A stretch of DNA of 64,000 nucleotides, taken from Candidatus Nomurabacteria bacterium (lineage in GTDB: Bacteria > Patescibacteriota > Minisyncoccia > Phycocordibacterales > UBA9973). Location of the stretch: the NCBI GenBank assembly GCA_016199805.1, contig JACQGC010000013.1:66327-130326 (forward strand), in the 5' to 3' direction. The position numbers and the translations under genes are program-made. The notes beneath the pieces were generated by a model, which made no database searches, had not been told where the DNA came from, and worked only from the letters and a program-made list of their open reading frames with translations. Below are positions 1-64,000 of this stretch, piece by piece (within the stretch, counting starts at the first letter, position 1; the number at the start of each line of letters is the position of its first letter).

Positions 1-2
1 AG

Positions 3-662
3 GTGGAAATCACCAATCCCGAAAATATCAAGCAAATAAAGGGTGTTTTGCGGATGAAAAAAGGCGATGTAATTAGCCTTTCGGATGGCAAAGGCACCAG
101 TGCAGAGGTTATTATTGATTCCATATTTTCCGATAAAATTGCGTGTATTGTTAATAAAAAACCCCACTCCGCTAAAGCTTCGCGGGGTGAGTATAGAAAG
201 GTAAGTCTTTACCTTTCTATACTCAAAAAAGAAAACTTTGAACTGGCAGTGCAGAAAGCGGTTGAATGCGGAGTATCAAATATCACACCCGTCATCACCG
301 AGCGCACTATAAAAACCGGATTGAATATAAAGCGTCTGGAAAAAATAATTCTGGAAGCGAGCGAACAGTGTGGCCAAAGCATGGTACCCACCCTCTCCCC
401 TATTTTAAAATTCCAAGACGCACTAGCTGATGGCGATAAATCAGATCAAAAAATAATCTTTCACCTAGGTGGTATCGACTTTCCCACATACGGAGGCAAC
501 GCCTCCGTATGTATCTTTATAGGCCCGGAAGGCGGTTTTACCGATAATGAAATTAACCTAGCAGAAAAATCCGGCTATAAAGTGGCCTCCCTCGGCCCGC
601 TCGTCCTCCGAGGCGAAACCGCAGCCATTGTGGCGACATATCGTGCCGTGCAGGCGATTTAG
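3..662 (+). CDS. rsmE: 16S rRNA (uracil1498-N3)-methyltransferase RsmE, 5'-partial (ORF begins outside the window)
   Basis: ORF 3..662. C-terminal motifs 'IFIGPEGGFTDNEI' and 'LGPLVLRGETAAI' are typical of the RsmE/SPOUT family. Confidence 0.7.
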   Translation: MEITNPENIKQIKGVLRMKKGDVISLSDGKGTSAEVIIDSIFSDKIACIVNKKPHSAKASRGEYRKVSLYLSILKKENFELAVQKAVECGVSNITPVITERTIKTGLNIKRLEKIILEASEQCGQSMVPTLSPILKFQDALADGDKSDQKIIFHLGGIDFPTYGGNASVCIFIGPEGGFTDNEINLAEKSGYKVASLGPLVLRGETAAIVATYRAVQAI

Positions 663-707
663 CGAAATCGTGCCGCGCAATCGTCCATTAAAGCGCGGCT
701 TATTGTA

Positions 708-1289
708 TTAATTCAAAGTTATTATTTTTTCGCCTAATCTATTTTTAAGTATGGCTTGATATTTTTCTAAATATACAATCTTTTCATTACCCACGGTATT
801 AAATAAAATTCGTGTAGAATAATCACAATCAACAAAATACTTTTGTAGTGGATTTAATTCCAAATCTCCGGTAATAATAAAGGGGTATTTAGAAACAAAA
901 TTAAAAATTGGAATATTTATTGTTTCAATGTTTTTCACAAAAATAATTCTATCCTTAACCAAAGAAGAGTTTGAAATTGCTTTAGTAAACAAGTCAGCAT
1001 CTCCGCTCTTAACAAATATTGTTTGAAACTTTGTGGCTTTCTCAAAATCGTTTTCAGATTCCAAATAAAAAACTGTTTCCGGATTTTCAATTTGTTTTAA
1101 AAATTCCTCTTTTGCCATGGGATATGCGGTAAACATAAGCAATTTTTTATCACCAACATGCAACATGGAAGCAATTACAATAGAAAGCAGAGACGCACCA
1201 GAGTGTTCTTTCCCATGTACCATCATTGGTAAATCTCCCTTTGTGAATTTTACCTCCTCTTTTGTTGAAATATTAATAATTTTCTTCAT
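708..1289 (-). CDS. hypothetical protein (193 aa), last gene of the ATPase/Cys-rich operon
   Basis: ORF only. No family recognised. 'VHGKEHSGAS' is only a weak P-loop-like stretch. Confidence 0.4.
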   Translation of the reverse strand: MKKIINISTKEEVKFTKGDLPMMVHGKEHSGASLLSIVIASMLHVGDKKLLMFTAYPMAKEEFLKQIENPETVFYLESENDFEKATKFQTIFVKSGDADLFTKAISNSSLVKDRIIFVKNIETINIPIFNFVSKYPFIITGDLELNPLQKYFVDCDYSTRILFNTVGNEKIVYLEKYQAILKNRLGEKIITLN

Positions 1290-1337
1290 AACTATTTACC
1301 ACACCATTTTTAGACGGCCGTCTAAAAATGGTGTCAT

Positions 1338-3122
1338 TTAATAAACCTCCTGCTGATAACATTTTTCGCAATAGACTATTTCTCCAGAATCTGGACTATA
1401 CCCTGTCTTAAACTCTTCCCCGCACAGGGAATCTTTGTGTATGTGAGCTACGGTATTTTTGTATACCCCAGTTTCGTCGGTGTTTCCAACACACATGCAA
1501 GATCTTTCATACAATTTTATTCCAAGGCGCAATTTTAACCTTTCTGCTGTACGGCAAACGGGACATAATATGGGCAAGGGTGTATTGGTTTTTTTATAAA
1601 AATTAAGTTCATTATTTGTAACTCTAAAAGCCTTAGTGCAACCCTGATTGCATTTTACTTTGTGTGCACATTCAAAGACTTCACCAGTTATTGAATCATT
1701 AACATTGTGAATACTGTCAGGGATATCACCTACTAAAACTGTCGGGACATAGTTTTTCGTGTCCACATCCCTCCATCTATATCCTTTTGTGGTTGCTTCC
1801 TCTTTTGTCATCGGAAAATATTCTTGAGCGATGGTTTCGTTGTAAGCCCACGGACTGAATTCTATGGGAAAAAATTCTCCATATTTATATATTCTTCCTT
1901 TCTTGTCTACGTATGGCATTTCGTTCATATGTTTTTTAATTTTTTCAACCATATCAAAATATTCTTCCTTGGCATATTGCTTATTTAAAATACAATACTG
2001 ACTCTTTCTGAGAGAGACACATCCAAATATATTTTCACAACTTCGGCAACACACTGTGTACTCGGCATTGTGCGTGTTTTCTTGAGTTTGAACAGAAAAT
2101 TTTATATTTTGAACATTGGCTCCGCTTATCATTACCTCATACAGTAATTCTGCTCCTTCGCCCCAGTTGGAATAATCATAACTATCTTTTGCGCTTGGGG
2201 TAGCTTGTAAATACTGACAATAGCGTAGATTTTCTCCTTCCCTTACCAAGAAAGAATCTCTTACATTTTTTGAGTGGGTAATATATGAACCAGTGGAATT
2301 TATATTTTTAACACCTTGAATATTTTTATTTGGAAATTTTTTCCAAAAACTTAAAGCTTTCTCCCAAGCTTTTTCAACTCCCCCTCTGGTGTAAAGTTTA
2401 TACTCTTTTAATTTCTTTTCGTAATCTTCCTTGGTGCATTGTTCATTAAAAAAACAATAATTTTTATTGCGTAAGTTAACGCAGCCAAAACAATTCATAC
2501 ACCCTTGGCAATCCTTACAGAACCAGAGATCGCTTGATTCCGAACATTGTGAAGAATAGAACACTTTATAACTTGAAGTAATCCAAAAACTTTGGTAGCA
2601 CATTTCTGCCTTATCACAATGAGACATATCTACACAATCTTTTGAGTTATCAATTCCGTTAGAATACATGGAGTCCTCAGTCCAGTTGGAATTGAATATA
2701 AGATAAGAATTCTTGGGGTCGGTGGCATTATTTACATAATCACTATTTACACCCTTAATGACATTATTGCATCGGAGTGGCACTTCTCGCCACAAATCAA
2801 GCAATTGTGGCAAAAATGGCCTGGACCAATCAATATCTTTTCCATAATCCATCGGATTCCACACATCAGAGAGCCAAATATCTCGGTCATATACTTTTAC
2901 GGGAGAATCTGGAGCATACATAGAGAAAATTTCTTTGCCGGAAAAATCGCATTTTCTTTTATAGAGCCCCCGCTCATTGCGGAAAGCCCAACGTCTTTGC
3001 GCACGACATAGCGGGCAAAACGTCGGCGGAGGAACTTTCATCTTTTCGTAAAAGTTAAAATCTTCTTGGTCTATTACAAAGTCTTGCTTGCAGTTTTGGC
3101 ATGTTTTAGTTTCTTGGTTCAT
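1338..3122 (-). CDS. cysteine-rich repeat protein, paralog A (594 aa; terminal Zn-ribbon-like CxxC pairs at both ends)
   Basis: About 60 Cys residues. Repeated C-x-[DN]-C-x2-C-F-x-C-x2-L-R-N-K-x-Y-C-x2-N-x-Q-Y-x-K-E-E-Y modules. N- and C-terminal 'FYEK..P.P..CP.CR' motifs. Clear paralog of 9179..10837. Confidence 0.6.
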   Translation of the reverse strand: MNQETKTCQNCKQDFVIDQEDFNFYEKMKVPPPTFCPLCRAQRRWAFRNERGLYKRKCDFSGKEIFSMYAPDSPVKVYDRDIWLSDVWNPMDYGKDIDWSRPFLPQLLDLWREVPLRCNNVIKGVNSDYVNNATDPKNSYLIFNSNWTEDSMYSNGIDNSKDCVDMSHCDKAEMCYQSFWITSSYKVFYSSQCSESSDLWFCKDCQGCMNCFGCVNLRNKNYCFFNEQCTKEDYEKKLKEYKLYTRGGVEKAWEKALSFWKKFPNKNIQGVKNINSTGSYITHSKNVRDSFLVREGENLRYCQYLQATPSAKDSYDYSNWGEGAELLYEVMISGANVQNIKFSVQTQENTHNAEYTVCCRSCENIFGCVSLRKSQYCILNKQYAKEEYFDMVEKIKKHMNEMPYVDKKGRIYKYGEFFPIEFSPWAYNETIAQEYFPMTKEEATTKGYRWRDVDTKNYVPTVLVGDIPDSIHNVNDSITGEVFECAHKVKCNQGCTKAFRVTNNELNFYKKTNTPLPILCPVCRTAERLKLRLGIKLYERSCMCVGNTDETGVYKNTVAHIHKDSLCGEEFKTGYSPDSGEIVYCEKCYQQEVY

Positions 3123-3129
3123 CGTGAGG

Positions 3130-5316
3130 TCATTCTAAAATTTTAAGCAAAACATCTTCCGGCACTTCATTGGTGGGCTTCAGGGGCACTGGAGCTGGAG
3201 TAGGAATTGTTTCCTCCCCTCCTTTGGACCCAGTAGGTGATTTTGCTAAATCAGGATTGCTGCCAGCAGGCGGGGTGGTGATTTCTTTTTCTGGGGTGGT
3301 AATTTTTTCCGGTACAGAAATTTTTGTGGAAATCAAATCCTTTAATTTATTCATGTCTTCGGCGCTGGCAGCGCGGTCGCCTCGGGTAAATTGGTTTGCA
3401 GGTTTTGACGAAGCAACTTCTTTAATTTTATCTTTCAAGGAATCCAGCGAAATAGGGGCCGGAATAGGCGTCGGTACGGGTGCTGGTTTCTGAAGTGGCT
3501 CAATAATTTTCGCTTTTGGTTCAGCCATAACTTTATTCAAAACTTCTTTTAGAGCGGGATTTTCTTTTGGTTTTATCTGGGGTTTAATTGCCAAGCTCGG
3601 CGTAAAAGCTTTTTTAATAGTACCTATTATTCCGGGCTTGGGCGCCAAATTCACGAGTTTTGGCATTGTAACTACCGGTCTTACCGTCACAGGCGGTTTA
3701 CCTGTGTGGTCTTCTCTTTCATGATATCTTTCACCTTCTTCAACGCGACTTCTGTCTTTTTGCTCAAATTCAATACCTAGGTCTGCCAATGGCTTGTAAA
3801 ATTTCGTCTCATCGTACTTGATTTGGTCTTGACCCCTTTTTTCCACTTTCACTTCTCCGGATTTTATTTTAGCAATACAATCTTTGCAGTAAACCGGGCG
3901 TCCGGGCTCTGGTTTGAAAGGTACCGTCTTCTCCAAGCCACACAGAGAACACAGGATTTTAAACTTCTCCAAATTTCCACTGCTTATATCGCTGTCGTTG
4001 CCGAGAGACATTCCGCTCCAATTATTTATTTCTCTTTCGACTTCTTCCTTCGTTTTACAATAAAGCTTGCGCGAGGACTGTATCACTTCTTCTTCCACTT
4101 TTTTATCACCGGACTTTACCATCGGCGGCAAGGTCTTGGCTGAAAATGGGCGTGAGGTCACTCCGTCTATCATCAATTTCAAATAAACTTTGTAGTTCGG
4201 CAGATTCACGATGTCTCCTGGCGTAAACTCCGGGTCGAATTCGCTTTCCAAAAAGTCCGCGTCGTCGGAACCTACTCGGAAGACTATCATCGTGCCCACG
4301 TTGCCGAAAACCGCATCGCGCACCGCGGAGCTCTTGTCCATCACCAGCTGAGCCGTATACTGGTGCGCCACTGTGAGATTTAAGCGGTATTTTCGGGCCT
4401 CGGACAATATGCCGGCGAAAGCATCCGTCACGAAGTTTTGGAATTCATCCACATATAAATAAAAGTCTTTGCGGTGTTCCTCGGGTATGCGCACGCGTTC
4501 CATGGCGGCCAGCTGAATCTTGGTGATAATCATTCCGCCGAGTAAACTGGAATTGTCTTCACCGATACGCCCCTTGGAAACGTTGACCAAGAAAATCTTA
4601 CCGTCGTTCATGACGTCAAAAATATTGATGGTACTTACAGATTGGCCGACGACATTGCGAATGATACTGGTGGAAAGAAACTGCCCGACTTTGTTTTGAA
4701 TAGGCGCGATGGCTTCGTTTCGGAATTTATCCTGCCAAGCCTCGTATTCGTGCACCCAAAAAGCTTTGATGACCGGGTCTTTCAAATTACCGATTATTTT
4801 CTGGCGATAATCTTTGTCCACCAATAATCTCGGAATACCCAAAAGCGTCGTACCGGGAGTGTCGAGCAGAGCCAAAATACAATTGTTTAAAATATATTCC
4901 ATTCGGGCGCTCCAGGCATTGGCCCAAATCTTGGTGAAAATACCCATCAGCCCCGAGGCTACCAGGTGTTTGTATTGCGAGTCTACCAATTCGAGGACGT
5001 TGAAACCGACATGATACTCCGCATCGGCCGGGTTGAAATAAACCACGTCTTTGATGCGGTGCGGCGGTATGGCAGAGAGCACCCCTTCTACCAGCTCGCC
5101 GTGCGGGTCTACCACGCACACACCTTCGCCGTTTTGGATGTTCTGAATAATCATGTTGAACATCAGCACGGATTTACCGGTACCGGACTTTCCGAGGATG
5201 TAAACATGCTGGCGCCTGTCTTTGCGCTTGATGCCAAAAAGCTGATTGCGGTCGCGAAAAGTCGTCAAACCCAGGTAGGTAATGTCTTTATTTATAGGTA
5301 TTTCCGGGAGTTCCAT
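3130..5316 (-). CDS. TraD/VirD4/FtsK-HerA-superfamily P-loop ATPase (soluble, no N-terminal TM); C-terminal Zn-ribbon and Pro/Lys-rich low-complexity tail
   Basis: Walker A 'YILGKSGTGKS' followed by 'VVDPHGE'; Walker B 'LYVDEFQNF'; 'VAHQYTAQL' matches the coupling-protein Q..QL motif. 'CSLCG...PFKPEPGRPVYCKDC' forms a CxxC...CxxC ribbon. The last ~250 aa are P/K/E/T-rich. Confidence 0.6.
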   Translation of the reverse strand: MELPEIPINKDITYLGLTTFRDRNQLFGIKRKDRRQHVYILGKSGTGKSVLMFNMIIQNIQNGEGVCVVDPHGELVEGVLSAIPPHRIKDVVYFNPADAEYHVGFNVLELVDSQYKHLVASGLMGIFTKIWANAWSARMEYILNNCILALLDTPGTTLLGIPRLLVDKDYRQKIIGNLKDPVIKAFWVHEYEAWQDKFRNEAIAPIQNKVGQFLSTSIIRNVVGQSVSTINIFDVMNDGKIFLVNVSKGRIGEDNSSLLGGMIITKIQLAAMERVRIPEEHRKDFYLYVDEFQNFVTDAFAGILSEARKYRLNLTVAHQYTAQLVMDKSSAVRDAVFGNVGTMIVFRVGSDDADFLESEFDPEFTPGDIVNLPNYKVYLKLMIDGVTSRPFSAKTLPPMVKSGDKKVEEEVIQSSRKLYCKTKEEVEREINNWSGMSLGNDSDISSGNLEKFKILCSLCGLEKTVPFKPEPGRPVYCKDCIAKIKSGEVKVEKRGQDQIKYDETKFYKPLADLGIEFEQKDRSRVEEGERYHEREDHTGKPPVTVRPVVTMPKLVNLAPKPGIIGTIKKAFTPSLAIKPQIKPKENPALKEVLNKVMAEPKAKIIEPLQKPAPVPTPIPAPISLDSLKDKIKEVASSKPANQFTRGDRAASAEDMNKLKDLISTKISVPEKITTPEKEITTPPAGSNPDLAKSPTGSKGGEETIPTPAPVPLKPTNEVPEDVLLKILE

Positions 5317-5355
5317 ATGTTAAAGTATACCTCCAACTGAGTTTTTTTCAAAACA

Positions 5356-5916
5356 TTATTCCTCGGGTTCGGTGCCTTCTCTTATCAACCTATTCTGCCT
5401 ATCTCTCAGCGCTTTCCAAGCTGCCAGTCTTTCTGCTTTTTGTTTTTCTTTTCTATCTTTCGCTCTTTTTTCCGCTGCCATTTTTTGCAATTCTTTTTCT
5501 TTCAAATCCTCGTTGCCGCCTTCCATTATTTCTTTTCTCGTTAGTCTTTTATATTCTGGTTTTCGTGCCAATGGAATGTTGCTTGATTCCGGAGCATCGA
5601 CCAAAGTATCTTTTATCTCGGTTGGGATAGTAGGTAAAATATCTGGGTCAGTTTTTAAATAATCCAATGCACGCATAATTCCTCCTTGAATTGACAAACT
5701 GGGAGAATTTTTGCCACTCAACCAACCCTCAACTACACTTTGAACTGTTCCGCCTGTGTCATTTTCTATAAAGCTCATTACGGCTTTTTCTCCATGTCTT
5801 TCCACAAGAGAATCAAGTTTGTTTTTATATGCAACTATCTCTGGATTCAAAGGACGCGGTTCTTCTTTCCTGCCTTTCCTTTGCGGTATTCCACCAAAAT
5901 CTCCTTTTTCGTTCAT
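5356..5916 (-). CDS. hypothetical K/E-rich protein (186 aa), tandem paralog 1
   Basis: Shares 'GGIP', 'NDTGGTVQSVVEGWL' and 'RKEIMEGGNEDLKEKE' blocks with the adjacent ORF 5925..6425. C-terminal Lys/Glu/Arg-rich predicted helix. Confidence 0.5.
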   Translation of the reverse strand: MNEKGDFGGIPQRKGRKEEPRPLNPEIVAYKNKLDSLVERHGEKAVMSFIENDTGGTVQSVVEGWLSGKNSPSLSIQGGIMRALDYLKTDPDILPTIPTEIKDTLVDAPESSNIPLARKPEYKRLTRKEIMEGGNEDLKEKELQKMAAEKRAKDRKEKQKAERLAAWKALRDRQNRLIREGTEPEE

Positions 5917-5924
5917 AAATATAT

Positions 5925-6425
5925 TTAACTTTTATTTTGCTCTATTAAAGTTTTTAACTTTTCTGTTATTTTTTGTCTTGCCCTCGCTATGTCTTTTTCT
6001 GTTTTCATTCTTAATTTTTCCCGTTCAATAGTTTTTTTTGTTATCTTTTTTAACTCTTCATCGTCTCCTTCCATTATAGCCTGCCACCTATGTTCTCTTG
6101 TCAGTAATTTTGGTTTTGGTTTAAACGGTAAAACACTTTTTATATTTGGCCGAAAATTTTCCAGGACAGAAATAACATCTCTGCAAATTCCCGGACTTGG
6201 AGTATGTTCGTTATTTAACCACCTTTCAACCACTATTGGGAGTACACCTCCTATAGTATTATTTTTTATGTATTTTATTATAAAGTCTCTGCTGTGTTTT
6301 TCTAAAAGAGAATTAAATAAACCCAAAAATTTAACCGTTTCTGGATCTGTCCGACGTTCTTGTTTAAAACTACTTCTTGGTGGTGGTATTTTAGGTATTC
6401 CTCCAATTTGTTGTCCTGGATGCAT
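5925..6425 (-). CDS. hypothetical K/E-rich protein (166 aa), tandem paralog 2
   Basis: Paralogous to 5356..5916 ('NNTIGGVLPIVVERWL', 'REHRWQAIMEGDDEELKK'). First gene after the dnaK terminator. Confidence 0.5.
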   Translation of the reverse strand: MHPGQQIGGIPKIPPPRSSFKQERRTDPETVKFLGLFNSLLEKHSRDFIIKYIKNNTIGGVLPIVVERWLNNEHTPSPGICRDVISVLENFRPNIKSVLPFKPKPKLLTREHRWQAIMEGDDEELKKITKKTIEREKLRMKTEKDIARARQKITEKLKTLIEQNKS

Positions 6426-6452
6426 GTATTTATTATACCAAAAACTCTAAGA

Positions 6453-6482
6453 ACAAAAAAGCCCCAACTGGGGCTTTTTTGA
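6453..6482 (-). terminator. rho-independent terminator hairpin after dnaK (A-tract / GC stem / T-tract; bidirectional in form)
   Basis: 'aaaaaagccccaactggggcttttttg' lies 9 nt downstream of the dnaK stop. Confidence 0.6.
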
Positions 6483-6490
6483 TTTAATAA

Positions 6491-8404
6491 TTATGCTTTT
6501 GGTGCTTCGCCTTCCGGTGGTTTTTCTTTGAATTCTGCGTCTTTGGCATCCACGTGCTCTGCTTCTGATGCTCCGGCTGGGGCTTCTGTGCCGCCTGCTG
6601 GTGCACTTTTCGCCATCGCCTCGCCTATCTTGGACATTTCAGCAGACAGTTCTTCGGTGGCTTTCTTTATGGCTTCGCCGTCGGTACCATCTTTTACTCC
6701 TCGCACAGCTGTGATTTTTGCATTTACACTATCTTTCAGCTCGGCAGGAATTTTGGCTTCATTGTCTTTCAGCGCTTTTTCTGCGGTATAAATAATCATC
6801 TCCGCGGTGTTCTTTATATCCACAACTTCTTTTTTCTTTTTATCTTCTTCAGCATGTAGTTCCGCATCAGCCTGCATTTTCTTGATGTCTTCGTCTTTCA
6901 GGCCGGAGCTCGCTTCTATCTTTATCGATTGAGTCTTGCCGGAAGCTTTGTCTTTGGCGGCGACATTTAAAATACCATTTACATCCACATCAAAAGAAAC
7001 TTCGATTTGCGGCATACCGCGAGGTGCCGGCGGCACTCCGTCTAAAATGAATCGTCCGAGAGATTTATTGTCGGAAGCCATGGGCCTCTCCCCTTGCACG
7101 ATATGTATTTCCACAGAAGTTTGATTGTCGGCAGCCGTAGAAAATACTTGAGACTTACTGGATGGAATAGTGGTATTTCTTTCAATAAGTTTTGTCGCCA
7201 CGCCACCTAATGTTTCGATGCCCAAGGAAAGTGGAATAACATCTAGAAGCAAAACATCTCGCACGTCTCCTTGCAATACGCCAGCTTGAACCGCGGCGCC
7301 GAGAGCTACGACTTCATCCGGGTTGATAGTCAGATTTGGAGTCTTGCCAAAAACTTTTTTCACTTCTTCCACAATTTTAGGCATTCTCGTCTGCCCACCC
7401 ACCATGACTATTTCGTTTATGTCTTCAATCTTGATGCCGGAAGCCGCTAAGGCACGCTTGGTGATGTCTATGGAGCGGGACACATATTCGTCAGCTAGGG
7501 ATTCCAGTTGAGCACGGGTCATTTTGAGGAGCAAGTGTTGGGGACCCTGTGCCGTAGAGGTTATAAACGGAATATTGATTTCACTTTCCACAGCTGTAGA
7601 AAGTTCTATTTTTGCTTTTTCTGCCGCTTCATCCAGACGTTGCAAGGCCAACTTGTCTCCCCGCACATCTACACCAGAAGTCTTTTTGAATTCTTCGGCA
7701 ATCCAATTTATTATTTTGAAATCTATATCGCGGCCGCCCAAGTGACTGTCACCATCGGTGGACTTTACCTCTATGACATCGTCTCCAATTTCGAGCACGG
7801 AAACATCAAAAGTTCCGCCTCCGAAATCGTAGACAACTATCTTTTCGTTTTTCTTTTTGTTAAAACCATATGCGAGCGCCGCGGCCGTCGGCTCGTTGAT
7901 TATTCTTTTTACATCCAATCCGGCGATTTGTCCTGCGTCTTTGGTGGCCTTTCTCTGGGCATCATTAAAATATGCCGGAACGGTGATGATGGCTTCGGTG
8001 ATTTTTTCTCCGAGCTTGGTTTCCACGTCGGTTTTTATCTTGGATAAAATCATGGCCGAAATTTCTTCCGGGCGCATCCATTTGTCACCTATCATTATTT
8101 CCACTCCGCCATTTGCCCCTTTTTGTATTTTAAATGAGGAATTTTTTAAATCTTTTTGAACTTCCGGGTCGTCAAAATTGTGACCCATAAAACGCTTGAT
8201 ACCGTAGACAGTATTTTCCGGATTGGTCACTGCCTGCCTTTTGGCCAGCAAGCCGACGATTCTGTCGCCATTTTTAGCCACAGCTACGACAGATGGCGTA
8301 GTGCGGTTTCCCTCCACATTTTCAATAATTTTCGGCACACCGCCTTCAATGACAGCCACTGCCGAATTTGTTGTACCCAAATCTATACCTATTATTTTTG
8401 ACAT
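6491..8404 (-). CDS. dnaK: molecular chaperone DnaK (Hsp70)
   Basis: '[15 protein letters not shown]', '[10 protein letters not shown]', '[15 protein letters not shown]'; full-length 637 aa. Confidence 0.97.
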
Positions 8405-8516
8405 AATTAATTTTACTTATTTAGGCTTATAATCCCGACGTTTCAGTCGGGACCCGACCATAAAGCGTCGGATTTTACTAATGTTTCGCGACCACTGAAA
8501 ACTTGTATAAAGAGAG

Positions 8517-8544
8517 TATATATGATAAGTTGTAGGTATGTCAA
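8517..8544 (-). promoter_or_regulatory. near-consensus sigma70-type promoter for dnaK (TTGACA-16 nt-TATATA on the minus strand)
   Basis: Reverse complement of 8517-8544 reads 'TTGACAtacctacaacttatcaTATATA'. It lies ~105 nt upstream of the dnaK ATG and directly abuts the inverted-repeat element. Confidence 0.5.
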
Positions 8545-8615
8545 GCCCGAACACTTACTTTCAAGACGCGCCATAGGCGCATTGTACTCAATATCTTAAA
8601 AGTAAGTGTGCGGGC
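8545..8615 (+). repeat. 71-bp inverted-repeat/hairpin element, copy A (17-bp arms, 36-nt conserved loop)
   Basis: Arms 'gcccgaacacttacttt' / 'aaagtaagtgtgcgggc' pair at 16 of 17 positions. Loop 'gcgccataggcgcattgtactcaatatc'. The element ends 11 nt before the ATG of the regulator gene and is a homolog of 17236..17306. Confidence 0.7.
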
Positions 8616-8626
8616 AAGCAAAATTT

Positions 8627-9178
8627 ATGAACAATTCTTACACAAAGAAAATATTGGAGATATTGGGGAAGAAGCCAGCTGTTTCGGTGGAAGAAATACA
8701 GGAACAAATCATTTCACCCCACCTTAGTCCTCCCCTTCGCAGGGGAGGAGAAACTCGATCAAAATACGCTATCACTCGCTGCCTGAAAAATCTTAGCGAC
8801 GAAGGGCTGATAGAGCAGATTTCTTCTCCGCAAAATAAATACGCGCGTCTGACAAATGAGGGACGAAAAAAAATGCACAGTTTGGAATTGGATAACGATA
8901 CTGGCATAGTAAATACTTCTTGGGATGGACTTTGGAGAATTATTTTACTCGACCTGCCAGAGAACAGAAAAAACGAAAGAGAAAGCCTGCGTTACCTGCT
9001 TAAAAAAGCCGGTTTCGTCTGCCTGAAAAATTCCGCCTGGATATCCCCTTTCCCTTTTGAACATTTATTTATGAATATAAAAAAAGATTTAAATCTCACC
9101 ACCGAGATGATGATAATAGTCACCGAAAACATTGACCCGGAAAGTAAAAAAGTTTTGTTTGAGAATTTTGGGAAATAA
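8627..9178 (+). CDS. PaaX-like winged-helix transcriptional regulator (short form)
   Basis: N-terminal wHTH-like 'YAITRCLKNLSDEGLIEQ'. C-terminal 'WDGLWRIILLDLPENRKNERESLRYLLKKAGFVCLKNSAWISPFP' resembles PaaX_C. The ATG at 8627 is preferred over the in-stem GTG at 8606. Confidence 0.45.
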   Translation: MNNSYTKKILEILGKKPAVSVEEIQEQIISPHLSPPLRRGGETRSKYAITRCLKNLSDEGLIEQISSPQNKYARLTNEGRKKMHSLELDNDTGIVNTSWDGLWRIILLDLPENRKNERESLRYLLKKAGFVCLKNSAWISPFPFEHLFMNIKKDLNLTTEMMIIVTENIDPESKKVLFENFGK

Positions 9179-10837
9179 TTATGCGATATTTTGTTTATAA
9201 CACTCCTCACAGGCTATTTTTTTATAACCCCATTCAGGCGGATAATAGGCCATCATCTCTTTTTTACAGTAAAAACACTTATACGGGTAACCTTTTAGTA
9301 CTGCAGTCTTTCTGGCTTTTTTAAGCATTCTTAAGTCAAAATGGATTCTTGGCAAAGCAAAACCCTTCCTTTTGTGAAATTCATATTCAGCCGGAGAAAT
9401 ATTGAATCTGTATTTCGTCTCGGGGCAAATAAGAGCTTGGCTTGAAACATCAGCACCAGTATCCAAGATACTATCCGGCAACTCTAGCGAAGAAATCCCA
9501 TCTTGCGATGACAAGTCTTCTTCCGACCAGTACCCTCCTTTGCTTAAAATGAATTCCTTTTTTACTTCAGGGAAATAAACTATTGCGGTAGACAAATTAT
9601 AATCACAGATTCCCATTGAGTATGGTAAGAATTTACCGTATTCTCCCCTCTTTTCCATATCGGAAATAATTTTATTTTTCAAACTTTCATATTCTTCTTT
9701 GCTATATTCTTTATTTAAAATACAGTATTTTTTCTTTTTCAGCCCAACACACCCAAAACAATACTCGACTTCGTCGCAAATATCGAGATATTCGGAATAT
9801 CTGCCAAGAGACCATGATGAATGCTTCACATTATAGGAATAAAGCACACAACTGTTATTTCCAGAGTTTTCTACGGCGCCGAATATTCCCATCCCGTCTA
9901 TGCAATCTTTATTGCCAAGACCCCGAAGCTGGTTGCGGCAATTCTGCGAATCTTCGTAAGAAAAAACATTGATGCATTTATCGCAATTGGTCAAATAATT
10001 TCCGACAGAATTTGTGGTTTTTAGATTGAAATTTTCTCTATGTATTGCATCTTCTTTTAAAATGCTTTCAAATTCAGATTTTAGTGTTTCAATTTTTTTA
10101 TTTGAATTAAGCCCGATATTTTTCAGTTCTTTTTCGTAATCGTCTTTAGTATATTGTTGGTTGCGTATGCAATATTGTTTGTTGCGCAAGTTCCATGACA
10201 TAAAGCAGTTTTGGCAATTGCGACAATCAAAAAGAAAATACGAATCTATGCAGTCTTTACAATTTTCAGAATAATTTATGCCAAATGAGTTATGACAAGC
10301 AAAACAATCATAACAATTTTGCAAATTGAATGAATTTGCCACATCAAAGGAATCCTTGCATTCTATTACTCTATACCCATAGCTCAAATCCTCACATTTA
10401 AAAATTGACCGGGTAAGATAACAATTCTTTGAATACCAGACATCATCGCACCAATCGCAATTTTTATTGTCTTTACCGACTTGATGAGGACGCGGAACTT
10501 TTTCTTGAAGCTCTTTCAGTTGTTCAAAAAACGGCCTTGACGAATCATAGTCCTGCCCGAAAGACATCGGGTCCCAGGCATCGCTCCACCATTCGTGGGA
10601 TTTATAAATAGGATATCTGGGGCTGTTTGGTAATATCGTTATAATACTTTCACCGGATAAATCTGAAGTTCCTTTTCTAAATTTTCCAAACGGCCAAAAA
10701 GCAGAATATTGTTTCAGCCGGCAGAAAAAACATTGCTCTGGAATCTTCAAACCGACTTTTTCATACAAAAGCAAATCGCCCGAATCTATTTCAAATTCAT
10801 TTTCGCAATCTATGCATTTTTTAGTTTCAGTTTTCAT
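9179..10837 (-). CDS. cysteine-rich repeat protein, paralog B (552 aa)
   Basis: Same architecture and motifs as 1338..3122 ('NCYDCFACHNSFG', 'LRNKQYCIRNQQYTKDDYEKELK', terminal CxxC pairs). Inserted between grpE and dnaK. Confidence 0.6.
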   Translation of the reverse strand: MKTETKKCIDCENEFEIDSGDLLLYEKVGLKIPEQCFFCRLKQYSAFWPFGKFRKGTSDLSGESIITILPNSPRYPIYKSHEWWSDAWDPMSFGQDYDSSRPFFEQLKELQEKVPRPHQVGKDNKNCDWCDDVWYSKNCYLTRSIFKCEDLSYGYRVIECKDSFDVANSFNLQNCYDCFACHNSFGINYSENCKDCIDSYFLFDCRNCQNCFMSWNLRNKQYCIRNQQYTKDDYEKELKNIGLNSNKKIETLKSEFESILKEDAIHRENFNLKTTNSVGNYLTNCDKCINVFSYEDSQNCRNQLRGLGNKDCIDGMGIFGAVENSGNNSCVLYSYNVKHSSWSLGRYSEYLDICDEVEYCFGCVGLKKKKYCILNKEYSKEEYESLKNKIISDMEKRGEYGKFLPYSMGICDYNLSTAIVYFPEVKKEFILSKGGYWSEEDLSSQDGISSLELPDSILDTGADVSSQALICPETKYRFNISPAEYEFHKRKGFALPRIHFDLRMLKKARKTAVLKGYPYKCFYCKKEMMAYYPPEWGYKKIACEECYKQNIA

Positions 10838-10866
10838 TCTATAATTCTATAGAATATTAGAATAGA

Positions 10867-11481
10867 TTATTCAACCTTTTCTTTGAATTCATATACATTG
10901 ACTCTGGCTGGGCGGATGACTCTATCGCCGAGCTTGTAACCCTTTTGGATGACGTTGGCCACGGTGTGCTCAAGTTCTTTTTTGTCTGTCTCTACCACGT
11001 CTATGGATTGATGAACATTCGGGTCAAACGGTTCGCCAACTTCACCTATCGGCTTGACCCCGTATTCCTCAAAAATGTTGTTCATCTGCGTGTAGATGTA
11101 TTCCACCCCTTTGCGCCAAGAATCATCCACCTTTGCCCAAGCTTCTTTGTTGGCAAAAGCCATATTGAAACTGTCTACCACCGTCAAAAACCGGGTAAGC
11201 ATCCTCTCCCGCAAACCCTCGGAAAAAATAGCCCTTCTCTCATCTTCTTGTTTTTTGTAATTGATAAAATCCGCCCGCTCCTTCTGCCAGCCGGTAAGAT
11301 ATTCTTCTTTTTGTTTTTGCGCCTCTTTCAAATCCGCCCGAAATTTCTTTAAAGTTTTCTTTAAATCCTCTTCTCCGTCGTCATTGAATTCAAACTCCAA
11401 AACCTCCGACTCAGCAGAGTCGTCCCGAGCAGCCTCGAGGGGTATATTCGTATCTTCTTTTTTCTCTTCCTCGTCTGCCAT
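10867..11481 (-). CDS. grpE: nucleotide exchange factor GrpE
   Basis: 'RERADFINYKKQEDER', 'VVDSFNMA', 'VIQKGYKLGDRVIRPARV'. Confidence 0.9.
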   Translation of the reverse strand: MADEEEKKEDTNIPLEAARDDSAESEVLEFEFNDDGEEDLKKTLKKFRADLKEAQKQKEEYLTGWQKERADFINYKKQEDERRAIFSEGLRERMLTRFLTVVDSFNMAFANKEAWAKVDDSWRKGVEYIYTQMNNIFEEYGVKPIGEVGEPFDPNVHQSIDVVETDKKELEHTVANVIQKGYKLGDRVIRPARVNVYEFKEKVE

Positions 11482-11520
11482 TTATACAATATAGCATAAA
11501 AACAACCTCTTCCCAACCCT

Positions 11521-13221
11521 TTAGATTTTGTTTCTTTTTCTTTTATTAAAGAATAATACCGTCATGCCGAGCAATACGAGAATCGCAAGAATTTGTAGCA
11601 AAAACTTCCAAGTGAGTGAACTAATTCCAAAGATAACATTAGCCGTCAAATTATTTCCCTTATTTTCCGACGGAATTGTATTTTCGGAAACCGTATTCTG
11701 GTTTTTAACACCCAAATCTGGCAACTTACCTGAGCGTGTCACAATCGCGCCATTCTTTACATTTTCATTTACGTTATCTGCCACAACAATGTTATTTGTT
11801 GCAACGTCGCTATTTGTCACCACGCTTTCAACTAATGGCTCTGCTATTACCGTTGGAGTATTTATATCTACACTAGTTGCTGGTGAGACAAAACTTTCGG
11901 AAAGAAGTGGAGCTCCACCATTGACTACTGGAGGTATGTTTTCAGTTGGAACAACCGGGGATACTGTGTAGATTTCCGTCATAATCCCAGAGGAATTTCC
12001 AATTTTGTCAAAAGCCAAAGCTTTAAGCGTAAAACCTTTATCAACTAAAATTCCGGAGCTAGCAACATATAAAGTGGAAGAAATAGTCGGGTCCGACCCG
12101 TCTTCCGTATAATAAATCGCGTCTAAATTATCATCAACTGATGTCAAAAAAACATTTATATTATTTTTATAATCCCCTCCTTTTTGGTCAGCGATGGGAA
12201 TCGTCGGCACCGTGGTGTCTATTGGGATAGGTTCAATATATATTGCTTGCCCCCAAACTTCATCAGGCTCTCCGTAAACATCCAAATATGGTCTGACGTA
12301 TTTTTCATCACCAACAACAGTATAATTATTTCCTGTTCCACACACACTACCAGCCGTTTGGCGTCCGCAAATCCATTTTATTCCACGATTTGTGATTTCA
12401 GTCGCGTCCGTTTCACTGACTTGGAATCTAGCCGTCAAAGTATTACCATTTTGAGTAACTCGTAATGCACCCGCTATTCTATCAACCTGCCCTCCACACT
12501 GGGCTCCGTTGTAACAAACATTTGCACCATAAAAATTTCCAGCTTTAAAGTTGGCCATTATGTCAGAAAGAGAATCGGTCGGACTGTTCACAAACATTAC
12601 CGCAGCATATTCATGTTGCCAAGAATACATATCGTTTCCACCCACACCTAGCCATTTTCTACCATTGAATAATCCGTTATCCCACATATCCCAACCTATA
12701 TATCCTTGACCATTGTATGTTTCAATTCCATCAATATTTGTCAGTGAAGAAACATTAGACCATGTCATGTTTGTAAAGCTAGGGTGAGGAATGATAGAAA
12801 TACCACCCTGTGACTTAATCATGTCTAGACCATCTTGAATCGATGTACGAGCAGTCCACGAGGTGCATCCTATACAAATCAAATGTGGATTATCGGTTAC
12901 ATCTTCATAACCAGGCAGGTAATATTGACCGGGGTGATTTCCCGGGTCTGCCGTCACCACATCCTTATCGTTTATGGGAACAACTTTTACATTCAAAGCT
13001 GACGCTAAGGTAAATAATTGGTCGGGGGTAGCAGCATCTGCGCCAGTGACAGTCGTATGGGTATGACTAACTATGCCGTACCAATTTGAGTAAGGACCCG
13101 CGCCATCTGCCCCATTATATGGGTTTATAATTTTGAAATTAGGTTCAACTGCATTAGCAAATCTTGCCGAAAAAAAAGAGAGAATTAGAACCAAAACCAA
13201 AAATAAGTTTATTTTTTTCAT
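11521..13221 (-). CDS. secreted, C-terminally membrane-anchored PHP-like metallophosphoesterase with CHB_HEX_C/Fn3-like domain (tentative)
   Basis: Signal peptide 'MKKINLFLVLVLILSFFSARFANA'. His motifs 'VSHTHTT' and 'IPHP'. 'IYYTEDGSDPTISSTLY' is a CHB_HEX_C-like motif. C-terminal TM 'LLQILAILVLLGMTVLFF'. The start was moved to the internal Met because the upstream ATG lies in the terminator hairpin. Confidence 0.4.
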   Translation of the reverse strand: MKKINLFLVLVLILSFFSARFANAVEPNFKIINPYNGADGAGPYSNWYGIVSHTHTTVTGADAATPDQLFTLASALNVKVVPINDKDVVTADPGNHPGQYYLPGYEDVTDNPHLICIGCTSWTARTSIQDGLDMIKSQGGISIIPHPSFTNMTWSNVSSLTNIDGIETYNGQGYIGWDMWDNGLFNGRKWLGVGGNDMYSWQHEYAAVMFVNSPTDSLSDIMANFKAGNFYGANVCYNGAQCGGQVDRIAGALRVTQNGNTLTARFQVSETDATEITNRGIKWICGRQTAGSVCGTGNNYTVVGDEKYVRPYLDVYGEPDEVWGQAIYIEPIPIDTTVPTIPIADQKGGDYKNNINVFLTSVDDNLDAIYYTEDGSDPTISSTLYVASSGILVDKGFTLKALAFDKIGNSSGIMTEIYTVSPVVPTENIPPVVNGGAPLLSESFVSPATSVDINTPTVIAEPLVESVVTNSDVATNNIVVADNVNENVKNGAIVTRSGKLPDLGVKNQNTVSENTIPSENKGNNLTANVIFGISSLTWKFLLQILAILVLLGMTVLFFNKRKRNKI

Positions 13222-13263
13222 AAAATACATATTACATGATAATATGTATTTTGTCAATACACA

Positions 13264-13290
13264 AAAAAGCATCCATTTCTGGATGCTTTT
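13264..13290 (-). terminator. rho-independent terminator after rpsI
   Basis: Perfect hairpin 'aaaaagcatcca-tttc-tggatgcttttt'. Confidence 0.65.
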
Positions 13291-13295
13291 TAGAA

Positions 13296-13715
13296 TTAAC
13301 GTTTAGACCACTGTGGAGCTTTGCGGGCTTTTTTCAGACCGAATTTTCTGCGTTCTTTAGCTCTTGGGTCTCTTTTTAGGAAACCAAGGGTCTTCAAACC
13401 TCCGCGCAAAGTGATATCTGAAGCGACGAGAGCTCGGGCCACGCCGTGACGGATAGCTTCGGCTTGAGAGTGAATGCCTCCGCCCATAACGTGAACTTCC
13501 ACGCTCCATTTCTTGGCTGCTGTGCCGGGGGTGCCTTTGGTAATAGCGTCTAAAATCAAACGCTTCTGGTCTTCTGTTTTGAAATAATCTTTTACATCAC
13601 GTCCGTTTATTGTAAAGTGATTTTTACTAGCTTCGGTAAGACGCACGCGAGCAGTGGAAGTTTTGCGTCTTCCTACGGCTTCTATATATCTTCCTTTTGT
13701 TGTATCTTTATCCAT
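13296..13715 (-). CDS. rpsI: 30S ribosomal protein S9
   Basis: C-terminal 'GGGIHSQAEAIRHGVARAL...KRDPRAKERRKFGLKKARKAPQWSKR'. Confidence 0.95.
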   Translation of the reverse strand: MDKDTTKGRYIEAVGRRKTSTARVRLTEASKNHFTINGRDVKDYFKTEDQKRLILDAITKGTPGTAAKKWSVEVHVMGGGIHSQAEAIRHGVARALVASDITLRGGLKTLGFLKRDPRAKERRKFGLKKARKAPQWSKR

Positions 13716-13719
13716 AAAT

Positions 13720-14091
13720 TTAGTCTTGTATTTTTAAGTTCATCATCATGGTTCGGCGCAGTTTGTTGTCTGGAAGCATTTGGTAGGTTGCCAATTTTAT
13801 CAATTCTTTCAAACCTTTCTTCTCGGCTGTCTCGGTACCCTTCAATACTCGGCGTCCACCTCGCATCCCGGAATATCTCTGATGATAAATTTCATCAAGT
13901 TTCTTGGCGGTGATGCTAAGCTTTGAAGCATTGGTAACTGTCACCGGGAAACCGGAATAGACATTTCTTTCAAAAGTTGCTTTGGTCTTACCCATCAAGC
14001 TCATGGCCACTTCGGAAGCCACTCTGCCCAGGGTTCGGCCTGTCGCATCTATGGTCTTCATTTCTTTTTTGTTTTTTTCTATTTTTTTCAT
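13720..14091 (-). CDS. rplM: 50S ribosomal protein L13
   Basis: 'IDATGRTLGRVASEVA' and 'MLPDNKLRR' L13 signatures. Confidence 0.9.
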   Translation of the reverse strand: MKKIEKNKKEMKTIDATGRTLGRVASEVAMSLMGKTKATFERNVYSGFPVTVTNASKLSITAKKLDEIYHQRYSGMRGGRRVLKGTETAEKKGLKELIKLATYQMLPDNKLRRTMMMNLKIQD

Positions 14092-14120
14092 CTTAATTTC
14101 ATACTAACCTATTTTAAAAA

Positions 14121-14474
14121 TTACACAAACTCTATGACCGCCATCTTTGCGCCATCCGACTTTCGGGCTCCCAGTTTCAAAACTCTGGTATAACCGCCTT
14201 TCTTGTCGGCGTATTTCGGCGCGATGACATCAAAAAGCTTTTTTACTTCTCTGCCTTTATTGGAAAGCTTGGCGGCTATGGTGCGGCGTCCGGCTGGAGT
14301 ATTGGCTTTGGCTCGGGTAACCAGCTTCTCAATAAAAGGACGCAATTCTTTGGCTTTTGGCTCGGTTGTTTTTATTTTCTCTCGCACTATCAAATTGAGC
14401 GCCAAAGAATTTAGCAATGCGCGCTTTTGGGTCTTGTCCCGTCCGAATTTTCGTGTATTGTTGTGGTGTCTCAT
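14121..14474 (-). CDS. rplQ: 50S ribosomal protein L17
   Basis: 'MRHHNNTRKFGRDKTQKRALLNSLALNLIVREKIKTTEPKAKELRPFIEKLVT'. Confidence 0.95.
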   Translation of the reverse strand: MRHHNNTRKFGRDKTQKRALLNSLALNLIVREKIKTTEPKAKELRPFIEKLVTRAKANTPAGRRTIAAKLSNKGREVKKLFDVIAPKYADKKGGYTRVLKLGARKSDGAKMAVIEFV

Positions 14475-14517
14475 TTAAGTTATAAAGTTAAAAGTTATAA
14501 AGTTCATAAAGTAAAAC

Positions 14518-15495
14518 CTACTCTTTCAGATTCAGGCCGAATTTATTCAAAACTTTTTTAATTTCCGTGATTCCTTTTTCACCGATACCTTCGACTTCAA
14601 GCAAGTCTTCTCTTTTCTTGCGGGCCAGCCCCCCTAGGGTGCGGATATTCGCGCCAGTCAAAGCATTCAACGTTCTGGTCGAAAGATCCAGGCCGTCGGT
14701 GCGGGTCTTTAAGGCGTCGGCAAAGTCGGCTCCTTTCTTGTCGCCTTTTTCTTCTTCGTCGCTTTCCTTGGAAGCTTTCTTTTCAATTTTTACTTCTTCT
14801 TCGGGTTCTTTAAAATCAACAATGGCTTTGAGTTGATTGATCATTATTTCAATGGAGCGAGTCAAGGCTTCGCGGGGAGTCAAGGTGCCATCTGTCTCGA
14901 TAATCATACGTAGACGGTTGTGGTTGGTCTTGTCGCCGACACGCATGTTTTCGACTTCATAAGCCACACGGCGGATGGGAGCGAAAATAGCATCGACGGC
15001 AATGGTTCCGACATCGACTTTATCTTTCTGGAAAACGTCCTTGGAAATAAAACCAAGACCCTTTTCAATCTTCATTTCAATATTCAAATTTATCTTGCCG
15101 GTAACTTCAACAATGTGCAATTCGGGATTCAAAATTTCCACTTGGCCACCGGTCTTTATGTCGCCAGCGGTGACTTCCTTGGGACCTTTCACGGAAAGAG
15201 TTACAGTCTGAGGTTCGTCAGTGAGCATTTTAAAACGAGCTTTTTTCAGGTTCAAAATCATCACGATTACGTCTTCCTTGATTCCATCCATAGTCTGGAA
15301 TTCGTGAGACACGCCATCGATTTTCAGAGAAGTGATACTGGCGCCAGGAAGAGACGAGAGGATTATTCTCCTCAAGCTGTTCCCCAGGGTGTGGCCGTAC
15401 CCCGGGTATAGACCGTCTATTTCAAATATTCCCTTGTTATCGATTTCCTCAACAACTCGAGGCTTGGAAGGCATAATTATTTTATATTCAGGCAT
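14518..15495 (-). CDS. rpoA: DNA-directed RNA polymerase subunit alpha
   Basis: N-terminal domain '[35 protein letters not shown]' and C-terminal domain '[25 protein letters not shown]'. Confidence 0.95.
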   Translation of the reverse strand: [325 protein letters not shown]

Positions 15496-15539
15496 AGTTT
15501 TAAGTTAAAAGTTTATAATGTTAATAAAGTTATAAAGTT

Positions 15540-16142
15540 TTATCGACTATAAAATTCAAGCACAGCATTGATATCAAGGAAAGTTTCAATGTTTTTTGGT
15601 TTTGCTAAAATATGTCCTTCCAGGTTGCCCAAGTCAAACTTAATCCATGCCGGGCCGTTGTAGTCCTTTAGTCTGTCTGCTAAATTTTCAAAAAGTTTTG
15701 ATCCCTTGGAACCTTCGCGAATTTTTATTACATCTCCAAGTTTTAATTCATAGGAAGGGATGGTGACACGGTGATTGTTTACAATAAAATGTCCGTGCGA
15801 AACCATTTGCCTGGTGGCGCGGCGAGATGCTCCGAGACCCATGCGGTAGACAGCGTTGTCGAGGCGGGTTTCCAAACTCTCGTAAAGCTTCTCGGCTGTA
15901 CCGGCACCTTTGATGGCGGAGGCCTTTTTGACATAGTTGGAAAGCTGGCGTTCAGAGATACCGTAAGAAAAACGAATCTTTTGCTTCTCGACTAGCTGGG
16001 CGCCGTATTCCGTCAGAGCCTTTGGACGCTTGCCGCCCGGCAAGGTTTTGGTGGACGCTACGGAAAATTTAGGAGTCTGACATTTGTCATATACTCCCGG
16101 ACCGAGCCTTCTGCAGATTTTAAATTTTGGTTTGCTTATCAT
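15540..16142 (-). CDS. rpsD: 30S ribosomal protein S4
   Basis: 'KFKICRRLGPGVYDKC', 'RLDNAVYRMGLGASRRATRQMVSHGHFIVNNHRVTIPSY'. Confidence 0.95.
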   Translation of the reverse strand: MISKPKFKICRRLGPGVYDKCQTPKFSVASTKTLPGGKRPKALTEYGAQLVEKQKIRFSYGISERQLSNYVKKASAIKGAGTAEKLYESLETRLDNAVYRMGLGASRRATRQMVSHGHFIVNNHRVTIPSYELKLGDVIKIREGSKGSKLFENLADRLKDYNGPAWIKFDLGNLEGHILAKPKNIETFLDINAVLEFYSR

Positions 16143-16182
16143 GGATTTTATTTATACTTTATGAACTTTATAACTTTTTACT

Positions 16183-16614
16183 TTAAACTCTTCTAGGCTT
16201 CTTGGCTTTTGGTCCATTGTGGGGTACCGGAGTCGCATCCAAGATGGAGGTGATTTCAATACCATGAGCCATGAATGCTCGGATGGCCGGTTCACGTCCG
16301 GAACCTACACCCAGGACAACCACATCGGAATCTTTTACTCCGAGAACTGCGGCTTTGCCTCCGATGATATCTCCGACTTTTGAAGCCGCGAAGGGGGTTC
16401 CCTTTTTTGCTCCCTTGAATCCGAGTGACCCGGAACTTGACCAAAACAAAGTATTACCCAGCTTGTCTGAAAAAAGAACTTTGGTATTATTGAAGGTAGC
16501 CTCAACATGTAAAACACCCGAAACGATTTTCTTCTTTGGTGTTTTTGACGGAGCTTTTTTGACTTCTTCTCCTTCAGGCTTTACTTCTTCGGTTGTGGTT
16601 TTTGTTTTTCCCAT
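16183..16614 (-). CDS. rpsK: 30S ribosomal protein S11 (start placed at the internal Met to avoid overlap with rpsM)
   Basis: 'GVLHVEATFNNT', 'SSGSLGFKGAKKGTPFAA', 'GVKDSDVVVLGVGSGREPAIRA'. Confidence 0.9.
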   Translation of the reverse strand: MGKTKTTTEEVKPEGEEVKKAPSKTPKKKIVSGVLHVEATFNNTKVLFSDKLGNTLFWSSSGSLGFKGAKKGTPFAASKVGDIIGGKAAVLGVKDSDVVVLGVGSGREPAIRAFMAHGIEITSILDATPVPHNGPKAKKPRRV

Positions 16615-16627
16615 TTGATTTTGCGAA

Positions 16628-17008
16628 TTATGTCTTACTTTCTTTTCTCTTACCAGAGGCCATTGTCTTTCGGACATTACCACGAACGGTGCGAGAGTTT
16701 GTCTTGGTGCGTTGTCCGCGGACCGGCAGTCTCTTCATGTGGCGCACACCCCGGTAACTCTTTATGTCTTTCAATCTTTTAATGTTGGCGGATATTTCTC
16801 TTTTCAAATTTCCTTCGATTAGAATCTTTTCGACGATGGCGCGGATGCTGTTTTCTTCGGCATCGGTCAGGTCTTTGGCTTTTTTACCCGGATCAATGTT
16901 GACTTGTTTTAAAATTTTTCGGGCAGAAGAAATACCTACACCGTAGAGGCAAGTCAGCCCAATCTCCAGTCTCTTTTCATTTGGCACGGTGATTCCTAAT
17001 ATTCTCAT
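16628..17008 (-). CDS. rpsM: 30S ribosomal protein S13
   Basis: 'MRILGITVPNEKRLEIGLTCLYGVGISSARKIL', 'YRGVRHMKRLPVRGQRTKTNSRT'. Confidence 0.95.
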   Translation of the reverse strand: MRILGITVPNEKRLEIGLTCLYGVGISSARKILKQVNIDPGKKAKDLTDAEENSIRAIVEKILIEGNLKREISANIKRLKDIKSYRGVRHMKRLPVRGQRTKTNSRTVRGNVRKTMASGKRKESKT

Positions 17009-17024
17009 AAATTATTATTTTTGA

Positions 17025-17135
17025 TTATTGCTTTTGTTTATGTTTGGGGTTAGAGCAAATTATTCTTAAATGCCTGGCTCGTCTAACCATTTTGCAATTG
17101 TCACAAATTTTTTTAACGGATGATTTTATTTTCAT
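17025..17135 (-). CDS. rpmJ: 50S ribosomal protein L36 (36 aa; absent from the ORF track because it is under 60 aa)
   Basis: Manual translation of the minus strand: [36 protein letters not shown]. The L36 Cys/His Zn-binding pattern is present. It sits at the canonical position between infA and rpsM. Confidence 0.85.
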
Positions 17136-17206
17136 AATTACAGAAGAAAAACAAGGATAAAACCCTTATTTTTCAATACTCGAACTTATTAAAAATTACA
17201 TTTACT

Positions 17207-17235
17207 ATAATACACTATTACTAAATAAAACACAA
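17207..17235 (-). promoter_or_regulatory. candidate sigma70-like promoter (TTGTGT-17-TATTAT) for rpmJ-rpsM, directly following the hairpin element
   Basis: Minus-strand reading is 'TTGTGTtttatttagtaatagtgTATTAT'. Alternatively this is a U-rich tail of the hairpin acting as a terminator or attenuator. Confidence 0.3.
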
Positions 17236-17306
17236 GCCCACACACTTACTTTTATGATATTGAGTACAATGCGCCTTTGGCGCTTCATAAGAGTAAGTGT
17301 GTGGGC
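17236..17306 (-). repeat. 71-bp inverted-repeat/hairpin element, copy B (same orientation relative to downstream gene as copy A)
   Basis: Arms 'gcccacacacttacttt' / 'agagtaagtgtgtgggc'. The loop is 28 of 29 identical to copy A (as reverse complement). Located between the infA stop (17314) and rpmJ start (17135). Confidence 0.7.
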
Positions 17307-17313
17307 AAGCCCT

Positions 17314-17580
17314 TTACATTCTCTTGACTATTCTGCCTTTTCCCCCATAAGGATCGAGCACTACTTCCACGGAATCCCCTATCAAAACCTTGATTCTGTG
17401 CATCCGCATTTTGCCACCAAGATAAGCCAAAATTTCTTTCCCTTCTTCTCCTTTGTTGCCCCCGCCTGCTCCCGAACTATCGTGAGGGCGGGCAGGAATA
17501 TTGACCCTAAACAAAGTAGAAGGCAGGGCTTCGGTGACAACCCCACGCGCCGTTACAATTTTTTCTTTTGAATCACTCAT
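17314..17580 (-). CDS. infA: translation initiation factor IF-1 with a ~16-aa Gly-rich insertion
   Basis: 'GVVTEALPSTLFRV' and 'GKMRMHRIKVLIGDSVEVVLDPYGGKGRIV' align to the IF-1 S1-like fold. The insertion is 'PARPHDSSGAGGGNKGEE'. Confidence 0.8.
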   Translation of the reverse strand: MSDSKEKIVTARGVVTEALPSTLFRVNIPARPHDSSGAGGGNKGEEGKEILAYLGGKMRMHRIKVLIGDSVEVVLDPYGGKGRIVKRM

Positions 17581-17627
17581 GTATAGACAGTAATTATAAT
17601 AGAATTAAAGAAAAGAGTCAATGAAAA

Positions 17628-18941
17628 TTACTTGGCGTAATTTATGGTCATTTTTATGTTTTTAGCCTTATCGGGAATAAATGTCTTCCAGATGGGGCTG
17701 ATGGTGAGTGTGGCGGAATCTATGTTCGGGTACTCTGATAATATTTTAGTAAAGTCCCCTTTTGATTTGCCGAGCAGGTCAGCGACAAATTTATTTGTGT
17801 CCAACTTCCAGACGATTTTGGCCGGACCGGACAAATTAAAATTTATGGTTTGCAGATTATTAAAAGAAATATTGTCTTTATTGGTAAGTGTAAAAGCCAG
17901 ATCCCGGATATTCGGTATATAAACGTCGCTACCGTCATATTTATCAATATTGTCTTGCGCAACTTTTTGGGTTAATTTTTTTTCATTAAACAAAATGCCG
18001 TAAAGTGTGGCATTCAAAGAGAGCACGGTGGCGCTCGTTCCTTTGTCGAGCGTCGAAGTAATATTTGGCAGATTATTCGCGTCATTTGTATCGAGGAAGA
18101 CTGCATCCTTGAAAAGCACGAAGCCGGCCGGAATTTGATTCGTCGCCTGAGACAAAAGCTTTGCTTGTAATGCTGTCTTTAAATCGTTTACTGCCGACAC
18201 ATTGTCGGCTCCGGAAACATCAGGAACACTTCCGACAAATCCCCCGGTTATTTCTCCCTTAGATCTGCCATAAATTTTTGCGTATTTTGGAGTTCCCTTG
18301 AAACCAAAAATTTTAAAATCTAGCGGCCCACTGTTGTATTCCACTCCGGCTGCCGAACCATAAATTTTTACCTCGACGGACCCGGGAACCCCGCTTTTAC
18401 TCATGCCCGGCACAATTGTCCTCGTGAGTGTTTTGTATATTTTGCCGTTTGAACCTTCCAGCCGCGTATCTATGTCGAGTGCTTGGGAGGAGGAACTGAA
18501 AGCGTTGTAGATTACGGCAACACCGGTGGCTTTTACCGATACATTCTTTTCACCAAGTGTCTGAACTGTTGTACTTTCACTGCCTTCGATAACCACTAAA
18601 TCAAATGGTAAAGTGTCGGCACTAGTGTCTTTGCTGGCGGATAAGTTTTCGTTTAAAACCACACTTTTTGTTTTTTGGTTTACGACGACTTCGGCCTTTG
18701 AGAACAAAAAAGAAAAAGCAAAAAAGCAAAAAATTACGGAGACCAGAGCCACAAACCAAAGCATATACTTACTTCCTTTTTTATTTTCATTTGTGGCGGT
18801 TTTTCTAACTTCAAATATTACCCGTTCCTCATTTTGAAAAATCGGCTTTTCTTTTTCTTTTATATTTTCTCTTGGCTTTTCTATTATTTTTTTATTGATA
18901 TGTTTTACCTTCACCATATCTTTCAATAATTGTTTGGCCAT
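17628..18941 (-). CDS. hypothetical single-pass membrane protein (437 aa; K-rich N-terminus, TM ~60-80, large extracytoplasmic domain)
   Basis: ORF plus hydrophobic segment 'YMLWFVALVSVIFCFFAFSFLF'. No family recognised. Confidence 0.4.
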   Translation of the reverse strand: MAKQLLKDMVKVKHINKKIIEKPRENIKEKEKPIFQNEERVIFEVRKTATNENKKGSKYMLWFVALVSVIFCFFAFSFLFSKAEVVVNQKTKSVVLNENLSASKDTSADTLPFDLVVIEGSESTTVQTLGEKNVSVKATGVAVIYNAFSSSSQALDIDTRLEGSNGKIYKTLTRTIVPGMSKSGVPGSVEVKIYGSAAGVEYNSGPLDFKIFGFKGTPKYAKIYGRSKGEITGGFVGSVPDVSGADNVSAVNDLKTALQAKLLSQATNQIPAGFVLFKDAVFLDTNDANNLPNITSTLDKGTSATVLSLNATLYGILFNEKKLTQKVAQDNIDKYDGSDVYIPNIRDLAFTLTNKDNISFNNLQTINFNLSGPAKIVWKLDTNKFVADLLGKSKGDFTKILSEYPNIDSATLTISPIWKTFIPDKAKNIKMTINYAK

Positions 18942-18945
18942 ATGT

Positions 18946-20118
18946 TTATCTGTTTGCTAAAAAACGGCTGATATAAATAGAGTCGACAACGAGGCCGGAA
19001 TCGCGAACTACCGATTCTTCGAACACGGCTAGACCGTGAAGCATTTGGGTATCTAAAAATATGACCTCAAATTTTGATTCCGTTAGGCTGTATTGATTGA
19101 ATTGTTCTGTTTTAATTGTCTCTGAGAATAAATCGGCTATTTCTTTATCTATGGTTATATAAATAACCGACGGAATAGAAATGTCACCGGAGATGTTGGA
19201 CAGAGATTCCTGAAAACTTTTGAGCCATGTCTCCTTCAACTGGCCCGTAATCGGCATAATTTTTTTAGCCAAACTATCTTCCGCGTGACCATCTTTTAAA
19301 AGAGAAATTATTGAGTTCGCTTCATCTAAGGTAGCACCCAGTCCGGAAGCTACCCCGCGTGTCAAAAAATTGCGACCCAAAGGGAACGATATGGACTCGC
19401 GTAGGATGCTCTTCTTTATCATAAAAATATCCGTCACCTCTCCGCCGATATCAACCAAAATAAAACTTTCCTGTTCCGGGTGAATATCACGCAGAACGGC
19501 GAAAGAAGCCATGGCCAAAGAAGAAAATTTTATCAATTTAAAATGAAAGTGTTGGCTTATGGTGTCTTCAACTTTTTTCAAAAATTGTTCTCCACTTACA
19601 GAAATAAACACCGTCATTTGGAGCTCTTGTGCTTTTTGGTTGAGCGGGTTGCCGGTTTCATAACCGTTTAGCATCGTTTTTATATTCTTGAGTTCTATGA
19701 CGCGAGCTAATGGCCCATATTTTGCCAAGTTTTCTTCCTTAAAAATTTTTATTTCTTTCTGAACCAATTCATCGGCCAGCTTTGCAGTAAAAACAAAAGG
19801 TGTATTTTTCTTGAGATTAATCATCCGTGTCTGGGATGCATACCAAGGAGAAGAAAGAACGCAAAAAGTTTGACTGGGAGCCCCTAAATGAGCCTGATAA
19901 ACTTTATGAGAAACAATCTCCAGTGTTTGGATAGTCAAAGACTGCAACCGTTCAATGTCGGTTTTTTCTTCGAGAGGTATCGGTTCCGTAACAGAGAAGA
20001 TTATTTTTGGAGTCCCTGATTTTTGGATAAAAAAAAGCGCTCCTCCCACCGAGGAAGACCCAATATTAAAAACCAACATCAATTCATCTTTTTCTTTAGG
20101 TTTGGAAAAGATACTCAT
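18946..20118 (-). CDS. ASKHA (actin-like) fold protein, most consistent with Ppx/GppA-family phosphatase (alternative: FtsA/PilM-like)
   Basis: 'LVFNIGSSSVGGALF' resembles IDLGSNS. 'ILVDIGGEVTDIFMI' resembles DIGGGSTE. 'ISFPLGRNFLTRG' resembles the SLPLGAVRL motif. Confidence 0.45.
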   Translation of the reverse strand: MSIFSKPKEKDELMLVFNIGSSSVGGALFFIQKSGTPKIIFSVTEPIPLEEKTDIERLQSLTIQTLEIVSHKVYQAHLGAPSQTFCVLSSPWYASQTRMINLKKNTPFVFTAKLADELVQKEIKIFKEENLAKYGPLARVIELKNIKTMLNGYETGNPLNQKAQELQMTVFISVSGEQFLKKVEDTISQHFHFKLIKFSSLAMASFAVLRDIHPEQESFILVDIGGEVTDIFMIKKSILRESISFPLGRNFLTRGVASGLGATLDEANSIISLLKDGHAEDSLAKKIMPITGQLKETWLKSFQESLSNISGDISIPSVIYITIDKEIADLFSETIKTEQFNQYSLTESKFEVIFLDTQMLHGLAVFEESVVRDSGLVVDSIYISRFLANR

Positions 20119-20151
20119 GCAATAATTATAACATATATGGGAAGGAAAAAA

Positions 20152-21891
20152 CTACAAAAGTACTGCTTTTATACGCCTAATTCCCTGCGCCACTGCTTCT
20201 TCTTTTAAAATCTTAAAAGTGCCAAGCTCGCTGGTATTTTTCACATGCGGCCCGCCACAAAATTCCTTAGAAATGGGATTACCATCCTTGTCTTCAATAA
20301 AATACAGCGATACTACTTCCGGATATTTGGCGCCGAATTCCATTTCCGCGCCTACCTTTTGGGCTTCGGCCAAGGGCATTTCTTTGCGCACCACTTCCAG
20401 CCCCTGTTTTATTTTATCGTTTACCCAATCTTGAACTTTTTGTTTTTCTTCATCCGTCAGCTTGTGGTCGCACAAGAAGTCCATACGCAAGCGTTCTTTG
20501 GTGATATTACTTCCCCGCTGTTTGATGTTTTTGTCGACAATCGCCTGCAGTCCGGCCAAGAGTAAATGGTGTGCAGTGTGCAACCGAATAGTCTTTTCAT
20601 TATGGTTGGCCAAGCCGCCCTTGAACATACCGGCGCTCGATGTCTGAGAAAGTTTTTGATGTTCCGCCATTTTCTTTTTAAAATCTTCTAGGTCAACAGT
20701 CTGTCCTTTTTCCTTGGCAAGCTCAACCGTGAGTTCTATGGGAAAACCATAAGTCGTAAACAAAACAAACGGATCAATGCCTTTTTCAAATTCCTTTAAA
20801 CCTTGTAAAATAGTTTGATTAAATTTATTAGATTCAGCTATTATGACATCTTTTATGTGCTGAGATTTATCTTTTATATTTGTATATATATCACCATATT
20901 TGATTACAATCATGTCTACTAAAACTGATACTTCCTCATCTTTCATTCTATGATCAGAAAAACAAAATACAGCTCTACGTATTAACCTGCGAAGAACATA
21001 ACCTTGGTCTTTATTGGATGGAATTACACCATCAGAAATTAAAAAAACACTGGTTCTAATATGATCTGCAATAATTCTTTTTTTTCTAATGTCATGACCC
21101 ACGGGTATTAACACAGCACCAATGGAAGAAAACAAATCTGTATCATAAGCGGTTTGCTTGCCTTGCATTACGGCCGTGATGCGTTCTAGTCCAGCACCAG
21201 TGTCTACATTTTTTTGTTTTAATTTTCCAATTACTTTTCCATCTTTCTTTTCAAATTCCATAAAAACATCATTCCAGATTTCTATCACAGTTTCTTTTTT
21301 TAACGCTTCCAAAAATTTCTCTTTATTTAAATCTCCCACATTGCCGGACATGTCGTAAAACATTTCACTGCAAGGTCCACATGGACCATTGTCTCCTGGG
21401 CTCCACCAGTTGTCGTCTGCGGGCAGCGCATATATGCGGTTTTCGGGAATTCCGCAATTCACCCATATATCTTTTGATTCCTGGTCAAAAGGAGCATTTT
21501 CGTCACCTTCAAATATTGTAAAATATAAGCGATTCACATCGAGACCTAAGCCTTCTTCTTTGGAAGTCAAAAATTCATAGCTCCATTTGATAGCATCTTG
21601 TTTAAAATAATCTCCGAGAGACCAATTGCCCAACATTTCAAAAAAAGAAAAATGGCGATTGTCACCAATATCATCCAAATCGCCGGTTCTCACGCACTTT
21701 TGAACATCGACGATTCTCTTGCCCATGGGATGCTCTTGCCCCAAAAGGTATGGCACGAGAGGTTGCATACCCGCAGTATTAAAAAGCACCGAAGGATCAT
21801 TCTCAGGCACCAGCGAAGCCGAAGGAATAATTTTATGCCCCCGAGCTTCAAAAAACTTTAAAAATTTTGTTCTTATTTCGTCTGACTGCAT
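20152..21891 (-). CDS. alaS: alanine--tRNA ligase, compact form (579 aa; catalytic + editing motifs, no C-Ala domain)
   Basis: 'FLKFFEARGHKIIPSASLVPENDPSVLFNTAGM', 'WNDVFMEFEKK', editing-domain 'HTAHHLL' and 'CGGPHV'. Confidence 0.9.
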   Translation of the reverse strand: MQSDEIRTKFLKFFEARGHKIIPSASLVPENDPSVLFNTAGMQPLVPYLLGQEHPMGKRIVDVQKCVRTGDLDDIGDNRHFSFFEMLGNWSLGDYFKQDAIKWSYEFLTSKEEGLGLDVNRLYFTIFEGDENAPFDQESKDIWVNCGIPENRIYALPADDNWWSPGDNGPCGPCSEMFYDMSGNVGDLNKEKFLEALKKETVIEIWNDVFMEFEKKDGKVIGKLKQKNVDTGAGLERITAVMQGKQTAYDTDLFSSIGAVLIPVGHDIRKKRIIADHIRTSVFLISDGVIPSNKDQGYVLRRLIRRAVFCFSDHRMKDEEVSVLVDMIVIKYGDIYTNIKDKSQHIKDVIIAESNKFNQTILQGLKEFEKGIDPFVLFTTYGFPIELTVELAKEKGQTVDLEDFKKKMAEHQKLSQTSSAGMFKGGLANHNEKTIRLHTAHHLLLAGLQAIVDKNIKQRGSNITKERLRMDFLCDHKLTDEEKQKVQDWVNDKIKQGLEVVRKEMPLAEAQKVGAEMEFGAKYPEVVSLYFIEDKDGNPISKEFCGGPHVKNTSELGTFKILKEEAVAQGIRRIKAVLL

Positions 21892-21900
21892 TTTGTATTT

Positions 21901-22407
21901 TTATTCGGAAATTTTTCTAATTGGTCGCTCTAGTATGTTCACTAAAATCAATATAAGGAGGACAAGAATGGTAACGACAAAAGCCAAATCATAAAATCCC
22001 AAGCCCGCAGCCATGCCTATCCCCGCCGTAACCCAAAGCCCACCCGCCGTAGTCAGCCCTCGGAGCTGAGAACCATATACCATTATCGAACCGGCGCCTA
22101 AGAAACCAATGCCGACAATTATCTGGCCCGGAATCATAGTCGGGCTTAGCCCCGGGAGATTTATATATTTCTGTACCATCGCTTCCGAAATCAAAACAAA
22201 CACCGCTGAGCCCAAAGCGACAAGGGCGTGAGTTTTCATACCTGCGTCCTTATGCACAAAAAGTCTTTCCGCTCCTACGACAAGCCCGAGTCCCACAGCA
22301 ACCGTTAACCTCAAAACCATTTCACCGTTTTGTGCAAAAAATTGTTCCATGGTTAAATTATATCCCGAACTAAAATTTTTAGCAATATTTAGTACGGGAC
22401 TACGCAA
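21901..22407 (-). CDS. MgtC/SapB-family membrane protein (true start possibly at the internal 'MEQFF', ~22350)
   Basis: 'GAERLFVHKDAGMKTHALVALGSA', 'GIGFLGAGSIM', 'GLTTAGGLW'. Confidence 0.7.
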   Translation of the reverse strand: MRSPVLNIAKNFSSGYNLTMEQFFAQNGEMVLRLTVAVGLGLVVGAERLFVHKDAGMKTHALVALGSAVFVLISEAMVQKYINLPGLSPTMIPGQIIVGIGFLGAGSIMVYGSQLRGLTTAGGLWVTAGIGMAAGLGFYDLAFVVTILVLLILILVNILERPIRKISE

Positions 22408-22470
22408 CCACTCCGCCGCCTAGGCTATAATATTTGTTTTATAGTAATATAGTCTTTTAGTTATAGAGTA

Positions 22471-23280
22471 TTACGTACTTTTTTTGGTTATCGTAAAACC
22501 ATGCCTTTCACCCAAGGTATAAAACACTGCGCCGTCATGATAGCCTATCTCTTCTCCATTCTCATTTAACACTTTTCCTTTTTTTGATTTTATATAATGT
22601 TTTAAAAACTCTTTCAAATCAACCGCGCCCAAAAAGCATATTCCTTGACTGTCTTTTTTCTCCGCCACCGGCAAGTTAAATTTCTTCGCCAACTTGCGAA
22701 CTTCGGTCTTCTCCAAATTCCCAACCGGAAAAATAATTTTTTTTAATTGTTCTTGTCTGAGAGTCCAAAGAAAATATGCCTGATCTTTGGAAGGATCAAC
22801 GCCTTTAACTAAAAGCGTTTTCGGCGCAGAATTTCTCGGCATTACTCCACCCTTCGGGCGGAACCTTCCGCCTTCAAAATTCTGTGTCGAAAACGCTTTA
22901 GCATAGTGCCCCGTGGCCACATAGTCAGCCCCCATCGCTAGAGCTTTTTTGAGAAATGCTCCGAATTTCACTTCTTTGTTGCACATTACATCCGGGTTTG
23001 GCGTACGTCCCGCTTTGTACTCGCGTATCATATAGTCGGCCACTTCTTTTTTATAAACATCTACCAAATCAAAGGTGAAAAATGGAATATCCAAAAAAGC
23101 AGCCACCCGCATGGCGTCCAGGCGTTCTTCCTCTTCGTTGCAGACCAAGAAATCCGGATGCCAGGTTTTGATAAAAACCCCGACGACTTCATAGCCGGAT
23201 TTTTTCAAGAGCGCCACCGATACGGCGCTGTCTACGCCGCCGGAAAGCCCCACAAATACTGTTTTCTTCTTCATAAACAA
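22471..23280 (-). CDS. mnmA: tRNA-specific 2-thiouridylase MnmA, short form lacking the C-terminal domain (269 aa)
   Basis: PP-loop 'GLSGGVDSAV', 'TPNPDVMCNKEVKFG', 'YVATGHYA', 'QAYFLW'. Confidence 0.8.
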   Translation of the reverse strand: MFMKKKTVFVGLSGGVDSAVSVALLKKSGYEVVGVFIKTWHPDFLVCNEEEERLDAMRVAAFLDIPFFTFDLVDVYKKEVADYMIREYKAGRTPNPDVMCNKEVKFGAFLKKALAMGADYVATGHYAKAFSTQNFEGGRFRPKGGVMPRNSAPKTLLVKGVDPSKDQAYFLWTLRQEQLKKIIFPVGNLEKTEVRKLAKKFNLPVAEKKDSQGICFLGAVDLKEFLKHYIKSKKGKVLNENGEEIGYHDGAVFYTLGERHGFTITKKST

Positions 23281-23283
23281 ACT

Positions 23284-23829
23284 TTATAGTTCCATGAGCT
23301 TTTTGTAAAGCTCATAGGTCGCGCGGGCGTCGGAAAGAGCGGTGTGAGCTCGTTCGTTGTTTATGCCAAAAAGCAAGCACAACTCCCGCAGAGAAAAATG
23401 TTCGAGTTTTGGGTCATTGTGCATTTTTGCCCAAGCGATGGATACTGTGTCCAGCCGATGATAATGCATGGTATTTGATATTTTTGTTTTATTGAAAGCG
23501 TATTCCAAAAATCCGGCATCAAAAGCGACATTGTGCCCGACCATGATACAATTTTTTACTTTCTCTGAAAAAACCTTCATGGCCTCCTTTAAAGTGCCGG
23601 CAGATTCCCAATCCGTAGAATCATAATGACTTACTTTCAAAGCCACCGGGTCGGCGGTTTCTATGTGCTCCGGTTTTATTTTTAATTCAAATTCCTCAAC
23701 CACTTTGAGCGACTCCGTCGTAATCACACAGCCGATTTGAATAATCTCATTATCAAGCAGATTGAGTCCGGTGGTTTCTATATCAATAAATGCAAAATTA
23801 TGTTTTCTCATGATTGTTTTATTTTCCAA
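23284..23829 (-). CDS. DnaQ-like 3'-5' exonuclease (DEDDh family)
   Basis: Exo I 'FIDIETTGL', Exo II 'GHNVAFDAGFL', Exo III 'HTALSDARAT'. Confidence 0.8.
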   Translation of the reverse strand: MENKTIMRKHNFAFIDIETTGLNLLDNEIIQIGCVITTESLKVVEEFELKIKPEHIETADPVALKVSHYDSTDWESAGTLKEAMKVFSEKVKNCIMVGHNVAFDAGFLEYAFNKTKISNTMHYHRLDTVSIAWAKMHNDPKLEHFSLRELCLLFGINNERAHTALSDARATYELYKKLMEL

Positions 23830-24703
23830 GTAAATATTTTTTTATATTCTGATTATGCTCGGCAAAAGTTTTCGCATAGTGAATATTACCATTTTTATCA
23901 TGCAAGTAATAAAGATATGGTGAATTTTGAGGGCTAATAGCCGACTCGATAGCAAGTAAGCCCGGATTACCGATAGGATTTTTGGGCAAACCTTTTGTTT
24001 TGTAAGTCTCCGACGCCGCGTCTACCTGTAGCGGCATACCGATGGAAATTCTTTTCCACAAAATTCCGGCAATGACTGATCTGTCTGTGTCCCCTTTGGC
24101 TTCTCTTTCAATAACCGAGGCCATGGTTATAATATCTTTTTCGCTTTTACCGGACTGAACAATTACGGGAAGCAGAGGATATATTTTTTTATTAAAATTA
24201 TCGGTCATAGACTTTACCACGTCTTTGTCAGTCGTGTTGGTCAGGAAAAAATATGTATCGGGAAAAAGATACCCTTCCAAATCTTTTGTTTCCAGCAAAA
24301 ATTTCATTTTACTGAAATTTGCCAGCTTGGGAGCAGAGGCATCGGCAATCTGCTCTATATTGAAACCTTCTGGAATTGTCAGGGCTACGGGGGCCATATG
24401 GTGCTCCCCATTTGTGATACGGTAAGCCACTTGCCAGACAGGTATTTTATTTTCAAAAAAATAATTGGTGGAAATTATATGTTTTTCTCCTCTCATGGCT
24501 ATCATAAAAAATTCAAATACCACTCTCGAACGCACGATGTGCTCATTTTTCAAAAGAGCAGAAACACCGTGCAGACTCATGCCGGATTCTATGGAAATTA
24601 CCGTCTTTGGCGTAAAATCCGAAGGCGCGCTCAAAAAGAAAGAATAGAAAAATATCAAAAAAACAATCACGGAGAGCGTATAAAATATATTTTTATTCTT
24701 CAT
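23819..24703 (-). CDS. mltG: endolytic murein transglycosylase MltG (YceG-like)
   Basis: N-terminal TM, 'EGYLFPDTYF', 'MASVIEREA', 'GMPLQVDA', 'KGLPKNPIGNPG'. Confidence 0.8.
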   Translation of the reverse strand: MKNKNIFYTLSVIVFLIFFYSFFLSAPSDFTPKTVISIESGMSLHGVSALLKNEHIVRSRVVFEFFMIAMRGEKHIISTNYFFENKIPVWQVAYRITNGEHHMAPVALTIPEGFNIEQIADASAPKLANFSKMKFLLETKDLEGYLFPDTYFFLTNTTDKDVVKSMTDNFNKKIYPLLPVIVQSGKSEKDIITMASVIEREAKGDTDRSVIAGILWKRISIGMPLQVDAASETYKTKGLPKNPIGNPGLLAIESAISPQNSPYLYYLHDKNGNIHYAKTFAEHNQNIKKYLLGK

Positions 24704-24710
24704 AGTAAAA

Positions 24711-26108
24711 TTACGTAGGTAAATTTGTTGGTGGAGAAGCTTCTTTGGATTCGATACGTTCCAAGGTTGGAACTCGCATAATCTGACCCGGGAAGTGCCA
24801 CAATGTCGCCAACTCTTCGGTGTTTAAGACGAAAGTTTCAGGATGAAAATACGCTCTGACAAAGCCGGAAAATGGCCAAGGAATTCTGTGTTGATTAAAA
24901 AGATGATGCCTCAAAGGAAGATGAAAAAATGACCGTTCGCGATATTCATTCAGCATCCTGTTGGCTAAAAACATAACAGTCTCCGCGGATGCCGGAAATA
25001 CTCCACTGTATGCATCACCCTGGGTAGAGTTGTGACGAGATAAACCATTACAGTCCGGGGACTCATATTGACGAAAAATAAGACGAATGTCTTTCCGGCG
25101 ATTGACGGTGTAAACTTCTTTTTTGGCCGCGTAGAAAACACGGATACCTGTTTCAAAACCAAGCTTGGAAACTTTGGCAATCATGGCTTTTGAGACTCTG
25201 TCCAGATATGGCGGAACACGAACTTCAATTCTGGACGATTTAAGAAGTATGCCTGTATCTTGATCCTTTCTTTGGGAAGTGTAAGGAAGCATTAATTTAT
25301 GCCACTGCTCCCTAGCCTCTTCCGCCCAATCATGTTTACCAAACCAGGTATCTTTTGTCTTATATGTTTTTTTGGAAGGTGTGATAATAATTTGCGTCCA
25401 CGCCTGCTCGCCTTTTTGTAGTGACCCAAAAAATTCCACTAACGGAGAAATCGGGTCAACTTTGAATTCTTCTTTCGGATCTTTATCCAAACCGAAATCC
25501 ACATAGGTTTTGAGCGGGTAAGCTTCCGGTTTTGATAATTTAAATTCACAACCCCAGCCGTTCCAAGCGCTCTTGGGGGAAATCTCATCCACTCCCAAAG
25601 TGTAATCCTCTACCGCTTTGACTTGCGCCTGCGGGTACTGCGCATACATTTGGGTTTCGATGAGGCTACGCACACGCGTAGGCGTGCGGATGTAAAAATG
25701 CACTTGCCCGTCTATGGATGCAATCTCCAATGAAAACCAAAACCAAACGGCACCTTGCCAAAACTCTTCTTTGCCTCCCTTCATGCTGAAATGATAAAGA
25801 GCATTGGTGATAAAAAGCTCCATGGCTTTTGGGCTGCGCAAAACTTCACGCGGCGGAACTATTTCCAGTAAAACAAAATCTATCCCGGAAATGAAATCTT
25901 GCTGAATGTAATGCATCCACATAGCCCAAGCTATGCGACCGAGAACAATTACTCCGATTACCGGCAAGGCCCCTCTGATTATGGTGTATTGTAAATTGTA
26001 AACGAAAATAACGTAGACGATAATCGCTACCAATATCCACGCCCAATATTCTCTTATTCCCTCCTCGAGATTATCCCAAAAGCCCTTAGCTTCTTTTTTC
26101 TCAGCCAT
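24711..26108 (-). CDS. hypothetical membrane protein (465 aa; two N-terminal TM helices, large cytoplasmic domain, C-terminal 'FVLNTEELATLWHFPG' motif)
   Basis: ORF plus hydrophobic segments 'WAWILVAIIVYVIFVY' and 'LPVIGVIVLGRIAWAMW'. Family not recognised. Confidence 0.4.
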   Translation of the reverse strand: MAEKKEAKGFWDNLEEGIREYWAWILVAIIVYVIFVYNLQYTIIRGALPVIGVIVLGRIAWAMWMHYIQQDFISGIDFVLLEIVPPREVLRSPKAMELFITNALYHFSMKGGKEEFWQGAVWFWFSLEIASIDGQVHFYIRTPTRVRSLIETQMYAQYPQAQVKAVEDYTLGVDEISPKSAWNGWGCEFKLSKPEAYPLKTYVDFGLDKDPKEEFKVDPISPLVEFFGSLQKGEQAWTQIIITPSKKTYKTKDTWFGKHDWAEEAREQWHKLMLPYTSQRKDQDTGILLKSSRIEVRVPPYLDRVSKAMIAKVSKLGFETGIRVFYAAKKEVYTVNRRKDIRLIFRQYESPDCNGLSRHNSTQGDAYSGVFPASAETVMFLANRMLNEYRERSFFHLPLRHHLFNQHRIPWPFSGFVRAYFHPETFVLNTEELATLWHFPGQIMRVPTLERIESKEASPPTNLPT

Positions 26109-26240
26109 ACCTATATTTTAGTACAAAAACCAGAAAAATCAAAGCAAAATACAACCCCTCCCTAACCCTCCCCTTATCATGGGAAGGAAAATACGTAGGG
26201 TTAGAAGTCCCCCTGACAAGGGGGATTTAGGGGGTTGCAT

Positions 26241-27269
26241 CTATGCGAGCACGTAAAGCCCGGCTTTGTTCTTTTTGAAATATTTTGGGTTGGCTAGGTT
26301 TACCAAGATGGTGTTTTTTTTGAAATATCTTTCTTTCATGACCTTGGATACTACATCATCTTTGGTCATCGGTCCTTCTCTCTTTAAAATATCCTCGATA
26401 ACCTCGCGGGCGATACCGGTCTTATAACCCCATTCCGCCAAAGCATACATGCCTCTGCCTACCAAAACAAAACGGGAGTCTTTAATAAGCTCGTTGTGGC
26501 AAGTAGCATAGTGAGTCTTTTTGCCGAAAGTTTTAGAAATGGAATCGGCAACTTCTTTGAAATGCATAGGAGAACCATGACGTCTCATGACCAGGAAAGC
26601 ATAATCTTTCACTCCGCGGGTACGGACGTTTGGAGAAGAAGCCTTGCCCCATTCACCCAGGCCGTTCTTGGCAATGGTTTTAGACATCGACAGCCACCTC
26701 TTAGCCATCTCTTCATCTCTGTACTCTTCGGAAACATCCTTGAGTTGGTCAAAAAATCTCTTAATCATTTCTGTTTCCGGGATAAGGTCTTCATCTTTCA
26801 AGCCTCCGTAAAGTTTGCGTAAAGCATCATGAACTTTGTCGGCTATCTCGTCATCTACGCTGTAACGCGTATGGAAATGTTCATCTTCGCGATGTTTCTT
26901 GAAAGCATCGCTTAATACCAAAAAGAAATGAATATGGTTTTGAGTGGTTTTATCTTTTGAAATATAAGGCAACAGTTCGTGTTCGGCCACAACCGAACCC
27001 AATTTGTGCATCAATGATTTTAATTCGTTGAAGACCGCTTGTTCATTTTTATAAGCATCGGATTTTTTTATAAGACTGATAGCCGCATCTTCAACCTGAC
27101 GAACTCTTTCGCGTGTAATGTTGTATTTCTTGCCGATTTCTTCCAAAGTTTTCCTTTCTCCTAGCCCGGAGAGACCGAAGCGGTTCATGATCACATCCGT
27201 GGCTCGGGGAGACAAATTTGAAGTTATTTTTTTGGTAACTTTTTTTGGTTTGAAAGATATTGTTGTCAT
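26241..27269 (-). CDS. sigma-70 region-4 HTH + C-terminal HARE-HTH domain protein
   Basis: 'TLEEIGKKYNITRERVRQVEDAAISLIKK' is a sigma70 r4-type HTH. 'MHFKEVADSISKTFGKKTHYATCHNELIKDSRFVLVGRGMYALAEWGY' matches the HARE-HTH pattern. Confidence 0.5.
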   Translation of the reverse strand: MTTISFKPKKVTKKITSNLSPRATDVIMNRFGLSGLGERKTLEEIGKKYNITRERVRQVEDAAISLIKKSDAYKNEQAVFNELKSLMHKLGSVVAEHELLPYISKDKTTQNHIHFFLVLSDAFKKHREDEHFHTRYSVDDEIADKVHDALRKLYGGLKDEDLIPETEMIKRFFDQLKDVSEEYRDEEMAKRWLSMSKTIAKNGLGEWGKASSPNVRTRGVKDYAFLVMRRHGSPMHFKEVADSISKTFGKKTHYATCHNELIKDSRFVLVGRGMYALAEWGYKTGIAREVIEDILKREGPMTKDDVVSKVMKERYFKKNTILVNLANPKYFKKNKAGLYVLA

Positions 27270-27315
27270 AATAATTTAGTTGAAAGTTATAATGTTTTTA
27301 AAGTTATTAAAAGTG

Positions 27316-29130
27316 TTATCTCTTCGCTCTGGCCCGGTCAATTTCCGTTAAATATTTTTTGCGAAGCCGAACCGATTTCGGAGTGACTTCAAGATACTCA
27401 TCGTGATTCATGACCTCCAACCCCCTTTCAATACTCAAAGTAAAAATTGGGTTTAAGGTTATGGCTTCGTCCGTACCGGAAGCGCGCATGTTGGTAAGTT
27501 GTTTTCCTTTTGTGGGGTTCACTGCCATATCGTCCCCTTTCAAAACATTACCGACAACCATGCCTTCGTAAACTTCCGTACCATGACCTACATACAATAT
27601 ACCACGTTCTTGTAAATTTGCAAGTGAAAAGGCCACTGCCTTGCCGGCCACCATGGAAGTCATGGAACCATACTCACGCTTTTTGATAACTCCGGCATAC
27701 TCTCCAAAACCGGTAACTCTGGAAGACATTATGCCTTCCCCTTTGGTATCGATGATAAATTCTCCGCGATATCCCAAAAGTCCCCGGGTAGGTATATCGA
27801 AAACCACCCTTGCAATTCCTTCCTTTTCTACCATGTCTTTCATGATACCGCGTCTTTTTCCGATTTTCTCAATCACAGACCCGGAGAATTCCATCGGCAC
27901 ATCTATCACCAGTTCTTCGTAAGGCTCGGTTTTGATTCCGTCTTTTTCCTTAATGATAACTTCGGGCTGTGAGACCTGCATTTCAAATCCTTCGCGGCGC
28001 ATATTTTCGAGTAAAATGGCTATGTGCAATTCCCCACGTCCGTATACTTTGAAAAAAGATGGTCCTGATTTATCTACTCCTTGGTCCGGAGAAAAATCAA
28101 CTTTTAGTCCGACATTTATTTCGAGTTCTTTTTCCAACCTTTCTTTGATTTGCCTGGAAGTGACAAACTTCCCTTCCTTGCCGGCAAAAGGAGAATCGTT
28201 AACCAAAAAATTCAGCGACAATGTCGGCTCGTCTATGGCAATGTGTGGCAACGGCTCCACCGATTCATCTTCACATAATGTCTCCCCGATATAAATATCA
28301 GGAATTCCCGCCAAGAGCACAATGTCGCCAGAACTGGCTTCTTGTATTTCTTTTCTACTAATACCTTCAAACGAAAACAATTTCGTAATTTTTCCCTTAC
28401 GTGTTCCATCTTGACCTTCAATATTGCCTTTCACGAAAATCTGAGTGCCTGAATTCATTTTTCCGGAATAAATTCGTGCTACTGCCATTCTGCCCAAAAA
28501 ATTATCATAACCCAAGTTGAAGACTTGGGCGGACATTTTTTCATTTTCATTTTTGGAAGCCGGTAAAACTTTTTCCAAAATCAAATCTAGGAGAGGAGAA
28601 AGATCTGTGGAAGAGTCACCTAGGTGCCGGAAGGCCTTTCCTTCGCGCCCGATAGCATAAATAGTTTCAAAATTTGCCTGTTCTTCGTTGGCGCCCAATT
28701 CAAAAAATAAACCGAGGACTTCTTCGTGCACCCGGTGCGGGTCTGAAGCCGGCTTGTCTATCTTATTTATAACCACGATTGGCTTCAATCCCAATTCCAG
28801 AGATTTCTTTAAAACGAATCTAGTTTGCGGCATAGGCCCTTCTACGGCATCCACCAACAGAAGCACGGAATCGATGGCTCGCAAAACGCGTTCCACTTCG
28901 GAGCCAAAATCCGCGTGGCCGGGAGTGTCCACAATGTTTATTTTTGTATTTTTGTAAACGATTGAAGTATTTTTGGAATAAATAGTTATGCCGCGTTCCT
29001 TTTCCAGGTCGTTTGAATCCATGGATACTCCCTCGTCCTGCAATCCCCCATTTTGCTTCATTAAAGCATCGGTCAAGGTTGTCTTGCCGTGGTCCACGTG
29101 TGCTATTATCGCTATGTTTCTGATTTCCAT
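27316..29130 (-). CDS. typA: translational GTPase TypA/BipA
   Basis: '[22 protein letters not shown]', '[16 protein letters not shown]'; 604 aa with the characteristic C-terminal domain. Confidence 0.95.
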
Positions 29131-29205
29131 AAAAAAATGCCCAAAAGAGTTATGAGCTTGATTTTATAATAACATAGTTATTTGGAAACAACAAGCTTTT
29201 TGGCG

Positions 29206-31479
29206 CTAAGGCAGAGTAATATTGAAGAAATGTAAGATGAAAGGAATCTGTAAAACTGAACAGAGAAGACTAAATTGGAGTATTCCAAACAAAAAGAGCT
29301 GGTATTTTTCTTTTTTTGTCAGGATTCCGGAATACACCTTGGACGCAAGAATTAAAAACGCAAAACCGAACAATATAAATGAGAGCAAAATCAGAATATT
29401 GGAGGATGTGCTTTTAATATTCCACAGATACACCAACACTATTCCGATGGCCTCTACAATTGCCGAATAAAATACAAGAGGCATGACCCTATTTAAGAAC
29501 GGCTTTTCGTCCGTTCTCGGTATTTTGTGGGTAGGCCTTAGCGCCCAATAAGAGATAAGTAGAGTGGCGAAACCGACGGTAAAGTAATTTATAAAAGTAA
29601 TATTCAACGGAGTGAGCGGGTATGAATATCCAAAAAAGCTGATGATAATAAAAAACAGCAGTCCCACCAGACTCATGTTTACATAAATGCCGGAACTTAT
29701 TTCTATGCTGCGGATAAAATGGTCGGCCAATTCCACAGCCCCCGGTAAACTGGTAAAACTGTTGGTCATCAATATTACGTCGGCGAGCTGACGCGTCACT
29801 GGCGCGCCGTCAAACATGGCGACGCCAAGGTCCGCTTTTTTCATAGCTAGGGCATCGTTTACTCCGTCGCCCACCATAGCCGTAAAACCGTCTTTCCTAA
29901 ATGCTTCCACGAGTTTGACCTTGTGTTCCGGCAAAACTGGAGCAAAGATTGTGTAGTCGTGGGCCTTGGTATTAAAATCTTTTTCACTCCAATCTTTCAT
30001 ATCTTCCCCAGTTACAACACTTTCAGAACCAGCTATGCCAACACTTTTGGCCACCGCTTTTACCGTTTCATAATTATCTCCTGAAAGAACCCGTATTTTT
30101 ATTCCTCTGTCTTGGAAAAATTTTATCGCTTCGACTATGCCTTCACGCAAGGTATTACTGAATACAAACACGGCAACCACCGAAAGATGAGTTCCGTTTA
30201 AATCTTTTGGTAATCCTACCCCATTACTGCTAGCAATGCACAGTACCCGCTTGCCCAGTTTTGCATTTTCGTCAGAGATATTCTCTAGCCATTTTTTTTC
30301 TGCAACATTGGATACTCTCGGCGAAAAAATATCCGGGGCACCCACGAAGACAGACTGCAAAGTATTGCTTTCTTTTACTTCCACAGCTCCGTATCTTCGC
30401 CACGAGGAAAATGATAATCCTCTCTCGACTTTCAAGTTTTCAATATTTGGATTTGAATTATTATCTAAATATTTTTTTACAGCTAGAATAGTTTCTGATG
30501 TATCACTCAAACCATAAACACACATCTTGGTCAACAGAAAGGCTCTGTCCTTGCTAAAACCTTCTACTATATGCATATCCTCTACCACCAAAATGTTGTC
30601 CGTCAGTGTACCGGTTTTATCTATGCAAAGATTTTTTATTCTTCCAAGTTTTTCCGTCGCATTTATTTCCTGGAAAAGCACACTGCGCCTGGAATACGAA
30701 GCCGCGCCGATGGCAAAAAGCAGTGTAATGGCCACGACCAAACCTTGTGGCACTATCGTGCTGGCCAGGGCTCCGGCGTTCGTCACAATTTGGAGCCGTG
30801 GCGCATGAGTGAGAATTCCCCGCAAAATCACGAACAACAAAACCACGATTAAAATATAACTCGAATATTTTATAACTGTGTTGGTCGCGGTCTGAATAGA
30901 GCTCGGACTGGCCGCGTATTTTTTGGCTTCTCCGGCAATTTTAGCCATTCGGCTTTCACGAAAAAGTCCCTCTGCTTCCATCACACCATTACCAGAAGTG
31001 ACAATCGCCCCGGCAATGATTTCATCTCCTTCTTTTTTCCCAAATGAATCGGATTCTCCGGTGACCAGGGCTTCGGATATTTCCAGATTGTTTACGGAAA
31101 TCAGTTTACCTTCGCAAGGTGTCTGGTCTCCGAGTTTTAGTTTAATTAAATCTCCTTTCAATATTTTCTCGGCATATATTTTTGTTTCGGTATTGCCTGC
31201 CCCGTCCTGGCGTGGGTCTTTATTTATACGGGTCACCATGAGAGCCGTCAGCATCTGTAATCGCTCCAGGAGTACCCGTGCGTGGATGTCTTGCGCTGTT
31301 GTAATCAAAGTGTTCAACAAAAAAACAATACCCAAAAATAATGCAGCCTGGGTGCTGCCAAAAGCATAAAGTAAAATCACCACGACAAAAATAACCCCGT
31401 TCACCAAAAGAAAGAAGTTTCGAAAAATAATTGGCCCCAAAGAAGGCAAAACCCGACGGTATATTTCAAATTTCGGCAT
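29206..31479 (-). CDS. cation-transporting P-type ATPase (P2-like, compact 757 aa)
   Basis: 'TGESD', phosphorylation site 'CIDKTGTLT', 'VGDGVNDALAMKKADLGVAM', M4 'VPQGL'. Confidence 0.85.
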   Translation of the reverse strand: MPKFEIYRRVLPSLGPIIFRNFFLLVNGVIFVVVILLYAFGSTQAALFLGIVFLLNTLITTAQDIHARVLLERLQMLTALMVTRINKDPRQDGAGNTETKIYAEKILKGDLIKLKLGDQTPCEGKLISVNNLEISEALVTGESDSFGKKEGDEIIAGAIVTSGNGVMEAEGLFRESRMAKIAGEAKKYAASPSSIQTATNTVIKYSSYILIVVLLFVILRGILTHAPRLQIVTNAGALASTIVPQGLVVAITLLFAIGAASYSRRSVLFQEINATEKLGRIKNLCIDKTGTLTDNILVVEDMHIVEGFSKDRAFLLTKMCVYGLSDTSETILAVKKYLDNNSNPNIENLKVERGLSFSSWRRYGAVEVKESNTLQSVFVGAPDIFSPRVSNVAEKKWLENISDENAKLGKRVLCIASSNGVGLPKDLNGTHLSVVAVFVFSNTLREGIVEAIKFFQDRGIKIRVLSGDNYETVKAVAKSVGIAGSESVVTGEDMKDWSEKDFNTKAHDYTIFAPVLPEHKVKLVEAFRKDGFTAMVGDGVNDALAMKKADLGVAMFDGAPVTRQLADVILMTNSFTSLPGAVELADHFIRSIEISSGIYVNMSLVGLLFFIIISFFGYSYPLTPLNITFINYFTVGFATLLISYWALRPTHKIPRTDEKPFLNRVMPLVFYSAIVEAIGIVLVYLWNIKSTSSNILILLSFILFGFAFLILASKVYSGILTKKEKYQLFLFGILQFSLLCSVLQIPFILHFFNITLP

Positions 31480-31495
31480 AGCTTAGTATAGCAAT

Positions 31496-32902
31496 TTAAT
31501 CATTTAATTTAAATGGCGATTTAAAAAATCGGAAAATTCCTTTTAAAACAGAAGCTTCTATTTTCCCTTTTACGTTAACCTTATCGTATATATCCGGAAA
31601 AACTATTTCCGCATGATACTTTTTTCTCAATTCAGAATACCAAGACAAATCATATATTTTCCAAAACTCTTCGCGAGAATAATATGAGTGAGCATAAAGT
31701 GTTTTTCGTCCACCATATTGACCCAAAAGTGCCTCAAAATCTTTGTTGATTTTTATAAATTCTTCAAATTTGTGATTTACTTCTCCCCATACCCCTACGT
31801 TTATCACGAGACCAGTTTTAATAGCATTTGGAGATAATTTATCTTGTTTTCCGGGTTTTAGTGGACACAACCAGAGTGGGAAAATATGCCAACTATTGGA
31901 AGTAGATTTTATAAAATCTACTACTCGTTCCTCAGGTATACTAACGTCCTGAACCATAAAATATTGAGAAATTTTCATTGAATGAAGAAAACCGTAAAGT
32001 TCTTTTGCTTTTAAAATATTGTTAAAGATAAAACGTGTTAATTTAATAGAAGGCATTTTCAGCCAACCAAGTGCAACCCCCCCCATCCAGAAAGCCCCTC
32101 GGTCGTAACGAAAAAGATAATCTTTAATTGGAATCAACTCCTCATGTACCGAATTATTTTTAATCTTTTCTTTTGCGTGTAGATAAAACCAGTCGTCCCA
32201 AGCGCCAAGAAATTTTGAAACGGGAAGATTTTCTTCATCCGACAATTTACCTACCATAACAACACCGAAATTTTCGGAATACATTATTGAGTCAAGATAT
32301 TGAACATTACCGTCAGTTGAACATTTTTTTATTAAATCTATCGCCTCATCAAAATTATGGACAGAATTATATCTAAAGTGAACAAATTTTTTTGCTGGAA
32401 TAAGTTTAAATTTAATTGATGTAATAACCCCCAAGGAACCATAAGAACCAGCTGTCCCATAAAAAAGATCTGGGTTCTCATTTGGCGATGCTTTAAATAT
32501 TTCACCATTACCCAGAATGATTTCATATTCTATGCAGATATTGTGAAAAAGCCCCCATTTGAATGAACTACTTTCACCCGCCCCACCTTGAATTCCTCCA
32601 CCAACGGTTATTTCTGGAAACTCCATCACAACAGGTGGAATAAGATTATATTTTAAAGTTGCCTCAACAAGTTTCGCCATTCTTACGTTCGGCTCAACTA
32701 ACGCATATTGCTCATTAACGTTAATTTCTAAAACATTATTTAATTTACTAACATCAACAACCTCACCTTTTTTAAAATCAAAAGGACGAGTAGAATTTGT
32801 GCCACCGTGATATATTCTTGCTGGTTTCTTGGCTAAATAAAAAGCTTTTACTTGTTCTCTAACTTCTTCTACTAATATGTTGTGTTTTTCTAAGTCTGAC
32901 AT
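31496..32902 (-). CDS. FAD-linked oxidoreductase (FAD_binding_4/PCMH-type; DprE1 / arabinonolactone-oxidase-like)
   Basis: 'VGGGIQGGAGESSSFKWGLFHNICIEYEIILGNGEIFKASPNENPDLFYGTAGSYGSLGVITSIKFKL'. Confidence 0.6.
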   Translation of the reverse strand: MSDLEKHNILVEEVREQVKAFYLAKKPARIYHGGTNSTRPFDFKKGEVVDVSKLNNVLEINVNEQYALVEPNVRMAKLVEATLKYNLIPPVVMEFPEITVGGGIQGGAGESSSFKWGLFHNICIEYEIILGNGEIFKASPNENPDLFYGTAGSYGSLGVITSIKFKLIPAKKFVHFRYNSVHNFDEAIDLIKKCSTDGNVQYLDSIMYSENFGVVMVGKLSDEENLPVSKFLGAWDDWFYLHAKEKIKNNSVHEELIPIKDYLFRYDRGAFWMGGVALGWLKMPSIKLTRFIFNNILKAKELYGFLHSMKISQYFMVQDVSIPEERVVDFIKSTSNSWHIFPLWLCPLKPGKQDKLSPNAIKTGLVINVGVWGEVNHKFEEFIKINKDFEALLGQYGGRKTLYAHSYYSREEFWKIYDLSWYSELRKKYHAEIVFPDIYDKVNVKGKIEASVLKGIFRFFKSPFKLND

Positions 32903-32979
32903 TTTGTGCGCCGGGTTGGACTCGAACCAACGATGCCCGAAGGCCGGGGATTTACAGTCCCCTGGAATAGCCGCTATCC
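32898..32979 (-). tRNA. tRNA-Tyr (anticodon GTA), long variable arm, no encoded CCA
   Basis: Minus-strand cloverleaf. Acceptor GCGCCGG/CCGGCGC. Anticodon stem GGGGA/TCCCC with loop CTGTAAA. Variable arm GGCCTTCGGGCATC. T-arm GTTGG-TTCGAGT-CCAAC. Confidence 0.8.
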
Positions 32980-32988
32980 GACCGGCGC

Positions 32989-33017
32989 ATACAAAAAACT
33001 ATACACTTTTTTGTATA
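32989..33017 (-). promoter_or_regulatory. candidate promoter for tRNA-Tyr (TTGTAA-17-TATAGT, about 9 nt before the tRNA 5' end)
   Basis: Minus-strand reading is 'TTGTAAaaatatacaaaaaagtgTATAGT'. Confidence 0.4.
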
Positions 33018-33030
33018 TTTTTACAAATTA

Positions 33031-33309
33031 TTATATTTTTGCTTCGAGTTTTCCTATCCGTATATCTAGATTATCAATTCTCCTATCACAGGATAAACCA
33101 TCACTATTTAAACTAGAAATGCTTTGCCTGAAATACTTGTTTTCTTCATGCATCTGCTGAAGTTCTTTGAGAATATGGCCCATTACTTTTTCGTGTCGCT
33201 CAAAGGATTTTGCGATATTTGCCATATTTGTCTCAAAAGAACTTTCAAACTTTTTGAATCTCTCTTCCGTCACGTATTTTTCAGCTGTTTTTTTAACGAC
33301 TTTTTTCAT
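33031..33309 (-). CDS. hypothetical coiled-coil protein (92 aa)
   Basis: ORF only, K/E-rich. Confidence 0.35.
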   Translation of the reverse strand: MKKVVKKTAEKYVTEERFKKFESSFETNMANIAKSFERHEKVMGHILKELQQMHEENKYFRQSISSLNSDGLSCDRRIDNLDIRIGKLEAKI

Positions 33310-33345
33310 ATTTTCATTATACCAAATCTAAAAATAAAGCAAACT

Positions 33346-36012
33346 TTACGCTATTGATTTAGCTCGCACATGGATTGAGCTCTTCACTTTTCCTTTCTTG
33401 GCTTCAATCAGGAGCTCATTGCTTTTTACTGATACGGCTACCATATCTCCTTTTTTAACTCCATTTGAAATGATGAATGATGCTACGGGGTTTAATATTT
33501 TGTTTTGTATCAAGCGATTGATTGGGCGCGCTCCATAATGCGGGTCGTAGCCCTCCTTGGCCAAGTAGGCCAGAGCTTCTTTGGAAATTTCAAACTCAAT
33601 TCCCTTGCCGGAGAGCCTATCTACCACAACTTTTATTCTAAGCTTTACTATCTCGGCAATAGCTTCCGGTGAAAGCACATCAAAAACAATAGTTTCATCT
33701 AAGCGGTTCAAAAATTCCGGACGGAAATTGTCTTTCAACGCTTCCATTACTTTTTCTTTCATATTGCCATAATCGGCTTTCGGAGAATTATTGGAAAAGC
33801 CTATGGATTCCATTTTTTCCACAAACTGCGAGCCGATATTGCTGGTCAGTACAATGATGGTGTTTTTGAAATTCACCACTCTACCCTTGCCGTCGGTCAA
33901 CCGGCCTTCATCAATCACAGACAAAAGTATATTAAAAACTTCCGGATGGGCTTTTTCAATCTCGTCAAAAAGCACCACAGCATATGGCCTGTGGCGGACG
34001 GCTTCGGTCAATTGGCCCGCTTCGTCGTAACCCACATATCCCGGCGGAGAACCTACAAGTTTGGATACGGAATGGCGTTCCATGTATTCGGACATATCCA
34101 CGCGAATAATGGCATTGTCGTCGTTGAACATAAACTCCGAGAGCGCTTTGGTGAGCTCAGTCTTACCGACTCCGGTCGGACCCAAAAAGATAAATGAACC
34201 GATTGGGCGGTTTGGGTCTCCGATACCCGCACGTGAACGGCGGATGACATCTGAGACGCGTTTAATGGCCTCTTCTTGACCCACAACTCTTTTCTCCAAT
34301 TCGGACTCCATTTTTTCAAGCTTGGCGCGCTCTTCTTCGAGCATTTTGGTCAGCGGTATACCTGTCCAGCGCGCCACCACCTCGGCTATGTCTTCAGCGT
34401 TGATTTCTTCTTTCAGAATTCGGCGGGATTTTTGAAGTTTCTTCAGCTTGGTAAGCTTTACCTCAAGATCTTTTTTGAGAGTTGGAATTTTGCCGTAGCG
34501 TATTTCGGCCGCACGCGCGAGGTCAGCCCGCATTTCGGCATCTTCCGCTTCCAGACGGATACCTTCAAGCTCTTTTTTAACAGCACGAATTTCCATCACG
34601 GTTTCTTTTTCGTTTTTCCATTTTAACTCGAGCTCTTTTGTTTTTTCCGATAAATTTCCTATTTCTTTGTCTATTTCTTTAATTCTGCTTTTTATTTCAC
34701 TGGTAGAAATTTCTTTTTTCAAAGCTTCTTTCTCTATCTCTAGGCGCATTATTTTTCGGTGCGCATCCTCCAAGACCGGTGGCTTATTTTCAAGCATTAT
34801 TTTGAGTGACGAAGAAGCTTCGTCGATGAGATCCACCGCCTTGTCCGGCAAAAATCTGTTGGTGATATATCTGGAAGAAAGGTTGACTGCCGAAATTATT
34901 GCGTCATCAGTAATACGGATACCATGGAAAAGCTCGTATTTTTCTTTCAGCCCGCGAAGAATGGCAACAGTATCTTCAATACTCGGCTCGTCTATGTAGA
35001 CGGGCTGAAAACGCCTAGCTAAAGCAGGGTCTTTCTCTATATGTTTTTGATATTCCCGCAATGTTGTCGCGCCAATGGCCCGCAGTTCTCCGCGGGACAA
35101 TGCCGGCTTGAGCATGTTTGAAGCATCCATCGTGCCCTCTGCGCCTCCGGCGCCGACGATGGTGTGAATCTCGTCAATAAAAAGAATTATCTTGCCGTCA
35201 GACCTTTCAATTTCTTTCATTATACCCTTTAGTCTTTCTTCAAATTCTCCGCGATATTTTGTGCCGGCTACCAAGAGCCCCAAATCGAGCGAGACGATTT
35301 CTTTTTCTTTCAGAGATTCCGGCACATTGTTCTTGGCAATCATTTGCGCCAAGCCCTCTACTACGGCTGTCTTACCGGTACCCGCCTCGCCTATCAAAAT
35401 CGGATTGTTTTTGGTCCTACGCGAAAGTATCTGCATGATGCGAGTTATCTCGCCATCGCGGCCTATCACTGGGTCGAGCTTGTCTTCGTGGGCGAGCTTC
35501 GTCAAATTGCGGGTATATTTTAAAATCAATTTGTATTTTTTGGGTTCAGAGACATCGGTAATATTTTGACTGCGGAGTTCTTCCAGCACTTTCATCACTT
35601 GATCTTTGTGAATTCTAAACCGCGCCAAAGTCTCCCGCGCCTCGCTCCCAACCTCCAAAATAGCGACAAAGAGATGCTCTGTCGAAACAAAATCATCTTT
35701 CATGTATTCCGCGAGTTTAGCCGACTGTTCTATGACTTGCGCCAAATCCGGGTTCAAATAAATCTGATATGAAGGCGAAATGGTGTTGCGGGTTTCGGGC
35801 TGCTCAATCAATTCCAAAACGGAATCAGTCAGAAGCATGGTGTCGATTTCCAGTTTATCCAAAATGGAATTCACCATTGATTCATCTTGCAAGAGCAGTG
35901 CCGCAAGCAAGTGCAGTGCGGAAACATGATTTACCCCACGCTCAATAGCCAGCTCGTGGGCTTTTTTGATGGCATCTTTGGCTTTAGTTGTAAATTTATT
36001 TAATGGTGGCAT
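33346..36012 (-). CDS. clpB: ATP-dependent chaperone ClpB
   Basis: Two AAA+ modules ('[15 protein letters not shown]', '[18 protein letters not shown]'), long middle coiled-coil, Clp N-domain; 888 aa. Confidence 0.95.
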
Positions 36013-36108
36013 GATGTTTTAGTTAAAAGTTATAAAGTTTTTAAAGTTATAAATAATCTTACTTTACGAACTTTCTACTCTTGTTATTATACACTATGTG
36101 TCAAGAGG

Positions 36109-36909
36109 TTATTGAGCTTTGGCTGACGGAACAGTAGATGCTGCTAGAGCATCAGTGATAGATTTGATTGAAGCAAAAGAAGTAGTATCAAGAGAGAGTG
36201 CTATACCAAGAGCTTCCCCATCCAGATTGAGCACCAAGCCACCGGCACTGGATTTGGAAACATTCAGGTCTAAGCTTTTATTTGCGTTTAATCCTTCAAA
36301 AATAGAAGAGGACACAGAACTTCCTATAAGTATAATTTGCTGACCTATTTTCATTTTACTCAAATCTCCGAAAGCTGGCACTGTAAACACCACCTTATCT
36401 GTGCCGTTTACCGGAGCGCCTATCTTGAGGAGAGAAAATCCGTTCTTGTCGGTGGAAATAAAATCCGCTTTGAATTTCCCGCTGTCGTTTTTTATATAGT
36501 AAACTTCTTTGTCCGGCACCAATGCCGCATCGGAAACAACTACACCATCAGTAGAAATTGCAAAACCTCGTCCGGCGGAAACTTCAATTGTTTTAAAAGC
36601 CGCATCCTGAGTTTCTTTGGTTATGGAAAATACTGCTGTGGAATTTTTCGCGATGGCATCCACCACCAAATCTTCCTCTTTCACCACCACTGTCTGCGTG
36701 ACTGTCTTACCTTCCACTTGCTGAATTTTTTCAATCGTTTGTTGCACGACTCTATTCACTGGTGTAGTAAAAGAAGTCGGCGCTTGTTGCATCAGAGTCA
36801 CAGTGGTGATACCCGTCGCGATAGAAGTGACAAACGAAAGAAGTATAGCCAGCAGTATTAATTGGGTTTTGTTTAATTCCTTAATATCCATATTTATACA
36901 TTGTACCAT
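36109..36909 (-). CDS. trypsin/HtrA-like (S1C) domain protein predicted catalytically inactive (His and Ser of the triad replaced)
   Basis: 'GRGFAISTDGVVVSDAALV' corresponds to GSGF..DG.I.TNAHVV with His replaced by Ala. 'DKNGFSLLKIG' corresponds to the Asp motif. 'SSAGGLVLNLDGEALGIA' corresponds to GNSGGPL.N..GEVIGIN with Ser replaced by Ala. N-terminal TM anchor. Confidence 0.5.
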   Translation of the reverse strand: MVQCINMDIKELNKTQLILLAILLSFVTSIATGITTVTLMQQAPTSFTTPVNRVVQQTIEKIQQVEGKTVTQTVVVKEEDLVVDAIAKNSTAVFSITKETQDAAFKTIEVSAGRGFAISTDGVVVSDAALVPDKEVYYIKNDSGKFKADFISTDKNGFSLLKIGAPVNGTDKVVFTVPAFGDLSKMKIGQQIILIGSSVSSSIFEGLNANKSLDLNVSKSSAGGLVLNLDGEALGIALSLDTTSFASIKSITDALAASTVPSAKAQ

Positions 36910-38042
36910 TTTTTTAGTTTTTGCAAAATTTCGGATAGTGACTTAACTGTATAGTCAATATCGCTCTTTTTTGTATCTCTGCCCAAAGAGAAACGTATCC
37001 CACCAATGTTTCTGTTTGGCTTTTTGCAAATTGCTTTTATCACATACGAACCTCCCGCTTCCCCGCTTTTACAGGCAGACTTGGATGACGTCATGATACC
37101 TTTTGCTGAAAGTTCTACCACAATCAAGTCACTTGGAATTTTTGGGAAGGTAACATTTACATTATTCGGCAACCTGTTTTCCAAATCGCCGTTTATTGTC
37201 ATTCCAAAATTCGTTAGAATGTTAGAATGAGACAATTGGTCTAAAAAATAATTACGTAAAGTGGTTAATCTTTTTACTTCCTTTTCTTTTAGGTCTTGCG
37301 CCATTTTTAATGCTTGCGCGAATTTTACAATTTCCGGCAAATTTTCGGTTCCGGGACGCAAACCCATTTCCTGGTCTCCCCCGCCGAAAACATTTGCCAA
37401 CTGCACCGACGCTCTTTTGTGAAGCACGCCAACCCTCCCTGCGCCTTCAATCTTTGCTCCAGAGAGCGAGAGCAAATCTACACCAAGCCTTTCCACGTTT
37501 AAATCCAAATAACTCACAGCCTGTGTAGCATCGGTGTGGAAAAAAACTTTATTGGAATTTGTTTTATTATAAAATCTCACAACTTTACTGATTTCTTTTA
37601 TAGGTTGAATAGTTCCGATTTCGTTATTGGCATACATCACCGAAATGAGCACGGTATTTTTTCTGATTTCTTTTTTAATTTTTTTAGGATTCACTATTCC
37701 ATTAGTCTCTACAGGTATAATCGAAATTTCCGCGAATTTTCTTTTCTCTAAAAGTTTAAAGGTTTCTAATACTGACGGATGCTCTATATTGGTGGTAATA
37801 ATATGTGGAAGAAAATTTCTATCCGTTACCGCAAAAACTACCCCCTGTATTGCCAAGTTGTTACTTTCGGTGGCGCCACTGGTAAAAATTATTTCAGAAG
37901 TACGCGCACCCAAAACCCTTGCAACTATTTTTCGTGCTTCTTCCAGTTTCTTTTTCGCGTTTATTCCAGACACATGAATAGAGCTGGGGTTTGGCAAAGC
38001 TGAAGCCGCGTAGTCTAGATAAATTTCTTTTTTACTAACCAT
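36894..38042 (-). CDS. cysteine desulfurase (class V aminotransferase, IscS/NifS-like)
   Basis: 'IYLDYAAS', 'FTSGATESNNLAIQG', PLP-Lys region 'LSGAKIEGAGRVGVL', catalytic Cys 'SSKSACKSGE'. Confidence 0.8.
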   Translation of the reverse strand: MVSKKEIYLDYAASALPNPSSIHVSGINAKKKLEEARKIVARVLGARTSEIIFTSGATESNNLAIQGVVFAVTDRNFLPHIITTNIEHPSVLETFKLLEKRKFAEISIIPVETNGIVNPKKIKKEIRKNTVLISVMYANNEIGTIQPIKEISKVVRFYNKTNSNKVFFHTDATQAVSYLDLNVERLGVDLLSLSGAKIEGAGRVGVLHKRASVQLANVFGGGDQEMGLRPGTENLPEIVKFAQALKMAQDLKEKEVKRLTTLRNYFLDQLSHSNILTNFGMTINGDLENRLPNNVNVTFPKIPSDLIVVELSAKGIMTSSKSACKSGEAGGSYVIKAICKKPNRNIGGIRFSLGRDTKKSDIDYTVKSLSEILQKLKKWYNV

Positions 38043-38144
38043 GAAAATAGTATACCCAGTTAGTAGATTTTAGCAATGTAATTTTGAAAAATTACGCGCT
38101 TCACGCCTTGCTAAAACTCACTACTGGGTATATATTAAAAATAT

Positions 38145-38624
38145 ATGAACACAAAGCTCGATGGTACTTTTGGGTTGATTTTTTTTATCTTGAACGGAAT
38201 TACCATATTCCTAGTTTTTTTGGGCATCGTCTGGGTTATCATTACCGAAAAACGCTTAAAAAGATTTTTCTTGGGTAAAAAAGCAAAGGACCTGGAAGAC
38301 ACTATCGTTGTGTTGGAAAACAATATTACAAAATTGTGCAAAGCCAGAGACAACACCGAAAAGGAAGTAGCTTTGATAAATTGCAAACTCAAGAAAAGCA
38401 TTCGTGGACTTGAAACGATACGCTTCAATCCGTTTCCGGACCAAGGCAGTAATCAGAGTTTTGCTATTGGCATGCTAAACGAAGAAGGTGACGGCTTGGT
38501 AATCTCCAGCCTGTATTCGAGGGAGAGAATGAGCATCTTTGCCAAACCGGTGAAAAATGGAAAATCTGAATATGAGCTTTCGGACGAAGAAAGAAGGGCT
38601 TTGGATAAAGCAGAAGTGAAGTAA
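38145..38624 (+). CDS. DUF4446-family membrane protein
   Basis: N-terminal TM; 'RFNPFPDQGSNQSFAIGMLNEEGDGLVISSLYSRERMSIFAKPVKNGKSEYELSDEE' matches DUF4446 conserved blocks. Confidence 0.55.
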   Translation: MNTKLDGTFGLIFFILNGITIFLVFLGIVWVIITEKRLKRFFLGKKAKDLEDTIVVLENNITKLCKARDNTEKEVALINCKLKKSIRGLETIRFNPFPDQGSNQSFAIGMLNEEGDGLVISSLYSRERMSIFAKPVKNGKSEYELSDEERRALDKAEVK

Positions 38625-38658
38625 GTTACAAAGTAGAAAGTTATAAAGTTAAACAAAA

Positions 38659-40179
38659 ATGCCAGAAAATAAAATAAACAAAATAATATCACGCCCGCCT
38701 GTGGTGGTAGTCATGGGCCATGTGGACCACGGCAAGTCTACGCTTTTGGATTATATCCGAAAAACCAACGTGGTGGAATGTGAAGCCGGAGGCATAACCC
38801 AGTGCATTTCCGCTTATGAAGTCGTGCATAAAAACGAGGAAGGTATTGATAAAAAAATAACCTTTCTGGATACTCCCGGACATGAAGCATTTTCAAAAAT
38901 GCGCGAACGCGGGGCGGAAGTAGCCGATATTGCCATTCTAGTGGTCTCGGCAGCCGATGGAGTAAAACCTCAGACTATAGAAGCTTGGAAAACCATCGTG
39001 GAATCCAAAATCCCCTGCCTGGTGGCCATAAACAAAATAGACAAACCGGGTGCCAATATAGAAAAAACAAAAACGGAACTGGCTGAGCATGAGATTTATT
39101 TGGAAAACTATGGCGGTAAAATTCCGTTTGTGGAAATTTCCGCAAAGATAGGCACCGGCGTAGACAATTTACTCTCACTTATTTTGATTATTGCCGAGAT
39201 GGAAAACTTGACCGGTGATTCCGGTGAAGATGCTTCCGGGTTTGTAATCGAAGTGAACTTGGATTCCAGGCGTGGAATAATGGCAACCCTGCTCATAAAA
39301 AATGGCTCAATCAAGAAAGGGATGACTGTCGCTGTGGAAAATGCAGTTTGTTCCACCCGCATAATCGAGAATTTTATGGGGAAAACGATAGATAATGCCA
39401 CTTTCTCTTCTCCTGTCCGTATCATGGGCTTTGATAAAATGCCGAGAGTGGGAGCGCAGTTCAAATCTTTTGCGAAAAAATCTGACGCGGAAGAATATGC
39501 GGAAAACTGGAAAAGTTTAGAAGTCCTGCCTCTAAGTGGAAGCAAAACCTCTAAGTCAGATAAAAAAATTATCCCGATAATTTTGAAAGCCGATGTTTCC
39601 GGCTCGCTCGAAGCCATCGAGAAAGAAATAGCTAAAATAAAAAATAAAACGGGTGTGGACAACGCCGAGTTTAGAATCATATCAAAAGGAGTGGGGCCTA
39701 TTTCCGAATCGGACATAAAAGGAGTGACTTCGGGAGAAGATGTATTGGTCATAGGGTTCAACGTGAAGGCCGACCGTAGCGCCGTAGAAATAGCCCAAAC
39801 GAGAGGTATAGTAATTTCTCACTTTGAAATTATTTATAAAATGACGGAATGGCTGGAAGAACAAATGGAAGAAAAGAGACCAAAAGTCGAAACCATTGAA
39901 ACGACCGGGCAAGCCAAGATTATCCGAGCCTTCAGCCGCACCAAGGAACGCCAAATAATAGGCGGCAAGGTGACCAGCGGAGAAATAAAATTGAATTCGA
40001 CTGTCAGAATAATGCGCCGGGAATTTGAAATTGGCCGCGGGAAAATTGTAAACTTGGAAAAGAGTAAAACAAAAGTAAGTAGTGTGGAGGAAGGTACAGA
40101 ATTCGGGATGATGCTGGAATCCAAAGTGGAAGTCGTAGCTGGAGATGTCCTCGAATCGTTTGCCATAACTCAAAAATAA
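38659..40179 (+). CDS. infB: translation initiation factor IF-2, short form (506 aa)
   Basis: '[20 protein letters not shown]', '[16 protein letters not shown]', 'NKIDKPGA'. Confidence 0.95.
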
Positions 40180-40227
40180 TTCACCTCACTCTAGCCCTCT
40201 CCTTGTAAAGGAGAGGGGAAATAAATT

Positions 40228-40551
40228 ATGAATCAAAGAAACGAAAAAGTTGCGAATAATATAAAAGAACTCACGGCGCAGTACCTGGGACGTGAGAATA
40301 ATAAAAGCTCTCTCATCACTGTCACCGGTTGCACCGTCTCCCCTGACCTAAAAAGGGCAACTATTTTTATCACTGTCCTGCCGGATTCCAAACAAGACGC
40401 CGCTCTGTTTTTCGTAAAAAGAAATCTGAAAGACGTCCGGGAGTTTCTGAAGGAAAATCTGGCAATAAAAATAATTCCTTTCCTGGATGTGGAGATAGAT
40501 TTGGGCGAAAAGAACCGCCAGAAAATTGACGAACTGCTGCGAAAAACGTAA
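40228..40551 (+). CDS. rbfA: ribosome-binding factor A
   Basis: 'RATIFITVLPDSKQDAALFFVKRNLKDVREFLKENLAIKIIPFLDVEID'. Confidence 0.85.
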   Translation: MNQRNEKVANNIKELTAQYLGRENNKSSLITVTGCTVSPDLKRATIFITVLPDSKQDAALFFVKRNLKDVREFLKENLAIKIIPFLDVEIDLGEKNRQKIDELLRKT

Positions 40552-40584
40552 ACTGAATTTGACCCCCTCTTTGATTCTCCCCCT

Positions 40585-40612
40585 TGGCAGGGGGAGTTTG
40601 GTGGAAAGCTTA
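40585..40612 (+). terminator. rho-independent terminator after rbfA
   Basis: 'ctccccc-ttggca-gggggag' followed by 'tttggtgg'. Confidence 0.5.
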
Positions 40613-40626
40613 GGCTTTCTGTAGTT

Positions 40627-40698
40627 GGCCTGGTAGCCAAGTGGTAAGGCATTCCTCTGCAAAAGGAATATACGGCGGTTCAATTCCGCCCCAGGCCT
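40627..40698 (+). tRNA. tRNA-Cys (GCA)
   Basis: Acceptor GGCCTGG/CCAGGCC. Anticodon stem TTCCT/AGGAA with loop CTGCAAA. T-arm GGCGG-TTCAATT-CCGCC. Confidence 0.85.
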
Positions 40699-40814
40699 CA
40701 AAAAATTAAATAATTTTAATTTTTTGCTGGTTCGCCGGAGGCGAAATTGCCGATGCGAGACAAGGTCGAGCAGGCAATAGGAAAAGAAGTATGTTAGAAT
40801 ATTTTAGGATTATT

Positions 40815-40896
40815 GCTCGGGTGGCGGAATTGGTATACGCGTTCGACTTAAAATCGAATCTCGCAAGAGGTATGGGTTCGACTCCCATCCCGAGCA
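40815..40896 (+). tRNA. tRNA-Leu (TAA), long variable arm
   Basis: Acceptor GCTCGGG/CCCGAGC. Anticodon stem TTCGA/TCGAA with loop CTTAAAA. T-arm ATGGG-TTCGACT-CCCAT. Confidence 0.85.
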
Positions 40897-40918
40897 CCGG
40901 TGTTTTTTAAAAAAATAT

Positions 40919-40991
40919 GCGCCCATAGCTCAGCTGGTAGAGCAGATCCCTCTTAAGGATAAGGTCGTTGGTTCGATCCCAACTGGGCGCA
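40919..40991 (+). tRNA. tRNA-Lys (CTT)
   Basis: Acceptor GCGCCCA/TGGGCGC. D-arm GCTC-AGCTGGTA-GAGC. Anticodon loop CTCTTAA. T-arm GTTGG-TTCGATC-CCAAC. Confidence 0.85.
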
Positions 40992-41026
40992 CATTGACTA
41001 GGAAAGGCCTAGCATTAAATAATTTT

Positions 41027-41108
41027 GGGCGAGTGGTGTAATTGGTAAACACGCCAGTCTTAGGAACTGGTGGCGCAAGCCGTGAGGGTTCAAGTCCCTC
41101 CTCGCCCA
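41027..41108 (+). tRNA. tRNA-Leu (TAG), long variable arm
   Basis: Acceptor GGGCGAG/CTCGCCC. Anticodon stem CCAGT/ACTGG with loop CTTAGGA. T-arm GAGGG-TTCAAGT-CCCTC. Confidence 0.85.
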
Positions 41109-41166
41109 CAAAATAGTGGAATATAGCAGACTTGACATTTATGGCACAATATGCTATACTTCACAC

Positions 41167-41928
41167 ATGAAGAAAATAAATAACAAATCAATAAATTTGA
41201 GCTTGAAAGTGCTGACTATTTTGGCTTTTGGCCTGATTTTTATCCCTTTTAACAAGGTTTCCGCTCAATCTGCCGGCTACAATTATGTTTACAGTAGCAA
41301 TACCGGACAGCAAGTCTACAACCCGGTGGATATAAACAATCCGAGTCCATCTATCGACGCCATCAGCCCAAAATCCAGCAACTTGGGTGTAGGTACAAAG
41401 ACTATCACCATTACCGGTAGTGGCTTTGTACCCAGCTCTGTCGCCAGAATAAATTCTGCCAACCGTACTACGACATTCATAGACCGCTCTCACCTCTTGG
41501 TGCAGATTACCGGCAATGACACTTATGCGTACAAAACCAACGGAGGATTTTATATCACTGTGTACAACGGTGCGCCGGGTGGAGGATTTTCCAACGCAGT
41601 TTTCTTTATTGTAAATAGCAACACCTCAGTAGCGGCTACAAACAATGCCAACAACTACAATTACGGCTCTGCCACAACCAACTACACTGACACGAACACA
41701 AACCAAAACACAAACGATACATTTACCGATACACCAAACGATGCAACCAATCCTGACAGCGGAAACGCCCTCGCCTCCAATGCCATCTTCGGGTCAAATA
41801 GTTTCTTACCTTCCGGCTTGATACAATGGATTCTGTTTGCGATATTTGTCCTCATCATAGTCATCTTAGCCAGAAGGATTTTCGGAGCCAAAGAGAACTA
41901 CGAGACTTCGCCTTTGAAACACGAGTAA
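41167..41928 (+). CDS. cell-surface protein with IPT/TIG domain, signal peptide and C-terminal TM anchor
   Basis: Start at 'MKKINNKSINLSLKVLTILAFGLIFIPF'. 'PSIDAISPKSSNLGVGTKTITITGSGFVPSSVARIN' is IPT-like. N/T-rich linker. C-terminal TM 'IQWILFAIFVLIIVILA'. Confidence 0.5.
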   Translation: MKKINNKSINLSLKVLTILAFGLIFIPFNKVSAQSAGYNYVYSSNTGQQVYNPVDINNPSPSIDAISPKSSNLGVGTKTITITGSGFVPSSVARINSANRTTTFIDRSHLLVQITGNDTYAYKTNGGFYITVYNGAPGGGFSNAVFFIVNSNTSVAATNNANNYNYGSATTNYTDTNTNQNTNDTFTDTPNDATNPDSGNALASNAIFGSNSFLPSGLIQWILFAIFVLIIVILARRIFGAKENYETSPLKHE

Positions 41929-42023
41929 TGGAATTATTCTCCTCTTGAGGAGTACCCTTTAGGGGGAGGTGGATGCATTTCCACCCCGGCGCAAGCGCCA
42001 CCCCTCAACGAGGGGAATCATAC

Positions 42024-42060
42024 GAAAAAGTCAGCCCGAAGGGGTTGACTTTTTCGTTTT
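42024..42060 (+). terminator. rho-independent terminator after the IPT/TIG gene
   Basis: 'aaaaagtcagccc-gaag-gggttgac-tttttcgtttt'. Confidence 0.6.
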
Positions 42061-42145
42061 GTTGTGATACAATGAGTAGGCACTAGTTATTCGAAATCAG
42101 AATAAGTTTTAGGTTTTGCGCTTACGGGCGCGAGGAGAAAAACAT

Positions 42146-43042
42146 ATGACTAGTAGAATCCTGGGCGCGGTGTGTGCCCTTTTCGTGCTCGCAAGCGCCT
42201 ACATGGTGTTCAGCGAGTTTTCTTGGTCATGGTCTTGGCTACTCCTAGTAGTCTGGACCATCGTCCTTAGTAGTTGGTACATGGGCGGATGGAAGAAAAT
42301 CGGGGGAGATGAGCTTGGCTGGAGAGCAGCCATTCTCTTACTCGGACAACGAACTTCCGGAGAAGTTGGTGAAGGTTGGCAATGGGTGCCGTTCCCTTTC
42401 GGGATAAAGCCGGTAGATTGTCGTGAGACAATCATAAAGCTTGACGCACTGGATGTTTTCACATCAGACACAGTGCCGGTAAAAATCGACGGTAGTATTG
42501 CAATAGAAATCGTCGACATAAACCTGTACCTTAGCGTTAATCCAGCCGGTCTTAAACAGGGATTGGACGATCTTTGGGACGAAGCGATTCGTAATAAGGT
42601 CGCAACAATTGCCTTGGATCAATTGCTACTGTCAAAAGAAACCCTAGAAAAACACGCACACATTGTTCTCAACCCTGAGGATGAGGAAAAAAAGCCACGT
42701 AATCGCTGGGGTTTTAAGGTGACAGGAGTTATTGTCTCCAAAATCTCGCCCGATCAAAAGATGACTGACGACTTAGAACTTGCCGCGCGTGAAGAACGCC
42801 AGCGTAAAGGTCAGCGAGTGCAGGCCAAACACCAGGCGGAATTGATCAAATTCTTTTCGGGTCATGAAAAGCTAGGAACCGATGGACCTGAAGGACCTGG
42901 ACTTTCCGCCGAGCTGGCCTATGAGGCATCGCTGATCCACATGGACAAGGCCGAACCGAAGAAACTTTCTTCGAGCACGTTTGGGCTTGATCCGGCAATT
43001 GTCACTGCGATTGTCGACGAATTGAGAAGGAGGAGACCATGA
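42146..43042 (+). CDS. SPFH/band-7 (stomatin/prohibitin/HflK-like) membrane protein, in a GC-rich island
   Basis: Two N-terminal TM helices. 'PVKIDGSIAIEIVD' and 'WGFKVTGVIVSKISPDQKMTDDLELAAREERQRKGQRVQAKHQAE' are SPFH signatures. Strong SD 'gaggag' 8 nt before the ATG. Local GC ~55% versus ~35% in flanking regions. Confidence 0.6.
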   Translation: MTSRILGAVCALFVLASAYMVFSEFSWSWSWLLLVVWTIVLSSWYMGGWKKIGGDELGWRAAILLLGQRTSGEVGEGWQWVPFPFGIKPVDCRETIIKLDALDVFTSDTVPVKIDGSIAIEIVDINLYLSVNPAGLKQGLDDLWDEAIRNKVATIALDQLLLSKETLEKHAHIVLNPEDEEKKPRNRWGFKVTGVIVSKISPDQKMTDDLELAAREERQRKGQRVQAKHQAELIKFFSGHEKLGTDGPEGPGLSAELAYEASLIHMDKAEPKKLSSSTFGLDPAIVTAIVDELRRRRP

Positions 43043-43527
43043 CACCATCTTCACCAACGACGCCAACCCAAAAACCCATTCGCCTCGGGACTTGGATAGG
43101 GGTAATCGGGGTTTTAATCTTTATTGTAATGGTAGTTGTTTTCTCTCTAGCTAGCTCATCAAGAACAACAGTAGAAAATAAAGCCGAAGCGGAAAATGCA
43201 GCTGCACAAGAAATAGCTGCCGCGTACGCCCGCAGTCTGGCTGCCCAGGAAGCCGCGCAGGTGATTCCCGAAGTACCGGGATTCCCTCGCGCTGGCGACG
43301 GATACCCAACCAAGGACAAGCCTACTAAGGCTTGGATTGACCCCAACAAGACCCACACTCGGGCTACGGCGGCAGTACAATACTGCGTCGCTGATCCCGA
43401 AAACAGCGAGATGTGCTGGACCGACCATATGGACGGTCATGATGTAGGGTTTCGTAATTTCCCGGCTGGACCATACCTCGTCTCCCCGCTTGGAGATGGC
43501 AAGGTTTTCTTCCACTGGTGGCAGTAA
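43039..43527 (+). CDS. hypothetical membrane-anchored protein (162 aa), translationally coupled to the SPFH gene (ATGA overlap)
   Basis: P/T-rich N-terminus, TM 'WIGVIGVLIFIVMVVVFSLA', Ala-rich segment, Cys pair 'YCVADPENSEMCW'. Same elevated GC as the SPFH gene. Confidence 0.45.
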   Translation: MTPSSPTTPTQKPIRLGTWIGVIGVLIFIVMVVVFSLASSSRTTVENKAEAENAAAQEIAAAYARSLAAQEAAQVIPEVPGFPRAGDGYPTKDKPTKAWIDPNKTHTRATAAVQYCVADPENSEMCWTDHMDGHDVGFRNFPAGPYLVSPLGDGKVFFHWWQ

Positions 43528-43634
43528 TTCTTCGCTAGTAGTAATGGCCGTAATCACGTTGGCCACGTAACACAAAAGGGGCGCTCGTTTACGAGACGCC
43601 CCTTTAGCATTTCTATTTAGTATTTTCCCCTTAC

Positions 43635-43973
43635 TTACTCGCTTAGATGCACTTCCCCTGTCTCCGGAGTCACTCCCTTTATGCCAAAAGTATTTATAAC
43701 TATGTTGAGTATCGTAAAGACTCCGAGCATAATAGTAATCCCGATGACACCCCAGAGCATGTGGCTTTTGCCTGAAGTTTTTTTCTCTTCGTTTTCTTGA
43801 TTCATTATAAACTCGAGAACGCCATAGAGAAAATAAACCACAGCTAGCGCAAATAAAAGTCCAATCAGCGGGTTGATAATCAGATTATCAACATTGGCGA
43901 TGAATCCGTTCAGGCTCGTGCTGGGTGCAGCATAGGCTATCTTTGTGCTAAAAAAACTAAGCAGTAAATCCAT
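43635..43973 (-). CDS. small two-TM pilin-like protein (VirB2/TrbC-like topology), array member 6 (112 aa)
   Basis: 'LIGLLFALAVVYFLYGVLEFIMNQENEEKKTSGKSHMLWGVIGITIMLGVFTILNIVINTF' fits the family pattern TM1 - charged loop - TM2. Confidence 0.45.
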   Translation of the reverse strand: MDLLLSFFSTKIAYAAPSTSLNGFIANVDNLIINPLIGLLFALAVVYFLYGVLEFIMNQENEEKKTSGKSHMLWGVIGITIMLGVFTILNIVINTFGIKGVTPETGEVHLSE

Positions 43974-43977
43974 ATTT

Positions 43978-44415
43978 TTATTGAACTACGGGTACTGTAG
44001 GAAGCGTAATGTTTGCACTGTTACCGACATTGAAAAATGTGTTTTTCAAAACATTTACAAGTCCCCACATACCGATAATCACAGCCAAACCGATGATGCC
44101 GTAAATAATTCTGTCTCGTCCTCTTGTCTTTGCCTCTTCGTCATTGGCAACAACGAAGGTAATGACTCCCCAGACAAAGTAAACGACTCCTAGGGCTATC
44201 AACACAGGAACTACAGCATTTAGAAATACTCCGATTCTGCATAGTAATCCAAACAAAGTTGCGTTTTGTCCGGCATAGGCTGCAGGATCGCAAGATGTAG
44301 TACTACCATTTATAGTAACCTGCGCGAATGCGACGATAGGCGCTAAAGCGAAAAACACACCCGACAATACCATTAAATTCTTTTTCATACGATTTTGCGA
44401 AATCGTGTCGCGCAA
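43978..44415 (-). CDS. small two-TM pilin-like protein, array member 5 (145 aa)
   Basis: Signal peptide. 'VPVLIALGVVYFVWGVITFVVANDEEAKTRGRDRIIYGIIGLAVIIGMWGLVNVLKNTF'. Confidence 0.45.
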   Translation of the reverse strand: MRDTISQNRMKKNLMVLSGVFFALAPIVAFAQVTINGSTTSCDPAAYAGQNATLFGLLCRIGVFLNAVVPVLIALGVVYFVWGVITFVVANDEEAKTRGRDRIIYGIIGLAVIIGMWGLVNVLKNTFFNVGNSANITLPTVPVVQ

Positions 44416-44525
44416 CCGTCCTTTAAGCGCGACGCAATTAACGAACTTATAATAAATGCGACCTAATAATAATTAAACTAATAATGTTACTTAATTATAC
44501 CCCTTGCCCAAATATGAAGCAAATT

Positions 44526-45233
44526 CTACTTTTGAGGCGGAACCACAGTAGGAAGCACAGAACTCCCTGTCTTGATTGCAAAAGTAGTCTGTAGAATATT
44601 AACCAAACCCCAAACCGAAAGCATGACCGCTAGGGCAATTATCCCCCAAATCATAAACTGCTTACCTTGCGCCCTTTTGGCTTCCTCGTCGGCATCAAGA
44701 ATGAGAAACTTTACCACTCCCCAAATAAACATAACCACAGCCAGCGCAAAAATGAATGGAATGATCGAGTTGCCTATGATACAGGTAAAGAAATCAAGAT
44801 AGTCGGAAAGTTTTGGTTTTCCTGCACCCAAGTCAGGACAACCGGAACCGGAATTTTTTGTAGTGGTCACTAAATTACCAAGGTCGGGAGTTTGACCGAC
44901 TCCCAAGCCGGTTGTTCCGCCTAAGCCGAATGTCTGATTTAGGATAGCTACCAATCCCCAGATGCTGACTATGACCGCCAAACCGATGATGCCGTAAATA
45001 ATTCTGTCGCGGCCATTCTTTTTAGCTTCCTCTCCATCAGCAATGAAATATTGCACCATTCCCCAGATAAAATATAAGACGCCAAATGCAACCAAAACCG
45101 GTAAAATAGCTTTAAAAAGATCGCTAATCTTGGTAATCACATCCGTCAAACCAGTGGCTTGAGCGGAAGCAATAAACGGTACAAAAACTGCAAGTAAAAG
45201 TATTGTAATAAATTTTAATAAATTTTTTTTCAT
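44526..45233 (-). CDS. tandemly duplicated two-TM pilin-like protein, array member 4 (235 aa; two modules)
   Basis: Module 1 '...YFIWGMVQYFIADGEEAKKNGRDRIIYGIIGLAVIVSIWGLVAILNQTF'. Module 2 '...MFIWGVVKFLILDADEEAKRAQGKQFMIWGIIALAVMLSVWGLVNILQTTF'. Confidence 0.45.
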   Translation of the reverse strand: MKKNLLKFITILLLAVFVPFIASAQATGLTDVITKISDLFKAILPVLVAFGVLYFIWGMVQYFIADGEEAKKNGRDRIIYGIIGLAVIVSIWGLVAILNQTFGLGGTTGLGVGQTPDLGNLVTTTKNSGSGCPDLGAGKPKLSDYLDFFTCIIGNSIIPFIFALAVVMFIWGVVKFLILDADEEAKRAQGKQFMIWGIIALAVMLSVWGLVNILQTTFAIKTGSSVLPTVVPPQK

Positions 45234-45234
45234 G

Positions 45235-45537
45235 TTATTTAGGTAATAATTTATTAAGGTCAGAGTTATTTATGTAGTTGTTGTCGTCCAAATTAAAAGT
45301 ATTAACAAGAATAAATACAAGTCCCCATACACTAATAATCACAGTCAGACCGATAATGCCATAGATAATCCCGTCTTTCCCTTTCTTTTTTGCTTCTTCG
45401 CTATCACCAATCATATATTGCACTATACCCCAAACAAGATAAACCACACCCAGAGCAACCAAGACAGGAATAACAGCTCCAAATATCTCATTTATTTTAC
45501 ACAACACACTAAGTATACCGGGATTACATGTACTCAT
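45235..45537 (-). CDS. small two-TM pilin-like protein, array member 3 (100 aa)
   Basis: 'IPVLVALGVVYLVWGIVQYMIGDSEEAKKKGKDGIIYGIIGLTVIISVWGLVFILVNTF'. Confidence 0.45.
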   Translation of the reverse strand: MSTCNPGILSVLCKINEIFGAVIPVLVALGVVYLVWGIVQYMIGDSEEAKKKGKDGIIYGIIGLTVIISVWGLVFILVNTFNLDDNNYINNSDLNKLLPK

Positions 45538-45563
45538 AACAAATTAAGTTAAATTAATAATAT

Positions 45564-45932
45564 TTACAAAGCCAAAACGGTGGCAGATATCATCTGCGCT
45601 ATCGCCCACGCACCCAATAATATCGCCGCACCTATCATTGTATAGAGCAAGGCGTCTTTGGCGTGAGTAATCTTTTCCGAGTTTCCTCTGGCAAAAACAA
45701 ACAGAAAACCGCAGTAAATGACGGCCAGCGCCACGACGGGAATTCCTATTTTGAGCATACCTTCCAGGATGCTTTGAATGAGTCCGGGTAAAGTGTTGTT
45801 GGTATTTAGTGGGTTACATATGACTCCCTTGGAAGGATCACAAGCGGGGTCATTGGCAAGAGAAATAACAGGTAAAACAGAAACATACGCGAGTACCGCC
45901 AACTTCTGCCAATTTTTTTGAATGAAATTCAT
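45564..45932 (-). CDS. small secreted two-TM pilin-like protein with Cys pair, array member 2 (122 aa)
   Basis: Signal peptide, 'ACDPSKGVIC', TM1, loop 'ARGNSEKITHAKD', TM2. Confidence 0.4.
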   Translation of the reverse strand: MNFIQKNWQKLAVLAYVSVLPVISLANDPACDPSKGVICNPLNTNNTLPGLIQSILEGMLKIGIPVVALAVIYCGFLFVFARGNSEKITHAKDALLYTMIGAAILLGAWAIAQMISATVLAL

Positions 45933-45960
45933 TGTTCTTTAATTATATACCTTTTTTCTG

Positions 45961-46371
45961 CTAAAAACCAATCCAGGCGCCACTATAGCCCAAAATCGAT
46001 AATAATGTCTTGACTATAAGCCAGGCCGCGGCGGCGAGGATGAGGCCAATCACCGCGTTGGTAAAGACTTTTTTGGCTATACCCCTCTTCTCGGTGCTGC
46101 CTCCGGAGCTTACCAGCTCGAATCCGGCATACACAAACATTATGGCCGCAATCGGTATGGCCATGAAATAAAGGGCAAAATTTATGAGCGTGTTTACCAG
46201 GGTCATCAGCGCATTAAAATCACAGGGGCCGGGATTGCTTTTTGTTAAACATGGCACCAGTCCGGAAGTCGGAGGAGTGTTCGCCAGAGAAAAAGCCGGA
46301 ACGGCCAGCAACACAGCAAGCACAATTACGAATGTATAATTACGAATTACGAATTTTTTTACTTTTTGCAT
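45961..46371 (-). CDS. small secreted two-TM pilin-like protein with Cys pair, array member 1 (136 aa)
   Basis: Signal peptide, 'PCLTKSNPGPC', TM1, loop 'SSGGSTEKRGIAKK', TM2. Confidence 0.4.
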   Translation of the reverse strand: MQKVKKFVIRNYTFVIVLAVLLAVPAFSLANTPPTSGLVPCLTKSNPGPCDFNALMTLVNTLINFALYFMAIPIAAIMFVYAGFELVSSGGSTEKRGIAKKVFTNAVIGLILAAAAWLIVKTLLSILGYSGAWIGF

Positions 46372-46394
46372 TTTATTACTTTACGAACTTTTTA

Positions 46395-47684
46395 CTATCT
46401 CGAGAAGAGCAGACTCATTTTGGCACTCGCATCTTTGATGGAGTCCCCGACCGACATGTTATTGGAAAGCACATTATTAATCATACCACTAAAAATATTA
46501 TCTGTGTCTTTCGAAGATGGGTCCACCCAGCTTTTGGCGTATAGAGCGGAGCTGTAAAAAATCGGTGAATAGGCATCTGTGGGCTTGATGGCAAGCAAAT
46601 CTCGCCTGGCCGGAGCCACACCCGTAGCCAGGGCAAACTTGGCCGCAAAATCACTAGTAGCCATACGGCTCGCGGCCACAAAGGCCGTATTGATGTTCTT
46701 GGAAAAAGCCGAGATGGCCAGCCCGGTGACTCTGGCGCTGGTAAGTTTAAAATTCGCATTCTTCATCTGGGGAAACGGGGCTATAAAAAAGTTTTGATTT
46801 GGATTTCTATTTACGAGAGTTTGTAGCTCGGAAGCAAAGCCAAAATAAAGTGCCGAATTTTCCGATGAAAAAACATCCAGAGAACTTGGAAAGGACGCAT
46901 TCCAGGAATACGTGGCGACATTGTTTGGGTCGGCAAAATCCGTATAAAATTTTAGCACGCCGGGAAGATTGGTATTCCCTGCCGATGAATCCAAGGTTGA
47001 GCTGAAAATACCGCCTGATTCCGCGACGATAGGATTTCCGGCTTGCATAAACAAGGCGGCCAAAATATCTTTGGCATTATTCACATTTGAATAGTGTCCG
47101 AGTGCTACTTCCGGTTTTACTATTTTATTTGAACTGTCTTTTTTGACCAGGGTCGGCACAAGAGCTACTAAATCATCCCAGGTGGCGGGTGGATACACTA
47201 CTCCGCTCGCATCCAAAATACTTCGGTTGTAGTACATCATGAGCGGGTCTACAGACATTGGAAAAGCCAAGATGCCCTTCCCTGTCAGAAATACTTCCCC
47301 TGCTCCGGCAAAAACATTTTTAAAAGAAGAGAGCGGGTAGCTGGAATACGGAATGGCCAAAATTTTGTTGGCATAATGAAAGGCCAAATCGTCCGGTAAG
47401 AAAAAAATATCTGGGCCGGAACCGGTAGCCAGGGCTTCAAGTAAATCTTGGTCAAAAGTATCTGAAGACTTTTGCACATATTTCACCACAAAAGTCGGGT
47501 TGGCATTATTAAAATCCTCGAGCGGAGCGTTTATCATACTCGTAGGCACTGTGCCCCATAGAGTAACCGTGCCCAGACTGGCTGTATTGTCACTCCCCAA
47601 TTTTATCGCTCCGGAAAAAACCAAAATACCGAAAATAGCGGCGGCAATGAATACGATTAAAATAATAAGTTGAAAATTTTTCAT
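46395..47684 (-). CDS. membrane-anchored extracellular solute-binding-protein-like protein (SBP family 1-like)
   Basis: N-terminal TM. 'TFVVKYVQKSSDTFDQDLLEALATGSGPDIFFLPDD' is typical of SBP_bac_1. Its stop is 24 nt upstream of array member 1. Confidence 0.5.
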   Translation of the reverse strand: MKNFQLIILIVFIAAAIFGILVFSGAIKLGSDNTASLGTVTLWGTVPTSMINAPLEDFNNANPTFVVKYVQKSSDTFDQDLLEALATGSGPDIFFLPDDLAFHYANKILAIPYSSYPLSSFKNVFAGAGEVFLTGKGILAFPMSVDPLMMYYNRSILDASGVVYPPATWDDLVALVPTLVKKDSSNKIVKPEVALGHYSNVNNAKDILAALFMQAGNPIVAESGGIFSSTLDSSAGNTNLPGVLKFYTDFADPNNVATYSWNASFPSSLDVFSSENSALYFGFASELQTLVNRNPNQNFFIAPFPQMKNANFKLTSARVTGLAISAFSKNINTAFVAASRMATSDFAAKFALATGVAPARRDLLAIKPTDAYSPIFYSSALYAKSWVDPSSKDTDNIFSGMINNVLSNNMSVGDSIKDASAKMSLLFSR

Positions 47685-47715
47685 TTTTACTTTACGAACT
47701 TTATAACTTTCTACT

Positions 47716-48231
47716 TTATAACTTCCTTAAGATTATACCATAATGGTGCGCTCCGGCATCAATATCGCGAACCCAGGCAAAACCTTTTTTTTCAAACATC
47801 GTCCGCGCTTTTTCCCTGGGTACAATTCCGCCCCCTTTCATGATAGACTCCTCCGACCAATCAACCAAAAGCACCTTGCCGTTTGGCTTCAATATCCTTT
47901 TTATCTCCTCGATAAATTTTTCTTTGTCTTCAACCTGGAAGAGTACATTTGAAGCTATGGCTACATCCACTACTGTGTCGGCAATTTTCGTGCCACCCAG
48001 TTTTTCAATATTTCCCCAGATAATTTCCACGTTCGAGAGATGCGCTTCTTTTACCTTATGTTTGATGGTATCCAGAAAATCTTTCTGTAATTCAACGGCG
48101 TAAACTTTTCCCCGGGGCACGACAGCTCCGGCCGCCACGGAATAAAATCCGGTCCCAGCGCCCAAATCAGCCACGATATCATTTTCAGCAAGTCCCAAAG
48201 TTTTTAAATTTTTTACCGGGTCGGTAAACAT
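47716..48231 (-). CDS. class I SAM-dependent methyltransferase
   Basis: Motif I 'VADLGAGTGFYS'. 'LKPNGKVLLVDW'. Confidence 0.7.
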   Translation of the reverse strand: MFTDPVKNLKTLGLAENDIVADLGAGTGFYSVAAGAVVPRGKVYAVELQKDFLDTIKHKVKEAHLSNVEIIWGNIEKLGGTKIADTVVDVAIASNVLFQVEDKEKFIEEIKRILKPNGKVLLVDWSEESIMKGGGIVPREKARTMFEKKGFAWVRDIDAGAHHYGIILRKL

Positions 48232-48247
48232 ATTTATATTGTACCAT

Positions 48248-50707
48248 TTATATGCAAGCGAGCGAGGCTATACCGTCTCCTCCGCGCAGGCGCATGACTG
48301 TCACGCCTTGAGTCTGACGCCCCAATGAAGAAATATCTTTGAGGGGTGTGCGGATGACCTGTCCTTTTTTGGACATGGCTATGAGCTCGGCTTCTTCGCC
48401 ACTGAGTACTTTGGCCACAATAAGCTTGCCTGTTTTTGGAGTCACTTTGGCTGTCTTTACGCCGGAGCCGCCGCGCTTTTGAACTTTGTATTCTTTCAAG
48501 TCGGTTTTCTTACCAAAACCGTTTGCGCTCATGGTCAGGAAGGCCGCCTTTTCACTGGTCTTCTTTATGACATCCACGCCGATGACTTGGTCACTTTTAC
48601 CAAGTCTGATGCCACTCACCCCGCCGGCAGTTCGTCCCATTTCGCGAACATCCGATTCTTTAAATCTGATGGATTGTCCGTCGGCAGTAGCTATCATCAC
48701 TTCGTCTCCTTTTTCAGTTACCAGCGCGGAAATAAGTTGGTCGTCTTTGTCGAGCCGAATAGCAATGATACCGCTACGGCGAACATCTTTGAAACCGGAG
48801 CTGGCCATTTTCTTGGCTGTGCCGCTTTTGGTGACAAGCATCAAAGAAGAAGGCGTCGTGCCCAAATCTTTTGGCATAGCCAAAATAGACGTGACTTTTT
48901 CATCTCCGGAAAGAGCCAAGAAATTCATGATGGATTTACCACGTGTGGCTCTACGACCTTCGGGAATATCGTACATTTTCATTTGGTAAACTTTTCCGAG
49001 GTTGGTAAAGAACAAGAGGTTGCTGTGCGTGGAACCGGAAACCAACATGGTCACAAAGTCTTCTTCTTTGGTTTCGAGGTCTATCACCCCCACTCCGCCG
49101 CGTTTCTGCGCGTGATATTCCGCAGGATCGGTGCATTTCACATATCCGCCGGCAGTCAGCACCAGCATGGTTTCTTTCTCCGGAACCAAATCTTCGTCGG
49201 AAATTTCTTTGACTCCGCCTTTGACTATCCTGGTTCTTCTTTCGTCGGAATATTTTTCCCGGATTTCTTTCAGTTCATCTGCGATGGTCTTCAGTATTTT
49301 CTTTGGGCTCGAGAGTAAGTCTTTCATCATGGCAATAAATTTCTGCTTCTCGGCAAGTTCATCTTCCACCGCTTTGCGCTCCAGTCCGGCCAGTTTTGCC
49401 AGCTTCATTTCCAAAATAGCCGTGGCCTGCAGGTCCGAAAACTTAAATTCCTTCATCAGGTTTAGTTTAGCCAGCTGGGAATTTTTTGAACCACGGATGA
49501 CGGTGATGACCCGGTCTATCTTATCCAGGGCTTTCTTTAAGCCGAGTAAAATGTGTTCCCGTTCTTCAGCTTTACGCAAGTCATAAGCGCTTCGGCGTTT
49601 GACAACTTCTTTTCTATGCTCAATAAATAAGGCTAAAATGGATTTTAGGGATAAAGTTTGAGGCACTCCGTCCACCAAGGCTACCATGTTGAAATTGAAA
49701 TTTGATTCAAGCTGGGTATTTTTGTAAATATAATTTAAAACTTTCTCGGGGTGCGCGCTCCCTTTCAAATCAATAACGATGCGAATGTCTTTGGTGGATT
49801 CATCTCGCAGACCCTTGATACCTTCCAGCTTTTTTTCCTGCACCAATTCCGCGATACTGACAATCAAATTGGCTTTGTTTACCCGGAAAGGAATGGAAGT
49901 TATAATGATAGAGAAATTCCCATCTTTTTGCTCGACTATTTCCGCTTCTCCTCGGCAAACCACTCCGCCGCGGCCAGAACCGTATGCATGAAGCATGTCT
50001 TTGTAGCCATAGGCAATGCCACCCGTAGGGAAATCCGGACCTTTTACAAATTGCATCAGGTCTTCGGTAGTGGCTTCATCGTTTTCAATTAAATAATTTG
50101 TCGCGTCCAAAACTTCCGCAAGATTGTGTGAAGGAATGTTTGTTGCCATACCAACGGCGATACCCAAAGTACCATTCAAGAGAAGTGCGGGCACGTTGGC
50201 TGGTAAAACTATCGGTTCTTTGCGGGTTTGGTCATAGTTTGGACGGAAATCCACTGTTTCCTTTTCCAAATCTTTCAGCAGTTCATTTGAAATTTTAGAC
50301 ATTTTTGCTTCGGTATAACGCATAGCCGCGGCATTGTCTCCATCTATAGAACCGAAGTTTCCTTGCCCGATAACCAGCGGATAACGATAAGAAAATTCCT
50401 GGGCCATACCCACCATGGAATCATAGACTGCTGTGTCGCCATGTGGATGATATTTTCCAAGCACATCTCCGACAATGGCCGCGGACTTGCGAAAACGCGC
50501 CGTGGAAGTGAGCCCCATTTCATTCATACCAAAAAGAATTCGGCGGTGCACTGGTTTGAGCCCATCCCGAACATCCGGCAGAGCGCGCGAAGTGATGACC
50601 GACATGGCATAGGCCAAGTATGACTCTTTCATTTCAGCAACGACATCCACTTGCAGAATTTCGTCTCTGGGTTTTTCTTCAATTGTTTCTACGTTCTTCT
50701 TCGCCAT
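48248..50707 (-). CDS. gyrA: DNA gyrase subunit A
   Basis: '[18 protein letters not shown]', '[26 protein letters not shown]', C-terminal beta-pinwheel repeats; 819 aa. Confidence 0.95.
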
Positions 50708-50933
50708 CCCATTAAAAAATTAAATTGATAAACTTTATTTTTTTACAAGTCCGCTGATTTTCTAACGGGACAAGTAAATTATTTATTTCATTAAAGTAAC
50801 TCCCAATGAATAAATCCATAGCAGAATTAAAATAACACCGCACACCACCACGAGAACATGCAAAACATGCCTTCTTACGTGTTGCGGTTGTCGTCTTATT
50901 CGTCTGATGTGATGAAAAATTTTTTCCATATAA

Positions 50934-51560
50934 TTACATTTCCTTTAAAACCACCACTTCTCCTTCTTTACCCTCTAAGTCTTTTCTCTTTAAGGTTAGC
51001 TTATCTACTGTTTCTGCTTTTTCTTCTCCCATCTCTTTCAGGAATGCTTTGAGCGTTTTGTCGTCGTAGTCCATAGGAATTATCATCTTTGGTTCAAGCG
51101 ATGAAGCCAGCTTAGCGGAAGATTTTGCATCGAGCATGCCGTTTCCGCCAACCGGAACAAAAAGAATATCCGGGCCATCGATAGCTTCACGGGTCTCTTT
51201 GGAAAGTTCCCCTTCTCCGAGCGCTCCCAAGAAAGCAATATTGATGCCATCCACAGAAAAAACATAGATAGTGTTTATATATTTTTTGCCGGTAAGTTCG
51301 GCGGGTGACATTACTCCTTTCACAAAAATTTCTTTGATTTCGTAGTCTCCCGGACCGTTGATGACAAAGGGTGCCCTGTCGCCATGAGAAAGTTGGTCTA
51401 CGCCGTTGTAATCCGGATGATTTGTCGTTACCAGCGCAATATCCGCGCCAAAATGTGCCGAAATGCCCGTCTTGGAGCTCTTGCTAACAGGATTAAAAGC
51501 TAAGACCAAGTCTCCTTGGCCAATCTTAAAAAACTGCTTGCCGAAATATGTGATAATCAT
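50934..51560 (-). CDS. metal-dependent hydrolase of the beta-lactamase fold (UPF0173-like); start placed at the internal Met
   Basis: 'MIITYFGKQFFKIGQGDLVLAFNP', 'TTNHPDYNGVD', 'DILFVPVGGNGMLD'. Confidence 0.6.
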   Translation of the reverse strand: MIITYFGKQFFKIGQGDLVLAFNPVSKSSKTGISAHFGADIALVTTNHPDYNGVDQLSHGDRAPFVINGPGDYEIKEIFVKGVMSPAELTGKKYINTIYVFSVDGINIAFLGALGEGELSKETREAIDGPDILFVPVGGNGMLDAKSSAKLASSLEPKMIIPMDYDDKTLKAFLKEMGEEKAETVDKLTLKRKDLEGKEGEVVVLKEM

Positions 51561-51597
51561 TAGGTGTATTATAGCAGAAAAATTCTGAAAACAAAAG

Positions 51598-51660
51598 AGA
51601 GAATTCAGGCAATTCAGCCTCACCCCCTACCCCCTCTCCAGAGTACTGGCGAGGGGAAAA
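51598..51660 (+). repeat. GC-rich imperfect palindromic repeat, copy 1 ('cctcaccccctaccccctctccagagtactggcgaggggaaaa')
   Basis: About 92% identical direct repeat of 51862..51925. Internal hairpin CCCCTC-U-CCAG-AGUA-CUGG-C-GAGGGG. Confidence 0.7.
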
Positions 51661-51715
51661 CTCACAACATAAATTTTTACTGGCGGTGCTCCTTGAAGGT
51701 GCGACCGCCAGCGTT

Positions 51716-51826
51716 CTAGTGGGACCATTCGGCTCCCACTACGACTCCCGCAACAAATATTGCAAGGAGGAGAGTGAAAACTCCCATCGTTCTCACTACT
51801 ATCCTCAATTTCTCGACGTAGGACAT
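51716..51826 (-). CDS. candidate 36-aa hydrophobic small protein (MSYVEKLRIVVRTMGVFTLLLAIFVAGVVVGAEWSH) with strong SD
   Basis: Manual translation. 'ggagg' lies 5 nt upstream of the ATG. Single predicted TM. GC-rich segment flanked by the two direct repeats. Confidence 0.3.
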   Translation of the reverse strand: MSYVEKLRIVVRTMGVFTLLLAIFVAGVVVGAEWSH

Positions 51827-51861
51827 GGCGCCTCCAAATAAGATATTACAACTATGGAATA

Positions 51862-51925
51862 TTTAGTCAATTCCGCCTCACCCCTTATCCCCTCTCCAGA
51901 GTACTGGCGAGGGGAAAATACAAAA
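51862..51925 (+). repeat. GC-rich imperfect palindromic repeat, copy 2
   Basis: 'caattccgcctcaccccttatcccctctccagagtactggcgaggggaaaa'. Confidence 0.7.
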
Positions 51926-52282
51926 TCAATTACTTGATAATTCTTTTATTTTATTCCTGATCTTGCCTATGGCATTCTCTAGGTTGCTTTCAATTTCTGA
52001 ATTCCAGAATCTCAAAACGTCTATATTTTTCCGGTTTAGGTAGTCCGTTCTATCTTTATCCCATTCTTTGTTTTCCTTTTCTTTGTGTGGAGAGCCATCA
52101 AGTTCAATGGCGAGTTTTAAGTCTGAAGCATAGAAGTCCAGAATATACATATCAACTGGATGCTGTCTTCTGAACTTTATGCCTAGTTTTTTATTTCTTA
52201 GTTTTTGCCACAAAATCTTTTCTGCTTTAGTCTCTTCTTGCCTTAAAACTCTTGCTTTGAGTATTGTTTTTAGTACTGGCAT
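51926..52282 (-). CDS. DUF559 (Vsr/very-short-patch-repair-like) endonuclease-domain protein
   Basis: 'GIKFRRQHPVDMYILDFYASDLKLAIELDGSPH...DVLRFWNSEI'. Confidence 0.7.
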   Translation of the reverse strand: MPVLKTILKARVLRQEETKAEKILWQKLRNKKLGIKFRRQHPVDMYILDFYASDLKLAIELDGSPHKEKENKEWDKDRTDYLNRKNIDVLRFWNSEIESNLENAIGKIRNKIKELSSN

Positions 52283-52304
52283 GAAAATAGTTTTTTAATC
52301 AGCG

Positions 52305-52826
52305 CTAAACCTTGATATATTTATAAATCTCATCAATAACTTCCATGAGGGGACGGTCTGCATTTATTGGAATAGCTCCTTCTTCCAATACTTCCTTTTC
52401 AAAATTTTTATACCAACTTAAAATATTTTCTTGATCTAAGGGATGTTTGCCGAAATCATGACTTTCTCTGTCTATGATTCTTTTCATAAAAGTTTCTTCT
52501 TTACACTTAAGCAAGAAAACCTTATCAAATAAACCTCTCAACTCGGAACGGTTATTAAATAGCCCCGCAACAGCTACAATATCTTTTGGACTATTTTTTA
52601 TCAGATTAGTTAATTTTTCTTTGTCACAAACATATTGATGCTTCCAATACCAATCTTTGGTCATCCCAGGGTGCCACTCTACTACTTCTTTTGTTTCTTT
52701 ATCTATCCAATGAGTTAAACCTTTAACTGAGTCTGCGTCAATAGGAAAAACACTCTTTTCGGCCAATTTTTCCACAACTGTAGATTTTCCTGTACCAGCA
52801 TTACCCGTTATATAAAATACTTTCAT
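52305..52826 (-). CDS. P-loop NTPase / small-molecule-kinase-like protein (start at internal 'MKVFYITG')
   Basis: Walker A 'GNAGTGKST'. Size and layout resemble adenylate/shikimate-kinase-like enzymes. Confidence 0.5.
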   Translation of the reverse strand: MKVFYITGNAGTGKSTVVEKLAEKSVFPIDADSVKGLTHWIDKETKEVVEWHPGMTKDWYWKHQYVCDKEKLTNLIKNSPKDIVAVAGLFNNRSELRGLFDKVFLLKCKEETFMKRIIDRESHDFGKHPLDQENILSWYKNFEKEVLEEGAIPINADRPLMEVIDEIYKYIKV

Positions 52827-52844
52827 AAACCAATAATACCACAT

Positions 52845-52960
52845 TCCCCTCGCCAGACCTCACCCTGCCCTCTCCGAAGTACCAGAGAGGGTTCGAACTC
52901 CTTCTCCAGTAATCTGGGGAAGGTTGGGATGGGGCTGGAGAGGGGTCAGGGGTGAGGCTT
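52845..52960 (+). repeat. degenerate inverted/nested copy of the GC-rich palindromic repeat
   Basis: 'cccctcgccag...cctcaccctgccctctccgaagtaccagagaggg...ctggagaggggtcaggggtgagg'. Confidence 0.55.
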
Positions 52961-53109
52961 GTGTTTTGGATTATTTCATAGTACTATCTGTTTAGTTGAA
53001 TATATATTAAAAGCAGGATTTGGGGTAACCCTCCCGGCATGAGTACGCCCCGAGAACCTAAACCTTATATCCGCTTTCATGCGGATGTTTTAATTTAATA
53101 AAGAATATT

Positions 53110-54204
53110 ATGAATGTAGATATAAAAGATACGGAAGAAATAGTGCCTGAAAATTTGGTTTTGAGTTCTATCACTGAACGCAGTGTAAACAAGCCGGAAG
53201 TTGATTCCCTGGTGGAAGGTCCGGTTATTTTAGTGGAAAAATCTTCCGTCTATGTAGATTTGAGCCCCTATGGCACAGGTATCATTTACGGACGGGAATT
53301 TATCAACGCCAAAGACGTAATCAAAAAGATAAGCTTGGGCGACATCGTCAAAGCGAAAATCGTCGACGCGGAAAATGAAGACGGCTACATAGAGCTTTCT
53401 CTAAAAGAAGCAAAGCAAGCCCTCACCTGGAGTGAAGCCGAAAAAGCTATTAAGGCAAAAACAATTTTGGACTTGGAGGTAAAAGACGCAAACAAAGGTG
53501 GTTTGATTTTGGAATGGCAAGGTATTCAGGGATTCTTGCCCGCTTCCCAACTCAAAGCCGACCATTATCCAAGAGTTCTGGATTCCGATAAAGATAAAAT
53601 TTTGAAAGAATTAAAAAAGCTCGTCGGCACGCGTATTTCTGTGATGATTATTTCCACCCTTCCAAAAGAAGGAAAACTAATTTTCTCCGAGAAAGACAAC
53701 AATCCTGAAGAGAAAAAAGAAGTTTTGAGTAAATACAACATCGGCGACACGGTAGACTGCACCGTCGCCGGCATAGTGGACTTCGGAGTATTCCTTAAGC
53801 TGGAAGAAGGGCTGGAAGGACTCGTGCATATCTCCGAGCTCGACTGGGGCCTGGTAGAAGACCCACGCAATCTGTTTAAAATCGGAGATAAAGTGGCAGC
53901 CAAAGTTATTGAAATCAAAGACGGAAAAATATCCCTTTCCTTAAAAGCTTTGAAGGAAAACCCTTGGAAAGAATTCGAGGGTAAATTGAAGAAAGGAGAC
54001 ATCATCAAAGGTGTCGTCATCAAGTACAACAAACACGGCGCGTTGGTATCCATCAAGGAAGGCGTAGCCGGACTGGTGCACAATTCCACCTTCCCTTCTG
54101 AAACCGCGCTTCGGACAAAATTGGAACTTGGCAAGAATTATAATTTTCAAATTACACTATTTGAACCTAGAGACCAGAAGATGACTTTGATTTACTTGGA
54201 ATAA
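53110..54204 (+). CDS. S1-domain RNA-binding protein (ribosomal protein S1-like, 4 S1 repeats)
   Basis: Repeated 'G..V.G.V..I...GAFV.L..G..GL.HIS' S1 units (e.g. 'GDTVDCTVAGIVDFGVFLKLEEGLEGLVHISEL'). Confidence 0.8.
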   Translation: MNVDIKDTEEIVPENLVLSSITERSVNKPEVDSLVEGPVILVEKSSVYVDLSPYGTGIIYGREFINAKDVIKKISLGDIVKAKIVDAENEDGYIELSLKEAKQALTWSEAEKAIKAKTILDLEVKDANKGGLILEWQGIQGFLPASQLKADHYPRVLDSDKDKILKELKKLVGTRISVMIISTLPKEGKLIFSEKDNNPEEKKEVLSKYNIGDTVDCTVAGIVDFGVFLKLEEGLEGLVHISELDWGLVEDPRNLFKIGDKVAAKVIEIKDGKISLSLKALKENPWKEFEGKLKKGDIIKGVVIKYNKHGALVSIKEGVAGLVHNSTFPSETALRTKLELGKNYNFQITLFEPRDQKMTLIYLE

Positions 54205-54212
54205 AACTAAAT

Positions 54213-54262
54213 CAAGCACAAAAAAAAGAACGCCTAAGCGTTCTTTTTTTTGTGCTTGATAT
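54213..54262. terminator. bidirectional rho-independent terminator between convergent genes
   Basis: 20-bp perfect inverted repeat 'aagcacaaaaaaaagaacgc-ctaa-gcgttcttttttttgtgctt'. Confidence 0.75.
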
Positions 54263-54271
54263 CAGTATTTT

Positions 54272-54892
54272 TTATATATTCGCCGCAACAGTAGACGAGA
54301 TAGCTGCCATATCTTCCCTACCTATGTCTTTCATTATAGCCAACACTTGTTCGGCATAACGAGGCACGATAGACGGCGGATTGTATGCGTTCAAAATCTG
54401 CTTGGTGGTTTTGTTGTCATAATGTCTGGCCGTGTTTGGATTGTTACCACCCAGATTTTTGGCCACAGTCTCGATAGTCTCATCTAGGGTTTTAAAGCTA
54501 ATCTTGCATGAGCCCCAACCGAATGGATTATTTTCCGCTTTTTTACAGTCGAACTTTCCACCTGTAGACTCTCGCACAGCAATAGCCGGCAACAATCTCC
54601 AGTCCAGGTCGTTAGCCTCTGCTTCTTCCGCCATCTTCAGTCCCATGCCTTCGAGTGGCATATCATGGGCCGCAAAGTAAGCATCGATGGCGTCTGCTTC
54701 CAATTTAAGGGTTGGGTCGACAGAAACCGCTGGAGAAATAAACGCAACTTGAGGCTGGTTTATAGCACTGATACTACCCGGAATATTCCCGAGAGGTATC
54801 GTCATGGTCATTATTGGTAAGATAATAAACGACTCCACGAACCTTATTGTTTTTGTTTTTTTCATAATGGGCGGTTGTGCTCCGCCAAACAA
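54272..54892 (-). CDS. secreted GH73-like (FlgJ/glucosaminidase-type) peptidoglycan hydrolase (tentative)
   Basis: 'LPAIAVRESTGGKFDCKKAENNPFGWG' resembles the GH73 'ESGWG....NN.FGIK' motif. N-terminal hydrophobic segment. Confidence 0.4.
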   Translation of the reverse strand: MFGGAQPPIMKKTKTIRFVESFIILPIMTMTIPLGNIPGSISAINQPQVAFISPAVSVDPTLKLEADAIDAYFAAHDMPLEGMGLKMAEEAEANDLDWRLLPAIAVRESTGGKFDCKKAENNPFGWGSCKISFKTLDETIETVAKNLGGNNPNTARHYDNKTTKQILNAYNPPSIVPRYAEQVLAIMKDIGREDMAAISSTVAANI

Positions 54893-55197
54893 AGGAATGA
54901 AATGACTATTGTTTGCGAGAGTGCAGGGCTACTTGTTGCTGCCTCCGCCAAGCCAATTAAGGTGAAAACTAAAAAACCCTTATTTAATAAGACAGATAAG
55001 TCATCTGGCCTATACAATAAGGATGTACTTTAATACTAGCATATTTAAATAAAAAAGTCAAGAGTTATGCAACACTTTTATCATCTGTCAAACCAAAAAA
55101 ACCTTATAAAATAAGGGCGGATTGGAATATACCCATTGACAAATTGTGTCTAAAATTGAACAATTAAGGGCCTGTGAACAACTTTTTTGCCCCGACC

Positions 55198-56520
55198 CTA
55201 TTCTCGGGGTCCCGACTCAAGGTCGGGAAAGACTTTTTCGGCAACCTTATAAGCTTCCCCTGCTCCCATCGTTACAAATACGTCTTTGGGACCCAGCTTC
55301 ATCTTGGAAATCCAGTCTTCGGCCACCGTGAAGTCCTCAAAAGCCACAGCTTCACCCCTATGCGCCCGTATTGCCTCGGCCAATTTCGTACTTGAAACCT
55401 CCGGGTCCGGGTTTTCTCGGGCAAAGTATATGGGCAGCAGGAAAACATTGTCCGCTTGGTCGAAACAGGTCACGAACTCATCAAACAGCGCTTTGGTTCT
55501 ACTATAGAGGTGTGGCTGGAAGAGAACCGTGATATTTTTTGTACCTTTGGGGTAAACCTCCCGCAAAGCTTCCAAGCTAGCCCGAACTTCCGTCGGATGA
55601 TGGGCATAGTCGTCGTAAACAATAGTGCCTTCCCTCGTCATCCCCTTTTTCTCGAGCCGGCGCCAGGTGCCTTCAAAACCAGCCAAGGAAATACTGGCCT
55701 GATCTGCCGGAATATTTAAAATTTCAGCTAAAGCCATGGCGCAAGCTGCGTTCATCCTGTTGTGAATACCTGGCACGGACAATTTTGGAACCTTATCCAA
55801 ATAAGCCGTGTAATCCATAATCTTTATATTCTCCCCATAGGTCTGACCTATGGGTAAATCTTTCGGGTTGCAAATCACAAAACTCTTTGTCTGGTTTATG
55901 AGACTACTAAAAGCACTTTGTATGTCTGCTAAGTCTTTATAATAGTCCAAATGGTCTGGCTCCATATTCGTAATAACCAAAACTGTCGGATTTATATTTA
56001 AAAATGATCTTTCATATTCGCAGGCCTCCACCACGAAGTAATTCCCCTTACCCACGACTAAGTTGGATTTGGATTCTTTTAAAAGACTGCCAACGATTAT
56101 CGATGGATCAAGTTTTGCATCCATTAGCATTTTGCCAATCATGGCTGTAGTTGTCGTCTTTCCATGGGTACCCGAAACAGCAATTGTATATTTGTTGTCC
56201 GTCACATAGTGCAACATTTGCGGGTAGCTTTTATATGGAATACTGGAATTTTTAATTTGCTCAAAAAGTTTCGGGTCATAGTGCGGAATGGCAATCGTGT
56301 AAACAATCAAATCCACACCAGCAGGTATTAATTCAAAACCCTGGCCGATAGTTATCTTTATTCCAAGGCCCATCAACTCGCGAGTCAATTCTCCTTCCGA
56401 CATATCAGAACCGGAAACCTCTTTACCCTCCAAAAACATCAACCGGGCAATAGCCGAGATACCAATTCCACCAATCCCCACAAAGAAAACTTTTTTAATT
56501 TTTGATAAATCTAAATTCAT
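55198..56520 (-). CDS. murC: UDP-N-acetylmuramate--L-alanine ligase
   Basis: 'VFFVGIGGIGISAIARLM', 'IAVSGTHGKTTTTAMIG', 'DYAHHPTE'. Confidence 0.9.
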   Translation of the reverse strand: MNLDLSKIKKVFFVGIGGIGISAIARLMFLEGKEVSGSDMSEGELTRELMGLGIKITIGQGFELIPAGVDLIVYTIAIPHYDPKLFEQIKNSSIPYKSYPQMLHYVTDNKYTIAVSGTHGKTTTTAMIGKMLMDAKLDPSIIVGSLLKESKSNLVVGKGNYFVVEACEYERSFLNINPTVLVITNMEPDHLDYYKDLADIQSAFSSLINQTKSFVICNPKDLPIGQTYGENIKIMDYTAYLDKVPKLSVPGIHNRMNAACAMALAEILNIPADQASISLAGFEGTWRRLEKKGMTREGTIVYDDYAHHPTEVRASLEALREVYPKGTKNITVLFQPHLYSRTKALFDEFVTCFDQADNVFLLPIYFARENPDPEVSSTKLAEAIRAHRGEAVAFEDFTVAEDWISKMKLGPKDVFVTMGAGEAYKVAEKVFPDLESGPRE

Positions 56521-57041
56521 AAATTTCTTATTTCTTTTAAAATACGATTCGCTATTTGTTCTGGAGCCAGTTCTTCTGAATTAAAAATTGGAACATTTAG
56601 ATGCTTATTTTTAGTATGGATACGATAATTTCTTTCTATGCGAGTTTTGGTAATTTTTGGTTTTCCAATTAGTCCTGGTCTTGCCAAAACCCTTTCCTGA
56701 AGTAAAGACTTCGACGCATATAATTGATATATAAAAATATCAGCACAATATTTTTTAGCTATTTTTTTAAAAGTTTCTATTTGCTCCTTTTTCATTCCTT
56801 GTTCTATAATCACGTTAATACCTTGTTTTAAATATTCCTGTGTCATTGCCAATACTACATTGCGACTAATTTCGTTGTCTGCGGGATTTCTTTTAAAATC
56901 TGACAGAAAACGCTTTATTTTGTCGAGACCAATACAAGATGTACGTTTTAATTTTAAATGTAAAATATTTGCTACGGTGGTTTTTCCTGAACCCATGGGG
57001 CCATCAATTAAAATTATAAAAGATTTATTTTTTAACTTCAT
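56517..57041 (-). CDS. P-loop kinase-like protein (AAA/zeta-toxin-like fold), unknown substrate
   Basis: Walker A 'IDGPMGSGKTTV'. Confidence 0.45.
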   Translation of the reverse strand: MKLKNKSFIILIDGPMGSGKTTVANILHLKLKRTSCIGLDKIKRFLSDFKRNPADNEISRNVVLAMTQEYLKQGINVIIEQGMKKEQIETFKKIAKKYCADIFIYQLYASKSLLQERVLARPGLIGKPKITKTRIERNYRIHTKNKHLNVPIFNSEELAPEQIANRILKEIRNL

Positions 57042-57643
57042 ATTTTTATATTTAATTTTTTAAGCTCATTTTTTAGTTGTTCGACTGATTTAAAGACAAT
57101 TCCGCTTAAACCATACTCTATAGCTTTTTTAATATTATTCTCCCCATCATCTATGAAAATAGCTTCTTCTGGATTAATATTAAACTTTTCTAGCGTTATA
57201 TCAAAGATTTCCTTATTTGGTTTTTTTAATCCAAGCTCCCAAGAAAACGAAACAACATCAAAAATGTTTCTTATATCCCAATTGTCCAACACGACCGATT
57301 CAAAAACTGTAGTGTTTGAAATAAAACCCAATTTGTAATTTTCCTTTAGTTTAAGTAGTAAATCTTTCATACCTGAGAATATTGTTGCTTTTTCAATTCC
57401 TTGTCTCAATAAATTAATAACATATTTTATATTTTCTTCATTTCGTTCAATTTTAAATTCTTTGAGAAAATTTTGAGCCATTTCTTTTTCGGATTTCCAC
57501 TCCTTAAGTTGAATACTAGTTTCATATAAATGCATAAAGTCAGATGTTTTTTCAATTCCAAATTTATCTTGCAGGGATTTAGAAATACTTATGTTTTTTG
57601 TACCTAATGTCTCCCATAAATCAAAAATAATCATCTTTATCAT
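57038..57643 (-). CDS. HAD-superfamily hydrolase (subfamily IA-like)
   Basis: Motif I 'IIFDLWETL', 'FISNT', 'KKPNKEIF', 'FIDDGENN'. Confidence 0.7.
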   Translation of the reverse strand: MIKMIIFDLWETLGTKNISISKSLQDKFGIEKTSDFMHLYETSIQLKEWKSEKEMAQNFLKEFKIERNEENIKYVINLLRQGIEKATIFSGMKDLLLKLKENYKLGFISNTTVFESVVLDNWDIRNIFDVVSFSWELGLKKPNKEIFDITLEKFNINPEEAIFIDDGENNIKKAIEYGLSGIVFKSVEQLKNELKKLNIKI

Positions 57644-57650
57644 ATTATTG

Positions 57651-58223
57651 TTATTTAAAACTAATTACTGTAATCAATCTTTCGGATGTCTTATCTCTGC
57701 GAAAACTCGGTAACGATGTGTCTTCGTATGTATTTCTCGAGTCAAATTCTACACCCTGTGGCAATAAAGACATAATAGCATCTTTAAATAAAAAGGTTAT
57801 TTTTTCTTCATTATACGTGAAGTATTTTTCTCCGAATTTTTCTTGTATTTTATCAAAACAAAAATCTTTCTTGATTTCAAATGAATGCATAAAAGGACCC
57901 ACGAAAACATGTAAATTTTCTTGATTGAATTCCTTGGACATCTTTTCAACTAACCCCAAACAAAGCCCCCGCCAGCCGATATGGGCAATTCCGATTTTCT
58001 CTCCATCGTTGAAACAAATAGGCGCGCAATCGGCTGTTCTCATACCTAGTGAAAACTTTATATTTTTTGTAATTAAAGCGTCACAATTTTTAACATCTTC
58101 TTTGCCTGTAATAATTTCCACTATATTATCACCATGAATTTGCCTAGGTAAAATTATGTCCCTTGGAGCATTTTGTGATTTTGTATAGATAGAAACATTG
58201 ATTTTGTCCATTTTATTTTTCAA
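57651..58223 (-). CDS. YfiH/PgeF-family (DUF152, laccase-domain) purine nucleoside / peptidoglycan-editing enzyme
   Basis: 'QIHGDNIV', 'DALIT', 'LGMRTADCAPI', 'GIAHIGWRG', 'PSFRRD'. Confidence 0.75.
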   Translation of the reverse strand: MKNKMDKINVSIYTKSQNAPRDIILPRQIHGDNIVEIITGKEDVKNCDALITKNIKFSLGMRTADCAPICFNDGEKIGIAHIGWRGLCLGLVEKMSKEFNQENLHVFVGPFMHSFEIKKDFCFDKIQEKFGEKYFTYNEEKITFLFKDAIMSLLPQGVEFDSRNTYEDTSLPSFRRDKTSERLITVISFK

Positions 58224-58788
58224 TTATTTTAAACTCTCCCTCTGCAAGAGCAAAAATTGGCAAATCTTCTTTGTATTTTTTTAATTCCGTAAGAGCTTTC
58301 TTCCATTCGACTTTGTAGTTGGGTGATTGAAAATGAACTATGACCTTAGTGTCAGTCAGACCCAGTCCTTCCTTTATGCAAAGGGATTCAATATCATAAT
58401 AATATTTCGACAGCATATAAGCTCCAGCCGAAGAACCAGCAATGTTTTTACCTTCTAATAATTTCTCCCATCCTTTGTGTTTTAAAAGCCTTTCCAGTAA
58501 AAGTTTCGTTTCCCCACCTCTAAAATAGATTGCATCTGCCCATTTTAATTCCTCAATAAAATTTTCTTCAGTGGCACACTTCATATCTATTTTTGTTTCC
58601 GTTATGTTTGTTTCCATATAGTTTTTATCTTGTAAAAATGACTTCTCCCAATTTTCTCTCGGTCTTGAGAAAAGACATTCTAATAATTTTACCGGTCCTG
58701 GTTTGTTTTCAATTAGAGACATAAAAAATGCCTTTCCTCCATCTTTTGCTTTGTGTGGATATCCACCAGCTAAAATATATTTAATCAT
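58213..58788 (-). CDS. S51-family peptidase (PepE/cyanophycinase-like, class I glutamine amidotransferase-like fold)
   Basis: 'AIYFRGGETKLLLERL', nucleophile region 'IAGSSAGA'. Confidence 0.6.
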   Translation of the reverse strand: MIKYILAGGYPHKAKDGGKAFFMSLIENKPGPVKLLECLFSRPRENWEKSFLQDKNYMETNITETKIDMKCATEENFIEELKWADAIYFRGGETKLLLERLLKHKGWEKLLEGKNIAGSSAGAYMLSKYYYDIESLCIKEGLGLTDTKVIVHFQSPNYKVEWKKALTELKKYKEDLPIFALAEGEFKIIEK

Positions 58789-58789
58789 T

Positions 58790-60154
58790 TTATTTCAAAC
58801 TCTTGATTATTTTCATAAATTGGTCGCCGCGGTCGTATTCGTTTTGAAACATACCAAAAGACGCAAAGGCCAGGGAAAAGAGAATAATATCTTCGCGTGA
58901 GGCAAGACCTAACGCAGTCTTTACTGCATCTTTTAAATCTTTTGCCTTTTCATTCATAATTCGTAATTTATAATTCGTAATTAATTTATCCGTTCCCGTT
59001 CCCGGAATCATTACAACTGCTTTGCAGTATTTATTTACATCCTTCACAAAACCAGCTAAATCCAGCTTTTTGTCTGCCCCACCACAAATTAGGATAATAT
59101 TTTTACCACTGAGGTCTTGCCTCAGTGCCTCAATGCCTGCCATCGTGGCTTCTGGGGTGGTGGCGTTGTTATCATTGTATATTTTTACTCCTTTGACTGT
59201 CTTTATGTATTGTAATCTGCCTTCCAATCCTTTGAAATTTTCTACAGCTTTCCTTATTTTTTCAGCAGGAATTTTAAAAAGCTTTCCTACTTCCACCGCA
59301 CAGGCCAGATTTTCTCTTTGGAATTCTCCGGGAACAATAAATTTGAAATTGCTTACATTCTTTGAATTTGCCATTATTAATTTACTTTTTAAATTTTTTG
59401 GAATTAACTTCTTGACTCCAGAACGGATTATTAACACGTCTCTCTTTTTCTGGTACTTAAAAATATTTGCCTTGTCGGCAAAATAATCTCCCAGGCTATT
59501 TTTATAGTAATTCATATGGTCCGGCATGAAAGATGTGAAAACGGAAATATGCGGAGAAATTTTTGCCTCACCAAATCCTTGCAGCTGCCAGGAGTCCAGC
59601 TCGCATACCAAAATATCACCTTTCTTTACTTTTTTAAGGAGAGGAAGAGTTGCCAGTCCTCTTACGTTTCCGCCAAGATATACTTTTCTTCCCAAGGACT
59701 TCTCGTTTTGCTTTAAAATCTCATAGATTAAGGCTGTGGTCATTGATTTCCCCCTGGTACCCGTTATCCCAATGATTTTTATTTCCGGCGCGCATTTTGC
59801 AAACAAAGACACGTCCATCTCTATCGGAATTTTGTGTTTTTTTGCTTCACTTATATAAATAGAATCAAACGGCACTCCGGCCGCTTTCAAAACCATATCG
59901 CAATTCTGAAAATCTTCCAGCCGGTGCTCACCCAATACATATTTTATATTTTTAAACTTTTTTAATTTATTTAAAGATTCTTTGAGTTGTTCATTTGTTT
60001 TCAAATCGGTAATAGTCAATTTCGCTCCGCATTCAGCCAGAAAAACAGCATCCCCAATACCCCGTCCGAGCAAACCCAACCCCATTATGGTTATCTTTTT
60101 GTTTTTGAAAAAATTTTTATTCATAAAGTTTTTTGAATTCTTCCATATCGTCAA
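58790..60154 (-). CDS. murD: UDP-N-acetylmuramoylalanine--D-glutamate ligase
   Basis: 'ITIMGLGLLGRG', 'IIGITGTRGKSMTTALI', C-terminal Mur ligase domain. Confidence 0.9.
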   Translation of the reverse strand: MTIWKNSKNFMNKNFFKNKKITIMGLGLLGRGIGDAVFLAECGAKLTITDLKTNEQLKESLNKLKKFKNIKYVLGEHRLEDFQNCDMVLKAAGVPFDSIYISEAKKHKIPIEMDVSLFAKCAPEIKIIGITGTRGKSMTTALIYEILKQNEKSLGRKVYLGGNVRGLATLPLLKKVKKGDILVCELDSWQLQGFGEAKISPHISVFTSFMPDHMNYYKNSLGDYFADKANIFKYQKKRDVLIIRSGVKKLIPKNLKSKLIMANSKNVSNFKFIVPGEFQRENLACAVEVGKLFKIPAEKIRKAVENFKGLEGRLQYIKTVKGVKIYNDNNATTPEATMAGIEALRQDLSGKNIILICGGADKKLDLAGFVKDVNKYCKAVVMIPGTGTDKLITNYKLRIMNEKAKDLKDAVKTALGLASREDIILFSLAFASFGMFQNEYDRGDQFMKIIKSLK

Positions 60155-61364
60155 AATGATGCTTTACACCTTTGATTTCCTGATAGTCTTCGTGGCCTTT
60201 GCCGGCGCAGAGTATTATGTCCCCTTTTTGCGCGAGCTTTACGGCTTCGGCTATAGCTTCATACCTGTTGGCATTTGTTTTAACTTTTTTGAAATCTTCT
60301 ATGGATAATCCTTCTTTCATCTGTTCAATTATCTTCTCCGGGTCTTCGCTGCGCGGATTGTCGGAGGTAAAAATAGCAAAGTCCGAAAGGGTTGCTCCTA
60401 TTTTCCCCATGATTTTTCTTTTCATCGGGTCGCGGTCACCCCCACAGCCAAAAACAGAAATTATTTTACTGTTTTCTTTTCTAATCTCCCTTATTGCTAA
60501 AAGAATTTTCTCCAAAGCATCCGGCGTATGCGCGTAATCCACCACTACCAAAACTCCGCTCTCCGAAGTAAAGTGCTGAAATCTGCCCGCCGGGGGTTCT
60601 ATGGTTTCCAAAATCTTATTTACTTTATCCATATCAAAACCCAAGAGCGAGCATGCGCTCCAGACAGAGAGCAGATTGTAAGCGTTAAACTTGCCCAAAA
60701 GTTTCGATTTGATTGGTATATCATTGAAAGAAAGTTCCAGCCCATCAAAATCCAGCTTTTTGATTTCCCCTTGAAACAACACCTCTTCCCCTATCCCAAG
60801 GATAGGGGAAAATCCGTAAGAAAATTTATTGGCTTGTATGCCTTGCAGCATTTTTAGACCGTATTCATCGTCGGCGTTTGTAAGCGCAAAAGCCGGTCTC
60901 GGCAACATTTGAAAAAATTTCTTTTTGGCGGCAAAATAATTCTCGAAGTTTTTGTGATAATCCAGGTGGTCGTGCGTCAGATTGGTAAAAATACCGCCAA
61001 CAAAATTCACTCCCCGAACTCTGCCTTGGTCTAGGGCATGACTGGAGACTTCCATAAAAACATATTCACAACCATTTTCCACCATCTCACTAAAAAGCCT
61101 GGTGAGAGTTATAGAATCGGGAGTGGTGTGTATAGCCGGCTTGGCTTCTTTGACGATAATATTTTCAACAGTGCTCACCAATCCTGCTTTATAGCCGAGC
61201 GCAGTAGCAATCCTATAGAGCAAAGTAGCTGTAGTAGTCTTGCCATTGGTTCCCGTCACACCAACGATTTTCAACTTGCGAGTCGGATGACCGTAATAAT
61301 ACATAGCCCCGACGGATTTACCTCTCCACCAGATTGTTTTCAGTTTTTTGGATATGGATTTCAA
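60117..61364 (-). CDS. murE: UDP-N-acetylmuramoyl-tripeptide synthetase MurE (meso-DAP type, N-terminally short 415 aa)
   Basis: 'IVGVTGTNGKTTTATLL', 'MEVSSHAL', 'NLTHDHLDYH', 'DNPR' specificity motif. ATGA overlap with the upstream gene. Confidence 0.85.
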   Translation of the reverse strand: MKSISKKLKTIWWRGKSVGAMYYYGHPTRKLKIVGVTGTNGKTTTATLLYRIATALGYKAGLVSTVENIIVKEAKPAIHTTPDSITLTRLFSEMVENGCEYVFMEVSSHALDQGRVRGVNFVGGIFTNLTHDHLDYHKNFENYFAAKKKFFQMLPRPAFALTNADDEYGLKMLQGIQANKFSYGFSPILGIGEEVLFQGEIKKLDFDGLELSFNDIPIKSKLLGKFNAYNLLSVWSACSLLGFDMDKVNKILETIEPPAGRFQHFTSESGVLVVVDYAHTPDALEKILLAIREIRKENSKIISVFGCGGDRDPMKRKIMGKIGATLSDFAIFTSDNPRSEDPEKIIEQMKEGLSIEDFKKVKTNANRYEAIAEAVKLAQKGDIILCAGKGHEDYQEIKGVKHHFDDMEEFKKLYE

Positions 61365-61906
61365 TTTAGTTTTTCTAAAAATTCTTTTAATTGCAAAATG
61401 GGTTTTATTTTTAAATACACGACTTTATGGTCTTCGGCATTTTGTTCCGCCCTAGTCACATTATAACCTTCGGGAATAAATATCCTATCGAAACCATAAC
61501 CCCCATCCCCAGCCGGTTTTTCAGGGATTGTGCCATCCATGCTGCCTTCAAAATAAGCTTCTTTTTCTCCGTCAAAATAGCCAAATACACACCTAGCTGT
61601 CGCAGTTCTGTCTTTGCCATTCAGCAACGAGCAAATATCTTCTTCGGACATCTGCTCCAAAAAATATCTAATGAAAGGGCCCGGCAATCCGCCCAACCCT
61701 TTGAATTCCAGATTGGTATCTTCTACCACCACCGGCTTTTTTATTAAATCATAGGCTTGTCTGACTTTATGTTTTACTATTTTTTTTAAATCAAGAGACT
61801 GAATTTCGTCCAGGTCCACTTTTTGGTGTAAAATCGGAAAATCCAAAAGATTGGCCAAGTATTCTGCCTTTTTCGGGTTCCCGGTAATGTAAGTAATCTC
61901 CTTCAT
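61361..61906 (-). CDS. rdgB: non-canonical purine NTP pyrophosphatase (RdgB/Ham1 family)
   Basis: 'ITGNPKKAEY', 'EDTNLEFKGLGGLPGPFIRYF', 'GYGFDRIFIPEG'. Confidence 0.85.
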   Translation of the reverse strand: MKEITYITGNPKKAEYLANLLDFPILHQKVDLDEIQSLDLKKIVKHKVRQAYDLIKKPVVVEDTNLEFKGLGGLPGPFIRYFLEQMSEEDICSLLNGKDRTATARCVFGYFDGEKEAYFEGSMDGTIPEKPAGDGGYGFDRIFIPEGYNVTRAEQNAEDHKVVYLKIKPILQLKEFLEKLN

Positions 61907-61911
61907 AGTAT

Positions 61912-62136
61912 CTACTCTCCCAAGTATTCAAACCTCGGAACTTTTTTGCCGTTTACTTCCACGTCTTCTACGAACATGGCATATGGACGCACCTGCAGAG
62001 AATAGTCGTCATAAAGTTTCTTGTAAACAACCATTTCCTCGCCTGTTTCCGAATGCCTGGCCACACCCAGAACTTGATATTCCTTTTCTTCACCCTTGAA
62101 ATGTCTATATTTACCCAATTTTATTTGATTTATCAT
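61912..62136 (-). CDS. DUF1653-domain protein
   Basis: 'YRHFKGEEKEYQVLGVARHSETGEEMVVYKKLYDD' is the typical DUF1653 pattern. Confidence 0.6.
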   Translation of the reverse strand: MINQIKLGKYRHFKGEEKEYQVLGVARHSETGEEMVVYKKLYDDYSLQVRPYAMFVEDVEVNGKKVPRFEYLGE

Positions 62137-62153
62137 ACAAATTTACAAAATCG

Positions 62154-64000
62154 TTAATTGATAAGCGACTTTCTGTGCTGTGGGGCATTAATCATCCCGC
62201 ACTTTTTCCATTTATATACTTCCCCTGTCGCTGGATTTATGGCTCCGCACGGGCACGGGTCATTTCGGCCGATTTCCTTTCCATTGACCAGGTCTTTCTG
62301 CCCGCCGAGTTCGGTCGGTTCGGTATGACTAGTTACTAAAGTTTCCCCGGAGGAGCTAGCATCTGTTTGTTGCATGTTTGCAACATTGTCGGTATTGATA
62401 GTGGTGATAAAAGAGAAAACTTGTTCTTTGAAATTCTCTTCCATTTCTTTGAACATCATCAGTCCGTCTTTTTTGTATTCTACGATTGGTTCACGCTGTC
62501 CATAGGCGCGTAGATTCACCGAACTGCGCAAGTAATCCATGGCTTCCAGGTGTTCCATCCACAAGGTGTCAGTGGTATACAGAGCGATGCGGCGCACGGT
62601 TTCCAGGAAAGCCTCTTCGCCTATTTTTGTTCTTTTTTCTTCTATTATTTTTTCGGCATTTTCGTGGTCGGCCGAAACCTGGACTAAAAGATTTTCAATC
62701 TCTTCCTTATCTGCGCGGAGCATTTTCTGCCTTCTCTCGTAGATAATCTTACGCTGATGGTTCATGACATCGTCGTATTCCAGCGTGTTTTTACGGGCGT
62801 CAAAATGAAACCCTTCTATTTTGGCCTGCGCGCTTTCCAGGGTGCTGTTTATAAATCTGTTCTCAATCGGCTGGTCTTCCGGTATGCCAAAGCGCCCCAT
62901 CATGTTTTTTATTTTCTCCGAACCGAAAACCCGCATCAGGTCATCGTCCAGCGAAACATAAAACTGCGTGGCTCCCGGGTCGCCCTGCCTACCCGCGCGT
63001 CCGCGGAGCTGGTTGTCTATTCTTCTGGCTTCATGCCTCTCGGTGCCGAGCACAAAAAGCCCGCCGACGGATTTTACAAATTCGTATTCTTCTTTTACGG
63101 TCGGATTGCCGCCGAGCTTTATATCTATTCCGCGGCCAGCCATGTTGGTGGCGATGGTCACTGCCCCGCGCCTGCCTGCTTGCGCGATAATCTCGCCTTC
63201 CTTTTCGTGGTTCTTGGCATTCAATATTACATGCTGCACACCTTCTTGCCTCAAATAAACGGACAGAAGTTCGTTTTTCTCAATAGAAATGGTACCTATG
63301 AGCACAGGCGTGCCGGCTGTGTTTAATTCTTTTACCTTTTTAGCGATAGCTTGAAACTTTCCTTTTTCAGTTTGGAAAATCAAATCTGTCTGGTCGTTGC
63401 GGACCACGGGGCGGTTGGTGGGAATTACAATTACATCCAGCCCGTAAACTTTCAAAAACTCTTCCGCCGAAGTGGCGGCCGTACCGGTCATGCCCGAGAG
63501 CTTTTTATAAAATCGAAAATAGTTTTGGAAAGTAATAGAGCCACTCGAGCGGGATTCTTTTTCAATCTTCACACCTTCTTTGGCTTCTATGGCTTGGTGG
63601 ATACCCTCACTCCAGCGGCGGCCCGGCTGCAGGCGCCCGGTAAACGGGTCAACAATGATAACCTCTCCTTCTTTGACCACATAGTCCCGGTCACGTTCAA
63701 AAATGGCTTGAGCTTTCACGGCTGTTTCCAGGTGATGCACATATTTGATGCCTTTTTCGGTGTAGATGTTTTGAATACCCAAAAGAGACTCCGCTTTGGT
63801 GATGCCTTCATCGGTCAGAGATATGGCTTTCAGCTTTTCATCCACCTCATAGTCAGTATCCCGCTTTAATTGTTTGGCTATTTGGTGAAATCGTACGTAA
63901 AAATCCTCGGAATCCCCGGCTTGCGAGGAAATGATAAGCGGGGTGCGCGCTTCGTCTATCAAAATAGAGTCCACTTCATCCACGACTGCGAAGCTGTGCC
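62154..64000 (-). CDS. secA: preprotein translocase ATPase SecA, 3'-proximal part (N-terminus lies beyond the window end)
   Basis: 'ILIDEARTPLIIS', 'TNMAGRGIDIKLGGN', C-terminal Zn motif 'CPCGAINPATGEVYKWKKC'. No start codon inside the window. Confidence 0.9.
   Translation of the reverse strand, partial: HSFAVVDEVDSILIDEARTPLIISSQAGDSEDFYVRFHQIAKQLKRDTDYEVDEKLKAISLTDEGITKAESLLGIQNIYTEKGIKYVHHLETAVKAQAIFERDRDYVVKEGEVIIVDPFTGRLQPGRRWSEGIHQAIEAKEGVKIEKESRSSGSITFQNYFRFYKKLSGMTGTAATSAEEFLKVYGLDVIVIPTNRPVVRNDQTDLIFQTEKGKFQAIAKKVKELNTAGTPVLIGTISIEKNELLSVYLRQEGVQHVILNAKNHEKEGEIIAQAGRRGAVTIATNMAGRGIDIKLGGNPTVKEEYEFVKSVGGLFVLGTERHEARRIDNQLRGRAGRQGDPGATQFYVSLDDDLMRVFGSEKIKNMMGRFGIPEDQPIENRFINSTLESAQAKIEGFHFDARKNTLEYDDVMNHQRKIIYERRQKMLRADKEEIENLLVQVSADHENAEKIIEEKRTKIGEEAFLETVRRIALYTTDTLWMEHLEAMDYLRSSVNLRAYGQREPIVEYKKDGLMMFKEMEENFKEQVFSFITTINTDNVANMQQTDASSSGETLVTSHTEPTELGGQKDLVNGKEIGRNDPCPCGAINPATGEVYKWKKCGMINAPQHRKSLIN

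Follow-up and report, generated by a model that had tools for sequence, protein, structure and literature searches.

Five genes follow dnaK on the minus strand of this Candidatus Nomurabacteria contig, and the question they raise is whether they form one ATPase-driven system for translocation or defence, as an earlier note on this DNA had proposed, or share a location for other reasons. The features that bear on this question, all within the window (the whole stretch of 64,000 nucleotides that was analysed), are listed below.

708–1289, minus strand: 193-aa ORFan (open reading frame)
1307–1328, no strand: perfect 22-nt palindrome TTTTTAGACGGCCGTCTAAAAA, read directly from the sequence
1338–3122, minus strand: Cys-rich protein, 594 aa (open reading frame)
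3130–5316, minus strand: ATPase, 728 aa (open reading frame and motifs)
5356–5916, minus strand: p186, 186 aa (open reading frame; paralogue of p166)
5925–6425, minus strand: p166, 166 aa (open reading frame; tandem paralogue of p186)
6455–6480, minus strand: intrinsic-terminator-like hairpin, read directly from the sequence
6491–8404, minus strand: dnaK (HSP70 homology)
9179–10837, minus strand: 552-aa Cys-rich paralogue of the 594-aa protein (30% identity)
10867–11481, minus strand: grpE (GrpE Pfam match, 1.3e-38)
24711–26108, minus strand: 465-aa membrane anchor for the ATPase (transmembrane helices, fold match, synteny)
26241–27269, minus strand: Sigma70-region-4 and HARE-HTH protein, 342 aa (PF04545, PF05066)

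The dnaK gene cluster and its passenger genes

The five reading frames have exactly the coordinates given in the earlier note, and the terminator it placed 3′ of dnaK is present as the hairpin A6-GCCCC-AGTT-GGGGC-T6; as a description of the sequence that note holds for the reading frames and most of the motifs, and errs in the gap sizes, the Cys count and the repeat array. The intergenic gaps are 48, 7, 39 and 8 bp, with 65 bp more to dnaK, rather than 8–44 bp. Direct reading places an extended -10 element, TGGTATAAT, at 6432–6440, 6 nt ahead of the p166 ATG, and the p166 mRNA probably has no leader or a very short one. The second Cys-rich paralogue, grpE and the anchor gene had been overlooked.

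The proposed five-gene functional module does not withstand comparison of gene neighbourhoods: the gene set, whose co-occurrence had been chosen beforehand as the refutation test, does not co-occur. In relatives the dnaK region is followed by a short ATPase paralogue and then dnaJ, and dnaK and dnaJ flank the pair of ATPase paralogues in loci L001–L009, L081, L085 and L086, with passenger genes that differ even among the closest relatives. The stretch is the Nomurabacteria version of a grpE-dnaK-...-dnaJ-rsmE housekeeping cluster with unrelated insertions, not one conserved machine or dedicated five-gene system; the ATPase has moved into the grpE-dnaK-dnaJ cluster in Nomurabacteria, and the 'operon' is lineage-specific. 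Neighbours such as secDF, pgk, recJ and dnaK seem to reflect an ancestral housekeeping gene order and not a functional partnership.

The four genes other than the ATPase are variable passengers within this chaperone gene cluster. The two small proteins are true paralogues, as had been suggested (31% identity, E 3e-16); p186 has a conserved N-terminal domain of about 95 aa and a K/E-rich tail, and no Pfam match. The two closest metagenome contigs, L085 and L086, each carry a single counterpart gene at this position with about 30% identity; the DnaK identities there are 97% and 86%. No counterpart was detected in 80 genome loci. Among 1.84 billion proteins the family accounts for only 47 representative clusters, and p186 and p166 evolve very fast. 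The 193-aa gene has no match in Pfam, NCBIfam, PADLOC or PHROGs and no homologue in 86 related loci or among PDB sequences; L081, L085 and L086 lack it and have rsmE directly next. The palindrome between it and the Cys-rich gene looks like a bidirectional terminator, and because of this palindrome and a GC content of 29%, compared to 46% for the ATPase gene, the 193-aa gene is probably a separate recent insertion outside the ATPase unit. A resemblance of its product to the ATPase P-loop was not significant.

The 594-aa protein contains 33 Cys residues, not the approximately 60 reported, and the long repeat array reduces to two 'C..C..CFGC..LR.K.YC..N.QY.KEEY' units (about aa 202–235 and 358–388); the near-duplicate motifs towards its termini are real (FYEKMKVPPPTFCPLCR, aa 24–40, and FYKKTNTPLPILCPVCR, aa 508–524). 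From its N-terminus it consists of a zinc ribbon, a beta-solenoid core, a second FY.K...P.P..CP.CR ribbon copy and a C-terminal C-x17-CxxC ribbon, and it is a member of a large, dispersed, multicopy Paceibacteria family of zinc-ribbon and beta-solenoid proteins. The second paralogue, also with 33 Cys, aligns with it over its full length (E 7e-70) and is located between grpE and a PaaX-like gene, with same-position orthologues in L002, L004, L007, L085 and L086. Close homologues (55–74% identity) are encoded next to genes for TrmB regulators, ribosomal protein L19 or MreB, where the neighbourhood contains no ATPase. In Paceibacteria-type loci, Cys-rich genes are weakly enriched beside the ATPases and anchor, occupying 17% of gene slots compared to 8% (odds ratio 2.4, p 0.016, from non-independent loci), and some link of the ATPase and anchor to this family may exist.

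The ATPase and its membrane anchor

The P-loop domain of the ATPase spans approximately aa 26–431 (4024–5241) and contains the motifs previously noted: Walker A GKSGTGKS (aa 42), VVDPHGE (aa 68), LYVDEFQNF (aa 287) and VAHQYTAQL (aa 316). The zinc ribbon, C456-x2-C459-x17-C477-x2-C480, is likewise as described (region aa 451–484, 3865–3966) and matches PF23477 zf_Tbcl_2 in Pfam (46.4 bits, cut-off 27) and TIGR04272 in NCBIfam (47.8 bits, cut-off 36). It is followed by a low-complexity P/K/E/T-rich tail of 244 aa (K33, P32, E24, T17; 3133–3864). The family assignment is borne out at domain level by the profile search that the earlier note had asked for, which gives TrwB_AAD_bind at 40.4 bits (cut-off 20.5), with further Pfam matches to DUF87, T4SS-DNA_transf and TraG-D_C (accessions matched: PF10412, PF01935, PF02534, PF12696, PF23477); a PDB search returns TrwB (E 2e-5). 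Among PHROGs, phrog_5156 is matched at E 4e-61 over profile positions 401–805 of 824.

More than 8000 homologues were found, the best 120 at 88–97% identity, and the 599 confirmed genome matches extend across Patescibacteria classes at 49–91% identity. The core is about as conserved as DnaK; in L001–L009 the ATPase is 80–91% and DnaK 80–90% identical. The protein is one of the 'orphan' VirD4-like (T4CP-like) coupling-protein homologues, a recognised yet uncharacterised family, and is the 'long' paralogue of this phylum-wide patescibacterial ATPase. There are 5,713 such homologues in 2,918 of 3,035 Patescibacteria genomes (~96%), for which exaptation was kept as a possibility (PMC12102498).

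No hydrophobic or transmembrane segment is present in the ATPase, in agreement with the reported lack of an N-terminal membrane anchor. The suggestion that other parts lie elsewhere proved correct, in that the missing anchor is a separate gene within the same window, 19 kb from the ATPase. Annotated as 'hypothetical' (precomputed Pfam PF26449), it encodes a pair of transmembrane helices at the N-terminus and, after them, an alpha/beta domain whose fold resembles VirB4 (TrwK). Two methods agree on this fold match, and the structure model is only moderately confident (pLDDT 66). No similarity to VirB4, TrsD or EccE was found at the sequence level. Because it lacks Walker motifs and is N-terminal to the ATPase in fusions, we infer that it resembles the N-terminal domain of VirB4.

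Several observations link the two proteins. Of 80 related loci, 52 have the anchor gene directly upstream of the ATPase gene, its position in most Patescibacteria, and 59 have it within the same cluster, the usual order being secD-secF-sigma70r4/HARE-HTH-anchor-ATPase. Some paralogues, and homologues from phages or mobile elements, combine both in one polypeptide; L027:141-2711 (856 aa) is such a Rosetta-stone fusion and matches phrog_5156 at E 2e-88, and the window's anchor matches positions 79–191 of this profile (E 8e-7). Lastly, the anchor gene here still adjoins the sigma70r4/HARE-HTH gene, which precedes it in most of the 80 loci, across Patescibacteria, and whose product has RpoD C-terminus and RNAP delta-like matches (PF04545, 3.6e-12; PF05066, 5.2e-11).

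Comparison with known systems and rival explanations

Type IV coupling proteins (TrwB, TraD, VirD4; PF10412, PF02534) are the best Pfam, NCBIfam and PDB matches of the ATPase, and are similar in the P-loop domain and Walker A/B context, in membrane attachment via two N-terminal transmembrane helices, and in having a C-terminal extension past the ATPase domain. However, the transmembrane part is here a separate gene with a VirB4-like domain of about 390 aa that coupling proteins lack, the ATPase carries a CxxC-x17-CxxC ribbon and a long disordered tail, and its gene is chromosomal, inherited vertically and highly conserved, without relaxase or T4SS linkage, rather than carried on a mobile element. 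It also scores far below every curated cut-off for TraD/VirD4 equivalogs (e.g. 48.8 compared to 366 bits). VirB4 (TrwK)/TrsD-like homologues share the domain order of the fusions, a (transmembrane) N-domain and then a P-loop C-domain, and VirB4 too has a two-helix tether, its partner VirB3, to which it is sometimes fused; but the sole sequence-level match to VirB4 models is 90 aa around Walker B (NF045971, E 1.5e-5), the window pair is not beside VirB3, VirB6 or VirB8 genes, and a separate bona fide VirB4 clade exists in Patescibacteria (PMC12102498). The phage/mobile-element family phrog_5156, of unknown function, is a single-polypeptide version of anchor plus ATPase, but its members lie on viral or mobile contigs and lack the ribbon and tail. 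EccE of the mycobacterial ESX (type VII) system shows no similarity in sequence, and the remaining ESX components are absent. The ATPase ribbon exceeds the cut-offs for CxxC-x17-CxxC proteins and a weaker copy ends the Cys-rich protein; in small Methanosarcina proteins this domain binds zinc (PMC12704099), but those stand alone, whereas here it is appended to a translocase ATPase and a beta-solenoid protein.

We favour as the reasonably probable explanation a split membrane motor of ATPase and anchor, lying within a housekeeping cluster whose other four genes are passengers. A possible but rather unlikely alternative is that the pair is the coupling protein of a patescibacterial T4SS acting in trans, with VirB4, VirB3, VirB6 and VirB2 pilins encoded elsewhere, the ribbon and tail recruiting substrates for the channel, and the six pilins at 43635–46371 part of the same machine. 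That pilin-like array, pointed out previously, is real (VirB2-like, PF18895); together with the coupling-protein matches it argues for this alternative, as do the frequent location of coupling-protein genes away from virB4 (PMC12102498) and a Southlakia T4SS cluster without a recognisable coupling protein (PMC10633639), a gap that one encoded elsewhere would fill. Nonetheless, virB4 is nearby for only 148 of the 5,713 VirD4-like homologues, and VirB4 occurs in fewer genomes than this family (2,417 compared to 2,918). The 80 loci contain no VirB2-like pilin gene close to the ATPase, DnaK-level conservation in housekeeping operons is atypical of T4SS parts, and the anchor resembles VirB4, not a coupling-protein transmembrane domain. 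An obligatory T4SS role is further disfavoured because the homologue in Southlakia epibionticum is reported as non-essential where the T4SS is essential (PMC12102498); with two ATPase paralogues in each genome, a phenotype could be hidden. The Southlakia result also counts against a T4SS-independent housekeeping DNA motor, akin to a divergent FtsK/SpoIIIE or HerA, that clears or segregates chromosomal DNA at the membrane or septum. The DUF87 match, which places the ATPase in the FtsK-HerA superfamily, universal distribution with very high conservation in a housekeeping operon, and the DNA-binding sigma70r4/HARE-HTH gene beside the anchor are consistent with such a motor; we consider it highly unlikely, since FtsK_SpoIIIE is absent among the Pfam matches listed up to E 0.1 and relatives on phage or mobile-element contigs fit transfer rather than segregation.

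Least probable is the reading of all five genes as one novel translocation or defence module with the K/E-rich and Cys-rich proteins as partners or substrates, which the neighbourhood data largely refute. The genes are co-directional and tightly spaced behind their own promoter-like element after the dnaK terminator, the C-x17-CxxC type of ribbon is common to ATPase and Cys-rich protein, and Cys-rich genes, besides their weak local enrichment, separate the anchor gene from the ATPase genes in L022, L024 and L025, and one ATPase paralogue from the other in L002–L007; there is also a PADLOC mad8 match (E 2e-14). Against this, the small proteins occur in very close relatives alone, and there at low identity, the 193-aa ORFan is unique, Cys-rich homologues occur in unrelated contexts, and the ATPase has no Cys-rich neighbour in L001, L008, L009, L086 and all distant lineages. 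A defence role for the ATPase is not supported: a near-universal gene about as conserved as DnaK is the reverse of what a defence gene would look like, and mad8, the sole defence match, occurs without any other MADS component. Of the earlier interpretation, the family assignment and the location of parts elsewhere stand; the five-gene module and the defence role find no support.

A putative split membrane motor

The split motor would, judging by its sequence, function as a membrane-docked hexameric translocase. The P-loop domain of the ATPase would form a TrwB/VirB4-type hexamer, which the anchor would dock on the cytoplasmic face of the membrane, where ATP would be spent on moving a polymer, most likely nucleic acid and possibly unfolded protein. 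By analogy with TraD-type C-terminal extensions, the zinc ribbon and disordered P/K/E/T-rich tail may be an arm that recruits substrate or an adaptor. The family itself was already known; what is new here is the view of this ATPase as the motor half of a split protein.

The ATPase and the genes beside it

The five minus-strand ORFs that an earlier note had grouped into a translocation or defence-like operon (708–6425) lie exactly where it placed them:

5925–6425, minus strand, p166, the most upstream of the five
5356–5916, minus strand, p186, the second
3130–5316, minus strand, 728-aa P-loop ATPase, the third
1338–3122, minus strand, 594-aa Cys-rich protein, the fourth
708–1289, minus strand, 193-aa ORF, the most downstream

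The unit does start directly after the dnaK terminator, a hairpin and T-run (6455–6480) lying 3′ of the dnaK stop codon, and p186 and p166 are indeed paralogous (31% identity, E 3e-16). An extended −10 box (TGGTATAAT; 6432–6440, minus strand) ends six bases 5′ of the p166 start codon, which has no visible Shine-Dalgarno sequence, so that the p166 transcript appears leaderless or near-leaderless; several other genes here also have no obvious Shine-Dalgarno sequence, and the ATPase has GGAGG 14 nt upstream. The intergenic gaps are 48, 7, 39 and 8 bp, correcting those first given, and a perfect 22-nt palindrome with T and A runs on its flanks (1307–1328) separates the Cys-rich gene from the 193-aa ORF.

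The ATPase motifs are also found at their reported positions, with Walker A (GKSGTGKS) at aa 42, VVDPHGE at aa 68, Walker B (LYVDEFQNF) at aa 287 and VAHQYTAQL at aa 316. The protein shares a TrwB-type P-loop domain with the type IV coupling proteins (T4CPs) VirD4, TraD and TrwB, scoring above the cut-offs of PF10412 (TrwB_AAD_bind, 40.4 bits versus 20.5), PF02534 (T4SS-DNA_transf, 28.1 versus 20.1) and PF12696 (TraG-D_C, 24.4 versus 22); the PF10412 alignment covers aa 32–349 and gives nothing on the fold of the segment where T4CPs carry an all-alpha insertion. The DUF87/HerA match (31.8 bits versus 23.2) is at the superfamily level, the PADLOC HerA models match locally at the P-loop only, and the sole solved relative by sequence is TrwB (1e9r/1gl6, E 2e-5). 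None of the curated NCBIfam TraD/VirD4-like (CD1115) cut-offs is reached (TIGR03743, 48.8 versus 366 bits; NF045973, 44.8 versus 250; TIGR02759, 24.6 versus 521), and VirB4 models give only partial, weak matches over the ATPase domain (NF045971, E 1.5e-5 over aa 268–358 with a cut-off of 325 bits; NF045975, 22 bits versus 590). Pfam domains thus support placing the ATPase with the coupling proteins inside the FtsK-HerA superfamily, but no curated equivalog does.

[quoted passage not shown] It is followed by a K/P/E/T-rich tail of 244 aa.

[quoted passage not shown] A scan of one genome per species gave at least 599 confirmed matches, and the best 80, taken as loci (L001 onwards), are 49–91% identical and include Nomurabacteria, Wolfe-, Lipton-, Colwell-, Staskawicz-, Doudna-, Morani-, Uhr-, Portnoy-, Buchanan-, Falkow-, Niyogi- and Nealsonbacteria. 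The ATPase is thus conserved across the phylum, and the other four flagged genes are variable. Across the nine closest genomes, identity is 80–91% for the ATPase core and 80–90% for DnaK; judged by sequence, the ATPase gene evolves slowly, is inherited vertically and belongs to the core genes rather than to mobile or defence genes. The family itself is already annotated and counted in the literature: Quiñonero-Coronel et al. report 5,713 VirD4-like homologues, just 148 of them near virB4, spread over 2,918 of the 3,035 genomes of Patescibacteria (about 96%; PMC12102498).

No close relatives were found on viral contigs by a single-protein query; a profile query recovered 16 viral or mobile IMG/VR contigs with relatives at 25–53% identity, some soluble (396–582 aa) and others with an N-terminal extension of about 300 aa, and mobile elements thus carry the family as well. 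Part of this set of contigs may be patescibacterial DNA that was classified wrongly.

A separately encoded membrane anchor

The earlier note described the ATPase as having no membrane anchor, and the polypeptide itself indeed has no 19-residue window with a Kyte-Doolittle hydropathy above 1.6. Unlike in the T4CPs, however, the transmembrane helices are encoded by a separate gene in the same window, which lies in the following context:

23819–24703, minus strand, YceG/MltG, directly downstream of the anchor
24711–26108, minus strand, anchor (465 aa)
26241–27269, sigma70 region 4/HARE-HTH gene, directly upstream of the anchor
27316–29130, minus strand, BipA/TypA, an ordinary housekeeping gene
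33346–36012, minus strand, ClpB, an ordinary housekeeping gene

This gene was recognized by clustering the ORFs of the 80 ATPase loci for recurrent neighbours. Directly upstream of the ATPase in 52 loci is a gene for a 400–530-aa protein that lacks a P-loop and has two transmembrane helices near its N terminus, and seven further loci have such a gene elsewhere in the cluster. Most often the genes run secD, secF, a gene for a sigma70 region 4 plus HARE-HTH protein, anchor and ATPase, often followed by pgk and recJ. In other lineages a second ATPase paralogue is fused to an anchor domain of its own (L027:141–2711 and L075); the L027 fusion (856 aa) has the anchor domain followed by the ATPase, and aligns with positions 66–808 of the 824 of the phage family phrog_5156 (E 2e-88). 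On the same family the window ATPase aligns with positions 401–805 (E 4e-61) and the window anchor with positions 79–191 (E 8e-7). About 45 of the locus anchors match the window ORF, down to E 1e-74, and it retains the sigma-like gene directly upstream; it is 100% identical to 'hypothetical protein HY311_03285' of a Candidatus Nomurabacteria MAG. The ATPase therefore appears soluble because the protein is split, with its halves 19 kb apart in the Nomurabacteria-type lineage. The anchor family was not found by sequence on the 16 IMG/VR contigs.

An AlphaFold2 model of the anchor built with 34 homologues is moderately confident (pLDDT 66, pTM 0.62) and has long transmembrane helices at aa 10–36 and 40–72, followed by an alpha/beta domain. 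The modelled fold appears VirB4-like, with nine TrwK chains heading the Foldseek results (probability 0.95–1.0, the aligned TrwK residues not being reported), followed by EccE3; profile searches of PDB sequences, NCBIfam and Pfam scans gave no sequence link to VirB4, TrsD or EccE. Since the anchor lacks Walker motifs and is N-terminal to the ATPase in the fusions, we infer that it combines a VirB3-like transmembrane hairpin with a module resembling the VirB4 N-terminal domain, and the pair would thus mix a VirB4-like architecture with a T4CP-like ATPase. The gene orders secDF...recJ and grpE-dnaK-dnaJ...rsmE are ancestral and known from Firmicutes too, and we treat the secDF linkage of the anchor and ATPase as inherited synteny rather than a functional clue.

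The dnaK cluster and its variable genes

A second, shorter ATPase paralogue (about 500 aa, about 45% identity, with a K/E-rich tail and no zinc ribbon; e.g. L081:6672–8216) is always directly upstream of dnaJ in L001–L009 and in the closest metagenome contigs, L081, L085 and L086. These genomes share the order grpE, zero to three Cys-rich genes, a PaaX-like gene on the opposite strand, dnaK, small ORFs and the long ATPase, and onward zero to two Cys-rich genes, rsmE on the opposite strand, a Cys-rich gene, the short ATPase paralogue and dnaJ. The window agrees with this order as far as rsmE, which is at the left edge; dnaJ and the short paralogue are presumably located just beyond that edge. 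From this arrangement the ATPase pair would have been relocated into the chaperone cluster in this lineage only. The dnaK/dnaJ context suggested the ATPase as a substitute for a ClpB-like disaggregase, which we rejected because the window has a normal ClpB and only one lineage shows the linkage to dnaK; nothing points to a chaperone role. Between dnaK and the ATPase of L085, the closest relative, there is a 65-aa ORF (L085:7878–8063) that is a 77%-identical copy of the first 60 residues of the ATPase, a duplication remnant, which shows that this intergenic zone is recombinationally active.

Divergent from dnaK is a PaaX_M/MarR-like winged-helix gene (8606–9178, plus strand), whose position is kept in L001–L009; in Firmicutes the corresponding dnaK-adjacent position is occupied by HrcA. 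There is no CIRCE heat-shock operator within the window. The dnaK/PaaX-like intergenic region (8404–8620) contains a 22-nt inverted repeat (8545–8566 and 8594–8615, 91% complementary) and a near-consensus promoter (TTGACA-18-TATACT, 8544–8515), and the winged-helix protein may have replaced the usual heat-shock regulator, with the repeat as its operator.

The Cys-rich protein belongs along its full length to an unnamed patescibacterial family (55–89% identity over 99–100% of its length) of about 7800 homologues, all annotated as 'hypothetical', some of which carry PF13451 or PF23477. It has 33 cysteines rather than the roughly 60 first counted, and just two 'CFGC..LR.K.YC..N.QY.KEEY' units in place of many repeats. 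The alignment has 57 invariant columns, including C8, C11, C36, C39, C485, C542, C567, C585 and C588, and in a confident structure model (pLDDT 81.8, pTM 0.82) short strands stack into a core, accompanied by helical segments and by termini that resemble zinc ribbons; the C-terminal 26 residues match the ATPase-type C-x17-CxxC ribbon below the threshold. The family is multicopy, with two members in the window and up to six in tandem (L014), and is confined to Paceibacteria-type loci among those examined. Homologues at 74, 60 and 55% identity lie beside MreB/HolB, TrmB regulators and pseudouridine synthase/L19, respectively, with no ATPase within 8 kb of these three. In L001–L025, Cys-rich genes fill 17% of the slots within two genes of the ATPase or anchor versus 8% farther away (odds ratio 2.4, p 0.016), which is weak evidence as the loci are related and the genes tandem; the family may be tied functionally to the ATPase. 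In one distant relative a diversity-generating-retroelement pair (bAvd and reverse transcriptase, L113:14654–16073) lies about 5 kb from tandem Cys-rich genes, a proximity that is probably incidental.

The small paralogues are, judged by their sequences, narrowly distributed and very fast-evolving. None of the 80 loci contains a homologue (phmmer, E up to 1), and L085 and L086 have a single gene at this position that is 28–31% identical, with DnaK at 97% and 86% and the ATPase core at 94–95%. When 1.84 billion proteins were searched with a profile of both N-domains, just 47 representative clusters matched. Members of the resulting family have an N-domain of about 95 aa followed by a linker that varies, many carry 'KLRKEGKI' at the C terminus, and there is no Pfam match. 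The motif VV..WL.G...PS..I hints at an Xre-type HTH, which is no more than a guess, as 34 members of the family gave no Pfam HTH match.

The 193-aa ORF is probably a separate, recently inserted gene. Its GC content is 29% compared with 46% for the ATPase, it is missing from the closest relatives, and it has no match in Pfam, NCBIfam, PADLOC, PHROGs, the related loci or PDB sequences; an independent assembly of the same population stops 33 bp past the Cys-rich gene. We rejected the idea that it is a decayed copy of the P-loop region of the ATPase, as hhalign places VHGKEHSGAS in register with ILGKSGTGKS at a probability of 0.1% (E 0.59) and the Smith-Waterman score has z = 0.5 against 1000 shuffles.

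Possible roles of the anchor and ATPase

Together, the anchor and ATPase would form a hexameric motor docked at the membrane, with nucleic acid, or possibly unfolded protein, as the polymer that it moves, and with the zinc ribbon and tail serving as a putative recruiting arm. That such a motor serves a type IV secretion system (T4SS) in trans is possible though doubtful. The pilin-like array noted earlier as a candidate partner is real:

43635–46371, minus strand, six tandem VirB2-like T4SS pilin genes, five matching PF18895 and the sixth having the motif

Its members are 22–60% identical to one another and one is a double-domain protein of 235 aa, and the neighbours are genes for a solute-binding protein, a methyltransferase and gyrA, with no adjacent virB4. 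VirB2 arrays are already described for Patescibacteria (PMC12102498), and the Southlakia T4SS cluster has no recognisable coupling protein (Wang et al., PMC10633639). Set against this, the ATPase differs from the T4CPs in having no genetic linkage to a T4SS, as seen from the published virB4 counts and from our pilin scan, in which none of the 80 loci has VirB2-like pilins near the ATPase, the neighbours being secDF, sigma-like, pgk, recJ or dnaK/dnaJ. The Southlakia VirD4-like homologue is non-essential, and exaptation 'cannot be ruled out' according to the authors (PMC12102498).

An FtsK-like housekeeping motor would fit the DnaK-like conservation, but is very unlikely, as the FtsK_SpoIIIE domain is absent from the 14 Pfam families listed for the ATPase up to E 0.1. 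The integrated five-gene module of the earlier note has its contiguous ORFs and shared start in its favour; it is highly improbable, given that the other four genes vary among relatives and the operon is a lineage-specific gene order. The tidy 'operon' is thus a false lead, an accident of gene order and not a unit. A defence role likewise falls away, as an anti-phage system of the MADS type is indicated only by a lone mad8/HerA-type match (E 2e-14), the other five proteins having no PADLOC match, and the ATPase is near-universal and vertically conserved.

We also entertain, as a long shot, that the anchor and ATPase are a third, phylum-specific VirB4/VirD4 branch turned housekeeping importer of host RNA or DNA, with the ribbon and tail gripping the polymer, acting alone or at the base of a VirB2-pilus T4SS, and with the Cys-rich proteins as accessory substrate-handling factors or cargo. 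[quoted passage not shown]

In the literature we found no description of the division of the protein into two genes, of its VirB4-like anchor, of the conserved trio of sigma-like, anchor and ATPase genes, of the move into the dnaK cluster or of the Cys-rich zinc-ribbon/solenoid family. Patescibacteria account for much of bacterial diversity and have no nucleotide synthesis of their own; for the question of how they take up macromolecules from their hosts, the ATPase is a well-defined, testable target. Genetic systems now exist for Saccharibacteria, and a gene found in about 96% of genomes, with DnaK-like conservation and membership in a family of DNA and protein pumps, is a strong and cheap genetic target. 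The practical gain is that the ATPase can be seen as half of a split VirB4-like membrane machine whose partner gene is annotated merely as 'hypothetical', which names the genes for joint deletion (the anchor and the long and short ATPase paralogues) and the pair for structural co-expression.

Follow-up and report, generated by a model that had tools for sequence, protein, structure and literature searches.

In the 64-kb stretch of DNA analysed here (the window), the region around dnaK is, on the sequence evidence, the local copy of an expanded Hsp70 locus that is found clade-wide in the Nomurabacteria/Paceibacteria (CPR). The best explanation of this locus, and one that we regard as probable rather than certain, is that it encodes a PaaX-family autorepressor of the dnaK operon that has no effector domain. 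Overall, the evidence points to an undescribed mode of Hsp70 control and use in these organisms. CPR bacteria have tiny genomes, and to our knowledge almost none of their regulation is known from experiment. A regulator and candidate operator that recur as a pair in hundreds of species, and that are tied to a central chaperone gene, would offer a testable entry into the stress control of this group.

The genes and sites of the locus are listed in Table 1. The original prediction had described a layout in which a Cys-rich gene and a PaaX-like regulator separate grpE from dnaK, and this was confirmed by the open reading frames and their Pfam matches. The regulator gene is divergent from dnaK and lies tail-to-tail with the gene for Cys-rich protein B, so that the two stop codons abut at 9178/9179. 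The two small ORFs are 31% identical to each other and have a match in one related locus only (L015). Relatives have a second ATPase at the position of the 193-aa ORF, and the idea that the ORF is what remains of this ATPase was ruled out because the two show no similarity.

Table 1. Genes and sequence features of the Hsp70 locus, in window coordinates.
Feature	Position	Strand	Remarks
grpE promoter-like site	11488..11516	-	TTGGGA-17-TATATT, TG preceding -10
grpE	10867..11481	-	Pfam GrpE 1.3e-38
Cys-rich protein B, 552 aa, 33 Cys	9179..10837	-	
PaaX-like regulator, 183 aa	8627..9178	+	alternative GTG at 8606
Lineage-specific ~83-nt insertion, 5' end of regulator gene	8545..8627	.	
Ancestral regulator start remnant	8536..8544	+	ATG TCA AGC (MSS)
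dnaK promoter-like site	8515..8544	-	TTGACA-18-TATACT
36-bp palindrome, candidate operator	8474..8509	.	
Two short GC-rich hairpins, dnaK leader	8434..8471	-	
dnaK (Hsp70)	6491..8404	-	Pfam HSP70 2e-243
Two tandem paralogous small ORFs, 166 + 186 aa	5356..6425	-	between dnaK and ATPase
VirD4/TraD-like P-loop ATPase	3130..5316	-	
Cys-rich protein A, 594 aa	1338..3122	-	paralog of B, directly 3' of ATPase
193-aa ORF	708..1289	-	last gene, co-directional block

The synteny sample consisted of 81 loci from the genomes of related species, and 228 genomes were matched in the scan. The general order is grpE, zero to four Cys-rich genes, the oppositely oriented PaaX-like gene, dnaK, the VirD4-like ATPase, zero to three further Cys-rich genes, often a second ATPase, and finally dnaJ. 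The PaaX-like gene adjoins dnaK divergently in 67 of the 81 loci. In the remaining 14, dnaK is split, partial or off the contig, with the exception of L077, which possesses the regulator without a dnaK within 1.6 kb. Of 54 loci, 42 have the ATPase after dnaK. The ATPase/Cys-rich block precedes dnaJ in 18 loci, so the ATPase/Cys-rich module is nested within grpE-dnaK-dnaJ; in 8 loci dnaJ comes straight after dnaK. Gene order is the same throughout the sample. A Cys-rich gene between grpE and the regulator is optional, and 27 of 58 loci lack one. Two proposals made from the window alone, that the regulator acts on dnaK and on itself and that the ATPase system is linked to proteostasis, gain comparative support from these arrangements, the former from the adjacency of regulator and dnaK and the latter from the positions of the ATPase and of dnaJ.

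The regulator is composed of a winged helix-turn-helix (wHTH) domain and a Cas2-like PaaX_M domain. The latter (PF20803) is matched by residues 104-181 of the 190-aa version at E = 6.1e-19 and 68.3 bits, the cut-off being 24. The PaaX_C effector domain has no match in the protein, which ends at residue 183 right after PaaX_M, and the length is identical in all 16 aligned orthologs. The AF2 model is of low confidence overall (pLDDT 62), with helices and a beta-hairpin wing modelled at pLDDT 70-87 for residues 3-87. In a Foldseek search its best fold match in the PDB was PaaX of E. coli W (8a39), and wHTH proteins of the PadR/MarR type were also matched. By sequence, the Pfam HTH_24 and MarR matches fall below their cut-offs, PDB profiles give weak MarR-type matches only, and the TIGR02277 equivalog model scores 34.6 bits, far below its cut-off of 264.55. 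The protein is 100% identical to NCBI HY311_03185 from a Candidatus Nomurabacteria MAG. Conservation among orthologs is much higher in the Cas2-like C-terminal half, with about 60 invariant positions, than in the wHTH half. This imbalance, together with a faint PADLOC CARF match (E = 0.009), could indicate a nuclease or half of a toxin-antitoxin-like module rather than a transcription factor. Such a role is very unlikely, however, since in the characterised PaaX, an autorepressor that binds a palindrome, the same domain is the dimerisation module (PMC9493321). Moreover, the wHTH domain is present, there is no partner gene, and the gene is strictly paired with a palindrome at a fixed distance, as expected of an autoregulated DNA-binding protein.

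The palindrome in question begins 5 nt 3' of the -10 box of dnaK and is the sole copy in the window. Its clade consensus is TTGACAAGTATTTCGTG-AC-CACGAAATACTTGTCAA, from which the degenerate form in the window's subgroup differs by 12 mismatches. Every one of the 74 regulator-dnaK spacers that could be extracted contains it. When about 1.2 Mb was scanned with a position-weight matrix, one site per locus was returned in 79 of the 81 loci and in the window, and none elsewhere, while all 120 sites found in metagenome contigs by an exact-pattern scan lie beside the regulator, dnaK or both. One locus, L033, has the regulator and no palindrome. The distance from the palindrome to the ATG of the regulator is 27-28 nt at 74 of 80 sites, and the same distance separates it from the ancestral regulator start codon in the window. 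The dnaK promoter-like site, which is kept in relatives, agrees with the consensus at 11 of 12 positions, and the complement of the ancestral regulator start forms its TTGACA -35 box. The palindrome also overlaps or abuts promoter hexamers. Its right arm doubles in many relatives as the -35 of a second promoter, whose -10 sequence is TATAAT. A dyad-symmetric site thus occupies a fixed position relative to both the regulator gene and the target promoter, as it does in autoregulated local repressors. Regulator residues did not vary together with the operator subtype, the mutual information being 0.28 bits at most. An apparent inversion of the operator core between the window and L001 was dropped, as the non-palindromic central dinucleotide explains the difference (GACC vs GGTC). 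Since clpB in the window has no copy, the regulator does not govern a general heat-shock regulon.

The palindrome could also function mainly as RNA. The dnaK transcript would then carry a 5'-terminal hairpin that controls its stability or translation, and the PaaX-like protein would have another target, or none in the neighbourhood. The only dnaK promoter that can be recognised in the window's subgroup lies upstream of the palindrome, which would therefore be transcribed there, and other, varied hairpins occur in the dnaK leaders of the clade. The two in the window's own leader are common to the closest relatives L004 and L043 only. However, the arms are both conserved in sequence as well as in pairing, and 23 loci have an A at position 14 opposite G, which breaks the pair. 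Where the right arm is also the -35 of the second promoter, the palindrome would not be fully transcribed, and its fixed spacing to the regulator start codon is in keeping with a control region shared at the DNA level. Additionally, Rfam searches of the window (gathering threshold), of positions 8380-8680 (E up to 10) and of eight related loci returned only tRNAs and one chance miRNA match. A role primarily as RNA is accordingly quite improbable, and a DNA operator is preferred.

The original prediction had assigned the action of the regulator to a different element, the inverted repeat at 8545-8615, which has dnaK on one side and the start codon that the regulator now uses on the other. This repeat is real, long and very stable: its 22-nt arms (8545-8566 and 8594-8615) are 91% complementary, and the 71-nt hairpin has a folding energy of -38.2 kcal/mol (z = -5.8). 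As an operator, it is hardly credible. The hairpin sits within an insertion of about 83 nt that supplies the present start codon of the regulator and that, in the alignment, is missing in the closest relatives (L004, L043, L007 and L009); a further locus, L010, has a different hairpin at this spot. The ancestral start, which encodes MSS as in the relatives, now opens an 11-codon ORF (MSSPNTYFQDA) whose stop lies inside the hairpin. The element conserved in the clade is instead the 36-bp palindrome. Judged from the alignment, the hairpin is a recent lineage-specific insertion that displaced the regulator start codon, and not an operator. No further copies of its arms occur in the window, which thus provides no evidence for a multi-copy mobile element. 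The case advises caution in reading from sequence alone, as the most conspicuous inverted repeat is the recent insertion, and the candidate for a functional site, a degenerate palindrome that attracts less notice, lies 36 nt from it.

Under the favoured explanation, the regulator most likely binds the 36-bp palindrome as a dimer. Binding would repress the dnaK operon, comprising dnaK, the two small ORFs, the ATPase, Cys-rich A and the 193-aa ORF, and the same event would repress the regulator's own gene. The dnaK operon may be heat inducible by way of the regulator. Relief of repression by chaperone titration or by intrinsic lability would be possible routes, both of them guesses.

On the other side of the regulator, the ATG of grpE is 7 nt past the -10 of its promoter-like site, and the grpE mRNA may be leaderless. 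The gap between grpE and Cys-rich B is 29 nt, and no terminator-like site is predicted within it in the window. In 18 of 31 related loci the grpE/Cys-rich junction ranges from -14 to +13 nt, and because such junctions are typical of a single operon, the two genes probably form one. Cys-rich B is most likely the second gene of a unit driven by the grpE promoter. While the proposed co-expression with grpE is thereby supported by comparison, heat-shock control of this unit through the regulator is not, as the palindrome is absent upstream of grpE in every locus.

The two Cys-rich proteins had been described as diverged paralogs, and a pairwise alignment bears this out: they align end to end at 30% identity (E = 7e-70) and have the terminal CxxC pairs in common. 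The CxxC...CxxC pairs at both ends are invariant (C8/C11/C36/C39 and C521/C524/C543/C546). In the structural model of Cys-rich B, terminal treble-clef Zn ribbons are placed around two tandem beta-solenoid modules. The terminal modules weakly resemble zf_Tbcl and zf_Tbcl_2 (PF13451 and PF23477; TIGR04272, CxxC-x17-CxxC), which match 11 and 8 of 50 members, respectively, with a best E of 3.7e-4. These models account for no more than about 35 residues at either end, and the core of about 450 residues has no match in Pfam, NCBIfam, PADLOC, PDB sequences or the PDB and BFVD fold searches. For the model as a whole, the PDB fold search yielded nothing below E 0.3, the weak matches being a left-handed beta-helix and ice-binding solenoids, and in BFVD the terminal Zn ribbon alone matched, locally, to phage 'zinc-ribbon domain proteins'. 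The proteins are thus predicted from the model to be cytosolic beta-solenoids capped by Zn ribbons, with no known structural relative. The PADLOC defence models gave nothing for them. A J domain with an HPD motif was also sought, and there was no Pfam DnaJ match; replacement of DnaJ by these proteins is ruled out by the genuine dnaJ (KYHPDK) downstream in 26 related loci.

The Cys-rich family is large, with about 3,000 clusters at 50% identity. Each of the two paralogs is represented by more than 100 clusters and retains 55-89% identity across species, and in 20 of the 31 loci with a Cys-rich gene beside grpE, that gene is the ortholog of Cys-rich B. The position-specific orthologs and the nesting inside the Hsp70 operon argue that the Cys-rich proteins would work with the ATPases and would depend on, or assist, DnaK.

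The ATPase scores above the Pfam cut-offs for three P-loop domain models of the VirD4/TraD coupling proteins, namely TrwB_AAD_bind (40.4 bits, cut-off 20.5), T4SS-DNA_transf (28.1, cut-off 20.1) and TraG-D_C (24.4, cut-off 22). Its scores against the NCBIfam T4CP equivalogs are all far under the cut-offs, and PADLOC gives generic HerA/mad8 P-loop matches only. It differs from the coupling proteins in its linkage to dnaK and the Cys-rich paralogs, in an internal CxxC-x17-CxxC treble-clef finger (zf_Tbcl-type match, 3e-12) and in a long Pro/Lys-rich tail. Moreover, no VirB4 or other T4SS gene is seen at the locus, and the scanned ORFs of the window include neither these nor relaxase genes.

VirD4-like genes are usually tied to conjugative elements. 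The Cys-rich genes and the ATPases might on this ground be passengers, an expanding family or the remnant of a mobile element that settled here by chance and has no tie to Hsp70. The variable number of Cys-rich genes between grpE and the regulator, which is often zero, would agree with this, as would loci L002 and L003, in which an ATPase and six tandem Cys-rich copies are found away from grpE and dnaK. However, the strong conservation of the paralogs, the position held by their orthologs, the tight or overlapping junctions and the block between dnaK and dnaJ are difficult to reconcile with chance, and the matches in related loci include no relaxase, integrase or VirB4. In addition, a 2025 survey of Patescibacteria counted 5,713 VirD4-like genes in 2,918 genomes, of which just 148 are near virB4, and left open that these homologs, which mostly lie away from virB4, may have been exapted for other functions (PMC12102498). 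Chance settlement is therefore unlikely, although it deserves some weight.

A functional tie to Hsp70 can be taken further, with much less assurance than the repressor itself. It is conceivable, if doubtful, that Paceibacteria possess an unrecognised Hsp70-coupled machine, in which the Cys-rich paralogs and two soluble, T4SS-independent VirD4-like ATPases, encoded in the grpE-dnaK-dnaJ operon, would be switched by the truncated PaaX at its single 36-bp operator. If so, the orphan VirD4 homologs of Patescibacteria would serve proteostasis or chaperone-assisted assembly or translocation, and not conjugation. One class of orphan VirD4-like ATPase is in any case located in an Hsp70 operon, where it is accompanied by a large Cys-rich family that is uncharacterised. 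In such a machine, the Cys-rich paralogs would be ancient and position-specific, with a fold that has no known relatives, and the repressor would be a new class for chaperone operons.

Among characterised proteins, the regulator is most readily compared with PaaX, the phenylacetyl-CoA-responsive repressor of E. coli and Pseudomonas (PDB 8a39 and 3L09). Both combine a wHTH with the Cas2-like middle domain. PaaX, however, has about 310 aa, compared to 183 aa here, where the PaaX_C effector domain is missing. The genetic context is also different. No paa catabolic genes are found among the annotated ORFs of the window or in the related loci, the partner is dnaK, and the sequence of the candidate operator is unlike that of PaaX. 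A literature search for a link between PaaX and dnaK, or for HrcA, in CPR found nothing.

In its arrangement, the locus resembles two established systems of Hsp70 control. HspR, a MerR-type repressor, has its gene within the dnaK operon in Actinobacteria and acts at the HAIR palindrome (CTTGAGT-N7-ACTCAAG), while HrcA is encoded upstream of grpE-dnaK-dnaJ in many bacteria and acts at CIRCE (TTAGCACTC-N9-GAGTGCTAA). With these consensus sequences, the window contains no CIRCE match at up to 3 mismatches and no HAIR match at up to 2, and no hrcA turned up when the window and the related loci were searched with a crude motif. The likeness lies in a small repressor gene inside the Hsp70 operon, a palindrome at the dnaK promoter and presumed autoregulation. 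In contrast to both systems, the gene here lies between grpE and dnaK in the reverse orientation, and each locus has the site in a single place, with none found at clpB. HspR and HrcA also belong to protein families unrelated to the PaaX-like regulator. Its action would resemble that of HspR or HrcA, but would be carried out by another protein family and at a single target site.

The source organism belongs to Candidatus Nomurabacteria (Paceibacteria, CPR), and the ORFs named in the original prediction were all found where it had placed them (Table). The same-strand block runs on past dnaK through two small ORFs, an ATPase, Cys-rich A, and a 193-aa ORF. The small ORFs have no family match, and among the 81 related loci compared only L015 contains a match to them. 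On the other side of the locus, the gene for a 583-aa protein (11521-13272) stands as an insert between rpsI and grpE, unlike in locus L001, where grpE comes straight after rpsI. The protein carries a hydrophobic segment at its N-terminus, a membrane anchor at its C-terminus, and CHB_HEX_C_1 and Fn3_assoc domains. Four tRNA genes (Cys, Leu, Lys, Leu) are clustered at 40627-41109, with tRNA-Tyr separate at 32906-32988.

Table. Genes of the grpE-dnaK region and the block behind dnaK
Feature	Position	Strand	Remarks
grpE	10867-11481	-	ORF as originally predicted
Cys-rich B, 552 aa	9179-10837	-	ORF as originally predicted
PaaX-like regulator, 183 aa	8627-9178	+	Pfam PaaX_M 6e-19
dnaK	6491-8404	-	ORF as originally predicted
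Two small paralogous ORFs in tandem, 166 and 186 aa	5925-6425 and 5356-5916	dnaK strand	31% identical
VirD4/TraD-like ATPase	3130-5316	dnaK strand	Treble-clef Zn finger
Cys-rich A, 594 aa	1338-3122	dnaK strand	Paralog of B
193-aa ORF	708-1289	dnaK strand	

An alignment of regulator orthologs was used to scan a genome collection, in which 228 species genomes contained relatives. Of the loci found in this way 80 were retrieved, and together with one from a protein look-up they were compared, with genes mapped by tblastn. The constant feature of the locus is the regulator between grpE and dnaK. It is the divergent neighbor of dnaK in 67 of the 81 loci, so the proposal of a local dnaK regulator was right in outline; in the remaining 14, dnaK is split, partial, or off the contig in all except L077, which has 1.6 kb on the dnaK side of the regulator without dnaK. 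On the regulator's other side, grpE is arranged tail-to-tail with it. The Cys-rich copy adjoining grpE is frequent but optional: among the 58 loci having both grpE and the regulator, the number of intervening paralogs is zero in 27, one in 11, two in 14, three in 5, and four in 1.

The spacers between regulator and dnaK, 74 of which were compared in a common orientation, share a single architecture. The regulator start codon lies within a TTGACAT motif, followed by an AT-rich block with -10-like hexamers on both strands and then by a 36-bp palindrome, TTGACAAGTATTTCGTG-AC-CACGAAATACTTGTCAA, present in all 74. In many loci a TATAAT box lies 16-17 nt past the palindrome, whose right arm therefore doubles as the -35. 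The distance from palindrome to regulator ATG is 27-28 nt at 74 of 80 sites. A weight-matrix scan of ~1.2 Mb found one palindrome per locus in 79 of the 81 loci and in the window, and none elsewhere. When metagenome contigs were searched for the exact pattern, at least 120 matched; every listed site lay beside a regulator and/or dnaK, including palindromes beside regulators only 47-50% identical. The window carries a degenerate version (8474-8509, 12 mismatches to consensus), the sole copy in the 64 kb; upstream of it is a TTGACA-18-TATACT promoter (8515-8544, 11/12 matches), with 5 nt between the TATACT box and the site. CIRCE and HAIR consensus sequences were absent from the window, and its clpB gene (33346-36012) lacks the palindrome. 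Just upstream of clpB (36078-36107) is an inverted repeat, CTCTTG-N18-CAAGAG, that encloses TTGACA and a TATAAT-like box; it is unlike the dnaK palindrome and could act as a control element of its own. On the short contig L033 (640-840), a PaaX-like gene with 70% identity lacks the upstream palindrome and usual promoter block and may be a rearranged or second copy. Downstream of the palindrome, the dnaK leader contains at least five different lineage-specific structured inserts across loci (window 8434-8471; L013/L014/L016/L027/L031/L035/L050; L012/L044/L083; L026/L066/L078; L034/L058/L062), such as twin CCGAC hairpins or CCCCGATTATCGGATCGGG followed by a T-run, with no family match in Rfam.

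The original prediction had instead suggested an inverted repeat, 8545-8615, as the regulator's site of action. This repeat exists as a 71-nt hairpin (-38.2 kcal/mol, z -5.8), but alignment with the closest loci places it within ~83 extra nucleotides that separate the ancestral start codon (ATGTCAAGC, 8536-8544) from the remainder of the regulator ORF. These nucleotides are missing from L004, L043, L007, and L009; therefore, the hairpin is an insertion and not a conserved operator. The insertion supplies the present regulator ATG at 8627, while the former ATG has become the start of an 11-codon ORF (MSSPNTYFQDA) and the TTGACA box on the dnaK strand is intact. The hairpin may affect regulator translation in the window's lineage. 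Locus L010 has a different GC-rich hairpin at this position (~8990-9040), and inserts able to form other GC-rich hairpins lie at the same spot, immediately behind codon 2-3 of the PaaX-like gene, in L030, L059, L037, L047, L076, and L077 (just upstream of TTGACAT). Either insertions recur at this hot spot, or selection maintains a structure at the 5' end of an mRNA that is probably leaderless.

The ATPase follows dnaK in 42 of 54 loci; behind it come 0-3 Cys-rich paralogs and, in many cases, another ATPase that is shorter (44% identical). The dnaJ gene comes directly after dnaK in 8 loci, those with the most divergent regulators, and after the ATPase/Cys-rich block in 18. The ATPase/Cys-rich module is therefore nested inside the grpE-dnaK-dnaJ operon, bearing out in outline the proposed link between ATPase system and chaperones.

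As predicted, Cys-rich A and B are paralogs, aligning over their full length (30% identity, E 7e-70). The family comprises 3,085 clusters at 50% identity (E up to 0.001), annotated only as hypothetical; each paralog has 55-89% identity over its best 120 clusters. Each protein contains 33 cysteines, and two terminal CxxC...CxxC pairs are invariant and weakly match treble-clef finger models. There is an internal duplication, with residues 199-240 similar to 348-388 (E 4e-7). A confident AlphaFold model (pLDDT 86.7, pTM 0.86) predicts ends formed of helices and Zn ribbons, with solenoid-like modules of short strands in between. Foldseek searches of PDB and BFVD gave no significant relative; weak matches were left-handed beta-helices, and local matches covered the Zn ribbon only. 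The core matched no family in Pfam, NCBIfam, or PADLOC. A role as DnaJ substitutes was rejected because dnaJ is present in related loci. No T4SS genes neighbor the VirD4-like ATPases, and in a published survey most VirD4 homologs of Patescibacteria had no linkage to virB4 (PMC12102498). The stable positions of the Cys-rich genes, their tight coupling, and their linkage to two VirD4-like ATPases suggest, with modest confidence, a machine working with Hsp70. A less probable alternative, that these are passenger genes at a chaperone locus, is favored by arrays that occur away from chaperone genes: L002 and L003 (6481-17656), from a Paceibacteria genome that is more distant, have six tandem Cys-rich paralogs (551-581 aa) behind a short VirD4-like ATPase, with no grpE, dnaK, or PaaX-like gene nearby.

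Cys-rich B is likely co-expressed with grpE, as originally proposed, because its ortholog keeps the grpE-adjacent position (20 of the 31 loci having a copy) and junctions are tight (-14 to +13 nt in 18 of 31). The gap in the window is 29 nt, with no predicted terminator. Heat-shock control of this unit had also been proposed; control through the regulator is unsupported, the palindrome being absent upstream of grpE. The grpE promoter-like site (11488-11516) has a -10 ending 7 nt before the ATG. Across grpE and the ancestral PaaX-like gene in relatives, the start codon follows the -10-like box by 6-8 nt, a spacing suggesting that this organism may often use leaderless mRNAs. The stop codons of Cys-rich B and the regulator abut with no predicted terminator, and so grpE transcription could, speculatively, run antisense through the regulator into dnaK.

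The regulator is 100% identical to NCBI HY311_03185, and its C-terminal half is almost invariant across orthologs. Like PaaX, it has a wHTH and a Cas2-like PaaX_M domain; unlike PaaX, the chain ends there, without the effector domain, and it scores far below the PaaX equivalog cut-off. The best PDB match of its low-confidence fold model (pLDDT 62) is E. coli W PaaX (8a39). The characterized PaaX represses its own gene; it binds a palindrome, competing with RNA polymerase (PMC9493321). The literature search returned no paper that connects dnaK with PaaX-like proteins or reports on heat-shock regulators in CPR, and neither the regulator-operator pair nor the nested module appears to have been described in the literature searched. 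The arrangement of the genes, the conservation and constant spacing of the site, and its overlap with promoter-like hexamers are observed; in the most likely mechanism, a regulator dimer would bind the palindrome and block transcription of its own gene and of dnaK together with the co-directional genes downstream. Such repression would be functionally similar to that by HspR and HrcA, although the regulator comes from another protein family and apparently has a single target.

Follow-up and report, generated by a model that had tools for sequence, protein, structure and literature searches.

Why does the same conserved hairpin loop occur within a ribosomal protein operon, between infA and rpmJ, and again in front of an unrelated gene for a PaaX-like protein? 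The initial annotation of the window (the whole 64,000-nt stretch of Nomurabacteria DNA that was analysed) suggested that the copy between infA and rpmJ, copy B, may be an attenuator or terminator combined with an internal promoter, or else a second operator of the PaaX-like regulator that lies beside copy A. The results below point elsewhere, and we consider it highly probable that copy B is one copy of a 67-71-bp MITE-like palindromic mobile element of CPR/Patescibacteria. One loop is shared by two unrelated gene contexts because the element is mobile.

Structure and copies of the hairpin in the window

The hairpin between infA and rpmJ is real, with a stem (GCCCACACACTTACT / AGTAAGTGTGTGGGC) that spans 17306-17236. 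As first described, it lies 7 nt past the infA stop codon (TAA, 17316-17314) and 100 nt before rpmJ, which starts at 17135, and a U-rich tail (cuuguguuuuauuu) follows directly 3' of the stem on the transcript side. The boundaries of copy B were refined as listed in Table 1, and the outermost G-C pair of the first-described stem was assigned to a flanking CTTG duplication. The infA product matched Candidatus Nomurabacteria IF-1 at 100%. Copy A (8545-8615, plus strand) and the minus strand of copy B agreed at 87% over 71 nt, and the two copies thus have the same strand in the transcript sense, as had been stated. The second conserved block of the spacer is outside the mobile element and had no match in Rfam.

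Table 1. Positions of the two element copies and of neighbouring features in the window
Feature	Position	Strand	Basis or remark
Copy A core element, 69 nt	8546-8614	+	covariance model, 93.5 bits
Copy A left target-site duplication, CAAG	8542-8545	+	
Copy A right target-site duplication, CAAG	8615-8618	+	
PaaX-like winged-helix protein (183 aa), adjoining copy A only	8627-9178	+	PF20803 PaaX_M, 5.6e-19
Copy B core element, 69 nt (CCC...GGG)	17237-17305	-	covariance model, 92.2 bits
Copy B P1 5' arm	17305-17285	-	structure covariation
Copy B P2, GCGCC-AAA-GGCGC	17283-17271	-	structure covariation
Copy B P3, ATTG-TACT-CAAT	17270-17259	-	structure covariation
Copy B P1 3' arm	17257-17237	-	structure covariation
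Copy B left target-site duplication, CTTG (4 nt)	17306-17309	-	relatives have a single GTTG
Copy B right target-site duplication, CTTG	17233-17236	-	its TTG doubles as the first three bases of the -35-like hexamer
infA (IF-1, 88 aa), gene upstream of copy B	17314-17580	-	PF01176
rpmJ (L36, 36 aa), gene downstream of copy B	17025-17135	-	conserved in relatives
Strong sigma-70-like promoter of infA, TTGACT-17-TATAAT, 11/12	17593-17621	-	consensus scan
Promoter-like site predating the insertion (-35 TTGTGT, -10 TATTAT)	17207-17235	-	conservation
Second conserved spacer block, TTGAAAAATAAGGGTTTTATCCTTGTTTTTCT (small AAGG/CCTT hairpin and U run)	17144-17176	-	alignment of relatives

Both copies were predicted to fold very stably, with -46.9 kcal/mol (z = -9.05) for copy B and -35.7 kcal/mol (z = -6.8) for copy A. 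A 15-mer arm gave four matches at up to three mismatches, where 0.65 were expected. The covariance model recovered exactly the two copies in the window, and its next match, at 26.7 bits, was a generic terminator hairpin. An arm search, an inverted-repeat scan and the covariance model with filters off found no further copy in the 64 kb. Four other hairpins of the window (54206-54265, 1291-1344, 38048-38135 and 22807-22904) were set aside as unrelated to the element. Rfam gave nothing at gathering threshold over the whole window, and at E values up to 10 the region 17100-17400 gave only spurious generic microRNA-precursor-like hairpins (28.6 bits against a threshold of 100).

On either strand, the element folds into a long stem enclosing two mini-hairpins of 4-5 bp. 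In the family alignment 95.6% of the cells were paired and compensatory double changes were found at 12 pairs, a result reached in 0 of 500 shuffles. The interior architecture covaries even between subfamilies that differ in P2/P3 sequence (L034, L040 and L055), and such variants still scored 50-70 bits with the covariance model. Almost no variation occurs in the bases next to the junction (GA...TC and the run that follows P3), and the conservation of P3 was partly forced by the search patterns used. G·U wobbles in P2 had at first suggested an RNA specific to the sense strand; this was dropped, since the non-Watson-Crick cells comprised 17 A·C and only 9 G·U. The structure works at the DNA level or on both strands.

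Orthologous spacers and the candidate internal promoter

Comparison of the spacer in related genomes gave the outcome that the initial annotation itself had set against its reading. In five close relatives, whose infA is 81-88% identical, the same spacer lacks the element (L028, infA 88%; L030, L031 and L033, 82%; L052, 83%; L053 and L054, 81%) and so provides the empty site expected for a MITE. The relatives read GGGGTTG followed directly by TAATTTTTT, and the window reads GGGCTTG, then 69 nt, then CTTGTGTTTTATTT; a single GTTG in the relatives thus corresponds to a CTTG on each side of the element in the window. A different short palindrome occupies the same point of the spacer in L029, which leaves some probability to precise loss from the relatives instead of gain in the window. 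We read copy B as an insertion specific to this lineage and not as an attenuator or operator in its own right.

The promoter-like sequence TTGTGT-17-TATTAT reported downstream of copy B was present, with TTGTGT at 17235-17230, a 17-nt spacer and TATTAT at 17212-17207. Only 8 of its 12 hexamer bases agree with the sigma-70 consensus, which is below the threshold of the consensus scan, and the scan did not list it; the 17-nt spacer is within the 16-18 nt of such promoters. The site was found with or without the hairpin, and was conserved as TTGTAA/TTGTTA-17-TA(T/C)NAT in L028, L029, L030, L052 and L053. An invariant GTG precedes the -10 hexamer, and the hexamers and the 17-nt spacing were kept in all six infA-rpmJ spacers compared. 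This conservation of position and spacing supports the candidate internal promoter, and it is from conservation that we infer its function.

In the Nomurabacteria lineage of the window, the element most probably inserted at (C/G)TTG, 3-4 nt past the infA stop codon. The older promoter that serves rpmJ-rpsM-rpsK-rpsD-rpoA-rplQ has the 5' edge of its -35 hexamer at exactly this point, and insertion of the element duplicates 4 (sometimes 5) bp of the target. With the hexamer's TTG restored by the right-hand copy of the duplication, the promoter survived. RNA started at the strong infA promoter would now run into the copy B hairpin, a GC-based stem of 21 bp with the old T-run directly behind it, which makes a de novo signal resembling an intrinsic terminator. 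After the insertion, the genes from rpmJ to rplQ would lean more on the conserved internal promoter.

Of the proposed attenuator/terminator, what stands is a plausible side effect: from its sequence, the hairpin of -47 kcal/mol, placed before a pre-existing U-rich run, may incidentally terminate infA transcripts. Like an intrinsic (Rho-independent) terminator, copy B has a GC-based stem and a U-rich tail on the sense strand just past a stop codon. It differs in its 21-bp stem, its branched 27-nt interior in place of a small loop and a U-run offset by CUUG (4-5 nt past the stem, against the usual 0-2 nt), and it was not listed by the consensus terminator scan because its loop is branched. Its terminator-like signal also originated by insertion, unlike intrinsic terminators that arise in situ.

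A dispersed element family and a GIY-YIG unit with the same ends

About 24 distinct copies in CPR genomes and metagenomes have the ends CCCGCACAC...GTGTGCGGG in common. Terminal inverted repeats of 12-15 bp (CCCRCACACTTA...TAAGTGTGYGGG) were found in all copies, which are 67-71 nt long and non-coding; small dispersed copies with such repeats are typical of MITEs. The element was found at seven genome loci (Saccharibacteria, Nomurabacteria and unclassified Patescibacteria) and at 18 true metagenome loci, L013 and L014 from metagenomes having been discarded as chance matches. A scan of viral_contigs found no element, and the idea of a phage origin was dropped.

Identical 4-nt flanks were observed in 18 of the 24 distinct copies of 67-71 nt, and two more had 5-nt duplications (TAGCA and TCAAA). 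Eight different 4-nt flanks occurred (CAAG, CTTG, TAAA, TTTA, ATAA, TTAT, TCTA and TCAA), and such site-variable duplications are again as in MITEs; L020, the twin of L008, is flanked by TAAA on both sides. The copies stand in varied gene neighbourhoods and in both orientations, with sense and antisense placement relative to the adjacent genes about equally frequent, and cluster 0-17 nt past stop codons. Copies in Saccharibacteria adjoin rpsG/fusA, clpP, ruvC and surface-protein genes, and L055 contains a nested insertion of the element. Copy number is low, with two copies in the window and at most three per locus. Between L001 and L004 an inversion was seen, and a hand comparison of the arm sequences gave 2 against 3 differences, which does not separate a flip of the whole element from inversion of the loop only.

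Copy A was kept at the positional orthologue L024, where the element shows compensatory changes and the PaaX-like neighbour is only 57% identical. Selection, gene conversion or re-insertion seems to account for this retention better than neutral junk does.

Ends of the same kind bracket a gene for an 84-aa GIY-YIG nuclease in all nine protein clusters sampled. Three tight units of 295-317 bp, with inverted repeats of 16-17 bp, were found in three different neighbourhoods. Two of them carry clean ATAA/GATAA duplications: L059 reads GATAA, CCCGCACACTTAACCTC, gene, GAGGTTAAGTGTGCGGG, GATAA, and L060 reads ATAA, CTCTCACACTTAGATAT, gene, ATATCTAAGTGTGCGAG, ATAA. The protein is a bare catalytic domain (PF01541, 1.3e-16), closest to UPF0213 (PDB 1zg2, E = 7e-7). 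The gene occupies the same rpsG-fusA position in five clusters (82-90% identical to the query protein from L001), always flanked by hairpins, and in L046 the neighbouring gene has a duplicated 3' end. No GIY-YIG gene was detected in the 64-kb window by tblastn.

The activity that moves the element would most likely come in trans from a unit that shares its ends, and the only such coding unit seen is the GIY-YIG element; no DDE transposase with these ends was seen. The shared ends suggest that this unit is an autonomous partner of a new kind. A tentative reading, which we think possible but rather less than even in probability, is that the hairpins belong, as its non-autonomous form, to a new class of transposable element in prokaryotes, in which the autonomous form is a unit of about 300 bp with 16-17-bp inverted repeats, a 4-5-bp duplication and a stand-alone 84-aa GIY-YIG nuclease as its only gene. 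By analogy with structure-specific nucleases of the Slx1 type, its enzyme may recognise the ends by the branched hairpin or cruciform that they form. Such a class would amount to a REPIN/RAYT-like or MITE/IS-like system that uses GIY-YIG chemistry. Its unit of about 300 bp would be far smaller than any insertion sequence that we know of. A point against movement driven by this enzyme is that GIY-YIG nucleases are, to our knowledge, not transposases and cannot ligate. A limited literature search returned no description of GIY-YIG-linked MITE or inverted-repeat elements, or of such elements in CPR/Patescibacteria.

The putative target preference appears to be for sequences such as the DnaA-box-like TGTGGATAA^C (target TGTGGATAAC) and for sites close to stop codons. 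Repeated insertion into this DnaA-box-like 9-mer and just past stop codons raises questions of target choice.

Alternative explanations and known systems

A dedicated cis-regulatory RNA, evolved to uncouple infA from the genes from rpmJ to rplQ and provided with an internal promoter, is very unlikely. Its attraction lies in a very stable stem on the sense strand between the two genes, next to a U-rich tail and immediately before a conserved promoter; the empty spacers of the relatives, the CTTG duplication, the occurrence of the family in both orientations, the lack of a G·U excess on the sense strand and the greater age of the U-run all speak against it. We give scarcely any credence, slightly less still, to two other readings. 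One regards the palindrome as an operator bound by the PaaX-like protein, with copy B placing the ribosomal protein genes under that regulator. Copy A does lie 12 nt upstream of the PaaX-like ATG, an arrangement kept in L024, and the outer arms are conserved in sequence as expected of a protein-binding site. However, among the fetched loci a PaaX-like gene was found by tblastn only at copy A and L024, the Saccharibacteria copies have quite other neighbours, copy B is a recent insertion, and the protein matches PaaX weakly and only in part, reaching 34.7 bits with TIGR02277, whose cut-off is 264.55. The suggested second operator is not supported. The E. coli PaaX box, which we take to be TGATTC...GAATCA, does not occur in the element.

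The other reading is a small structured non-coding RNA gene (a trans-acting RNA or ribozyme) in two copies. The flanking duplications signify insertion, the copies have unrelated flanks and so share no conserved promoter or terminator, and no Rfam family matched; neither strand is favoured by the non-canonical pairs. The conserved three-helix architecture with its many compensatory changes, the near-invariant junction and the persistent scores of the P2/P3 variants would agree with such a gene, except that the conservation of P3 has the search bias noted above. The mobile element remains our preferred explanation, and the same covarying interior is a point against a plain MITE, which does not need such conservation.

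A further possibility is a variant of the preferred explanation and overlaps it: long-lived non-autonomous hairpins that depend on one domesticated GIY-YIG gene, single-copy and inherited vertically, and that are kept for a benefit such as termination or RNA stabilisation instead of being purely selfish. We regard it as somewhat unlikely, with about one chance in a few. REPIN/RAYT systems combine single-copy transposases with non-autonomous hairpin elements and persist vertically (PMC3116915; bioRxiv 10.1101/2022.05.22.493013). The CPR element resembles REP/REPIN with RAYT (TnpA-REP) in its hairpin-forming extragenic palindromes dispersed near gene ends, in a small nuclease-type gene between the same palindromes, often single-copy at a fixed locus (here rpsG-fusA), and in long persistence at orthologous sites, as for copy A. 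RAYTs belong to the HUH/Y1 enzymes, and GTAG/CGTC tags mark the REPs (PMC3733652). The CPR element has a GIY-YIG gene and no HUH enzyme, its ends (CCCGCACAC) begin with CCC without such a tag, its 4-5-bp duplications are the rule, and its copy number is far below that of REPINs. The three tight units with terminal inverted repeats, in three neighbourhoods, also look autonomous rather than domesticated.

IS200/IS605-type chemistry is not known to leave a target duplication, and this type was rejected for the duplications present. Integron attC and IS91-like targets (which we take to be CAAG/GAAC) were rejected too, since the flanks vary between copies and are duplicated.

Bacterial MITEs (Correia elements of Neisseria, RUP, ERIC and MITEAba12) are likewise small, non-coding, intergenic and hairpin-folding, with terminal inverted repeats and short target-site duplications; they can create terminators or alter neighbouring transcription, and share their ends with a larger coding element. 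In contrast, the only coding element seen with the ends of the CPR element has a GIY-YIG nuclease gene in place of one for a DDE transposase. The CPR element also keeps a covarying three-way-junction interior across subfamilies, has a very low copy number, and reaches across class-level CPR lineages with 83-94% identity between copies. With free-standing GIY-YIG homing endonucleases (phage T4 seg genes and others) it shares a very small GIY-YIG gene lodged between genes of high conservation (rpsG/fusA), and the duplicated 3' end in L046 is as expected of DNA moved with its flank. Homing endonucleases have DNA-binding domains besides the catalytic domain, and are not known to have terminal inverted repeats or to leave target duplications; the 84-aa protein is a catalytic domain only, and its units have both the inverted repeats and the ATAA/GATAA duplications.

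The infA-rpmJ hairpin is not to be read as conserved regulation of a ribosomal protein operon; it is a recent insertion beside an older, conserved internal promoter. The L028-type spacer is identical to that of the window apart from the 73-nt insertion, and the two form a natural pair, with and without the hairpin, in which polarity of a CPR ribosomal operon can be compared. The genomes of CPR bacteria are tiny, and few transposons have been described from them. If the proposed pairing is true, a compact structure-recognising nuclease and its substrate would be worth biochemical study, and if mobilisation is confirmed, this structured palindrome, common to Saccharibacteria and Nomurabacteria, would bring a further class of enzyme into the DNA mobility of prokaryotes.

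Copy B and the empty site between infA and rpmJ

The stem of copy B (GCCCACACACTTACT), a 69-nt hairpin element read on the minus strand, starts 7 nt after the infA stop codon, and its partner arm (AGTAAGTGTGTGGGC) has its end at 17236. It is followed on the same strand by cuuguguuuuauuu, TTGTGT (17235-17230), a 17-nt spacer and TATTAT (17212-17207). The sister copy A (8545-8615, plus strand) is 87% identical to the minus strand of copy B. The position, stem, tail, promoter-like sequence and second copy described in the initial annotation were borne out by the window coordinates. Chance was ruled out for these hairpins, because the arm 15-mer had 4 matches in the window at ≤3 mismatches against 0.65 expected, and both copies folded much more stably than shuffled sequences (copy B, -46.9 kcal/mol, z = -9.05; copy A, -35.7 kcal/mol, z = -6.8). 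The fold consists of an outer stem of 21 bp (P1) enclosing two mini-hairpins, P2 (GCGCC-NNN-GGCGC) and P3 (ATTG-TACT-CAAT). Zero Rfam families matched the element.

Just outside the CCC...GGG ends, a short direct repeat was observed at nearly every copy, and its sequence varies by site (Table). An exact duplication of 4 nt was found at 18 of 24 distinct elements of 67-71 nt, and one of 5 nt at two of the 24. Orthologous infA-rpmJ spacers, collected through IF-1 homologues, were treated as the decisive test. The element was missing from the spacers of L028 (IF-1 88% identical), L030, L031 and L033 (82%), L052 (83%) and L053 and L054 (81%), an absence that the initial annotation had named as evidence against its regulatory reading. 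The empty site in these relatives reads ...GGGGTTG|TAATTTTTT..., compared with ...GGGCTTG[69 nt]CTTGTGTTTTATTT... in the window, and the spacer alignment shows a clean 73-column gap at the insertion point. Copy B is very probably a mobile palindromic element, not described before, whose insertion is specific to the window's lineage.

Exactly at the copy B junction, the relative L029 (IF-1 81%) carries a different palindrome of 29-31 nt, CCCCGCACCAAGCC-GAA-GGCTTGGTGCGGGG, whose ends are related to those of the element; a clean duplication was not found at its flanks. A related element could have struck a hot spot here a second time, independently, or the palindrome could have decayed from such an element. 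The window IF-1 (17314-17580) is identical to an IF-1 of Candidatus Nomurabacteria, which assigns the window to a genome of that group. It contains an insertion, roughly PARPHDSSGAGGGNKGEEGKE, that is not known from typical bacterial IF-1; similar lengths, 85-90 aa, were seen among the closest relatives.

Structure and landing sites of the element family

A genome scan in which each species had a single representative, with the P2-P3 core as query, gave seven loci in Saccharibacteria, Nomurabacteria and other Patescibacteria, and a metagenome scan anchored on P3 and the 3' arm gave 20 loci, 18 of them real. L013 and L014 were dropped as chance matches. In an alignment of 22 copies with duplicates removed, standard pairs filled 95.6% of cells under the proposed structure, and sliding the 3' partner by 1-3 columns lowered standard pairing to 30-50%. 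Twelve pairs were changed on both sides, and none of 500 shuffles matched the observed value for four of the five measures. The three-helix structure is thus strongly supported. The arms keep their sequence over the outer 12 nt, and the inner part of P1 and P2 covary freely; the conservation of P3 was imposed by the search patterns and was given no weight. Selection on RNA from one strand is expected to leave G·U and avoid A·C, whereas the non-Watson-Crick cells comprised 17 A·C and 9 G·U. Therefore, the hairpin matters as DNA or in both strands.

The copies are intergenic and very often lie 0-17 nt past a stop codon. As judged from the asymmetric interior, their orientation relative to adjacent genes is mixed, with antisense about as frequent as sense; L001 and L004 carry the element at one rpsG stop-codon site, with shared TAAA flanks and opposite orientations. 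Hairpin elements and GIY-YIG units both went into TGTGGATAA^C, with ATAA duplicated, in at least five insertions that were independent of each other. This target is a perfect DnaA-box-like 9-mer, which suggests either that the target is strongly preferred or that the insertions are connected with regions bearing DnaA boxes. With such landing sites and mixed orientations, a role as mRNA leader, as attenuator or as operator of one regulon does not fit.

The locus L024 is syntenic with that of copy A (dnaK 90% identical over 70 aa, PaaX-like protein 57%, then a paralogous 552-aa gene), and its element is in the same place, has the same CAAG flanks and is 83% identical, P1 and P2 both showing compensatory changes, against about 60% for the distal spacer. 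About 60 nt just upstream of copy A (AAAACTTGTATAAAGAGAGTATATATGATAAG..., within window 8405-8541) are conserved with L024, in contrast to the rest of the dnaK/PaaX-like spacer. This stretch is probably the promoter of the PaaX-like gene, and copy A would therefore lie in its 5' UTR. Copies from other genomes (L006 and L027, 94%) resemble copy A more than its positional orthologue in L024 does; selection could be the reason, or repeated hits at ATGTCAAG, or gene conversion between copies. The neighbor of copy A resembles PaaX only in part: a PaaX_M domain was matched at 5.6e-19, and TIGR02277 gave 34.7 bits, with a cut-off of 264.55. A tblastn search of the fetched loci gave a PaaX-like gene at copy A and L024 only; this distribution and the mixed orientation spoke against the proposed operator for a PaaX-like regulator. 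Two small window-specific hairpins lie near copy A.

Coordinates and flanking repeats of the features (L numbers, fetched genome or metagenome loci)
Feature	Locus	Position (strand)	Sequence or flanking repeat
infA	window	17580-17314 (-)	stop TAA, 17316-17314
rpmJ, 36 aa	window	start 17135 (-)	
Copy A	window	8546-8614 (+)	CAAG/CAAG
Copy B	window	17237-17305 (-)	CTTG/CTTG
Element	L001		TAAA
Element	L004, L016, L025		TTTA
Element	L006		TCTA
Element	L015		TCAA
Element	L002, L005		ATAA
Element	L007, L022		TTAT (= ATAA, other strand)
Element	L012, L024		CAAG
Element	L017		CTTG
Element	L026		TAGCA (5 nt)
Element	L027		TCAAA (5 nt)
Copies 0-17 nt past stop	L001, L003, L004, L005, L006, L007, L011, L015, L016, L017, L027, window copy B		
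Insertion in TGTGGATAA^C	L002, L003, L005, L007, L018, L022, L059, L060		
Palindrome at copy B junction	L029	1115-1147	
28-nt arm palindromes flanking GIY-YIG gene	L001	1597-1624, 1921-1948	
28-nt arm palindrome flanking GIY-YIG gene	L004	1350-1377	
28-nt arm palindrome flanking GIY-YIG gene	L055	1274-1301	
Variant P2/P3 (examples)	rpsG-fusA clusters		GCACC/GGTGC, GTTGC/GCAAC, GCAGC/GCTGC, GTGGC/GCCAC
Tight GIY-YIG unit, 295 bp	L046-L051		CCCGCACACTAACTTT...AAGTTAGTGTGCGGG
Tight GIY-YIG unit, 317 bp	L059	directly after glycosyltransferase stop codon	GATAA/GATAA
Tight GIY-YIG unit, 317 bp	L060-L062		CTCTCACACTTAGATAT...ATATCTAAGTGTGCGAG; ATAA/ATAA inside TGTGGATAAC
Decayed integrase 3' end	L046	1380-1475, 1771-1840	
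Small hairpins near copy A	window	8438-8455; 8458-8475	CCCGACGTTTCAGTCGGG; CCGACCATAAAGCGTCGG
Spacer block near rpmJ	window	17144-17176 (-)	TTGAAAAATAAGGGTTTTNTCCTTGTTTTTCT; TTGAAAAATAAGGGTTTTATCCTTGTTTTTCT
13-mer sites	window	14477-14504, 15527-15539, 16164-16176, 27284-27296, 36027-36039, 38623-38650, 47697-47724	AAGTTATAAAGTT
65-nt repeat pair	window	51603-51667, 51861-51925	contains CCCCTCTCC...CGAGGGG
37-nt repeat pair	window	655-691, 44390-44426	
Hairpin, 23-nt arms	window	22812-22899	

Promoter and present-day effect at infA-rpmJ

After the insertion point, all six spacers compared kept a -35-like hexamer (TTGTAA or TTGTTA; in the window, TTGTGT) and, separated from it by a 17-nt spacer, a -10-like TA(T/C)NAT, with an invariant GTG ahead of the latter. 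The match of TTGTGT-17-TATTAT to the sigma-70 consensus is modest (8/12), and a consensus promoter scan did not list it; the same scan found a strong infA promoter, TTGACT-17-TATAAT (17621-17593). The conservation of hexamers and spacing nevertheless gives good comparative support to the candidate internal promoter, which predates the insertion. Copy B was inserted at the exact 5' edge of the -35, where the right-hand CTTG copy re-creates its TTG, and the promoter was therefore spared. In the relatives, no terminator-like feature lies between infA and the T-run, whereas the window now has a GC-based stem of 21 bp ahead of CUUGUGUUUUAUUU. The new stem should cause at least partial termination of infA transcripts or serve as their 3' stabilizing hairpin, and the genes downstream would rely on the conserved internal promoter. 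Terminator plus internal promoter may thus describe the present-day consequence, with the hairpin half an accident of transposition. Of the regulatory reading proposed initially, the promoter was supported by its conservation in all six spacers; a dedicated attenuator did not agree with the absence of the insertion from relatives and the mixed orientation. As an operon feature, copy B is ordinary.

Nearer rpmJ, just upstream of it, lies a second conserved spacer block, unrelated to the element and kept in L028, L029, L030 and L053. This block, a small AAGG/CCTT hairpin with a U run behind it, had no match in Rfam and may serve the rpmJ-rpsM operon as leader or attenuator. The 13-mer AAGTTATAAAGTT was enriched (18 matches at ≤2 mismatches, 4.5 expected), often paired 15 nt apart, and occurs in both orientations in intergenic spacers, including rplQ/rpoA, rpoA/rpsD and rpsD/rpsK of the r-protein operon; it constitutes another repeat family, or an array of binding sites, without relation to the element. 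A 65-nt repeat pair (88% identity), a 37-nt pair (89%) and a hairpin with 23-nt arms and a 42-nt interior are not related to the element either.

A GIY-YIG gene bracketed by the same ends

In L001, L004 and L018, full elements, 28-nt palindromes or a solo arm bracket a GIY-YIG gene of 84 aa. The palindromes (CCCGCACACTTATGCATAAGTGTGCGGG) are perfect or near-perfect and represent two element arms joined head to head; those in L001, L004 and L055 lack a target duplication, and the one in L055 is nested in the P2 loop of a full element. The protein contains only the GIY-YIG catalytic domain (PF01541, 1.3e-16), and its nearest known structures are UPF0213 proteins (1zg2, E = 7e-7). The best 120 of 894 matches (E ≤ 1e-10) were 65-100% identical to the L001 query, many of them from Patescibacteria. 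When six further protein clusters were sampled through their contigs, giving nine with the three loci, arms adjoined the gene in all nine. In five clusters the gene occupies the rpsG-fusA position, flanked by elements with differing P2/P3, unchanged architecture and 50-70 bits with the covariance model.

Three clusters contain tight units with inverted-repeat ends, a single gene and, in two of the three, a target duplication. Formally, these units are built like an insertion sequence, except that a GIY-YIG nuclease takes the place of the transposase, and by analogy the 69-nt hairpins would relate to them as MITEs do to parent insertion sequences. We infer that the nuclease may mobilize the hairpins and units. 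Its chemistry stands against this reading, since GIY-YIG enzymes, to our knowledge, cut DNA but do not join it, and a transposase acting on the same ends from elsewhere in element-bearing genomes is a possible mobilizer. The upstream xerC/D-like integrase gene has its 3' end repeated, in decayed form, behind the L046 unit and likewise in L047-L051 (YTHITDKQLRDVHKKFHSKK vs YTHVTDQQLRKVHQQFHSKNKKS), as though a replacement gene end had come in along with the unit.

The element shows the testable features of a MITE: inverted-repeat ends, variable target duplications, empty sites, small size and dispersal. In REP/REPIN-RAYT systems, hairpins are tied to a small nuclease-type gene that is flanked by the same repeats, often at one locus (PMC3116915, PMC3337134). 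The present family is likewise tied to a small repeat-flanked nuclease-type gene, often at one locus, but the HUH enzyme, the GTAG/CGTC tags and the lack of duplication that define those systems do not apply to it. Unlike a classical free-standing homing endonuclease, the GIY-YIG unit has no DNA-binding domain and carries inverted repeats and duplications, although the decayed integrase end behind the L046 unit indicates that flanking DNA can travel with it. In the full texts searched, no account was found of elements of this kind from CPR bacteria. The interest of copy B lies in the element family to which it belongs, above all in its GIY-YIG-only partner.
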